This document shows, piece after piece, positions 1 through 32,000 of a DNA stretch of 32,000 bases. The notes below the pieces were generated by a model. That model had not been told where the DNA came from. It worked only from the letters and a program-made list of their open reading frames with translations, and made no database searches. The stretch comes from an uncultured Bacilli bacterium (GTDB lineage: Bacteria > Bacillota_I > Bacilli_A > RF39 > UBA660). The position numbers and the translations under genes were made by a program. Positions within the stretch are counted from its first letter, which is position 1, and the number at the start of each line of letters is the position of its first letter. The stretch spans positions 39,362-71,361 of the forward strand of contig CAKOWI010000006.1 in assembly GCA_934122275.1 (NCBI GenBank), given 5' to 3'.

Positions 1-2146
1 ATAAGCAATCTTCTGATAATTCGATTCCTTTAACACCACTAGCAGTTCTTCCCATTATTCTTATTTCATTTTCATTAAATCTTATCATTCTACCATTACT
101 AGATGCTATAACAACATCATCATTTCCATTTGTAAAATGAACGGTTAATACTTCATCATTTTCTTTCAATGTAATAGCTATTTTTCCAGTTTTTCTAATG
201 TTTTCAAATTCACTAACGGATGTACGTTTTACTAAACCATTTTTAGTTATTATAACTAAATATTTATTCTCTTCTGAGCCGTTATCCAATAATATATTAT
301 TGATTTTTTCATCTTTTTCAATTTGAAGTAAATTAATTATTGGTAGTCCCTTCGATTGTCTTGAAAATTCAGGAATTTCATATCCTTTTATTCTATATAC
401 TTTTCCCTTATTAGTAAAGAATAGTACATGATTATGAGTAGTACCAGATTTCAATATTTCTACGAAATCTTCATCATTAGTTGCCATTCCTTTAATACCT
501 ACTCCACCCTTATTTTGAAGCTTATAAGTATCTGTTGGCATCCTCTTTATATATCCTTTATGAGTTAATGCTACTACTATATCTTCAACTGGTATTAATG
601 ATTCATCTTCAATGTAATCAACAGCTGTCATATCAATTGAAGTTCTTCTTTCATCTCCATATTTTCTCTTAATTTCTAACATTTCTTCTTTAATTATGTT
701 CATTACTTTTTTGTTAGAAGCTAATATGGATTTTAATTCTGCTATTTCTTTTGTTAAATCATCTAATTCAGCTTCTATTTTTCCTCTTTCTAAGCCTGTT
801 AATCTCTTTAATCTCATATCTAATATACTTTTTGCTTGTATCTCAGATAATTTAAACTTATTCATTAACTTATTTTGAGCATCTTCATCTGATTCAGAAT
901 TTCTTATTATGCTTACAACTTCATCTATATTATCTAATGCTATTTTTAATCCTTCTAATATGTGAACTCGTGCTTCATCTTGTTCTAAATCAAACTTTGT
1001 TCTTCTAATTATTACTTCTTTTTGATGATCAATATATTTTGATATTATTGATTTTAAACCTAACGTTTTTGGTGTACCATTATCTATAACTAAGAAAATA
1101 ATTCCATAATTAGTTTGAAAATTAGTATGTTTATATAAATTATTTAAAACAACTTGTGGATTTGCATCCTTTTTTAATGTTATGGTAATTTTAACACCAT
1201 TCTTTAAATCAGTATGATAATCTGATATTCCATCTATAATCTTATTATGAACTAATTCTGCAACCTTATTTTTAAGTTCCATAGTATTAACACCATAAGG
1301 AACTTCAGTTATTACAATTTGATTATGATTGTTTTTTTCCTCTATATAGGCCCTACTTCTTATAGTAATAGAACCTCGGCCAGTTTCGTAAGCCTTTCTA
1401 ATACCAGAATTACCAAGAATTACACCACCGGTTGGAAAATCAGGCCCCTTTATGTAATTCATAAGTCCTAACGTATCAATTTCCGGATCATCTATATATG
1501 CAACACATCCATCTATAACTTCTGACAAATTATGTGGTGGTATATTTGTTGCCATACCAACAGCAATGCCCATTGAACCATTAACTAATACATTTGGAAT
1601 TCTAGACGGTAAAACTACTGGTTCTGGACTTGTTTCATCAAAGTTTGGCATCATATCTACCGTATTTTTTCTAATATCTCTAAGCATTTCAAGTGATATC
1701 TTAGATAATCTAGCTTCTGTATAACGGTATGCAGCAGCTCCATCACCTTCTATATTACCAAAGTTACCATGCCCATCAACCATCATATATCTTTGGTTAA
1801 AATCTTGTGCTAATCTTACCATTGCATCATATATTGATGAGTCACCATGTGGATGATAATGTCCCATAACATAACCAACTGTTGTAGCTGATTTTTTGTG
1901 TGGTTTATCTGGTGTATTTCCTTCTTCAAACATTGACCATAATATTCTTCTATGAACTGGTTTTAATCCATCTCTTAAATCAGGAATCGCGCGTGATGTT
2001 ATAACACTCATTGAATAATCTAGAAAGGAATCTGATATTTCTTTTACGATATCATTTTTCGCATGGCTATCTCTTTCGTGAAATGTTCCTCCATACTCTC
2101 CTGATTCGTTTTCTTCATTTTTTTCTATTTCTTTATTCTCTTCCAT
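1..2146 (-). CDS. gyrA: DNA gyrase subunit A (first ~715 codons; 3' end runs off the left edge)
   Basis: Not in the ORF track because there is no stop in the window. My minus-strand translation from ATG 2146 reads MEENKEIEKNEENESGEYGG...SDSFLDYSMSVITSRAIPDLRDGLKPVHRRILWSM...HPHGDSSIYDAMVRLAQDF...GDGAAAYRYTEARL (catalytic Tyr motif). AGGAGG lies 7 nt upstream, and the gene sits directly downstream of gyrB. Confidence 0.95.
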   Translation of the reverse strand, partial: MEENKEIEKNEENESGEYGGTFHERDSHAKNDIVKEISDSFLDYSMSVITSRAIPDLRDGLKPVHRRILWSMFEEGNTPDKPHKKSATTVGYVMGHYHPHGDSSIYDAMVRLAQDFNQRYMMVDGHGNFGNIEGDGAAAYRYTEARLSKISLEMLRDIRKNTVDMMPNFDETSPEPVVLPSRIPNVLVNGSMGIAVGMATNIPPHNLSEVIDGCVAYIDDPEIDTLGLMNYIKGPDFPTGGVILGNSGIRKAYETGRGSITIRSRAYIEEKNNHNQIVITEVPYGVNTMELKNKVAELVHNKIIDGISDYHTDLKNGVKITITLKKDANPQVVLNNLYKHTNFQTNYGIIFLVIDNGTPKTLGLKSIISKYIDHQKEVIIRRTKFDLEQDEARVHILEGLKIALDNIDEVVSIIRNSESDEDAQNKLMNKFKLSEIQAKSILDMRLKRLTGLERGKIEAELDDLTKEIAELKSILASNKKVMNIIKEEMLEIKRKYGDERRTSIDMTAVDYIEDESLIPVEDIVVALTHKGYIKRMPTDTYKLQNKGGVGIKGMATNDEDFVEILKSGTTHNHVLFFTNKGKVYRIKGYEIPEFSRQSKGLPIINLLQIEKDEKINNILLDNGSEENKYLVIITKNGLVKRTSVSEFENIRKTGKIAITLKENDEVLTVHFTNGNDDVVIASSNGRMIRFNENEIRIMGRTASGVKGIELSEDCL

Positions 2147-2157
2147 CAAAAAACCTC

Positions 2158-5201
<3,044 letters not shown>

Positions 5202-5299
5202 AATTTGCAATTTTTAAGCTCATATAAAACACCTAACATCTTTCTAGTACACTACTACATACAATTTAATTATACCACAAAATAAGCTTAATTTAAGCA

Positions 5300-5333
5300 A
5301 AAAATGCATATTTTAGCAATTTAATGCATTTTT
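5300..5333 (-). terminator. Hairpin plus T-run downstream of comK-like gene
   Basis: AAAAATGCAT (5300-5309) pairs with ATGCATTTTT (5324-5333). On the minus strand this gives a stem followed by a T-run overlapping the comK stop. The stem is AT-rich, so strength is uncertain. Confidence 0.5.
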
Positions 5334-5771
5334 TATCCTTTTATTTAATAAAGATTCTAATCTAGTAGCTCTAAGCACCTGATTATCTAATATATTATAT
5401 GGTATATCAATAGGTAATTGTTTTCCACAGGAAAAATTTACTATTGATTTTTTATCAGTTGCATAATAGTCTTCCAAATTATTCAGTGAAATCCAGCTAC
5501 ACCCTTCGACTCTTGGTGATAACGTTGGAAAAAATATAATAGGATTACTTTCTTCTATTATTATTGGTGCTTTGTAAGAAATACCTAATATTTCCTTAGT
5601 TCCTTTTAGCCTACCTAGATATGAACTGCCAAAAAATTTACAACTTTTATCAACTATTTTTGTTGTGGATAAATTAACTTCAAACTGATCGTTCTTTTCA
5701 ATCACTAATGATTTATCTAGTCCTAAATAAATTATTGCATATGTATTTTTGTTTATTTCATATTGTTTCAT
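5313..5771 (-). CDS. comK: ComK-family competence transcription factor homolog
   Basis: MKQYEINKNTYAI...IVDKSCKFFGSSYLGRLKGTKEILGISYKAPIIIEESNPIIFFPTLSPRVEGCSWIS aligns residue-for-residue with my recollection of B. subtilis ComK (YEVNGATIAV...IVDRSCRFFGSSYAGRKAGTYEVTKISHKPPIMVDPSNQIFLFPTLSSTRPQCGWIS). Start set at ATG 5771 because GGAGGG lies 7 nt upstream; the track ORF extends to 5798. Confidence 0.8.
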   Translation of the reverse strand: MKQYEINKNTYAIIYLGLDKSLVIEKNDQFEVNLSTTKIVDKSCKFFGSSYLGRLKGTKEILGISYKAPIIIEESNPIIFFPTLSPRVEGCSWISLNNLEDYYATDKKSIVNFSCGKQLPIDIPYNILDNQVLRATRLESLLNKRIKNALNC

Positions 5772-5851
5772 ATCAAAACCCTCCATAAAAATATACATAT
5801 ATTATCCACAGCATGCAGAATTTTTTTGTCGTTTTTTATTAGGATTTAAAA

Positions 5852-5873
5852 AAAATGCACAAATGTGCATTTT
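5852..5873 (-). terminator. Hairpin overlapping dnaN stop
   Basis: AAAATGCACA / TGTGCATTTT inverted repeat spanning the dnaN stop codon, followed by a T-run when read on the minus strand. Confidence 0.5.
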
Positions 5874-6993
5874 AATAAGTTATTATAGGTACTATTAATT
5901 GTAATATGGTATCATCCGATTCATCAGCTACTATAATAGGTTTCATTTCATCATTAAATTTTAACACTACATTTGTGCTTTCCACTGTTTTAATGGCATC
6001 CATCATAAATTTAGAAGAAAAAGCTATCTTTATATTATTTTCGTTATTTTTATTTATTTCTAATCTTTCTTCTACCCTACCTATTTCTGGAGAATTTGAT
6101 GATATAACAACTTCATTATCTATACATTCAAATTTTATTATATTTTTATCCTTTTCACTTGTTAATAATGCTGCTCTATCTATTACATTATATAAATCTG
6201 TACAATTAGCAGTTATTTCAAGTTCAAATGTAGAAGGTATCAACCTATTTACATCAGGAAAAGTACCACTTAATACTCTTGTTTGAAATAATGTATCATC
6301 AAACTTAAATAAAACCTTATTTCCAAATATATGCATTTCTATATTATTATCTGTCTCATCTAATATTCTAGTTAACTCGATTAAATTTTTTCCAGGAATA
6401 ACAATATTTACATCTTCTTCTGATTCTTCTGAAAGTGTTGTAAACTTTTTAGCAAGTCTATAAGAATCAGTAGCAATACATTCTAATTTATCTTTTGATA
6501 TTTTAAAGTTAATACCTGTTAAAATAGGTCTAGTTTCTTGTGTTGATACAGCAAAGAAAGTCTTATTTATCAAATTTTTAAACTCTTCTTTCTTTAATAT
6601 TATAGGTTTTTTCTTTTCTTCTAAATTTAAATTTGGAAATTCACTAGCATCCATACAATTCAAATTAAACTCTGATTTTCCACAGGAAATCAAAACCTTT
6701 ATATTATCAAACAATTCTATGTTTACTATGTTTCCATCTAATTTTCTAATAATTTCTAATATGTATTTTCCTTGAATAACTGTAACTCCAGTTGATTCGA
6801 TAGATTCTAGTTTTTCTTTATCTATAAAAGATTCTATACTTATATCATTATCGCTAGCACTTAAGAATAATCCATTATCAGTTAAATTAAATTTAATACC
6901 AGATAATATAGGTATTATATTCTTTGAAGATAATGCTTTGCTAACTGAATTTAAACTATGTAATAATGTTTCTTTTTTTATACTAAATTTCAT
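5872..6993 (-). CDS. dnaN: DNA polymerase III beta sliding clamp
   Basis: 373-aa ORF starting MKFSIKKETLLHSLNSVSKALSSKNIIPILSGIKF, with three-domain clamp length, immediately downstream of dnaA. Confidence 0.95.
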   Translation of the reverse strand: MKFSIKKETLLHSLNSVSKALSSKNIIPILSGIKFNLTDNGLFLSASDNDISIESFIDKEKLESIESTGVTVIQGKYILEIIRKLDGNIVNIELFDNIKVLISCGKSEFNLNCMDASEFPNLNLEEKKKPIILKKEEFKNLINKTFFAVSTQETRPILTGINFKISKDKLECIATDSYRLAKKFTTLSEESEEDVNIVIPGKNLIELTRILDETDNNIEMHIFGNKVLFKFDDTLFQTRVLSGTFPDVNRLIPSTFELEITANCTDLYNVIDRAALLTSEKDKNIIKFECIDNEVVISSNSPEIGRVEERLEINKNNENNIKIAFSSKFMMDAIKTVESTNVVLKFNDEMKPIIVADESDDTILQLIVPIITY

Positions 6994-7134
6994 TATAATT
7001 CTCCTTTATTATTAAATTATTATTATTATTACTGTGGATAAAGTGGAAAACTCCGTTTTTTGTTGAAATATAAAGTTTTAATGATAAATTTAATCCACAT
7101 CATAAGTTGATAAATCTTCAAGTAATCCACAAGT
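6994..7134. promoter_or_regulatory. oriC part 2 (dnaA-dnaN spacer): DnaA boxes plus trinucleotide run
   Basis: Perfect TGTGGATAA at 7033-7041, abutted by AGTGGAAAA at 7042-7050. TAATCCACA occurs at 7091-7099 and 7123-7131. An (ATT)5 run at 7016-7030, preceded by ATTATT at 7008-7013, ends 2 nt from the tandem boxes. Confidence 0.6.
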
Positions 7135-8487
7135 CTATTTTATTTTACTTTTTAAAGCATCAATTATTGCCTTAAATTGTGGATTAGTTTTTACTTCATT
7201 ATCAATTTTGTCAACAGAGTGCATAACTGTTGAATGATCCCTTCCGCCAAATTGTATTCCAATTTTAGGAAATGACTCATCCGTCATAGTTCTACACAGA
7301 TATATGGCAATTTGCCTTGGAAATGCAACAGATGCTTTTCTCTTTTTAGATTTTAAATCTTCAACAGTAATATTATAGTATTCTGCTACAACCTGCTGTA
7401 TTTTTTGAATATTATTTTTTACAAAAGAAGATTTAGACAGGTAATCTTTTAAGGCATCAATCGCAAGTGTTAAATTGATATTACTAGTATTAAACATTGT
7501 TGCATATGCTATTATCCTTGTTAAGGCACCTTCTAACTGCCTTACGTCAGAATCACAGTTATTAGCAATGTAGGCTATAACATCATCACTTATCTCGCCT
7601 TCCATGTTTTGTCCTAACATTTTTTTCTTTAATATCTCTACACGCATTTCATAATCTGGTGGATAAATATTAACACTTAATCCCCAATTAAATCTTGTTC
7701 TTAGTCTATCCTCTAGTTTCTTTAAATCATCAGGCGATCTATCAGAAGATATTATTATTTGTTTATTATCATCATAAAGATTATTAAATGTGTTGAAAAA
7801 TTCCTGCTGAGTTTGTGTTGCACTGCCTAAGAATTGAATATCATCTATTATTAATACGTCAACTCCCCTATACTTACTTTTAAAACTATCTATATAGTCA
7901 AAATTGGTTCCAGATTCATCTTTCTTATTTATATTTAAAAAGTCAGATATAAACTGTTCACTCGTAACATACAGAACCTTTTTATTAGAGTTTTCAATGA
8001 TAAAATTACCAATAGCATGCATAAGGTGTGTTTTTCCAAGACCACTATTACCGTATAAGAACAAAGGATTATATGTTTTTCCAGGATTTTCTGCAACAGA
8101 AACAGCGGCCATATAAGCAAATTTATTACTATCACCTACTATAAAAGAATCAAAAGTATATTTTGGATTCAAATTAGACTTTTCTGGTGTATTAATAGGA
8201 ACACCTACGTTTTCCACAGAAATATTAATATTCTCTTTTACATCATCTTCAAAAACAAATTCAAAATCAAAGCTAGTGTTTGTTATTTCACTAAATACGT
8301 CTGATATTGTTTGATACCAAGTCCCTTCTAGTTGAGCTTTTTGCATTGGTGAATCAACTAGTACTTTAGCAACATTATTATCAAGTGATAATAGTTTTGT
8401 ATCTTTAAACCAAGTATCGTATGATATAGAGGCAATCATAGATTTTATTTTTTCTAGAAAACTATTCCATATATTATCTATGTTCAT
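7135..8487 (-). CDS. dnaA: Chromosomal replication initiator DnaA
   Basis: 450-aa ORF with AAA+ Walker A GNSGLGKTHLMHA, Walker B LIIDDIQFL and the domain IV DNA-binding region (FPRQIAIYLCRTMTDESFPKIGIQFGGRDHSTVMHSVDKI). Confidence 0.97.
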   Translation of the reverse strand: MNIDNIWNSFLEKIKSMIASISYDTWFKDTKLLSLDNNVAKVLVDSPMQKAQLEGTWYQTISDVFSEITNTSFDFEFVFEDDVKENINISVENVGVPINTPEKSNLNPKYTFDSFIVGDSNKFAYMAAVSVAENPGKTYNPLFLYGNSGLGKTHLMHAIGNFIIENSNKKVLYVTSEQFISDFLNINKKDESGTNFDYIDSFKSKYRGVDVLIIDDIQFLGSATQTQQEFFNTFNNLYDDNKQIIISSDRSPDDLKKLEDRLRTRFNWGLSVNIYPPDYEMRVEILKKKMLGQNMEGEISDDVIAYIANNCDSDVRQLEGALTRIIAYATMFNTSNINLTLAIDALKDYLSKSSFVKNNIQKIQQVVAEYYNITVEDLKSKKRKASVAFPRQIAIYLCRTMTDESFPKIGIQFGGRDHSTVMHSVDKIDNEVKTNPQFKAIIDALKSKIK

Positions 8488-8874
8488 AATAACCTCCTTT
8501 CCCCCTATGAAACGAGATATTCATATATATTTTATCAAAAAAACTGTGTAAAAACAACGAAAAATATATATTTAAATGTTTTCCACAAGAGTTTTCCACA
8601 GGATAAACTCTTATATTTCAACAAAATTCGACAAAATCCACTTTTCCACAAAAAAAAATTTGTCGAAAAAGTTATATACAATTGAAAGTTTTCCACAGAT
8701 TGTTGATAAATATTGAAAACTAAGCAAATAAACAGAGTTTAAGATTGATACCTGTGGAAAACTATGTGCAAAAGAAAATTAATAAAATTGATTAAATTTT
8801 TAAAACTGTGTATAATTTATGAATACTTTAATCTAAATAATTAGCATAAACATAAGTATAGTAAACAAAAAATG
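8488..8874. promoter_or_regulatory. oriC part 1 / dnaA promoter region with DnaA-box cluster
   Basis: TTTTCCACA (1 mismatch to TTATCCACA) occurs at 8579-8587, 8592-8600, 8642-8650 and 8689-8697, with an inverted TGTGGAAAA at 8753-8761. Two TGTCGAA (Spo0A-box consensus) heptamers lie at 8627-8633 (reverse) and 8661-8667. Confidence 0.75.
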
Positions 8875-8903
8875 TTGACAATTAGTAAAATAAAATTTAT
8901 AAT
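8875..8903 (+). promoter_or_regulatory. Consensus sigma-A type promoter for rpmH
   Basis: TTGACA (8875-8880), a 17-nt spacer, then TATAAT (8898-8903), about 50 nt upstream of the rpmH ATG. Confidence 0.6.
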
Positions 8904-8952
8904 ATTCGTGTTCGAAAAAGACATATTATAATAAAATGCGGAGGTGTTATTG

Positions 8953-9081
8953 ATGAAAAGAACTTTTCAACCTAATAATCATAAGAGAAAAAAGAATCAT
9001 GGTTTTTTTGCTAGGAAGTTAGCCGGAACTGGTATTATGAATTTAAGAAGAGCAAAAGGACGTAAGAAGTTATCTGCATAA
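8953..9081 (+). CDS. rpmH: 50S ribosomal protein L34
   Basis: Below the ORF-track size cut-off. My translation is [42 protein letters not shown] (42 aa). GGAGGTG SD lies upstream, in the conserved position before rnpA. Confidence 0.95.
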
Positions 9082-9083
9082 TT

Positions 9084-9109
9084 CCACTTATAGAAATAAG
9101 TGGTTTTTT
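9084..9109 (+). terminator. Rho-independent terminator/attenuator after rpmH
   Basis: CCACTTAT-AGAA-ATAAGTGG stem-loop followed by TTTTTTG. Confidence 0.6.
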
Positions 9110-9126
9110 GTTATGAAGAGGTTAAT

Positions 9127-9453
9127 ATGAAGAAAATAAATATAATAAAGGAAAGAAAAGATTTTGACCACATATTTAAATTAAGAAATCAAAAAACTTC
9201 AAAATATGCGTACTTATATATAGGATGTCCATCAGAATGTAAATATAGATTTGGGATATGTGTATCAAAGAAATTAGGAAATGCTGTTTTAAGAAACAAA
9301 TTAAAAAGAAGAACAAAAGATATAATTGATAAAAGCGGATTGCATTTTTTTAATAAAGATTATATAATTGTACTAAAGAAAAGTGCTTCAAGTGCTGAGT
9401 ATTTAGAACTTAAAGAAGATCTTTTAGTTCTTTTAAAAAATATAAGTGAATAG
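9127..9453 (+). CDS. rnpA: RNase P protein component
   Basis: MKKINIIKERKDFDHIF... with the conserved GNAVLRNKLKRRTKD (RNR) motif. Start taken at ATG 9127 rather than the track start 9100, which lies inside the rpmH terminator. Confidence 0.9.
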   Translation: MKKINIIKERKDFDHIFKLRNQKTSKYAYLYIGCPSECKYRFGICVSKKLGNAVLRNKLKRRTKDIIDKSGLHFFNKDYIIVLKKSASSAEYLELKEDLLVLLKNISE

Positions 9454-9466
9454 GAGATTAAACTAG

Positions 9467-10447
9467 ATGAAAAAACTAAAGAAAATATTATTGGTTTTTT
9501 TACTGGTTTTTTTATTAGCAGGATGTACGCAACCTGTTACTAAAGAAGTTAGTAAAAATGGTAAGAAAAAAACTGAGGCCGTTACTTATGATAAAGGAAA
9601 AAAGGCAACAGGACAAAGACTTACCAAAAACATAATATGTAAACCAACTAATAAGGAATTAGTAGAAGTTTACAAAGAAAATAAAGTTAATACTGATAAG
9701 TTAGTTGATTGTGAAAAATTTACTCCAAGTATTAAAGATAGTGAAGGTATTTGGGATAATATATTTATTAAGCCTCTAGCGTGGGTTATATTAAAATTAG
9801 GATATTTAGTTAAAAACTTTGGTTTGGCAGTTATAATAGCAAGTATAATAATAAGGTTGATATTATATCCAGTAACAAAAAAGAGTGCAATGCAATCTGA
9901 AAATTTAAACAAAGCACAACCAGAATTACAAAGACTTGAAAAAAAATATGCAAATAAGACTAATGATCAACAAGCTATGATTCAAAAATCACAAGAAATG
10001 ATGGCAATTTATAAAAAATACAATATTTCTTTGATGTCAGGATGTATAGTTGCATTCTTACAATTACCATTATTTATAGCATTTTTAGAAGCAATTAATA
10101 GAACACCAGCTATTTTTGAAGGCAAGTTTTTAGGGTTAGAGCTAGGAACAACACCAATATTTGCAATTTTAAAAGGAAATTATGCTTATTTAATTTTACC
10201 AATTATAATTTTTATAGTTACTTACTTTTCGTTAAAGCAAAATAAAAATGCTGCACCAACTGATTCTAATCCAGCTGCTATGTCAACAAAAATGATGATG
10301 AATGTTATGATTTTTGTTATTACGATAAGTTCATTTAATTTATCAACAGCAATTGGATTATATTGGATTGCATCAAGTTTATTTACAATCATTCAAAATG
10401 CATTAATTAAAAGAGGTGGAAATAATGTTAGAATTAAAAAGTCATAA
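9467..10447 (+). CDS. yidC: Membrane protein insertase YidC/SpoIIIJ family (lipoprotein)
   Basis: Lipobox LLAGC at the N-terminus, a multi-TM Oxa1-type core (LILYPVTKKSAMQSENLNKAQPELQRLEKKY), in the position after rnpA. Confidence 0.93.
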   Translation: MKKLKKILLVFLLVFLLAGCTQPVTKEVSKNGKKKTEAVTYDKGKKATGQRLTKNIICKPTNKELVEVYKENKVNTDKLVDCEKFTPSIKDSEGIWDNIFIKPLAWVILKLGYLVKNFGLAVIIASIIIRLILYPVTKKSAMQSENLNKAQPELQRLEKKYANKTNDQQAMIQKSQEMMAIYKKYNISLMSGCIVAFLQLPLFIAFLEAINRTPAIFEGKFLGLELGTTPIFAILKGNYAYLILPIIIFIVTYFSLKQNKNAAPTDSNPAAMSTKMMMNVMIFVITISSFNLSTAIGLYWIASSLFTIIQNALIKRGGNNVRIKKS

Positions 10448-11048
10448 TTATAGTGGAAAAAACAAAGATGAGCTATTGAGTACTTCTTTAAATGAATTAA
10501 ATGCAAATACTGATGAAGTTTATTATGATATAAAAGAGGAAGTAACTGGTAGTTTATTTAAGAGTAAAAAATATTATTTAACTGTTGTACTAAAAAATGA
10601 TGTTATTGATTATATTAAGTCTTACTTAAAGGAAATAACTGATTTAATGGGTATTTCTTGTAATTTTGAAATTCAAAAGAGAGAAGAATATATAAAAGTT
10701 AATATTGTTTCAGATAGTAGTTCAATTTTAATTGGAAAAAATGGAAAGACTATGAGTTCTCTTCAATATCTTTTAAAGCAATCTATCCAAAGTAAGATTC
10801 CTGCAAAAATAAATATAATAATTGATACTAATGATTATAGAGAGAAAAAAGAAAAAAATATAGAAAGATTAGCTATTAGATTAGCTAAAGAAGTAAGAAA
10901 AACTAAGGTAGATGTAAAAATGGATAGTATGAATTCTTATGAAAGAAGAATAGTACATAATAAATTATCTGGTTTTAAAGGTGTTACAACCGAAAGTATT
11001 GGTGAAGAACCAAATAGATGTGTAGTTATTAAATGTATAGAGGAATAG
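10425..11048 (+). CDS. jag: Jag/KhpB RNA-binding protein (KH + R3H domains)
   Basis: The C-terminus SYERRIVHNKLSGFKGVTTESIGEEPNRCVVI is an R3H motif, and ILIGKNGKTMSSLQYLL is KH-like. Start at ATG 10425 (AGAGGTGGA SD) overlaps the yidC end. Confidence 0.85.
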   Translation: MLELKSHNYSGKNKDELLSTSLNELNANTDEVYYDIKEEVTGSLFKSKKYYLTVVLKNDVIDYIKSYLKEITDLMGISCNFEIQKREEYIKVNIVSDSSSILIGKNGKTMSSLQYLLKQSIQSKIPAKINIIIDTNDYREKKEKNIERLAIRLAKEVRKTKVDVKMDSMNSYERRIVHNKLSGFKGVTTESIGEEPNRCVVIKCIEE

Positions 11049-11111
11049 AAATGTTTCTCTATTTTTTTGTATTATATGCTATAATACACATATCAAAAGG
11101 AAGTGAACTTT

Positions 11112-12455
11112 ATGGATGATACAATAGTTGCAATATCAACAGCACTTGGAGAAGGAGCAATATCTATTATTAGAGTATCAGGAGTTGATGCTATAAAAAT
11201 AATTAATCCTTTATTTGATGGAAAAGATTTAGAAAAAGTATCAAGTCATACAATAAATTATGGTCATATAGTATATAATGGTGAGATTATAGATGAGGTC
11301 TTATTATCAATTATGAAAGCACCTAAAACGTATACAAAGGAAGATGTAATAGAAATAAACACTCATGGATCAATTGCAGTTGTTAATAAAATAATGGAAA
11401 TATTACTTCTTGAAGGTTGCAGATTAGCAGAACCTGGTGAATTTACTAAAAGGGCATTTTTAAATGGTAGAATAGATTTAACAGAATCAGAAGGAGTTAT
11501 GGATTTAATAAATTCTGAAACAGAACTAACTAGAAAAATGGCTATTAATGAGTTATCTGGTAATGTTTCTAGGTTAATAACTGATACAAGAGAAGATATA
11601 GTAAGTTTGATATCTAATATAGAAGTAAATATAGATTATCCTGAGTATGAAGATATAGAAGTAGTAACAATAAACAAAATAAAAGAAAAAGTACGAGAAA
11701 TAAAAGAAAAATTATTAAAGACATTAAAATTATCAGAGGATGGAAAAATATTAAAAGATGGTATTAAAACGGTTATATTAGGAAAACCAAACGTAGGTAA
11801 ATCAAGTCTTTTAAATGCTTTATTAGAAGAGGAAAAAGCCATTGTAACAGATGTAAAAGGTACAACACGTGATATAGTAGAGGGAAGTATTTTAGTAGGT
11901 GGTATAAAACTTAATTTAATAGACACAGCAGGTGTTAGAAAATCAGATGATATAGTTGAAAAAATAGGTATTGAAAAAAGTTTAAACCTAATAGATGAAG
12001 CAGAATTGGTATTACTTATTTTGGATGCTAGTTGCCCTTTAAGTGAAGAAGATAAGTATTTGCTAGAAAAAACTAAAGATAAGAAAAGAATTATAATAAT
12101 GAATAAAATAGATTTAAAGTTAAATAATTCCTATATGGATGATGTTATAAAAATAAGTGCTAAAAATAATGAGGGAATAGAAGATATAAAAGATGCAATA
12201 AAAGAATTGTTTAATGTTGGAACATTTATGAGTAAAAACTTAACTTTCTTTACTAATGCAAGACAAATATCTTTATTAAAGTCTGCTATTAAATCTTTAG
12301 AGGACGTAGAACAAGGCATTAAAGAAGAAAGAGAAATAGACATGATTGAAATAGATTTAAAATTAGTATGGGAAAAATTAGGGGACATAATAGGAGCCAA
12401 TTACACGGAAGAATTAGTTGATAATTTGTTTAGTAGATTTTGTTTAGGAAAGTAA
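11112..12455 (+). CDS. mnmE: tRNA modification GTPase MnmE
   Basis: DTIVAISTALGEGAISIIRVSG N-terminus, G1 motif GKPNVGKSSLLNAL, DTAG, NKIDL and the C-terminal FCLGK motif. Confidence 0.95.
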   Translation: MDDTIVAISTALGEGAISIIRVSGVDAIKIINPLFDGKDLEKVSSHTINYGHIVYNGEIIDEVLLSIMKAPKTYTKEDVIEINTHGSIAVVNKIMEILLLEGCRLAEPGEFTKRAFLNGRIDLTESEGVMDLINSETELTRKMAINELSGNVSRLITDTREDIVSLISNIEVNIDYPEYEDIEVVTINKIKEKVREIKEKLLKTLKLSEDGKILKDGIKTVILGKPNVGKSSLLNALLEEEKAIVTDVKGTTRDIVEGSILVGGIKLNLIDTAGVRKSDDIVEKIGIEKSLNLIDEAELVLLILDASCPLSEEDKYLLEKTKDKKRIIIMNKIDLKLNNSYMDDVIKISAKNNEGIEDIKDAIKELFNVGTFMSKNLTFFTNARQISLLKSAIKSLEDVEQGIKEEREIDMIEIDLKLVWEKLGDIIGANYTEELVDNLFSRFCLGK

Positions 12456-12464
12456 ATGTGTTTT

Positions 12465-12491
12465 AAAAACTTGGGTTTTATCCAAGTTTTT
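12465..12491 (+). terminator. Rho-independent terminator after mnmE
   Basis: AAAAACTTGG-GTTTTAT-CCAAGTTTTT followed by ATTG. Confidence 0.7.
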
Positions 12492-12565
12492 ATTGTATGT
12501 GACAAAATATGAGCTTTTTATAACATTTGATTTATATAATAAATGAACTGATTAAAGGAGCTTAT

Positions 12566-13491
12566 ATGAATTATTATGAAGAAATAAAAGATCTAATAGA
12601 AAAGAAAGAAGTAAAAGATAGTGTAAGAAGGCTTAGTTATAATAGTGATAAGTTAAAAACTTATTATGAAATAGGCAAGTTATTAGTAGAAGCACAAGGC
12701 GGAGAAGAAAGAGCAAAATATGGTAATAGTTTAATTAAAAAGTGGTCATTAAAATTAGTAGAACAATAGGTAGTGGATATAATATATCTAATTTAAAAAG
12801 AATGAGGCAATTTTATACAATAATTCAAAAAGGTGCCCCGCTGGAGCACCAATTAAATATTAGTTGGACAAATTGAAAATATTTACTTCCAATCAAAAAT
12901 GAAAATGAAAGAAATTATTACATAAATCAGTGTATTTTAAATAATTTATCTAAAAGAGAACTTGCAAAACTTATAAAAGAAAAAGCTTATGATAGACTTT
13001 CTTACGCTGATAAAAATAACATCAAGATTATAAATTCGAAAAATGAAGCTAGTTGTAGTTTAAAAGATATGCTTTTAGATCCAATTATAATAAAATCACC
13101 TGGTAGTGAACATCTAAGGGAAAAAGTACTAAAAAAATACATATTAGATGAATTAAGGGATTTTTTCTTACAGTTAGGTTCAGGATTTTTGTATGCTGGA
13201 AGTGAGTATAAATTAGATTATTGTGGTAAAAAATTTTATGTAGATATACTTTTATTTAACATTAATTTAAATTGTTATATTCCGGTAGAACTAAAGCTTA
13301 ATAGTACTAATTATAAAGATGTAAGCCAGGTTCAGTTATATAGAAACATAATAGATAACACCATAAAAAAGAAGCATCACAATAAAAGTATAGGATTAAT
13401 TATATCTAAAAGGAATGATAATTTTATATTTGAATACGTAAATGATGATGGAGTTTATTTAATTAGTTATGATTTAGAAAAAGTTATATAA
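12566..13491 (+). pseudogene. Decayed YhcG/DUF1016-type PD-(D/E)XK nuclease gene
   Basis: Three collinear pieces of one protein: MNYYEEIKDL...KWSLKLVEQ (stop 12767-12769); then, after a frameshift, GSGYNISNLKRMRQFY...ISWTN, ending at an in-frame TGA (12874-12876); then ...NYYINQCILNNLSKRELAKLI...FLYAGSEYKLDYCGKKFYVDILLFNINLNCYIPVELK (nuclease core). AAGGAG SD precedes ATG 12566. Confidence 0.75.
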
Positions 13492-13560
13492 AATTCTAAT
13501 AACTAATTAACTTTTTTATTGTATTATTGTATAATACCAAAAGAAAAGCAGGTGAGAGTT

Positions 13561-15375
13561 ATGAAATATGATGTTATAGTTGTTGGGGCAGGACATGCTG
13601 GTTGTGAAGCTGCTTTAGCAACATCAAGACTTGGAAAAAGTACACTTCTTATAACAATTAATATTGATAATATAGCAGATATGCCTTGTAATCCTTCTAT
13701 AGGAGGTTCAGCGAAAGGTATTGTTGTAAGAGAAATTGATGCACTAGGTGGAGAAATGGGACGTAATGCAGATAAAACCCTTCTTCAAATAAAGATGCTT
13801 AATCGCTCTAAGGGACCTGCTGTTAGAAGTTTAAGAAGTCAGGCTGATAAAGTAACTTATAAAAAAGAAATGTTAAAAACTCTAAAGAACACTAACAATT
13901 TAAGTATTAAAGAAGCAATAGTATCTGACCTTTTAGTAGAAAATAACAAAATAGTTGGTATAACAACTGAAGACGGAGAAACAATTTATTGTAATTCCTG
14001 TATATTAACTACGGGTACTTATTTAAAAGCAGATATATTAGTAGGAGATAAAAGAACTCCAGAGGGTCCACACGGAGAAAAAAGAGCTAATTTTTTAAGT
14101 GACAATTTAGAAAAATTAGGTTTTAAATTACTTAGGCTAAAAACTGGAACACCACCTCGTATAGAAAGATCTTCAATTGATTTTAGCGTACTTAAAAGAG
14201 AAGATGGAGATGATTGTAAGCTAACTTTTTCATTTGATGATATAGCATACTATGATTATAAAAATCAGGTGCCTTGCTATTTAACTTATACTAATTTAAA
14301 AACTCATAAAATAATTATGGATAACTTAAATAAATCTGCTATGTATGGTGGTTTTTATGAAAAATTAGGAACAGGTCCTAGGTACTGTCCTTCAATAGAA
14401 GATAAGGTAGTTCGTTTTAAAGATAAAGAAAGACATCAATTATTTTTGGAGCCAGAAAGCATGTATTATGATGATATATATTTACAAGGTTTTTCAACTT
14501 CTATGCCACACGATGTTCAAGAAGATATGGTTCACTCTTTAAAGGGATTAGAACATGCTAAAATATTAAGATATGCTTATGCAATAGAATATGATGCAAT
14601 AGATCCACTTCAATTAAAACCATCTTTAGAGACAAAGGTAGTAGAAAACTTATTTACTGCAGGTCAAATAAATGGTACATCAGGGTATGAAGAGGCCGCA
14701 GGTCAAGGTATAGTAGCGGGTATTAATGCTAGTTTAAAATTAGATAATAAAGAACCACTAATTCTTTCTAGAAGTGATGCTTATATTGGTGTATTAATAG
14801 ATGATTTAGTAACAAAAGGAACTATAGAACCATATAGATTACTTACTTCTCGTGCAGAATTTAGACTTTTACTAAGAAGTGATAATGCTGATTTAAGATT
14901 AAGTGAAAAAGCTTATAAAGTAGGATTATTAAGTGAAGAAAGACATAATAAATTATTAAATAAAATAGAAGAAATAAGAGAAATAGAAGAGGATATTAAA
15001 AATATTACTTTTCCTAAAGAAAAATGTAATTTATCAGAATATTTAAAAAGACCAGAAGTTAAAATAAGTGATTATGCTGATAAGTTAAGCAAGAAATATA
15101 GTAAGGAAGCATTAGAACAAGTAGAAATTAATCAAAAATATGAAGGATATATCACTAAAGCTAAAAAAGAAGCAGAAAAAATGATTAGGTTAGGTAAAAA
15201 AAAGATACCAGAAGATATAGATTATGAAAAAGTTGATAATTTAGCAACAGAAGCAAGACAAAAACTTGAAAAAATAAGACCAAGAACCATTGATCAGGCA
15301 ACACGTATTAGTGGTGTTAATCCATCAGATATAGCAATTTTAATGGTTTATTTAAAGAGGTTTTATAATGAATAA
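13561..15375 (+). CDS. mnmG: tRNA uridine 5-carboxymethylaminomethyl modification enzyme MnmG (GidA)
   Basis: MKYDVIVVGAGHAGCEAALA FAD-binding N-terminus, length of about 605 aa, in the conserved mnmE...mnmG-rsmG context. Start at ATG 13561 with an AGGTGAGAG SD. Confidence 0.96.
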   Translation: MKYDVIVVGAGHAGCEAALATSRLGKSTLLITINIDNIADMPCNPSIGGSAKGIVVREIDALGGEMGRNADKTLLQIKMLNRSKGPAVRSLRSQADKVTYKKEMLKTLKNTNNLSIKEAIVSDLLVENNKIVGITTEDGETIYCNSCILTTGTYLKADILVGDKRTPEGPHGEKRANFLSDNLEKLGFKLLRLKTGTPPRIERSSIDFSVLKREDGDDCKLTFSFDDIAYYDYKNQVPCYLTYTNLKTHKIIMDNLNKSAMYGGFYEKLGTGPRYCPSIEDKVVRFKDKERHQLFLEPESMYYDDIYLQGFSTSMPHDVQEDMVHSLKGLEHAKILRYAYAIEYDAIDPLQLKPSLETKVVENLFTAGQINGTSGYEEAAGQGIVAGINASLKLDNKEPLILSRSDAYIGVLIDDLVTKGTIEPYRLLTSRAEFRLLLRSDNADLRLSEKAYKVGLLSEERHNKLLNKIEEIREIEEDIKNITFPKEKCNLSEYLKRPEVKISDYADKLSKKYSKEALEQVEINQKYEGYITKAKKEAEKMIRLGKKKIPEDIDYEKVDNLATEARQKLEKIRPRTIDQATRISGVNPSDIAILMVYLKRFYNE

Positions 15376-16069
15376 AGAAGAATTTGTAAAAGAAGTAGAA
15401 AAGTTAGGTATAAGTGTAGATGATAAAATACTTAAGAGTTTAAATACTTATTATGAAATGTTAATAGATTATAATAGTCATACAAATCTAACTAGAATAA
15501 CTGATGAAGAAGAAGTATATTTAAAACATTTTTATGATAGTTTAACTCTAATTAAGGCTGTTAAATTAAATAACCAAACTCTTCTTGATGTAGGAACAGG
15601 GGCAGGTTTTCCTGGATTGGTTTTAAAAATAGTATTTCCAAATCTTAAAGTAACATTAGTTGACTCTTTAAATAAAAGAATTATATTCTTAAAAAGTGTT
15701 ATAGAAAAGTTAAATTTAAAAGGTATTAATGCTATTCATGAAAGGATAGAAGACTATGCAAGAATAAGTAGAGAATCCTTTGATATAGTAACTTCTCGTG
15801 CAGTAGCATCTCTTCCTATTTTATCAGAAATGTGCATCCCTTTAGTTTGTGAAAAAGGTTTATTTATTCCAATGAAAGCTGATGCAAAAGATGAGATAAA
15901 CTCATCACAAAATGCTATTAAAACACTAGGAGGAGTGTTAAAAGATACCATTTTATTTAAACTACCAAAGGATGCTGGTGAAAGAACTTTAGTAGTTATA
16001 GAAAAAATTAAGAAAACAAGTGTTAAATATCCTAGAAAATTTAATGAAATTAAGAAAAAGCCATTGTAA
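15368..16069 (+). CDS. rsmG: 16S rRNA (guanine527-N7)-methyltransferase RsmG (GidB)
   Basis: SAM motif LLDVGTGAGFPGLVLKI; overlaps the mnmG stop by 8 nt. Confidence 0.93.
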   Translation: MNKEEFVKEVEKLGISVDDKILKSLNTYYEMLIDYNSHTNLTRITDEEEVYLKHFYDSLTLIKAVKLNNQTLLDVGTGAGFPGLVLKIVFPNLKVTLVDSLNKRIIFLKSVIEKLNLKGINAIHERIEDYARISRESFDIVTSRAVASLPILSEMCIPLVCEKGLFIPMKADAKDEINSSQNAIKTLGGVLKDTILFKLPKDAGERTLVVIEKIKKTSVKYPRKFNEIKKKPL

Positions 16070-16082
16070 TAAAGGCTTTTTT
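16056..16082 (+). terminator. Terminator overlapping rsmG stop
   Basis: AAAAGCC...GGCTTTT stem followed by TTATT. Confidence 0.55.
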
Positions 16083-16117
16083 ATTATATCATTAGTATGA
16101 GAATAGGGGATGATATT

Positions 16118-17071
16118 GTGAATTTTAATCCGAATGATTCATTTAATAATTCAATATTTAGCTCGAATAATAGTTTAGAAAATAACAGTGCTAATACTGA
16201 TGAAAACAATAACTTATATGATGCACCACCCGTGCTTGATCAAATAAAAAATCTTAATGATGCTCCTACATATGAAGCACCATCAATGGATGCTTTAGGT
16301 TTAAATAGTTATAGTAATGAAAATATAAAACCATCTAATCCAATTGATCCGCTTGATGCCTATGAAAATAATGGTATAGATTTATATAATTTTGGTTCAA
16401 CAAGTAATAACTTAAATAATACAGCTACAAATAATGTAGAAAATAATGATTTTTCATTTCCTAAAATGGATACTAATAATCAGAATAAAGTTATACCTAA
16501 TAGTTCTTTTGAAACACCAAATAATTCTTTAAATAATACGTATAATAGTGATATATTTGATAGTAATGGGAATATCAAACAAGAAATTTTAGATAATTTA
16601 GGCATAAAAAATACTGTAACAAGTGAAGAAAAAGATAAAGATGTTCAAACAAACGAAGAAGATAATACACAAGATAATAAAGAAGAAAAAAATGAAAGTA
16701 AGGAATATGAAATAATAAATAAACCAATTTTAGATCAAGATCCTGATTCTAATATAGAAGATAAAACGGAAGATAAAAATGAATCTACTTTAAAAAAAGA
16801 TGAAGAATCTGAAAAGCAAGAAATCCCTGAAGAAGAGAATCATGATGAACTAACAGATATATCATCTCTTGGAATAGATGCTTATAATGAACCAGATTTT
16901 TTAGATATAACAGAAGATGAAGAATCTTTAAGTGAAAATGAAGATAGTATTACAAAAATAAAAAACTTAATTAGTGATCTAACAGATAAGGGTGAAAAAA
17001 TCAAATTAGAGGAATTTGATTTTGAAAATATGCATCAATTAATAATAATAATTGAAAAAGAGGAAAAATAA
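16118..17071 (+). CDS. Hypothetical highly acidic N/D/E-rich low-complexity protein
   Basis: 324-aa track ORF (16097-17071). I prefer GTG 16118 as the start (AGGGGA SD 7 nt upstream). No TM segment or signal peptide. The stop at 17069-17071 is 1 nt before the rpiB ATG. I recognise no family. Confidence 0.5.
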   Translation: MNFNPNDSFNNSIFSSNNSLENNSANTDENNNLYDAPPVLDQIKNLNDAPTYEAPSMDALGLNSYSNENIKPSNPIDPLDAYENNGIDLYNFGSTSNNLNNTATNNVENNDFSFPKMDTNNQNKVIPNSSFETPNNSLNNTYNSDIFDSNGNIKQEILDNLGIKNTVTSEEKDKDVQTNEEDNTQDNKEEKNESKEYEIINKPILDQDPDSNIEDKTEDKNESTLKKDEESEKQEIPEEENHDELTDISSLGIDAYNEPDFLDITEDEESLSENEDSITKIKNLISDLTDKGEKIKLEEFDFENMHQLIIIIEKEEK

Positions 17072-17072
17072 T

Positions 17073-17525
17073 ATGAAGATAGGTATAGCAAGTGACCATA
17101 GAGGTTTTGAAACTAAACAAAAAATGACAAAATATTTAGAGGAAAAAGGTTATGATGTAATAGATTACGGGACAAATGATACAACAAGGGTAGATTATAC
17201 TAAATATGGATTTATACTTGGTGAAAATGTTTCTAATCATAATGTGGATTATGGTATTGCAATATGTGGTAGCGCTGTTGGAATATCCATTGCATGTAAT
17301 AAAGTAAAAGGTATTAGATGTGGAAAAATTAATAGTGTAAAAGAAGCTATTCACGCAAAAGAAAATGATTTTGTAAATGTAATAGCTATTTCTGGTGAAG
17401 CTGACTTTAATTTAAACACAGAAATAGTTGCTGCTTTTTTAAATTCTAAAGAAAATTTAATTGATCCAGTATACAAAAAAAGAGTAGATCAAATAATAGA
17501 TTATGAGAGATATCATGAGTCTTAA
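17073..17525 (+). CDS. rpiB: Ribose-5-phosphate isomerase B (RpiB/LacAB family)
   Basis: MKIGIASDHRGFETKQKM...ICGSAVGISIACNKVKGIRCG, typical of RpiB. Start taken at ATG 17073. Confidence 0.9.
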   Translation: MKIGIASDHRGFETKQKMTKYLEEKGYDVIDYGTNDTTRVDYTKYGFILGENVSNHNVDYGIAICGSAVGISIACNKVKGIRCGKINSVKEAIHAKENDFVNVIAISGEADFNLNTEIVAAFLNSKENLIDPVYKKRVDQIIDYERYHES

Positions 17526-17709
17526 GCTACTACTTTATTGTATTTTTATACCAATTTGTATGTGGATTGTTACTTCAACTAATTTAGATAGATTATTTAG
17601 AAAAAATAAGATAAAGCAAATTCATTTAGCATACATAGCATTGTCATTAATTTTTTCGTATTTGATTACTAATTTCTTTATGGATATATATAATATTTTT
17701 AATATATAA
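17515..17709 (+). CDS. Small two-TM membrane protein, DUF1146/YwzB-like
   Basis: MSLKLLLYCIFIPICMWIVTSTNLDRLFRKNKIKQIHLAYIALSLIFSYLITNFFMDI resembles my recollection of B. subtilis YwzB (..LNFEKLLKKNRV.QAQLL.ILL....GS.V.NFF.DY). Its position upstream of spoIID matches Bacillus. Confidence 0.55.
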   Translation: MSLKLLLYCIFIPICMWIVTSTNLDRLFRKNKIKQIHLAYIALSLIFSYLITNFFMDIYNIFNI

Positions 17710-17719
17710 TGGTGATAAT

Positions 17720-18643
17720 ATGAAAAAGATACTGCTATTTGTACTATTAATAATTTTAATTCCATTATTACTTACAAATTTTAAGGAAGGTTTAAATACC
17801 ATAAGTAAGTTAAAATATGGGATATATAGTAATAAACAAATAAGAGTAAAAAGGCTTGAAAAAAATAGAATTGATAGCGTTAGTTTAGAAGACTATGTTA
17901 CTGGAGTAGTTGCAGGAGAAATGCCTGCATCTTTTTCTGATGAAGCATTAAAAGCACAAGCTGTTGCATCAAGAACATATGTTTTAAAGCGAATGATTAA
18001 TTCTAATGGAGATTATGATGTGGTTGACTCTGTAAGTAATCAGGTGTATTTAGATGATGATGATATGAAAAAAAAGTGGAATAATAAATATGATGAATAT
18101 TTAAAAAAAATTAAGGATGTTGTATTAAATACAAGAGGAGAAGTTATTTTATATAAGAATAACTTAATAGATGCTATGTTTTTTTCAACTAGTAATGGAT
18201 ATACAGAAAATAGTGTAGATGTATTTTCAGGAGATTTACCCTATTTAAAAAGTGTAGATTCAAAATGGGATGAAAATGAATCACCGTCGTATAAATCTAC
18301 AGTTGTTGTTTCAAAAAAAGATTTTTTATCAAAATTGTCATTTGATGTTAATAGTGATATAAAAATAAATATAGATGAAAAGACAAGTACTGGCAGAGTA
18401 AAATTTATAACTATTAATGATAAAAAATTTAAAGGCACACAAATAAGAAGTACTTTTGGTTTAAAATCAACAAGTTTTAATATAACTATAGATGATAATA
18501 ATGTAGTTTTCAATGTACTTGGATTTGGTCATGGAGTTGGAATGAGTCAGTATGGAGCAAACGGAATGGCAAAAAATGGATATAGTTATAAAGATATTTT
18601 AAAACATTATTATAGTAATTGTGATATAAAAAAAATAAATTAA
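17720..18643 (+). CDS. spoIID: Stage II sporulation protein D (SpoIID/LytB-domain lytic transglycosylase)
   Basis: N-terminal TM segment, LEDYVTGVVAGEMPASFSDEALKAQAVASRTY, FFSTSNGYTENS and GHGVGMSQYGANGMAKNGYSYKDILKHYY are hallmark SpoIID motifs. Confidence 0.85.
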   Translation: MKKILLFVLLIILIPLLLTNFKEGLNTISKLKYGIYSNKQIRVKRLEKNRIDSVSLEDYVTGVVAGEMPASFSDEALKAQAVASRTYVLKRMINSNGDYDVVDSVSNQVYLDDDDMKKKWNNKYDEYLKKIKDVVLNTRGEVILYKNNLIDAMFFSTSNGYTENSVDVFSGDLPYLKSVDSKWDENESPSYKSTVVVSKKDFLSKLSFDVNSDIKINIDEKTSTGRVKFITINDKKFKGTQIRSTFGLKSTSFNITIDDNNVVFNVLGFGHGVGMSQYGANGMAKNGYSYKDILKHYYSNCDIKKIN

Positions 18644-18691
18644 TGTATAAATTCTCTCATTTTGTTAAAACTTAAAATGAGAGGTGAAAAA

Positions 18692-19333
18692 ATGAAAAGA
18701 TTAAGATTAAAAAAGTCTGTAAAAATAACAGGTATATGTGCAATAGTAGTTCTATTCTTAGTATCGGTAATAACGATAGCAAATAATGGTACTAAAAAAG
18801 TAGTAAAGGAAGATGATAATTTTGTATATGTAAATGATTACATATTTGATAATTATTATCCAGTAGTAAATCAAGATGAAAAAATATCAAGACCATATAC
18901 TTCTGATAAGGTAAGTATATATAAAAATTTTTATGACAAGGATGCAAGTGAGGAAGAACAAAAAAATTCTTTAATTTATCATGAAGATATATATATGCAA
19001 AATTCAGGTGTTGACTATAAATCTGATGAGTCATTTGACGTAACATCAGTATTATCAGGAACTGTATCAAATATAACTGATGATGCCCTATTAGGTAAGA
19101 CAATTGAAATAAGAAGTTCAACAGAAATAATTACTACATATCAATCATTAGGTGAAATATCTGTTAAAAAGGGAGATACTGTAACTCAAGGACAAATAAT
19201 TGGTAAAAGTGGTACATGTACTTTAAATAGTGATGTAGCTAATGGATTACATTTTGAAATGTATAAAAATGGACAAGTTATAAATCCTGAAAAATTTTAT
19301 GATAAATCTTTAAAAGATTTAGAAAGTAATTAA
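18692..19333 (+). CDS. Membrane-anchored degenerate LytM (M23) domain protein, SpoIIQ-like
   Basis: Single N-terminal TM segment (ITGICAIVVLFLVSVITIA). The C-terminal LytM fold (GQIIGKSGTCTL...NGLHFEMYKNGQVINP) has NSGVD in place of HxGxD and GLH in place of HxH. Located next to spoIID. Start at ATG 18692 (GAGAGGTGA SD). Confidence 0.6.
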   Translation: MKRLRLKKSVKITGICAIVVLFLVSVITIANNGTKKVVKEDDNFVYVNDYIFDNYYPVVNQDEKISRPYTSDKVSIYKNFYDKDASEEEQKNSLIYHEDIYMQNSGVDYKSDESFDVTSVLSGTVSNITDDALLGKTIEIRSSTEIITTYQSLGEISVKKGDTVTQGQIIGKSGTCTLNSDVANGLHFEMYKNGQVINPEKFYDKSLKDLESN

Positions 19334-19334
19334 A

Positions 19335-20312
19335 ATGAGAAATAAAGATATAGGCATTGACTTAGGAACAGCTAATATACTTATTTATGTAAGAGGTGAA
19401 GGAATCGTACTATGCGAACCTTCAGTTGTTGCTGTTGATCAAGAAACTGGAAAAGTTTTAGCTATTGGTGAAAAAGCTCATGAAATGCTAGGCAGAACGC
19501 CCGGAACAGTTATCGCGGTAAGGCCTTTAAAAGATGGGGTTATCGCGGATTTTGATAAAACAGAAGTTATGCTTGATTATTTCATAAAAAAAATAAAAGG
19601 GAAAACCATTTTTAGAAGGCCTAGAATACTTATATGTTGTCCTTCAAATATAACTCAGGTTGAGAAAAATGCAATAAGAGAAGTTGCAGAAAGAACTGGT
19701 GCAAAAAAGGTATATGTAGAAGAAGAACCTAAAGTTGCAGCAGTTGGTGCAGGACTTGATATAGCAAAACCAAGTGGTAGTATGGTAATAGATATTGGTG
19801 GAGGTACCACAGATATAGCGGTATTATCATTAGATGGAATAGTATATAGTGAATCAATTAAAATAGCTGGAAATGTATTTGATTCTGATATTATAAAATA
19901 CATTAAAAATAAATATAAGTTGCTAATTGGAGAAGTAACTGCAGAACAGGTAAAAATAAAAATAGGAACTGTTCTTAATGATGCAAAGCAAAAGACAATG
20001 AAAGTAAGAGGTAGAGACTTATTAAGTGGTCTACCAAAAACGATAACAGTTAGTTCAGAAGAGGTAAAAGACGCCATAAAAGATAGTGTATCTCTTATAA
20101 TCCATACTACTAAATTAGTATTAGAAAAAATAGAACCTGAAATATCAGCAGATATAATTGATAAGGGAATTGTCTTAACAGGTGGTGGTGCATTGTTAGA
20201 AGGGTTAGATAAATTAATTGAATCAGAAATAAAAGTCCCAGTTAAAATTGCAAACAGTCCACTTACATGTGTGGCAGAAGGAACTGGTATAATATTAGAT
20301 AATTTAATTTAA
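19335..20312 (+). CDS. mbl: Rod-shape-determining actin homolog, MreB/Mbl family
   Basis: DIGIDLGTANILIYVRGEGIVLCEPSVVAV, VIDIGGGTTDIAVLSL and GIVLTGGGALLEGL are actin-fold phosphate and adenosine motifs. The paralog call (mbl) rests only on Bacillus-like synteny after spoIID. Confidence 0.9.
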   Translation: MRNKDIGIDLGTANILIYVRGEGIVLCEPSVVAVDQETGKVLAIGEKAHEMLGRTPGTVIAVRPLKDGVIADFDKTEVMLDYFIKKIKGKTIFRRPRILICCPSNITQVEKNAIREVAERTGAKKVYVEEEPKVAAVGAGLDIAKPSGSMVIDIGGGTTDIAVLSLDGIVYSESIKIAGNVFDSDIIKYIKNKYKLLIGEVTAEQVKIKIGTVLNDAKQKTMKVRGRDLLSGLPKTITVSSEEVKDAIKDSVSLIIHTTKLVLEKIEPEISADIIDKGIVLTGGGALLEGLDKLIESEIKVPVKIANSPLTCVAEGTGIILDNLI

Positions 20313-20345
20313 CGGATAATTTATTTTATTCGTTTTTTATTTTTA
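20311..20345 (+). terminator. Rho-independent terminator after mbl
   Basis: AACGGATAA-TTTATT-TTATTCGTT (one G-U pair) followed by TTTTTATTTTT. Confidence 0.65.
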
Positions 20346-20371
20346 TGATATAATAATTTTAGGTGGTAAGT

Positions 20372-21082
20372 ATGATAAATTTTATAGTGTGTGATGACAA
20401 TAGCTATGTAAGAACGCTAGTAGAATCAATTATATCAAAAGTTGCAATGCCATATGATTTTGACTACAAAGTATATTCCTTTGAAAAGTATGATTCAAAA
20501 ATGAAAGCCTTAATTCATTCTTCATCTGATATAAAGGTTTATATTTTGGACTTAGAATTACCAAATAAGAGTGGCATTGATATTGCTAATGAAATAAGAA
20601 AAGTAGATTGGGATAGTGTGATTATTATATCAACGTCTCATAACGAATTAGAGCTAAAAATTCTAAAGCAGCGCCTTCTTATTTTTGACTTTATATCTAA
20701 ATTTGATGATTATGAAAAAAGGTTAAGTGACACCTTAAATTTGATAATTAACAAAGTAGGTACAAAAAAATATTTAAGTTTTAGATCTAATAAGGAACTA
20801 CATCATCTAAATTCTGATAACATCTTATATATCTATAGAAATAACGAATCCGGAAAAACTACCATAGTCACAAATGAGGAAAAATATGAAGTAAGAGAAA
20901 GCTTATCATACTTGGTGAATAAACTAGATAAAAGATTTGTTCAATCACACAGAGCATGTTACGTTAATAGAGATAAGGTTAAGTCTATTGATTTCAAAAA
21001 TAATATAATATATTTTAATAATGGAATGAAATTAGATTACTTATCCAGAAATTATAAGAAAGGGTTAAGAGTATTATTATGA
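20372..21082 (+). CDS. LytTR-family response regulator (AgrA-like)
   Basis: Receiver domain (MINFIVCDDN..., phospho-acceptor context VYILDLELPNKSG) plus a C-terminal LytTR domain (FVQSHRACYVNRDKVKSIDF). AGGTGG SD lies upstream. The stop overlaps the kinase start (ATGA). Confidence 0.85.
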   Translation: MINFIVCDDNSYVRTLVESIISKVAMPYDFDYKVYSFEKYDSKMKALIHSSSDIKVYILDLELPNKSGIDIANEIRKVDWDSVIIISTSHNELELKILKQRLLIFDFISKFDDYEKRLSDTLNLIINKVGTKKYLSFRSNKELHHLNSDNILYIYRNNESGKTTIVTNEEKYEVRESLSYLVNKLDKRFVQSHRACYVNRDKVKSIDFKNNIIYFNNGMKLDYLSRNYKKGLRVLL

Positions 21083-22377
21083 GTGTAGAAAAGATTATTG
21101 TTGCTATTATAGCAGCCTTGTTTCAAAGTATTGCAACTACTTTTTTAGTATGTAAGCAAATTAGTTGTTCTGATAAAAAGAAGATATCGAAGTTTTTGTT
21201 GTTTGCATTTTTGTATTTTATTGCTGTATATCTATTTATACCTAATGCCGCAAGATTTATAATGTTTATTATTTCAATTTCTTTAATAACGTTTTTTGTA
21301 ATGAAAATTAAGGATTTGAACTCTGTTATATATGCATTTAATGCTGAGATGATATTAGCAGTATCCGAAATATTTATATCTCTCGTTTTAGTATTAGTTG
21401 GAATAAATTCAAAAGAAATAGTTACTAATAGTGGTTATAATCTAATAGCAAATATATTAATCTCTATTTTAGCAGTTCTTATTATGAGTTTAGAATATAT
21501 AAGAAAATTATTAGCTAAAGAAGTCGAAATAATAAATAAAAAAAGAGTAATAAAGATATATATATTAATAATATTTTTGGCAGTATATTTTTTAGTATTA
21601 AAAAACGGATTTGAATTTTTAGCGAAGTCTAATTATTACATTAATATTTTATTTATATTATTTTCAGTACTAGTATTAACAATGATAATGAGAAATGAAC
21701 TTAAATATAATCAATTAGAAGAAGAAAATAAAAATATGCTTAATTATGTTACCAAATATGAAAAAATAATAACTGAAAAAGGTAAAGCAAATCATGAATT
21801 TAAAAATCAGTTAATGGTAATAAGAGGATATGCACAGATGAATTCACCTAAGCTAATTGAATATATTGATTCGCTTACGGTAGACGCAAATAAAACTTAT
21901 AGTAGTTATTTAATAAGTCAGTTAAATAAATTTCCAGATGGTGGATTAAAAGGATTGTTATACTATAAATTATCAATAATGGAAGACTGCAACATATCAT
22001 ATGATATAAACGTAGAAAATGGTGTTAAAACAAAATTAAAAAGTTTGGGTGTCAAAGAGCATAAAAATCTTACTAAAATTTTAGGTGTTTTGTTAGATAA
22101 TGCAATAGATGCAAGTAAAAAGTGTAAAAATAAAAAGATAATAATAGAAGTTAGTATGGAGAAGAATAAGATTATATTTAATATTCAAAACACATATAAG
22201 GGTGATATTAATCTTAATATGATAGGTACTGGTTATTCTGCTAAAGGAAAAGGTCATGGTTTTGGATTAAGATTAGTAAAAGATATAATAGAAAAAGAAG
22301 AAATATTTGAATTAGAAAATAAAGTTGAAGATGGATATTATGTATCTGAACTTAAAATAAAAAAGAAAAAAAGTTAA
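21079..22377 (+). CDS. AgrC-like (HPK10) membrane sensor histidine kinase
   Basis: About 6 N-terminal TM helices, H-box ANHEFKNQLMVIRGY, N-box LLDNAIDAS and G-box GTGYSAKGKGHGFGLRLV. Confidence 0.85.
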   Translation: MSVEKIIVAIIAALFQSIATTFLVCKQISCSDKKKISKFLLFAFLYFIAVYLFIPNAARFIMFIISISLITFFVMKIKDLNSVIYAFNAEMILAVSEIFISLVLVLVGINSKEIVTNSGYNLIANILISILAVLIMSLEYIRKLLAKEVEIINKKRVIKIYILIIFLAVYFLVLKNGFEFLAKSNYYINILFILFSVLVLTMIMRNELKYNQLEEENKNMLNYVTKYEKIITEKGKANHEFKNQLMVIRGYAQMNSPKLIEYIDSLTVDANKTYSSYLISQLNKFPDGGLKGLLYYKLSIMEDCNISYDINVENGVKTKLKSLGVKEHKNLTKILGVLLDNAIDASKKCKNKKIIIEVSMEKNKIIFNIQNTYKGDINLNMIGTGYSAKGKGHGFGLRLVKDIIEKEEIFELENKVEDGYYVSELKIKKKKS

Positions 22378-22386
22378 ACTCTAATT

Positions 22387-22444
22387 AAAAAGAACTATAT
22401 GTTATATTTTATGAATTTTTAAGATATTAACATATAGTTCTTTT
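22387..22444. terminator. Long inverted repeat between convergent agrC-like and agrD genes
   Basis: AAAAGAACTATATGTTA (22387-22403) pairs with TAACATATAGTTCTTTT (22428-22444) across a loop of about 24 nt; T-runs on both sides. Confidence 0.45.
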
Positions 22445-22516
22445 AAAGTTAAAACCCTGTTTATTATACATAAAGGAGCTTAATTTTTATAAAAAGAATA
22501 TAGAAAAGAGATAATA

Positions 22517-22540
22517 AAACCTATAAGTTTTTATAGGTTT
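22517..22540 (-). terminator. Rho-independent terminator of agrBD transcript
   Basis: AAACCTATAA-GTTT-TTATAGGTTT, 15 nt past the agrD stop. The minus-strand reading is followed by TTTTATTAT. Confidence 0.6.
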
Positions 22541-22554
22541 TATAACTTAGATAA

Positions 22555-22680
22555 TTATCTTTCAATCATTGATTTTGGCATTTCTGGTTCATCAATAAAT
22601 ATTGCAAGGCATCCACTTGTTGCAGTAGCAGCTACTAATGCACCAATAGCAGATATTGCAGAAATAAATAGTGCTTTCAT
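22555..22680 (-). CDS. agrD: AgrD autoinducing-peptide precursor (41 aa)
   Basis: Not in the ORF track. My minus-strand translation is MKALFISAISAIGALVAATATSGCLAIFIDEPEMPKSMIER: an amphipathic leader, Cys plus 4 residues (CLAIF), then an acidic IDEPEMPKS tail like the staphylococcal and clostridial AgrD DE(P/V)E(V/E)PK motif. GGAAGGAG SD upstream, 47 nt downstream of agrB. Confidence 0.8.
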   Translation of the reverse strand: MKALFISAISAIGALVAATATSGCLAIFIDEPEMPKSMIER

Positions 22681-22727
22681 TGTTAGTTCTCCTTCCATAC
22701 ATTTTTTATTTAATCACTTAGTTTTAA

Positions 22728-23333
22728 TTAAGTGTTTAAACCATATTTTTTATAGTTATTATAAGGCATATTAAATATTTTATATGTTAATGGATTAATT
22801 AGTATGCACTCAATAATAAGTCCAATTATTAAACAATTTTTGATTAAGTTATTATCAATTACTAGTGATAATATAAAATATAGAGTGACCACTAAAACAG
22901 ATAATAATTTAAATATGTTTCTTTTTTTCTTTTTGATAAGAGGTCTTTTAACTGTATCAGCAGGTGCATAAATTATAACTATTATTAATACAACTAAGTA
23001 TAGTAGATATAATAAATAATCATTTATCGATACATATTTGCATAAGTATGTTCCTAGTATAAATATGCTACTTGAAAATACTAAGCATATCCAGCTTTTA
23101 TTCGCATGCATACCAAATGCAAATAATCTTATAAAATTATATGTCAGTAATAGAAGTAACATCTCCTTAATTATTCCTAATATGATAGCTATAGTAAATA
23201 TAACTATGCACTTAGTAATAGTTAGATATATACCTTCAATTCCATACATTATTTCATCTAATTTATCATTTGAATAATCTGGATATTGTTTGCTTATCAA
23301 AGCTCTCATTTTTTTTAGAAAACGCTTTTTCAT
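22728..23333 (-). CDS. agrB: AgrB accessory gene regulator (AgrD-processing membrane peptidase)
   Basis: 201-aa multi-TM protein with IRLFAFGMHANKSWIC (catalytic His...Cys spacing as in S. aureus AgrB RRHAHGAHAPSSFWC) and IYAPADTVKRPL (YAPAATKKKP). Confidence 0.88.
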   Translation of the reverse strand: MKKRFLKKMRALISKQYPDYSNDKLDEIMYGIEGIYLTITKCIVIFTIAIILGIIKEMLLLLLTYNFIRLFAFGMHANKSWICLVFSSSIFILGTYLCKYVSINDYLLYLLYLVVLIIVIIYAPADTVKRPLIKKKKRNIFKLLSVLVVTLYFILSLVIDNNLIKNCLIIGLIIECILINPLTYKIFNMPYNNYKKYGLNT

Positions 23334-23641
23334 ACATCACCTCGTTTTTCTAAATTACAGTTATATTTTATATCATTTTTTTCACTTTTTTTTATATTTA
23401 TGTAGAGATGTAATGTATTAAAATCAGAACTAATATATATTAGAAAATTGTAATAAAAAATGCATTTTGTATACAAAAAACGACACTTTATGCAAAAAAA
23501 TATTCTTATATTAAATATGTGTTTATTATTAGAATGCAAATTGCAAAATTTGTCGAAATTTGTAGGACGAATAAAGTTGAATTTATAGTCCAAAAAGAGT
23601 TATATTAGTTGTGTAAGCAATAAGGGAAGTGAGGTGTTAGT

Positions 23642-23863
23642 GTGAGAATAGGCAAGATCAAATGGTTCAATAACGAAAAAGGTTATGGCTTCATCGATGG
23701 CAATAATGGTGAAGATATATTTGTGCATTATTCTGCAATTAAACAGGATGGCTACAAAAGTCTTTCAGAAGGTCAAATAGTTGAATATGAATTATTAGAA
23801 ACCGAAAAAGGATTACAAGCTATTAATGTTAAGGAAGTGTCAAACGCTACTGTAAAACAGTAG
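23642..23863 (+). CDS. Cold-shock protein (CspA family)
   Basis: [15 protein letters not shown] (RNP1) and DIFVHYSAI (RNP2). GTG start with a GTGAGGTG SD. Confidence 0.93.
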
Positions 23864-23869
23864 CGTTTG
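23841..23869 (+). terminator. Perfect 12-bp stem hairpin overlapping csp stop
   Basis: CAAACGCTACTG-TAAAA-CAGTAGCGTTTG; the stop TAG (23861-23863) lies in the 3' arm. Confidence 0.7.
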
Positions 23870-23910
23870 TCCTTGTTATATGTTATAATATTTTCGGGAG
23901 GATTGATAAT

Positions 23911-24441
23911 ATGAGATATATCATAAGAGGAGAAAAAGTAGAAATAACTGATTCTATTAAAACTTATATAAAGGAGAAAATTAATAAATTAGATAAGTAT
24001 TTTGAAGAACCAAACGAAATTAATGCAATGGTGGTAATAAAGGTTCGTGGTAAAGAACAAAAAATTGAGATAACTATACCAACAGTTCATTATACGTTAA
24101 GAAGTGAAGAATCTCATGATGATTTATATGCTGCAATTGATCTTACAGTGGATAAATTAGAAAGACAAATTAGAAAAAATAAAACTAAAATCAATTCTAA
24201 AATAAAGAAAGATTTAATTAAAAACTTTGAATTTGATTTAGCTGATGATTTTGAAGATGATAATATGAAGATATTAAAGAGAAAAAAAGTTGATGCTAAA
24301 CCAATGGATGAGGAAGAAGCTATCTTACAAATGAATATGCTAGGTCATTCGTTCTTTGTATTTAAGGATGTAGATACAGGTGGTATAAGTGTAGTATATG
24401 AAAGAAAAGATGGTAATTACGGAATTATTGAAACAAAATAG
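23911..24441 (+). CDS. hpf: Ribosome hibernation promoting factor (long HPF)
   Basis: MRYIIRGEKVEITDSIKTYIKEKINKLDKYF N-terminal domain plus the C-terminal dimerisation domain (KPMDEEEAILQMNMLGHSFFVFKDVDTGGISVVYERKDGNYGIIE). Located upstream of secA as in Bacillus. Confidence 0.93.
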   Translation: MRYIIRGEKVEITDSIKTYIKEKINKLDKYFEEPNEINAMVVIKVRGKEQKIEITIPTVHYTLRSEESHDDLYAAIDLTVDKLERQIRKNKTKINSKIKKDLIKNFEFDLADDFEDDNMKILKRKKVDAKPMDEEEAILQMNMLGHSFFVFKDVDTGGISVVYERKDGNYGIIETK

Positions 24442-24525
24442 TAATAAACTTATATGAAAATAATTAATATGCTTTAATTATTTTCTTTTTTTTGTTAAAA
24501 TATCTTATAAGGAGATGATTACATC

Positions 24526-27018
24526 GTGAAATTATTTAAAAGATTATTTGATCATGAATATAAAGAATTAGAAAAGTTTAAAAAAATAGCAGATGAAATA
24601 TTTGCTTTAGATGAAAAATATGCAAAGATGAGTGATAAACAATTACAAGCATGCACTAAAAAGTTAAAGAAAAGATTATCAGATGGAGAAACAGTTGATG
24701 ACATAGTTACTGATGCTTTCGCTCTTGTTAGAGAAGCTTCATACCGTGTTATAGGCGAAAAACCATTTTATGTACAAGTGTTAGGTGCACTTGCAATTCA
24801 TTTTGGTAATATTGCTGAAATGAAAACTGGTGAAGGTAAAACTTTAACTTGTGTTATGCCTGCTTATTTAAATGCATTAACTGAAAAGGGTGTTCATGTT
24901 GTTACTGTAAATGAGTATTTAGCAACACGTGATGCTAAATGGATGGGACAGATATATGAATTTCTTGGTTTAACGGTTGCTATAAATTTAAGAGAGATGT
25001 CTTCTAAAGAGAAAAAAGAAGCTTACAATGCTGATATTTTATACTCTACTAATAATGAATTAGGTTTTGACTATTTAAGAGATAATATGGTAGTTGATGC
25101 AGAAGATAGAGTTCAAAGACCACTTAATTTTGCAATAATAGATGAGGTAGACTCTGTATTAATAGATGAGGCTAGAACACCACTTATTATATCTGGTGGA
25201 GTTATGAAATCAGCTAATCTTTATAAGGATTCTGATAGATATGTTAAGACATTAAAAGAAAATGAAGATTATACAATAGATGCTAAAACAAAGGACATAA
25301 CTTTAACTGATCAAGGAACTGCAAAGGCAGAAAAGTACTTTAGATTAGATAATTTATATGATATTGAACATTCTGCATTGGTACACCACATAAATCAAGC
25401 ACTTAAAGCAAATTATACAATGCATAATGATGTTGATTATGTTGTACAAGATGGAAAAGTTGTAATTGTAGACCAATTTACAGGAAGACTTATGCCTGGT
25501 AGAGCATTTTCCGATGGTCTTCATCAAGCTATAGAAGCTAAGGAAAATGTTGAGGTTCAGGAAGAAACTAAAACCCTTGCAACTATTACGTTCCAAAATT
25601 ACTTTAGAATGTATGAAAAATTATCTGGTATGACTGGTACTGCTAAAACCGAGGAGGAAGAGTTTAGAAATATTTATAATATGTTTGTTATACAAATACC
25701 AACTAATTTGCCAGTAATAAGACAAGATGCAACAGATTTAATTTATTCATCAAAAGAAGAAAAATATAAAGCAATAATTGCCGAAATAAAAAAGAGACAC
25801 GAAACAGGTCAACCTATATTAGTAGGTACAATTGCCATTGAAACCAACGAATTACTTAGTGAATTATTAAAGAAGGCACATATAAAACATGAAGTATTAA
25901 ATGCTAAAAACCATGCTAGAGAAGCTGAAATAATTGCTAAAGCAGGAGAAAAGGGTGCAGTTACTATTGCAACAAATATGGCTGGACGTGGTACTGATAT
26001 TAAGCTTGGAGAAGGTGTTAAAGAATTAGGTGGTTTATGTGTAATAGGAACAGAAAGACATGAATCAAGACGTATAGATAACCAGTTAAGAGGTCGTTCA
26101 GGTCGTCAAGGAGATCCTGGATACAGTCAATTTTTTGTTTCATTTGAAGATGAATTGATGGTAAGATTTGGTACAGATAGATTTAAAACAATACTTGAAA
26201 TGGCAGGTTTAGATAGTCAAAGAAATATGCGTAGTAAAACTATTACAAGATCAGTTGAAACCGCACAAAAGAGGGTTGAGGGAAATAACTTTGATGCTCG
26301 TAAACATTTATTACAATATGATGATGTAATGGGAAAACACCGTGAAATTATGTATGCAAAAAGAAATACGATATTAGATGCTGACGATGTTCATAGTTAC
26401 GTAATAGATACAATAAAAGAACATATTGAAATAGTTGTAAGAAGACATATTAATGAACATGGTGTTATTATTGAAGCTGATTGTAATGAAATAGTAGAAT
26501 ATGTTAATGAAAATTTACTTAATAAATCTAATTTAAAATTATCAGAAATACTAAATAAAGAAGTAAATGAAATAATTGAAGTCATAACCGAAAAAGTTTT
26601 AAATGAGTATGAGAATAAAATAAATGAATTACCTGATGAAATAAGAAGAGACTTTGAAAAAGCTATAAGCTTACAAGTTATTGATAATTACTGGATGGAA
26701 CATATTAATACTATGGATCATTTAAGAGAAGGTGTTTCTCTAAGAGGGTATGCTAATGAGGATCCACTTCAAGCTTATATAAGAGAAGGATTTGAATTAT
26801 TTGATAAAATGCTTGATAATATTTGTAAAGATACTACTTTATATCTATTAAAAGCTGAAATAAGACAAAATTTACAAGCTAAACAAGTAAAAGGAAATAC
26901 AAATGAAGCTAGAGATTTCTCTTCAAGAAAGCCTATTAAAAAGGGAAAAAAGGTAGGACGTAATGATCCGTGTCCTTGCGGAAGTGGTAAGAAGTACAAA
27001 CAGTGCTGTGGCAAATAG
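24526..27018 (+). CDS. secA: Preprotein translocase ATPase SecA
   Basis: 830 aa with Walker A MKTGEGKTL, DEVDSVLIDEARTPLIISG, TNMAGRGTDIKLG and a C-terminal zinc motif CPCGSGKKYKQCCG. GTG start with an AAGGAGATGA SD. Confidence 0.97.
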   Translation: MKLFKRLFDHEYKELEKFKKIADEIFALDEKYAKMSDKQLQACTKKLKKRLSDGETVDDIVTDAFALVREASYRVIGEKPFYVQVLGALAIHFGNIAEMKTGEGKTLTCVMPAYLNALTEKGVHVVTVNEYLATRDAKWMGQIYEFLGLTVAINLREMSSKEKKEAYNADILYSTNNELGFDYLRDNMVVDAEDRVQRPLNFAIIDEVDSVLIDEARTPLIISGGVMKSANLYKDSDRYVKTLKENEDYTIDAKTKDITLTDQGTAKAEKYFRLDNLYDIEHSALVHHINQALKANYTMHNDVDYVVQDGKVVIVDQFTGRLMPGRAFSDGLHQAIEAKENVEVQEETKTLATITFQNYFRMYEKLSGMTGTAKTEEEEFRNIYNMFVIQIPTNLPVIRQDATDLIYSSKEEKYKAIIAEIKKRHETGQPILVGTIAIETNELLSELLKKAHIKHEVLNAKNHAREAEIIAKAGEKGAVTIATNMAGRGTDIKLGEGVKELGGLCVIGTERHESRRIDNQLRGRSGRQGDPGYSQFFVSFEDELMVRFGTDRFKTILEMAGLDSQRNMRSKTITRSVETAQKRVEGNNFDARKHLLQYDDVMGKHREIMYAKRNTILDADDVHSYVIDTIKEHIEIVVRRHINEHGVIIEADCNEIVEYVNENLLNKSNLKLSEILNKEVNEIIEVITEKVLNEYENKINELPDEIRRDFEKAISLQVIDNYWMEHINTMDHLREGVSLRGYANEDPLQAYIREGFELFDKMLDNICKDTTLYLLKAEIRQNLQAKQVKGNTNEARDFSSRKPIKKGKKVGRNDPCPCGSGKKYKQCCGK

Positions 27019-27078
27019 CCCATAAAATAAGGGTTTGCGAGATTTGAAAGGACTAAAAAAAGGTTGAAAAAACCTCAA

Positions 27079-27178
27079 ATGTTTGTAAATTGTTTGTAAA
27101 AATTACAAAATGTTTGTAAAATAGTTCTCAAACCCTTATAAAATAATGAAAAAAATTTACAAACATTTTTACAAACAA
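27079..27178. repeat. Array of five 11-bp (A/T)TGTTTGTAAA motifs (3 direct, 2 inverted) at the island junction
   Basis: ATGTTTGTAAA at 27079-27089, TTGTTTGTAAA at 27090-27100 and ATGTTTGTAAA at 27110-27120. Inverted TTTACAAACAT at 27156-27166 and TTTACAAACAA at 27168-27178. The first three copies are bracketed by the inverted repeat ATAAGGGTTTG(C)GAG (27027-27041) / CTCAAACCCTTAT (27127-27139). Confidence 0.6.
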
Positions 27179-27241
27179 AATAAATACTAGCAATTTGCTG
27201 GTATTTTTTCATTTGCTAAGCAATTAGTGGAGAAAAAAATT

Positions 27242-27544
27242 ATGGGAAATGTTTATGTTCAAAAAAGGGGAAAGGTATATCAATATCAATTTGCGATAGC
27301 ATCTATTGATGGTAAAAGAAAATATAAAAACAAGTCAGGATTTAGGACTAAGTCAGAAGCTATTGAGGCAGGAGTAAAGGCATACAATGAATATATAAAT
27401 GTGGGACACTGTATAGAACCAAGCAAAATGTCTTATAGTGATTATTTAGATTATTGGATGAAAGAGCATTGTGAAATAAATTTAAAGTATCACACCATAG
27501 AAGCATACAAAAATATAATAAAAAATCATATTGTTAATGATATT
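27242..27544 (+). pseudogene. 5' stub (~100 codons) of a tyrosine recombinase/phage-type integrase
   Basis: MGNVYVQKRGKVYQYQFAIASIDGKRKYKNKSGFRTKSEAIEAGVKAYNEY (arm-binding AP2-like N-domain) plus SYSDYLDYWMKEHCEINLKYHTIEAYKNIIKNHI (start of the SAM-like core-binding domain). Recognisable sequence stops at about 27532 and the ORF drifts to a stop at 27613. No catalytic domain is present anywhere downstream. Confidence 0.7.
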
Positions 27545-27547
27545 ATA

Positions 27548-28511
27548 AGAATGTACAAAAAATGTAATATAAAAATGCACAATTTTGTACATTCTTTTGT
27601 TATACTTTTATAGACTTAGGAGGTATGACACAAAGGAAATAAATAAATTAAAACAGGAGTTATTAATAATGAAAACAAATAATATTAAACCAAATTATTC
27701 TGAACTAGCAAGATTGCATAGTTGTGATAGAAGGATCGTAAAAAAATAAGATAATGGATATGAGGGCAAACCAACTACTCGTGATAAAGAATCTAAATTA
27801 GATAAATATAAAGAAGAAATAAAATCAAAATTAGAAAAAATAAAAGAAAATATAGATCAATATATTGATTTAATAAATAATAAAAAGAAAGATGTTGTAG
27901 ATGCATTGTATGAATTAACAAATTAAGAAATAGAATTAAGGAATGAAAAAGCAATTTATGGATGTGTAAGAACAGCTGGTTTTTCATTTTTAAAAACTTT
28001 TGAAGATTTTGATTTTTCATTTTAACAATCAATTAATAATGAACAAATAATTGATTTTAACAATTTGAGATTTATAGAAAATAAAGAAAATATAATTTTT
28101 GTTGGAAGCCCAGGAGTTGGGAAAACACATTTAGCAACAACAATAGGAATAACTGCCACTCAAAATAGGAATTTTACATATTTTATAAATTGTAATGATT
28201 TAATAGCTAATTTAAAAAAAGCAAATTTTGAAAAAAGATTTATTAATCAAATTAATCACTATGCGAAATATAAAGTATTAGTAATCGATGAAGTCGGTTT
28301 CTTACCAGTTGATCCTGAGGGAGCGAAAATTTTATTTCAATTAATAAATAAAAGATATGAAAAACATTCGACAATAATAACAACTAATAAACCTTTTGGT
28401 AAGTGGCACGAAATATTTAATGATGTAACATTAGCAAATGCCATACTGGATAGATTATTACATCATTTTCATATTATTAATATAAACGGAAATTCATATC
28501 GTTTAAAAGAA
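27548..28511 (+). mobile_element. IS21-family remnant (istA' N-terminal stub fused to a damaged istB)
   Basis: 13-bp inverted repeat AGAATGTACAAAA / TTTTGTACATTCT (27548-27560 / 27583-27595) sits at the point where integrase homology ends. istA-like HTH region MKTNNIKPNYSELARLHSCDRRIVKK*DNGYEGKPTTRDKESKLDKYKEEIKSKLE starts at 27669. IstB-like ...ALYELTN*EIELRNEKAIYGCVRTAGFSFLKTFEDFDFSF*QSINNEQIIDFNNLRFIENKENIIFVGSPGVGKTHLA...VLVIDEVGFLP...TTNKPF..W...ILDRLLHH...NGNSYRLKE follows. In-frame TAA codons lie at 27747, 27924 and 28023. Element boundaries are uncertain. Confidence 0.65.
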
Positions 28512-28817
28512 ATAGATAATTTTTGCAAAGAAAATTTAAAAGTAGAACTTAATGCAAAAACTCAAATAGGTAAAGTAAAAAATGGTATAGACTTTTTAGG
28601 TTTTAGATTAATACTAACCGAAACAGGTAAAGTTGTAAAAAAGTTAAGAGGTTCTTCTAAAATAAGATTTAAAAGGTATTTAAAAAATCTAAAAAAATTA
28701 AAAAAAAAAGGAGTAATAGACACAGAATATGTAAATATAAGAAGAAATAGTTTTGCCTCCCGTATAAAGAGAACAGATGAAAGTAGGGCTTTTTTGAACA
28801 AAATAATGTCAGAATAA
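28512..28817 (+). pseudogene. 3' fragment (thumb region) of a reverse transcriptase (DGR / group-II-intron-like type)
   Basis: IDNFCKENLKVELNAKTQIGKVKNGIDFLGFRLILTETGKVVKKLRGSSKIRFKRYLKNLKKLKKKGVIDTEYV matches the RT domain-7/thumb pattern (..L.LN.KTQI....G.DFLG......TGKV..KLR..SK.R.K). It is fused in frame to the IstB remnant (track ORF 28065-28817 is this chimera). The palm/YxDD domains are absent. Confidence 0.6.
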
Positions 28818-28833
28818 TAAAAAAAAGTGTAAT

Positions 28834-28882
28834 TTTGCACGAATTTATAGGAACTTTCACGATTTTATGGTAAAATTATAAT
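28834..28882 (+). promoter_or_regulatory. Putative promoter/operator of the cassette: two direct repeats plus a -10
   Basis: TTTGCACGAATTTATAGG (28834-28851) and TTTCACGATTTTATGG (28855-28870) are direct repeats about 21 nt apart. TATAAT at 28877-28882 lies 17 nt before the ORF1 ATG. Confidence 0.4.
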
Positions 28883-28898
28883 GAGTGAGGTATAATAA

Positions 28899-30791
28899 AT
28901 GAACTTTGGTTTAAATAATAAGTTTACGTTACTTTCAGAAGAAGAAATTTTTGGAAGTCAAGAAATAGATATTATTAGTAAAATGGGTGGTAGGTGTGCA
29001 ATATCTGATTTTGCAATCCTTTTAGGTGCTTATGTATCTAATGATTATTTTATAGAAGATGATAGTTCATTAAAAGGCAGAACAACTTGGTGGTGGACTA
29101 GATCTTCTGGTGGCGATGGTAATGTTCGTAATGTCCTCAGGGATGGTAGTCGTTCCTGGGATAAGGCATGTAAGCGTTCCGGTGCCGTTCGCCCAGCTTT
29201 ACCGTTTTCTAGCATCTCTGACATCTCCCCGAACGTAGTGAGGGGAAGAAGTGGATTTTTGGAAGTTGAATATGGAGAATATCCACAATATGCAGTTGAC
29301 ACAAGATTAGCTAGAACACTTGATAGCGAATATTCAGCAGGTAGATTAAAAAAAACAGGTAAGACATATACAACAGATTCAAGAGTATGGAATGCTTCTT
29401 CAGAGAGTTTTAAAGCGAGAGAACATCATGAATATGAATATAATGGTAAGAAATATGTCAAGGTGAAATATGTTGATACCGACTCTTGCAAATTATCAAA
29501 TGGCGAAAGTTATCAAATTGGTAATGAAGTTTGGGTTGAAGTTGCACCAATAAAATGGCTAGTTGATGAAAAATCAAGATTAATGTTAAGTAAGACTTGT
29601 CTTGCTTCTGGAATAAGATTTTGTAATAATGGACAATATAGAGGCGATTTTGAGAGAAGCGAGATGTATATGTTCTTAAATACATATTTTGCAAAAGACA
29701 TAACACCGACTGTTGTTCATGAAATGACACCAGAAGAAAAAGCACAATATGAAGAAGAACAAAAACAAGCTGAAAGAAGAAGAAACCCTTATGGTTTGAA
29801 ATTTGGACAAGTTAGTGAAGAAGAAATTATAAAAGGAGCAATAGAAAGTGGAGTTGCAGTATTCTTGCATGGACCTTCATCAGAAGGTAAATCTGCAAGA
29901 GTTAAGCAAATTGATCCAACTTGTGAAATTATATATCTTCGTAATGCTACACCAGAAAGTTTAAATGGTAAAAGTGTTTATAATCAAGCAACAGGCGAAA
30001 TGATGGATGTTAAGCCAAGTTGGTTGAAAAAATTAGAAGAAAAATGTGCAAATGAGCCAGATAGATTTCATATTGTGTTTTTAGATGAAATAACTAATGC
30101 ATTACCTAGTATTCAAGGTATAGCATTTAACATTGTATTAGATAGAGAAGTTAATGGTATTTGGAAATTACCAGAAAATGCAAGAATTGTTGCAGCAGGA
30201 AATGATATGAAAGATTCATTAGCTGCAAATCAATTAGCAGAGCCATTATTCAATAGATTTGCTCATGTATATATTAAAACAACTACTGAAAGTTGGTTAA
30301 AATGGGCAAGTGAACATAATATACATCCAGCAATTTATTCTTATATTGCTTATAAGAATGGTGAAACATTAAGAAGTAAGTATGATGGTGAGAAACCTAA
30401 TGCTGATCCTAGAAAATGGGAAATGGCTTCTAAAATGCTTTATGCAACAGGAAGTCCAGAAATGTTAAGGGCATTAGTAGGTGAAGATATAACAAGAGAA
30501 TTTGTTGAGTTTTGTAATCAACAAGTAATAACATTAGATGATGTATTAAATGGAAATTATACCGATAGAGATATACAGGCATTAAATACTGCTGAAAGAT
30601 ATGCAACAGCTATGGGATTAACACAGGTAGATGATGATAATTTAGAAAAAGATAGAGGATTCGTTACAGGATTAGGAGCAGAATTTGGAGCAATTTTTGA
30701 TGCTTTATGGACACATGGCGATGAAAGAAAGTTAGAAAGACTTGCAGAAGCAAAACTTGCTGAAATACCTGGAGGAGGTATAAGAAGATAA
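28899..30791 (+). CDS. Fusion protein: N-terminal WWxRS...VRPAL lectin-like (DUF6273/DUF1566-like) domain plus C-terminal MoxR/AAA_5-type AAA+ ATPase
   Basis: N-terminal FTLLSEEEIFG...AISDFAILLGAY...TTWWWTRSSG...GAVRPALPF, then PIKWLVDEKSRLMLSKTCL...SEMYMFLNTYFAKDI. C-terminal Walker A GPSSEGKS, Walker B HIVFLDEITNA, sensor-1 RIVAAGND and PLFNRFAHVY. GTGAGGT SD. No signal peptide or TM segment. Confidence 0.8.
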   Translation: MNFGLNNKFTLLSEEEIFGSQEIDIISKMGGRCAISDFAILLGAYVSNDYFIEDDSSLKGRTTWWWTRSSGGDGNVRNVLRDGSRSWDKACKRSGAVRPALPFSSISDISPNVVRGRSGFLEVEYGEYPQYAVDTRLARTLDSEYSAGRLKKTGKTYTTDSRVWNASSESFKAREHHEYEYNGKKYVKVKYVDTDSCKLSNGESYQIGNEVWVEVAPIKWLVDEKSRLMLSKTCLASGIRFCNNGQYRGDFERSEMYMFLNTYFAKDITPTVVHEMTPEEKAQYEEEQKQAERRRNPYGLKFGQVSEEEIIKGAIESGVAVFLHGPSSEGKSARVKQIDPTCEIIYLRNATPESLNGKSVYNQATGEMMDVKPSWLKKLEEKCANEPDRFHIVFLDEITNALPSIQGIAFNIVLDREVNGIWKLPENARIVAAGNDMKDSLAANQLAEPLFNRFAHVYIKTTTESWLKWASEHNIHPAIYSYIAYKNGETLRSKYDGEKPNADPRKWEMASKMLYATGSPEMLRALVGEDITREFVEFCNQQVITLDDVLNGNYTDRDIQALNTAERYATAMGLTQVDDDNLEKDRGFVTGLGAEFGAIFDALWTHGDERKLERLAEAKLAEIPGGGIRR

Positions 30792-31183
30792 TGGAAAACA
30801 AGAAAGAAATATTATTATCATATATTAAAGCAAATGTTGCACCAATATTAGTTGATTTTATATCTGGTAAAGATATAAATGGTGCAGTTGTCTTACCTGC
30901 CAATGTTGATGTTAAAGAGTTAAATGGTCATTATGATGGAGCAGATTTTATGCCACCAAAATGGCTTAATGAAATATTAAGTACAAATGCAAGTAAAATT
31001 TTAGTAATTGATAAAATTGATGCAATAGCAAAAGAAGAACAATTAAAATTTTGTGAATTATTAGAACATAGGAAAATATCTACATTTGAATTACCAAAAA
31101 GCTGTGTGATAATTGTAACAGCGAACGAAATAAATAAAGATAAGATTAACGAAGAAATATTCTCATTAGTTGCACGAATTTGA
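30791..31183 (+). CDS. Truncated, catalytically degenerate AAA+ module (paralog of the ATPase core of the preceding gene)
   Basis: The start overlaps the upstream stop (TAATG). FMPPKWLNEIL...KILVIDKIDAIAKEEQLKFCELLEHRKISTFELPKSCVIIVTANE...INEEIFSLVARI aligns by eye with ORF1 MDVKPSWLKKL...HIVFLDEITNALPSIQGIAFNIVLDREVNGIWKLPENARIVAAGND...LAEPLFNRFAHV. There is no P-loop, and Walker B is DK rather than DE. Confidence 0.7.
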   Translation: MENKKEILLSYIKANVAPILVDFISGKDINGAVVLPANVDVKELNGHYDGADFMPPKWLNEILSTNASKILVIDKIDAIAKEEQLKFCELLEHRKISTFELPKSCVIIVTANEINKDKINEEIFSLVARI

Positions 31184-31193
31184 GGTATAAATT

Positions 31194-32000
31194 ATGAAAT
31201 ATGATATTGAAGCGTTAAAAAGGAAAATGCTTGTTAAATATCCATTTTTTGGGAGTGTAGTAGCAAGCGTTGGTTATAAGGAAAATAAAGATATATCAAC
31301 TGCTGGTACAGATGGAGAAATAATTTACTACAATCCTAAATATTTAGAAAGTTTAAGTGTTGAAGAGCAAACTTTTATATTTGCTCATGAAGTATGTCAT
31401 ATTGCATTTAATCATATCTTAAGAAGTGAAGGTAAAGATCCAGAGTTATGGAATATTGCTACTGATGGTGTTATTAATCAATTTCTTAAAAGAGATGGAT
31501 TAAAAATGGCAAAAGGTGGAGTTGATATTGCTGAAGCTATAAACTATGATGCTGAACAATTATATGAAAAACTATTACAAGAAAAGCAGCAAAGACAACA
31601 GCGACAACAAAATGGACAGGGTAATGGTCAAAATCAACAAAGTAATCAACAACAAAATCAGCAACAAAGTGGTAGCAGTGGGCAAAGTGGAAATAGTCAA
31701 CAAAAACAATCGCAACAACAGAGTGGTAATTCTCAAAGCCAAGACCAACAACAAAATCAAGAAAATCAGCAACAAAATGGTGGCGGTAGACAAAGTGGAG
31801 ATAACCAACAGCAATCACAATCTCAACAACAAAATAGTTCTGGTGGTGGAAGTTCACAAGAACAAGATAAACAATCACAAGAACAAAGTGGTGGTGGATT
31901 TAGCGAGGATTCACAAGAAGAAGAAAAACAACAAGATGTTGGACATGATACTCACAGTATGTGGGAACAAGCAGTAAAAAAACATAAAGAGGAACAAGAA
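31194..32000 (+). CDS. HExxH putative metallopeptidase (DUF2201_N-like) with Q/N/S/G-rich linker; 3' end beyond the window (a VWA-like domain is expected)
   Basis: Not in the ORF track (open to the window edge). My translation is MKYDIEALKRKMLVKYPFFGSVVASVGYKENKDISTAGTDGEIIYYNPKYLESLSVEEQTFIFAHEVCHIAFNHILRSEGKDPELWNIATDGVINQFLKRDGL...QQRQQRQQNGQGNGQNQQSNQQQ...HDTHSMWEQAVKKHKEEQE, 269 codons without a stop. GAGGT SD 7 nt upstream. Confidence 0.8.
   Translation, partial: MKYDIEALKRKMLVKYPFFGSVVASVGYKENKDISTAGTDGEIIYYNPKYLESLSVEEQTFIFAHEVCHIAFNHILRSEGKDPELWNIATDGVINQFLKRDGLKMAKGGVDIAEAINYDAEQLYEKLLQEKQQRQQRQQNGQGNGQNQQSNQQQNQQQSGSSGQSGNSQQKQSQQQSGNSQSQDQQQNQENQQQNGGGRQSGDNQQQSQSQQQNSSGGGSSQEQDKQSQEQSGGGFSEDSQEEEKQQDVGHDTHSMWEQAVKKHKEEQE
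31578..31934 (+). repeat. CAA/CAG/GGT-rich low-complexity coding tract (Q/N/S/G linker)
   Basis: About 120 codons dominated by caa, cag, aat, agt and ggt. This tract generates the spurious alternative-frame ORFs 31546-31977(+), 31537-31878(-) and 31575-31814(-). Confidence 0.8.

Follow-up and report, generated by a model that had tools for sequence, protein, structure and literature searches.

Three intact, co-directional genes (ORF1, ORF2 and ORF3) lie at the end of the window, i.e. the whole 32,000-nt stretch of DNA that was analysed, behind pieces of an integrase, an IS21 element and a reverse transcriptase (RT). The locus raises the question of whether these genes form a self-contained cassette beside unrelated debris, or whether genes and debris belonged to one system, and what such a system might do.

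Layout of the cassette and the remains upstream

The features of the locus are collected in Table 1. The original prediction had described the three ORFs with a TAATG overlap between ORF1 and ORF2, a 10-nt gap with GAGGT before ORF3, and their motifs; its coordinates are exact, and the signals are present as read from the sequence. It had also noted slightly GC-richer DNA, and the GC content is indeed 0.31-0.36 across 29001-32000 versus about 0.23-0.29 for most of the remaining window. It did not recognise this patch as what it is, the variable region (VR) of ORF1 plus its GC-rich 3' end.

The island starts with the integrase fragment, just 3' of a terminator-like hairpin of secA at 27182-27206, and SecA (830 aa) and hpf are its immediate upstream neighbours. 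The IstB fragment, which lacks the first ~86 profile positions, opens a chimeric ORF (28065-28817), in which it is fused in frame with the RT remnant. The latter corresponds to residues 232-333 of the intact 338-aa RT of a related locus, L004, at 66% identity. The catalytic YMDD is missing from it, the template repeat (TR) and the avd-like gene are also gone, and no TR-like repeat was found anywhere in the 32-kb window. The IS21 fragment and deletions have taken out avd, TR and two thirds of the RT, leaving no cis diversifier beside the three intact target genes.

Table 1. Features of the locus, in positions of the window.
Feature	Position	Strand	Remarks
Tyrosine-integrase N-terminal fragment	27227..27613	+	128 aa; Pfam Arm-DNA-bind_4 2e-8, Phage_int_SAM_3 (SAM-like) 3e-8
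IS21 IstB fragment	28065..28511	+	Pfam IstB_IS21 4e-58; ORF aa 2-149 against profile positions 87-234 of 238
DGR reverse transcriptase remnant	28497..28802	+	C-terminal ~100 residues only; tblastn
ORF1	28899..30791	+	630 aa
Variable region (VR)	29097..29199	+	ORF1 aa ~67-100; by positional homology to the TR-matched VRs of L004, L082 and other loci
GC-rich inverted repeat TCCCC-N11-GGGGA	29226..29246	+	conserved; ~30 nt 3' of the VR
Walker A GPSSEGKS of ORF1	29871..29894	+	read from sequence; invariant in 35 homologs
Walker B IVFLDE of ORF1	30072..30089	+	read from sequence; D396 and E397 invariant in 35 homologs
ORF2	30791..31183	+	130 aa
ORF3	31194..32000	+	N-terminal 269 aa; gene runs past the window end and is cut
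HEVCH (HExxH) of ORF3	31386..31400	+	read from sequence; invariant in 35 homologs

The diversifier of related loci and the variable region

A diversity-generating retroelement (DGR) uses a reverse transcriptase to rewrite about a dozen binding-pocket codons. In intact relatives of the locus, the gene order is avd-like gene, TR, a DGR-type RT of ~338 aa, ORF1, ORF2 and ORF3. At least 16 loci have an RT immediately 5' of ORF1, and in L004, L005, L082, L083 and others an intact RT occupies the position of the remnant, adjoining ORF1. In 15 related loci, the TR is found between the avd-like gene and the RT, and the VR at ORF1 nt ~200-320 (codons ~67-106). Among the 186 TR/VR mismatches in these loci, 162 fall at TR adenines (A fraction of the TR 0.30; binomial p~1e-58), and in seven loci the mismatches are 100% A-specific. 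The best PDB match of the RT is the 328-aa RT 8ub7 (E 2.7e-37), which we take to be the BPP-1 DGR RT, and group II intron RTs match at 1e-8. The best phage matches of the RT include the DGR phage nd12 (43% identical), Faecalibacterium phages and Bordetella phages. A comparison of the avd-like protein with bAvd gives an E of 3e-4, and L083 has in addition a weak precomputed bAvd match.

The integrase, IS21 and RT debris had been recognised correctly by the original prediction, as Pfam and tblastn searches indicate, and the RT had been regarded as unrelated to the genes that follow. The cassette would then be a static, self-contained lectin-sensor/MoxR/VWA defence unit, which agrees with its intact, translationally coupled genes and with the absence of an RT within 6 kb in many loci. 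However, the remnant is orthologous to the RT upstream of ORF1 in the loci mentioned above, and the TR of that RT matches ORF1 with adenine-specific mismatches. These two observations refute an unrelated RT and imply that the RT-less state is derived, not ancestral; a static unit is hardly credible. Since the RT debris is the remnant of the cassette's own RT and a VR is present in ORF1, the cassette is almost certainly a DGR target operon, the cis diversifier of which has been lost in the window. In such an operon, copying of the TR by the RT introduces errors at adenines, and the copy replaces the VR near the 5' end of ORF1, which randomises about a dozen codons (aa 78-94) on the fixed scaffold of a DUF6273-related lectin-like domain.

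Natural variation is concentrated in the same place. The hypervariable codons are those of aa 78-94 (29130-29180), and a conserved GC-rich stretch, GGTGCCGTTCGCCCAG, closes the VR. At aa 78, 80-82, 84, 86-89, 92 and 94 the alignment columns hold 11-16 residue types and reach an entropy of 2.1-3.7 bits, and at aa 91 there are 11 types (1.9 bits); invariant scaffold positions alternate with the hypervariable ones. When protein pairs identical over the ~606 aa outside the VR were compared, 35 of the 36 differed at 1-7 of 24 VR positions, and for pairs with under 3% divergence outside the VR, the substitution rate of the VR is 27 times that of the remainder. At the same site, sister loci without an RT depart from the window in 14 of 103 VR nucleotides, with flanks 95-97% identical, which weakens the notion that the VR is frozen in the window. 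Of 22 loci compared, 20 carry the inverted repeat at an unchanged offset, and in L034 and L037 it is altered. Its folding energy is weak, and the same stretch encodes conserved residues; by analogy it may be a DGR target-recognition hairpin, a role suggested by the BPP-1 DGR.

Domains of the three proteins and a candidate mechanism

ORF1 comprises a lectin-like DGR-target module (aa ~1-270), a charged helical linker and a MoxR-like AAA+ ATPase (aa ~300-630). With more than 120 full-length ORF1 homologs (70-96% identity) and the ORF1-ORF3 pairing kept in related loci, the observation is far beyond chance. In most homologs the N-terminal module begins at residue 2-8 and therefore leaves no room for a signal peptide; judging from the sequence, ORF1 is cytoplasmic, without signal peptide or TM segment. 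The guess of a lectin or DUF6273 type N-terminus was right in kind but marginal in score. The window's own ORF1 has no Pfam match to DUF6273 above the cut-off, which is reached in some relatives only (24.3 bits in a 78%-identical relative versus a cut-off of 23.5), and the N-terminal half is thus predicted, marginally, to be lectin-like and DUF6273-related. The AF2 model of aa 1-305 has a pLDDT of 85.8, and a Foldseek search with the confident VR-domain model gave nothing significant in PDB or BFVD.

The C-terminal half of ORF1 is an intact AAA+ module, as had been claimed. Residues 309-576 belong to phrog_1297 (3e-47), Pfam AAA_5 stays under its cut-off, and N435 and R453 are invariant in 35 homologs; probable membership in the MoxR subfamily rests on PHROG and BLAST-level similarity of 25-31%. 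A homolog of the ATPase is present in 739 phage records at 26-31% identity. The phage matches listed all begin near ORF1 aa 300, none of the 739 covers the lectin-like half, and no record has at least 80% query coverage.

The assignments proposed for the other two proteins were likewise borne out. ORF2 is a dead AAA+ alpha/beta-core paralog of ORF1 (hhalign against ORF1 309-456: probability 88%, E 3e-6), with the Walker A segment deleted and without the conserved Walker B acid. Its AF2 model (pLDDT 89.8) retrieves AAA+ cores only in Foldseek, including the MoxR proteins CbbQ2 and NorQ (TMq 0.6-0.68). ORF3 has a zincin-like DUF2201_N domain (Pfam 8e-39) and is a member of phrog_1314 (5e-39). 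From ~31572, DUF2201_N is followed by a Q/N/S/G-rich low-complexity linker, beyond which orthologs carry a VWA-like DUF2201 domain with a DxSGS MIDAS motif. The full-length ortholog of L001 (454 aa) contains both DUF2201_N (1e-37) and DUF2201 (3e-14), and HE[VIL]CH and DxSGS are present in 59 and 50, respectively, of 69 extracted orthologs.

A sensor-effector (immune-like) mechanism is proposed tentatively for these proteins. ORF1 would assemble in the cytoplasm as a MoxR-type AAA+ ring, with the hypervariable lectin-like heads as its substrate or ligand receptors. Like the VWA partner in other MoxR-VWA pairs (e.g. NorQ-NorD), ORF3 would use its VWA/MIDAS domain to dock on the ring, and would bring a zincin-type peptidase on a long disordered tether, whereas ORF2, a nucleotide-blind AAA core, would be a non-catalytic subunit or adaptor; we infer these physical interactions entirely. 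Upon binding of a ligand to the head, ATP-driven remodelling would present the ligand to the peptidase, or would release or activate the peptidase. The ligand would most likely be a protein that belongs to a phage or mobile element invading the cell, in which case the cassette, with a putative defence function, would be a diversifiable intracellular sensor-effector of the conflict-system type. Blended into a single estimate, the DGR-target identity and this mechanism come out as fairly probable.

Distribution, selection and comparison with known systems

Relatives turned up in the genomes of 241 species, the majority of them gut Bacilli and Clostridia. Almost all loci that are long enough to include both genes keep ORF1 and ORF3 adjacent, a few of them with extra ORF1 paralogs in between. 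The trio is a conserved unit, as predicted: it moves together, and no conserved neighbours of it were found. The genes nearest to it vary widely (169 and 122 Pfam families in 128 and 105 neighbour proteins) and give no clear defence-island signal; hits among the 105 downstream neighbours are mostly to generic HTH models, with a few single defence genes. In addition, PADLOC defence models did not match the three proteins. The ATPase and peptidase parts are under purifying selection; dN/dS between the window and L001 is 0.095 for the AAA half, 0.11 for the ORF3 N-terminus, 0.24 for ORF2 and 0.62 for the lectin-like half.

The cassette of the window genome might be seen as a non-functional leftover of a dead element, heading to pseudogenisation, given that the surrounding element is heavily degraded (truncated integrase, IS21 fragments, truncated RT) and that still more of it is lost in a sister lineage. 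However, the three reading frames are intact with their catalytic motifs, the AAA half, ORF2 and ORF3 have dN/dS values of 0.1-0.24 when compared with a sister allele that has the same degraded upstream region, and the RT-less arrangement persists in several metagenomes; a mere leftover is very unlikely.

Some copies ride in conjugative elements, and there the beneficiary could be the element instead of the host. The DGR and the trio would then serve the carrier ICE or island: the heads would capture host proteins (e.g. defence or restriction factors of new recipients), the ATPase-peptidase would inactivate them, and hypermutation would adapt the element to new hosts. The module indeed lies inside a conjugative element in L004, L008 and L082, between PrgI/VirB4/CHAP and regulatory/recombinase genes, many copies are flanked by integrase genes or fragments, the ATPase and its DUF2201 partner both represent phage protein families, and gut-phage DGR RTs are closest to the RT. 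However, conjugation genes are common to only 3 of 85 loci, most copies lie among housekeeping genes without transfer machinery, and the trio is intact and under purifying selection after decay of the element (L006, the window, L085). At the yabG-veg site, L006 has the trio alone and L082 a complete ICE, which suggests that the trio is kept after the element decays. A host-beneficial function therefore fits better, and service to the element is considered unlikely.

The trio might also fold, mature or proteolytically process a structural complex (e.g. a conjugation apparatus or phage-like particle), with the variable domain picking the client, by the model of proposals for the jumbo-phage MoxR/metallopeptidase-vWA pair and the ATV tail system. 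This would agree with membership in phrog_1297 and phrog_1314, with the ATPase homolog in 739 phage records, and with the literature, which proposes that the homologous jumbo-phage pair is a chaperone of virion assembly rather than a sensor (PMC7824862). However, no structural phage genes lie beside any of the loci examined, a hypermutating client-binding site meets no evident need of a housekeeping chaperone, and the phage matches all lack the lectin-like half of ORF1, which makes an assembly role highly improbable.

The preferred reading, a DGR target operon with a possible sensor-effector function, shares several features with known systems. Classical DGRs (BPP-1 Mtd, Treponema TvpA type) have the same avd-like gene/TR/RT layout, adenine-specific mutagenesis, scaffold/hypervariable alternation and GC-rich VR end. 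However, their VR is at the target C-terminus, whereas here it lies near the 5' end, in an N-terminal domain; moreover, the cassette target carries an AAA+ ATPase and lacks both signal peptide and TM segment, and the window has lost RT, TR and avd. According to Roux et al. (PMC8144416), cellular DGR targets are for the most part binders that are secreted or anchored in the membrane. The gut-phage DUF6273 or 'tentaclin' DGR targets (PMC10743442; bioRxiv 10.1101/2024.10.15.618418) share the avd-TR-RT-target order, but in tentaclins Ig-like domains follow, and a receptor-binding role on the virion has been proposed for them, whereas the cassette module is followed by a further beta-rich domain, the linker and the AAA+ ATPase.

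NorQ-NorD, CbbQ-CbbO and RavA-ViaA likewise combine an AAA+ ring with an adjacent VWA/MIDAS partner, and the model of ORF2 can be superposed on CbbQ2 and on NorQ as found in its complexes with NorD; however, these pairs mature specific enzymes, without hypervariable receptor, VWA-linked peptidase or mobile-element context. ORF1 aa 309-576 and ORF3 belong to the same families as the phage MoxR/metallopeptidase-vWA pair (jumbo, N4-like; PMC7824862), but the phage ATPases, with their proposed role in virion assembly, lack the ~300-aa lectin-like N-terminal half. The original prediction was right that no characterised system is known to have such an architecture, yet it missed the link to MoxR-vWA conflict systems, in which DGR-diversified lectin-fold domains have been predicted by comparative genomics (Kaur et al. 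2020, PMC7159879; Dore et al. 2024, PMC10907252). In these ternary systems the lectin (FGS) domain is C-terminal, on the vWA protein or a separate target, and the third component is VMAP or iSTAND. In contrast, the cassette carries its lectin-like domain on the ATPase, at the N-terminus; its third gene encodes a 130-aa dead AAA core, and its vWA partner bears an N-terminal zincin (DUF2201 type). The ternary systems have multicellular cyanobacteria, gammaproteobacteria or actinobacteria as hosts, whereas the cassette is found in gut Bacilli and Clostridia with small genomes. As precedents, these predicted DGR-diversified MoxR-vWA conflict systems of multicellular bacteria and the phage MoxR/metallopeptidase-vWA pair come closest to the cassette.

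Organization of the cassette and domains of its products

The original prediction described a co-directional three-gene cassette, and our analysis confirmed it: the positions of the three ORFs match exactly, and the overlap between the first two genes and the gap with GAGGT before the third are as described there. The cassette encodes a lectin-like domain fused to a MoxR-like AAA+ ATPase (ORF1), an AAA+ paralog (ORF2) and a DUF2201_N peptidase-VWA protein (ORF3). The GC content is 0.31-0.36 across 29001-32000 and approximately 0.23-0.29 in most of the remaining window; the GC-rich patch already spotted in this region is the variable region (VR) of ORF1 plus its 3' flank.

Coordinates of the cassette genes and the variable region in the window
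Feature	Coordinates	Strand	Remarks
ORF1	28899-30791	+	630 aa
VR of ORF1	29097-29199		hypervariable codons 29130-29180
ORF2	30791-31183	+	130 aa; one-base TAATG overlap with ORF1
ORF3	from 31194, cut by window end	+	10-nt gap and GAGGT before start

The genes hpf and secA lie upstream of the island, with a terminator-like hairpin at 27182-27206. The hairpin is followed by three pieces of debris, namely a 128-aa N-terminal fragment of an integrase, an IstB_IS21 fragment, and a reverse transcriptase (RT) remnant that corresponds to the last ~100 residues and is joined in frame to the IstB fragment. In addition, the chromosomal replication origin is located inside window 1-13000, where gyrB, recF, dnaN and dnaA are found on the minus strand up to 8487, followed by yidC, mnmE and mnmG on the plus strand, and the GC skew changes sign at ~8.5-9 kb. 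Since the window spans oriC, the island is only ~19 kb away from it.

The earlier domain assignments of all three proteins were supported by profile, hhalign and AF2/structure results. Residues 309-576 of ORF1 match phrog_1297, a phage family annotated as 'ATPase' (3e-47), and 35 homologs show no variation in the Walker A motif GPSSEGKS, the Walker B residues D396/E397, N435 or R453, so that Walker A, Walker B, sensor 1 and the arginine finger of the AAA+ core are all intact. The generic Pfam AAA models stay below threshold (AAA_5, 16.3 bits with a cut-off of 22), NCBIfam profiles gave no match, and PDB sequence and profile searches with ORF1 and with the ORF1, ORF2 and N-terminal-module families returned nothing usable. 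By tblastn, ORF1 matched 739 phage and 102 plasmid records at 24-31% identity through its C-terminal half alone, and many of these matches are annotated as MoxR-family or MoxR-like ATPases; only such distant MoxR ATPases, and no full-length relatives, were found in the plasmid collection. An exact-match look-up with ORF1 returned no contig.

In hhalign, 123 of the 130 columns in the ORF2 family profile align with residues 309-456 of ORF1 (88% probability, E 3e-6). ORF2 has no Walker A segment at all, and the position equivalent to Walker B is unconserved. The AF2 model of ORF2 (pLDDT 89.8) matches AAA+ cores only, with TMq of 0.6-0.68, including LONP1, the MoxR proteins CbbQ2 and NorQ, NtrC1, dynein, RFC and MCM. 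ORF2 is a degenerate paralog of the ORF1 ATPase core, with an AAA+ fold lacking nucleotide-binding motifs.

ORF3 matches DUF2201_N (PF13203, 8.2e-39) and phrog_1314 (5e-39), a phage family of metallopeptidase-vWA proteins. The VWA/MIDAS part falls past the window end and was read from orthologs: the full-length ortholog in L001, a homologous locus from a gut metagenome, is 454 aa long and adds a VWA-like DUF2201 domain (3e-14). Of 69 orthologs, 59 carry the zincin motif HE[VIL]CH and 50 the MIDAS motif DxSGS. As judged from these orthologs, a VWA-domain gene adjoins the ATPase gene in the same orientation, which is the arrangement of MoxR-VWA pairs. At residues ~127-240 of ORF3 (window 31572-31915) there is a low-complexity linker rich in Q, N, S and G with imperfect 30-53-nt repeats; its length is very variable among orthologs, whose total length ranges from ~380 to 540 aa. 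Meanwhile, phrog_1314 carries the PHROGs label 'HNH endonuclease', though the ORF3 match is the DUF2201_N zincin-like domain, and the label looks like a mis-annotation.

ORF1 is the target of a diversity-generating retroelement

The N-terminal lectin-like module of ORF1 (residues 1 to ~270, window 28899-29710) is widespread on its own, with 1790 clusters at 50% identity (E<=1e-3). In most members the module starts at residue 2-8, so a signal peptide is absent. It is found alone (270-350 aa) or joined to diverse C-termini; among the best 150 clusters, only ~20 carry the ORF1-type ATPase, and other fusions include ankyrin, pentapeptide, LRR or LRR_5 and DUF4116 repeats. The module, which is also carried by the homologous proteins P0241-P0390, represents a large and mainly unannotated superfamily without signal peptides. 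A minority of the members match DUF6273 at or near the cut-off, always through the C-terminal, VR-bearing end of the profile. The match is at the cut-off in five of 77 family members; for example, residues 59-99 of P0067, a protein 78% identical to ORF1, align with positions 127-168 of 172 at 24.3 bits (cut-off 23.5). The ORF1 protein of the window itself does not match DUF6273, and a Foldseek search of the confident AF2 model of the N-terminal module against the PDB and BFVD gave nothing significant, two DUF6273 phage proteins appearing at E 0.15-0.2 only, so that a C-type-lectin fold of the module is putative. The literature on DUF6273 points to diversity-generating retroelements (DGRs).

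Where the upstream region of a related locus is intact, a 337-342-aa RVT_1 protein and a ~193-aa protein are encoded immediately ahead of ORF1. The 370-nt gap between the ~193-aa gene and the RT gene contains a 77-103-nt repeat of ORF1 nt ~200-320, the template repeat (TR). Among 15 loci, 162 of the 186 TR/VR mismatches fall on TR adenines (A content 0.30; binomial p~1e-58), and at seven loci the mismatches are 100% adenine-specific, a signature of DGR mutagenic retrohoming. The RT matches RVT_1 at 9e-14, and its top PDB match is 8ub7, a 328-aa RT (E 2.7e-37) which we take to be the RT of the Bordetella phage DGR; group II intron RTs follow at 1e-8. Among the top phage matches are nd12, a DGR phage, as well as phages of Faecalibacterium and Bordetella, and the sequence contains LGNLSSQ and YMDD, both presumably significant for DGR RTs. 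The 193-aa protein is avd-like, aligning with positions 5-106 of the 107-position bAvd profile at E 3.3e-4 (21.5 bits, cut-off 40), and a weak precomputed bAvd match exists at one further locus, L083. A group II intron as the source of the RT fragment was rejected, given a length of 338 aa, the presence of a TR/VR pair and the order of the PDB matches. Therefore, ORF1 is a DGR target, and the family possesses a genuine DGR. The original prediction read the RT pieces as mere debris, which does not hold, because the RT belongs to the DGR found upstream of ORF1 in related loci; its domain calls stand, and the DGR origin that it missed is added here from the TR/VR and RT evidence.

The diversification is also visible in natural sequences. 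Among 117 ORF1 homologs of 70-96% identity, entropy peaks at residues 78, 80-82, 84, 86-89, 91, 92 and 94, each with 11-16 residue types, and these positions are interleaved with the invariant scaffold V79, G83, R93, G95, R98 and P99, while the ATPase half is almost invariant. We found 36 protein pairs from different samples that are identical over ~606 residues outside residues 71-94; 35 of them differ within that stretch, at a mean of 5.1 positions. For 692 pairs whose divergence elsewhere is below 3%, the substitution rate is 27-fold higher inside the VR stretch than outside it.

Some loci carry more than one ORF1-like gene. Five copies of the ORF1 N-terminal region are present in L043:400-12700, and extra ORF1-like paralogs beside a single ORF2-ORF3 pair occur also in L010, L037, L041, L042, L045, L048, L050, L051 and L060, which suggests arrays of alternative receptor-ATPases with one common VWA/peptidase partner. 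In L049:6040-13860, three additional copies of the initial 420 nt of ORF1, with the VR, occur at 100% identity and 1967-nt spacing; they stem from a very recent tandem amplification or else are an artefact of assembly.

State of the diversifier in the window

In the window, only RT residues 232-333 are left, without the YMDD box, and neither an avd-like gene nor a TR-like repeat was found within the 32 kb. The window copy is an orphaned DGR target which has lost its diversifier in cis. Its VR retains the GC-rich end GGTGCCGTTCGCCCAG common to active loci, and is followed after ~30 nt by a conserved inverted repeat, TCCCC-N11-GGGGA. This hairpin may have a functional role; though conserved, it coincides with conserved codons, and its folding is weak. 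At L006:10313-10392, the GC stem 3' of the VR is longer, a perfect inverted repeat of ~19 bp with a DNA fold of -23.9 kcal/mol, far stronger than at any other locus.

The identical degraded arrangement is present in Hadza and other gut metagenomes (L001-L003), and a sister lineage that shares the secA site (L085, L086) has deleted the IstB::RT piece too. Between the window and L001, dN/dS is 0.095 for the AAA half of ORF1, 0.11 for the ORF3 N-terminus, 0.24 for ORF2 and 0.62 for the lectin-like half of ORF1, indicating that the target genes were kept up after loss of the diversifier. The trio is a translationally coupled unit retained without its diversifier.

The VR of the window differs from L085:8199-8301 at 14 of 103 nt, with flanks 95-97% identical, and both copies are RT-less and TR-less. 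The difference could be due to a trans-acting DGR elsewhere, to allele exchange by recombination, or to independent loss of the RT. Meanwhile, the divergence between the window and L001 is ~1-2% at 27000-29700 and ~10% over the ATPase half (29700-30800), a mosaic that indicates allele recombination within ORF1. Given the L085 difference and the mosaic ATPase half, a "frozen" VR in the window is something we infer rather than observe.

Distribution, putative function and comparison with known systems

Relatives were found in 241 species-representative genomes, nearly all of them MAGs of gut Bacilli, 'Tenericutes' or Clostridia, plus a few isolates such as Zhenpiania hominis. That the trio is conserved as a unit is borne out by the adjacency of ORF1 and ORF3, which occur together at nearly all loci long enough for both, among otherwise unrelated neighbors; ORF2 belongs to the Bacilli-type clade and is missing from a 57-59%-identity subclade, where ORF3 directly follows ORF1. 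An intact avd-like gene and/or RT lies upstream at ~16 loci and RT remnants at about a dozen, and the remaining loci have none within 6 kb. Among 128 and 105 neighbor proteins (the two nearest genes on each side), we found 169 and 122 Pfam families, respectively, recurrence being limited to HTH regulators and small numbers of integrases and DNA methylases. The trio proteins themselves match no defence model in PADLOC-DB v2 (E<=0.01). The PADLOC matches among downstream neighbors are mainly generic HTH models, with single NsnA, DolB, PD-T4-2 and REase matches, and this nearest-neighbor scan, performed without a background control, counts neither for nor against a defence island.

At three loci (L004, L008, L082) the module is located within a conjugative element with PrgI, a VirB4-like ATPase, CHAP, PemK and serine recombinases. 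The trio as part of a core conjugation gene set was rejected, because VirB4/CHAP are common to only three of 85 loci and the other neighbors are unrelated. In L082:1-21900, a complete ICE carrying the DGR and the trio adjoins yabG-veg-spoVG. In L006:9700-14200, the trio stands alone between ftsX and veg-yabG with no RT, TR or transfer genes, which looks like a decayed element that has retained the trio alone.

We suggest that ORF1 would assemble into a MoxR-type ring and bind a ligand through its hypervariable heads. ORF3 might dock via its VWA domain in the manner of MoxR-VWA pairs, bringing a tethered peptidase, and ORF2 may serve as a non-catalytic subunit or adaptor; ligand capture would then drive ATP-dependent remodelling and proteolysis. 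An invader-derived ligand is the likeliest reading, given the location in the cytoplasm, the hypermutation, and a distribution that is mobile, patchy and independent of neighbors. Under the main rival explanation, the ICE or island that carries the module would be the one it serves, with recipient defences as a possible target. A role as chaperone, of the kind proposed for the jumbo-phage pair of the same ATPase and vWA families (PMC7824862), is less likely because structural genes are not linked to the trio. Extending the invader-derived reading, we put forward, tentatively and with low confidence, a DGR-programmable cytoplasmic AAA+ machine, in which unicellular gut Bacillota with small genomes would employ targeted hypermutation to redirect the substrate receptor of a MoxR-type ATPase/peptidase complex towards new targets inside the cell, phage or plasmid proteins for example, as an adaptive-like, protein-level immune receptor spread by ICEs. 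After loss of the cis RT, re-aiming might proceed in trans, as hinted by the L085-type VR difference.

Cellular DGR targets are mostly surface binders, and the few intracellular ones are predicted MoxR-vWA or STAND "antigen sensors", which have been tied to multicellular bacteria and used as an argument for a link between multicellularity and immune-like functions. The present family is common in unicellular gut Bacilli and Clostridia, as its 241 species genomes show, and is carried by mobile elements. If it is a sensor-effector system, hypermutating intracellular receptors would reach beyond multicellular lineages, the three-gene target and three-part diversifier would be compact enough for heterologous testing, and directed evolution of AAA+ substrate specificity would find a natural scaffold in the module. 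The family matters because its DGR target is fused to an ATPase and located inside the cells of unicellular gut bacteria, which is tempered by the lost diversifier here and by a function deduced indirectly. For annotation, "RT debris" beside a lectin-like gene is a cue for a TR/VR check.

In the literature searched, a DGR-MoxR link appears only in the Kaur/Aravind line, the Dore/Wilbanks line and a cyanobacterial expression study, and ATPase-fused targets go unmentioned in the DGR surveys consulted for comparison. The invader-derived ligand proposed here has a parallel in the predicted DGR-diversified MoxR-vWA systems (PMC7159879, PMC10907252). The VMAP/iSTAND ternary systems (Kaur et al. 2020) have a third VMAP/iSTAND component and a lectin (FGS) domain at the C-terminus of the vWA protein. 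In contrast, the only conserved third gene here is ORF2 with its 130-aa AAA core, the ATPase bears the lectin-like domain at its N-terminus, and the vWA partner belongs to the DUF2201 type; therefore, the trio is not a member of these systems. Membership of the MoxR subfamily is putative, the nearest annotated relatives, at 25-31% identity, being labelled 'MoxR family ATPase'. The ATPase and vWA proteins of the trio are members of the phage phrog_1297/phrog_1314 pair. In this family, the hypervariable domain is placed directly on the ATPase, and the ATPase is paired with a phage-type peptidase-vWA protein.

Follow-up and report, generated by a model that had tools for sequence, protein, structure and literature searches.

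The prototype of the diversity-generating retroelements (DGRs) is that of Bordetella phage BPP-1 (mtd-avd-TR-brt). In the model established for Bordetella, the transcript of a template repeat (TR) is reverse-transcribed by the reverse transcriptase (RT) together with Avd, with misincorporation opposite template adenines, and the resulting cDNA then replaces the variable region (VR) of the target gene; the intact relatives described below would work in this way. [quoted passage not shown] The MoxR-vWA "ternary" conflict systems (Kaur et al. 2020, PMC7159879; Dore et al. 2024, PMC10907252) are likewise DGR-diversified, and it has been suggested that such systems follow a sensor-transducer logic. 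The second of these papers also mentions DGR targets in CPR bacteria that are C-lectin-AAA ATPases.

The locus described here belongs to an uncultured Bacilli bacterium (Bacillota_I; Bacilli_A; RF39; UBA660) and lies in a stretch of 32,000 nt (the window; contig CAKOWI010000006.1, positions 39,362-71,361, forward strand; GCA_934122275.1). From comparison with its relatives, positions 29103-29196 of the window are very probably an orphaned DGR VR that has lost template, RT and helper in cis, in a lineage of which a sister strain (L100) has the complete cassette. The assignment of the window copy rests on homology to relatives, there being no TR/VR pair within the window itself. The first-pass annotation had proposed a DGR VR next to a dead RT fragment, and this proposal is upheld by the match to the L100 TR, by TR/VR pairs in relatives and by the variation between strains. 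The features of the target gene are as follows.

28899-30791, forward strand: probable DGR target gene, 630 amino acids, intact; variable domain (residues 1-266) and AAA+ ATPase (residues ~309-576)
28899-29696, forward strand: variable domain, one compact predicted fold, similar over residues 2-97 to the C-terminal half of DUF6273
29103-29196, forward strand: probable VR, 94 nt, residues 69-99 and the first base of codon 100
29136-29180, forward strand: hypervariable core of the VR; 11 of 15 codons hypervariable family-wide
29181-29196, forward strand: GGTGCCGTTCGCCCAG, the 16-nt GC-rich stretch that closes the VR, shared without change with the TRs of L100 and of a further relative (L012)
29226-29246, forward strand: hairpin with a 5-bp stem, TCCCC/GGGGA (29226-29230 / 29242-29246), and the 11-nt loop GAACGTAGTGA

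The patch is conspicuous already from its composition. The base count over 29101-29220 (A19, C27, G35, T39) amounts to 62/120 G+C (51.7%) and 16% A, and 35 of the 44 codons in 29103-29234 end in T or C (NNY) compared to 46% gene-wide, so that the earlier counts of 62/120 G+C, 19/120 A and 35/44 NNY are reproduced exactly. Over 29095-29246 the GC content is 52.6%, against 27.4% for the entire window, with the step from 27% to 52% being sharp and confined to ~150 nt. The 120-nt stretch of highest GC in all 32 kb begins at 29135 (0.55; window mean 0.274, sd 0.057), and other stretches above 0.44 are found only in gyrB and mreB. Measured against the remainder of its own gene, the patch gives P(A <= 19) = 2e-8, P(GC >= 62) = 7e-6 and P(NNY >= 35/44) = 5e-6. 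The bias extends to third codon positions, with a GC3 of 0.42-0.45 (~0.10 elsewhere in the gene) and a Y3 of 0.80. Adenine depletion had been ascribed to DGR mutagenesis, and this explanation covers a part of the signal: because the L100 TR is itself GC-rich and NNY-rich (50% GC, 22% A, NNY in 25/31 codons), the composition of the patch is mostly built into the template, and mutagenesis accounts for only the six adenines lost from the window VR.

Aligned with the L100 TR (2264-2357), the window VR is identical at 85 of 94 positions. Six of the nine mismatches fall at TR adenines, as A-to-N substitutions in GAT>GGT, AAT/C>CTC, AAG>AGG and AAC>TCC, and the three non-adenine mismatches are common to the VR or TR of other relatives. 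The TR homology starts and stops abruptly at the VR ends, 29103 and 29196: after CCCAG, the VR goes on with CTTTACCG and the TR with ATTCACTTTTGAAG, the 3' junction of the TR reading ...GTTCGCCCAG-ATTCACTTTTGAAG. The VR therefore stops within VRPAL, one base into the Ala codon, and the extension past this motif that had been assumed does not hold; the sequence that follows VRPAL is a 29-nt spacer and a conserved hairpin, both outside the VR.

Codon-wise analysis of 100 target genes places the variability where the TR homology lies. The segment between WW.. and RPALPF is hypervariable and the remainder of the family is conserved. In the core, amino-acid entropy reaches 2.97-3.67 bits at the codons beginning at 29136, 29139, 29142, 29148, 29154, 29157, 29160, 29163, 29169, 29172 and 29178, among which a near-invariant Gly (29145) and Arg (29175) are interleaved. 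The hypervariable codons show up to 1.4-1.95 bits at positions 1-2 and a low value at position 3 in several cases, which is the AAY pattern. Of the flanking motifs that had been called invariant, WWWTRS varies within the family by alternation of W, Y and F, and VRPAL is invariant with respect to R98 and P99. The 14 variable codons (21 adenines) afford a capacity of ~1e11 protein variants, and the varied codons sit in a strand-and-loop segment of the DUF6273-like domain.

Relatives of the locus reveal the cassette that the window lacks. In at least 27 related species, the gene order is avd-like gene, TR, DGR-type RT and target, with a TR of ~94-100 nt followed by a spacer of ~220 nt before the RT. 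Of 67 species-level loci, 27 have a full RT that lies ~80-100 nt ahead of the target, and in 32 the target is without an upstream RT. The RTs of the relatives have the motif GIPLGNLSSQ together with YMDD; those of L001, L100 and L012 are 337-338 amino acids long and carry GIPLGNLSSQWYALIYL and YMDD. The top solved-structure match is the reverse transcriptase 8ub7 (E 3e-38), which we take to be the Bordetella bRT. The avd-like ORF immediately precedes the TR and is present in at least 27 loci. It has 196 amino acids and matches PHROG 3206 "Avd protein of DGR" (E 3e-14) as well as Pfam bAvd (E 3e-4, under the gathering score, profile positions 5-106/107). TR/VR pairs were found in more than 25 loci, with mismatches almost exclusively at TR adenines and in more than 10 loci only there. 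Expressed as matches / mismatches at TR adenines / other mismatches, the tallies are 88/12/0 for L069, 90/10/0 for L074, 83/10/0 for L090, 69/12/0 for L044, 66/14/0 for L081 and 94/7/2 for L012. In the complete cassette of L100, all eight mismatches between its own VR and TR are at A (8/8). The TR copy upstream of the RT is untranslated and has the same sequence as the VR, and the GC-rich, NNY-rich patch recurs at the same position in many family members from many species.

Likeness to the BPP-1 DGR thus comprises the RT clade (best PDB match to 8ub7, IGxLxSQ), an Avd-like four-helix protein, adenine-only TR/VR mismatches, AAY codons, and a GC-rich VR 3' end followed by a hairpin. The differences concern architecture. 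In this family the genes run avd-TR-RT-target, the target following the RT; the VR is in the 5' part of the target (residues 69-99 of 630); the TR/VR homology ends at CCCAG without an extended IMH/IMH*; and the hairpin, with its 5-bp stem and 11-nt loop, stands 29 nt from the VR. The family is also cellular and not phage-borne, 374 relatives being found in genomes compared to 1 in IMG/VR, and the window retains only VR, hairpin and RT stub. By analogy with the GC-rich element of the IMH, GGTGCCGTTCGCCCAG is likely the homing anchor: homing would be anchored by this common GC-rich 3' end and helped by the hairpin downstream.

The GC stem TCCCC/GGGGA, pointed out in the first-pass annotation, is present, and its support comes from covariation across relatives and not from folding energy. 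Among 57 distinct family sequences (18 divergent sequences without the motif were left out of the set), stem pairing was observed in 90.9% of cells compared to 77.0% in shuffles, with 0/500 shuffles reaching the observed value, and slid controls gave 36-65%. Two-sided changes occurred in four of the five stem pairs, exemplified by pair 13-27 (AU 27 / CG 16 / UA 12) and pair 10-30 (CG 22 / UA 16), and the stem is kept despite different encoded residues (SPNGVRG vs PTNGESG). The DNA folding energy of the hairpin region was no better than that of shuffles (z = 0.75). Judged from this pattern of sequence conservation, the hairpin would be a DGR target-site element together with the GC-rich VR end.

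What stands upstream of the target gene is debris of several origins.

27227-27613, forward strand: N-terminal fragment of a tyrosine integrase (Pfam Arm-DNA-bind_4, Phage_int_SAM_3)
27585-28502, forward strand: IS21-family remnant, composed of an IstA N-terminal HTH piece (internal stop, deletion) and then IstB profile positions 87-234
28503-28817, forward strand: C-terminal remnant of a DGR RT, residues 233-337 and stop, without fingers, palm and YMDD box

The RT fragment is real and dead and has its stop at 28817, as annotated at first; its start is at 28503 instead of 28512, DNA homology to the intact RT of L100 beginning sharply at TTAAAAGAAATAG (28503). The remnant is identical to the L100 RT in 103 of 105 residues (98%), and it is matched by tblastn with the L001 RT as query. 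It is fused in frame to the IstB fragment (ORF 28065-28817; Pfam IstB_IS21, E 4e-58), and the IS21 remnant stands where relatives have avd, TR and, of the RT gene, the 5' two-thirds. The integrase fragment is 90% identical to positions 7715-7977 of the sister strain L092, ~7 kb downstream of the operon there; a tRNA scan for an integration site found none. Neither avd (tblastn) nor a full RT is present in the window. A template repeat had earlier been missed in the window, and here a standard repeat search and two adenine-tolerant ungapped diagonal scans agree that there is none. The suggestion that the TR might lie beyond 32000 does not hold: because the order in relatives is avd, TR, RT and target, the lost TR lay upstream of the RT, in the place taken today by the debris of IS21 and integrase. 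The 10 kb downstream, as present in a 98-99.9% identical strain, likewise contain no TR, avd or full RT. With avd, TR and RT residues 1-232 gone from the window, the VR is orphaned in cis. Most probably an IS21 insertion and later deletions removed these parts; the target operon is intact. The loss of the cassette is judged recent from the 98% identity of the remnant to an intact RT and from the full TR-like sequence that the VR keeps.

A single lineage shows successive stages of such decay: the cassette is complete in L100, the RT persists in L001 where TR and avd are missing, an RT stub is left both in the window and in L098, and nothing is left in L101 and L091. Truncation of the RT gene from its 5' side is recurrent (window and six other species). 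Searches of L001, L003, L007 and L009 by repeat finder, blastn with word size 7 and adenine-tolerant diagonal scans gave no TR. A TR-less or self-templated system had been considered and was dropped once TRs were found upstream of the RT in 27 other loci and in L100.

Strain comparison, which the first-pass annotation had called for, shows variation concentrated in the VR: close strains overall differ by 13-15% in the VR and by ~2% in the flanks. The window differs from L100 by 12.8% in the VR vs 2.2% in the flanks (Fisher p 7e-6), and from L098 by 13.8% vs 1.76% (Fisher p 2e-7). In these comparisons, 7-9 of the 21 TR-adenine sites differ (33-43%) compared to 3-6 of the 73 non-adenine sites (4-8%). 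Such data bear on explanations that involve no retroelement activity. The abrupt local jump in GC from 27% to 52% over ~150 nt could in itself indicate that the patch is a mosaic segment acquired from a donor gene of higher GC, an alternative raised from the outset. It is contradicted by the equivalent patch at the same place in many species and by the adjacent TR with the same sequence; the flanks are continuous with the gene, the variation is concentrated at TR adenines and a donor is unnecessary, leaving this origin exceedingly improbable. We attach just as little credence to the idea that the composition reflects amino-acid constraint on a Gly/Arg/Ser/Asp/Pro-rich motif, combined with point-mutational diversifying selection on a binding loop. 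The segment is indeed rich in G, R, S and D, and the non-adenine sites of the VR also differ more than the flanks (4-8% vs ~2%). A purely amino-acid-driven composition is nonetheless contradicted by the TR/VR pairs: third codon positions are biased too, the sequence recurs in the untranslated TR copy that precedes the RT, and more than 10 loci have adenine-only TR/VR mismatches.

Harder to weigh is the question of whether the orphaned VR is still an active target that is rewritten in trans by a second DGR elsewhere in the genome. There is precedent in the family: L085 and L082 are different contigs of one MAG, and within the TR/VR block every mismatch between the L085 VR and the L082 TR is at an adenine. 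L082 itself serves two targets, separated by 4 kb. The 32 of 67 species-level targets without an upstream RT point in the same direction, as does the intactness of VR, GC-rich anchor and hairpin. Moreover, the window shares one and the same RT truncation with L098 and nevertheless shows the 13.8% divergence in the VR noted above, in a comparison whose flanks include the unconstrained RT remnant. Against rewriting in trans, no second RT, avd or TR was found in the 32-kb window, in the near-identical strain's 10 kb downstream, or in the L098 locus, which spans 10 kb. Between the window and L098, about half of the VR differences (6/13) are at non-A sites, and this proportion exceeds what adenine mutagenesis from a single TR can provide, requiring TR polymorphism or point mutation under selection; recombination with DGR-active strains such as L100, or different ancestral TRs, would fit as well as mutagenesis in trans. 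The divergence along the window-L098 alignment is mosaic, ranging from 0-3 to 7-21 differences per 100 nt, and so indicates recombination in the region. On balance, we consider it somewhat more likely than not that the VR is no longer rewritten, and we regard rewriting in trans as the less probable of the two; the divergence between two equally truncated strains weakens this reading and leaves the "frozen VR" of the first-pass annotation tentative.

The product of the target gene combines the variable domain with an ATPase. One homologue search gave 334 sequences and another gave 1,197 clusters at E <= 1e-10, and an exact-protein look-up returned no record of the exact 630-residue product. AlphaFold2 models residues 1-266 confidently (pLDDT 92.5, pTM 0.91), and because residues 1-119 modelled alone fold poorly (pLDDT 59.6), residues 1-266 are considered one folding unit. 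In the homologues P0012, P0098 and P0116, residues 2-98 match DUF6273 positions 82-169 above the gathering score, and residues 239-288 of the L012 protein align with DUF6273 positions 20-68 at E 0.064. The variable domain may accordingly be arranged as a circularly permuted DUF6273-like domain, its far end resembling the N-terminal half of DUF6273. Foldseek with the 266-residue model gave no match at E <= 0.001 in PDB or BFVD, Mtd, TvpA and FGE included; the best BFVD entries comprise two DUF6273 proteins (E 0.14-0.41). For the putative lectin-like fold that had been assigned to the domain, Foldseek returned no C-type lectin; the support comes from the HMM similarity to DUF6273 and from the reported likeness of DUF6273 to the C-type lectin fold (PMC10743442). 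Residues 309-576 correspond to PHROG ATPase phrog_1297 (E 3e-47), with only weak matches to Pfam AAA_5/AAA. Two genes follow in the operon.

30791-31183, forward strand: 130-amino-acid partner protein, syntenic in all related operons; weak AAA match (E 0.0027)
31194-32000, forward strand: 5' part of the DUF2201_N partner, a putative metallopeptidase (HExxH) with a Q/N/S-rich linker

The DUF2201_N assignment in 31194-32000 has a Pfam E of 8e-39, and full-length orthologues of this partner have 534-539 amino acids and comprise DUF2201_N and, past the window end, the VWA-like DUF2201.

With the tentaclins, the target shares the gut habitat and a VR in the C-terminal half of the DUF6273 profile. 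Their 5' VR also removes an objection of the first-pass annotation, namely that a VR would be unusual in an N-terminal domain (PMC10743442). The target differs from tentaclins by the absence of Ig or Fn3 matches and of a virion-anchoring domain, having an AAA+ ATPase fusion instead, and by a DUF6273 similarity that is partial and seemingly circularly permuted. Its N-terminal domain is unmatched in 50,697 phage records, in which the ATPase half finds matches at 27-31% identity, and it gives no C-type lectin by Foldseek.

The MoxR-vWA systems have in common with the present one that a binding domain diversified by a DGR acts together with an AAA+ ATPase and a partner of VWA type, and that the protein is likely cytoplasmic. 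The arrangement is a different one: the variable domain is here N-terminal on the ATPase and there C-terminal on the vWA protein, and the partner here is a DUF2201_N metallopeptidase with VWA-like DUF2201, of the phage-type family PHROG 1314. No VMAP was found among the operon proteins in general, not VMAP-specific, scans, and no PADLOC model matches the target, the 130-amino-acid protein, the DUF2201 partner or Avd. As hosts, multicellular cyanobacteria and purple sulfur bacteria are replaced here by gut Bacilli of low GC. The fused ATPase is of an intracellular type and the protein has no apparent signal peptide, so that the target is probably a cytoplasmic module, for which a role as sensor is suggested by analogy with the systems in PMC7159879 and PMC10907252.

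Lastly, our analysis has importance in showing that a DGR VR can be recognised from raw composition alone, even when template and enzyme are missing. Orphan VRs would escape the standard DGR finders, which depend on the presence of an RT and of a TR/VR pair, and about half of the family targets are without an adjacent RT. The decay series offers a way to study how long the signature of a VR lasts and whether diversification in trans maintains the VR. Regarding the family as a whole, we tentatively propose, as a possibility still short of even probability, a hitherto undescribed cytoplasmic sensor system of low-GC gut Bacilli, diversified by DGRs and consisting of a circularly permuted DUF6273-like variable domain at the N-terminus of a phage-type AAA+ ATPase, the 130-amino-acid protein and the metallopeptidase/VWA-like partner. 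Such a system might serve in anticipatory recognition or defence, and its orphaned members may be kept by DGRs acting in trans.

The GC-rich patch of the target gene (28899-30791, an intact ORF of 630 aa) appears from its sequence to be the product of a diversity-generating retroelement (DGR) of the type retained in the sister strain L100. The first-pass annotation, which had diagnosed a DGR variable region (VR) from raw sequence, was essentially right: template repeats (TRs) pair with VRs in relatives, the window VR matches the L100 TR, and variation is confined to the VR. An exact-pattern scan of metagenome contigs, with the flank downstream of the VR as query, gave four contigs of the same lineage. 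The L100 cassette is complete:

1623-2204, avd (accessory gene)
2264-2357, TR, 94 nt
2579-3589, DGR reverse transcriptase (RT)

The L100 TR matches the window VR (29103-29196) at 85 of 94 positions, and 6 of the 9 mismatches fall at TR adenines (GAT>GGT, AAT>CTC, AAG>AGG, AAC>TCC). The other three are common to VRs or TRs of further relatives, a sign that the TR is polymorphic between lineages. The L100 VR departs from its own TR by eight differences, all at adenines. Among the window, L100 and L098, a contig with the RT truncation of the window, VR divergence is 12.8-14.9%, whereas the flanks (1,305 nt) diverge by 1.8-2.2% (Fisher p 4e-8 to 7e-6). Of the adenine-templated sites, one third to 43% differ, and of the others 4-8%. 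It is this adenine-biased divergence, together with the TR match, that identifies the window VR as a product of this DGR.

The base counts reported for 29101-29220 were reproduced exactly (A19 C27 G35 T39, 51.7% G+C), as were the 35/44 codons ending in T or C across 29103-29234. Overall GC of the window is 27.4%; the top 120-nt stretch in the 32 kb (0.55, start 29135) lies ~5 sd over the mean, and other 120-nt stretches above 44% occur only in gyrB (3675-3816) and mreB (19405-19550). Tested against the remainder of the target gene, the patch is exceptional in adenine (P(A <= 19) = 2e-8), in GC (P(GC >= 62) = 7e-6) and in NNY codons (P(NNY >= 35/44) = 5e-6), and synonymous positions are biased too (GC3 0.42-0.45 vs ~0.10 in the remaining gene). 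The proposal that mutagenesis depletes adenine holds in part, with 21 adenines reduced to 15 in the VR, but the unusual composition is mostly built into the TR (50% GC, 22% A, 25/31 codons ending in a pyrimidine). The VR does lie inside the patch but stops at 29196, and is followed by a spacer (29197-29225, 41% GC) and a hairpin (29226-29246).

The machinery was defined from relatives. Homologous loci encode an RT of 337-338 aa, ending ~80-100 nt ahead of the target gene and carrying the motifs GIPLGNLSSQWYALIYL and YMDD. Its best match among solved structures is the reverse transcriptase 8ub7 (E 3e-38), which we take to be the Bordetella DGR bRT; RTs of group II introns and retrons rank well below it. 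The motif IGxLxSQ is common to both sequences in the alignment with 8ub7. When 79 species-level genome loci were scanned by an adenine-tolerant diagonal score, TRs emerged in >25 of them, ~200-300 nt upstream of the RT, and TR/VR mismatches there are almost exclusively at TR adenines, as exemplified by six loci:

L069, 88 matches, 12 adenine mismatches, 0 other
L074, 90 matches, 10 adenine mismatches, 0 other
L090, 83 matches, 10 adenine mismatches, 0 other
L044, 69 matches, 12 adenine mismatches, 0 other
L081, 66 matches, 14 adenine mismatches, 0 other
L012, 94 matches, 7 adenine mismatches, 2 other

A template-less system, considered while the window and the related loci L001 and L009 gave no TR, was dropped once these >25 loci showed TRs. 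An ORF of 193-196 aa adjoins the TR on its upstream side in at least 27 loci; its C-terminal 110 residues match the PHROG family 'Avd protein of DGR' (E 3e-14) and bAvd over the full profile (E 3e-4, under the gathering score). The cassette order is thus avd, TR, spacer, RT, target, 130-aa gene and DUF2201 gene. The sequence following the TR (GATTCACTTTTGAAGAAATTC or GATTTGCTTTTGAAGAGATT; e.g., L100 2358-2385) is kept across distant loci and may be part of a spacer RNA needed for priming. At the family level the system is a DGR in every respect, and the window copy is a decayed one.

Homologues of target residues 1-266 comprise 334 proteins, chiefly from gut 'Bacilli bacterium' MAGs, and a scan of 1.84 billion cluster representatives gave 1,197 clusters at E <= 1e-10. 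Their alignment is hypervariable from WW.. to RPALPF even among close relatives, with conserved flanks on both sides. Codon-wise analysis of 100 target genes placed eleven hypervariable codons within 29136-29180 (amino-acid entropy 3.0-3.7 bits), strongly variable at positions 1 and 2 and often fixed at position 3, the signature of AAY, with near-invariant Gly and Arg codons interspersed. Residues 1-266 have no match in Pfam or NCBIfam; they are modelled by AlphaFold2 with a pLDDT of 92.5, the hypervariable residues 80-94 forming a loop-strand-loop segment, and residues 1-119 alone gave no good fold. The lectin-like assignment is not confirmed by Foldseek, which gave the 1-266 model no significant match in either PDB or BFVD; by profile similarity, residues 2-98 of three homologues align above threshold with DUF6273 positions 82-169. 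A weak resemblance of the domain's far end to DUF6273 positions 20-68 suggests that the variable domain could be a circular permutation of DUF6273.

The GC stem noticed at the 3' edge is supported by covariation, though the folding energy of its 5 bp is unremarkable. In 57 distinct sequences from GC-rich subfamilies, a set that left out 18 divergent AT-rich paralogues without the motif, 90.9% of cells are paired vs 77% in shuffles and 36-65% in slid controls; in four of five stem pairs both partners vary (one is AU 27 / CG 16 / UA 12), and the stem is retained despite different encoded residues between subfamilies.

Two or three tandem or nearby paralogous targets occur per locus in L002, L005, L014, L024, L031, L035, L036, L038, L039, L041, L043, L045, L050, L052, L064, L075, L082 and L088. 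Paralogues have 100% identical VR regions in L036, L039, L043 and L075, and each match one TR in L035, L041, L045 and L082; some are AT-rich where the VR would lie, have no hairpin, and may have been frozen for long or never diversified. In the homologous proteins P0121, P0128, P0130, P0143, P0194 and P0209 the 266-residue domain occurs in 2-3 tandem copies or mid-protein (800-1000 aa). Public assemblies often break within or beside the target gene, many genome contigs ending soon after the N-terminal domain and six (L092-L097, with an identical 130-aa protein) all starting inside the ATPase part; paralogous copies or strain heterogeneity may be responsible.

The window spans the chromosomal origin region, with orientation switching at ~8500-9100, probably at oriC, and the decayed cassette follows secA:

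2158-4086, minus strand, gyrB
7135-8487, minus strand, dnaA
13519-15375, mnmG
17720-18643, spoIID-like
19335-20312, mreB
21079-22377, histidine kinase of an agr-like module
22728-23333, minus strand, AgrB of that module
23911-24441, HPF
24526-27018, secA
27227-27613, integrase N-terminal fragment, between secA and the IstA piece
upstream of 28065, N-terminal piece of IstA, interrupted by a stop codon
28065-28817, chimeric ORF, IstB_IS21 fragment (profile positions 87-234, E 4e-58), then RT tail
target residues 309-576, AAA+ ATPase (PHROG 1297, E 3e-47; AAA_5/AAA matches weak)
directly downstream in the operon, conserved 130-aa protein
downstream of the target, DUF2201_N putative metallopeptidase, full-length orthologues extending into a VWA-like DUF2201 domain

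DNA homology to the L100 RT gene starts abruptly at 28503 (TTAAAAGAAATAG); the YMDD box, just upstream of this breakpoint, is absent. The RT remnant noted beside the target is real, with 105 codons left, 103/105 identical to L100. The window contains neither avd nor TR, in agreement with the original search for a repeat, and no TR was found in L001 or L009. The suggestion that an active RT and TR lie beyond 32000 is not borne out for the TR of this copy: as the TR of relatives is upstream of the RT, the lost one sat at the present IS21 debris. In a strain of 98-99.9% identity, the 10 kb past the operon contain neither avd nor TR; they encode the remainder of DUF2201, an integrase, a methyltransferase and RhuM. 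High stub identity and the intact TR-like VR show an evidently recent loss of avd, TR and most of the RT. A 3' RT stub beside an intact target, cut from the 5' side, is found in six other species (L026, L042, L043, L067, L078, L084), and 32/67 loci have no RT upstream of the target. One lineage presents a decay series: L100 intact, L001 with full RT and TR and avd lost, the window with its stub, L091 and L101 with nothing left.

Among side features, the integrase fragment is 90% identical to one that follows this operon at a distance of ~7 kb in L092 (7715-7977; a strain of 98-99.9% identity). The two could be repeats that flank an integrated island; the window has no tRNA genes. An imperfect inverted repeat right downstream of secA (27077-27168; 40 nt, 73% complementary, 12-nt spacer, many TTTGTAAA/TTTACAAA motifs) could be a terminator, attachment or binding site. 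The low-complexity Q/N/S/G-rich linker of the DUF2201 partner (31590-31900) includes a direct repeat of 108 nt, imperfect at 83% (31650-31702 / 31758-31810); linker length differs among strains, L098 having a ~108-nt gap there.

We consider it fairly probable that the window VR undergoes no current diversification. Service in trans by a second DGR elsewhere is a credible if somewhat doubtful alternative. Through the IS21 debris L098 aligns colinearly with the window, and its RT is broken at the same point, yet its VR differs by 13.8% vs 1.8% in RT stub and gene flanks; about half of these VR differences are, however, at non-adenine sites, and the mosaic pattern of divergence along the alignment argues for recombination with DGR-active strains like L100. 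Trans targeting itself is real in the family, since the L085 VR and the L082 TR, from different contigs of one MAG, match except at adenines.

The window locus, taken as a decayed copy that is probably no longer diversified, belongs to a known DGR class. Tentaclins, too, carry their VR at the 5' end, within a domain of DUF6273 type, and possess Ig domains, which the window family lacks; MoxR-vWA DGR systems have similar partners but differ in domain arrangement, partner family and hosts. With 1 relative in IMG/VR vs 374 in bacterial genomes, the element is cellular, and the N-terminal domain is absent among 50,697 phage records. The family exhibits the parts and their order, adenine specificity, variation confined to 94 nt, and a conserved GC-rich anchor with hairpin; following the Bordetella model, RT and Avd would copy the TR RNA with misincorporation at adenines, and the cDNA would home to the VR via the 3' anchor and hairpin. 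The 21 adenines in 14 codons of the L100 TR make ~1e11 protein variants possible, and three AAG codons among the 14 could mutate to stop codons. PADLOC gave no support for a sensor or defence role. With an ATPase domain and no evident signal peptide, the target likely acts in the cytoplasm, and by analogy to DGR-diversified MoxR-vWA systems and AAA-fused targets of CPR bacteria, we infer that it may function as a sensor-transducer.
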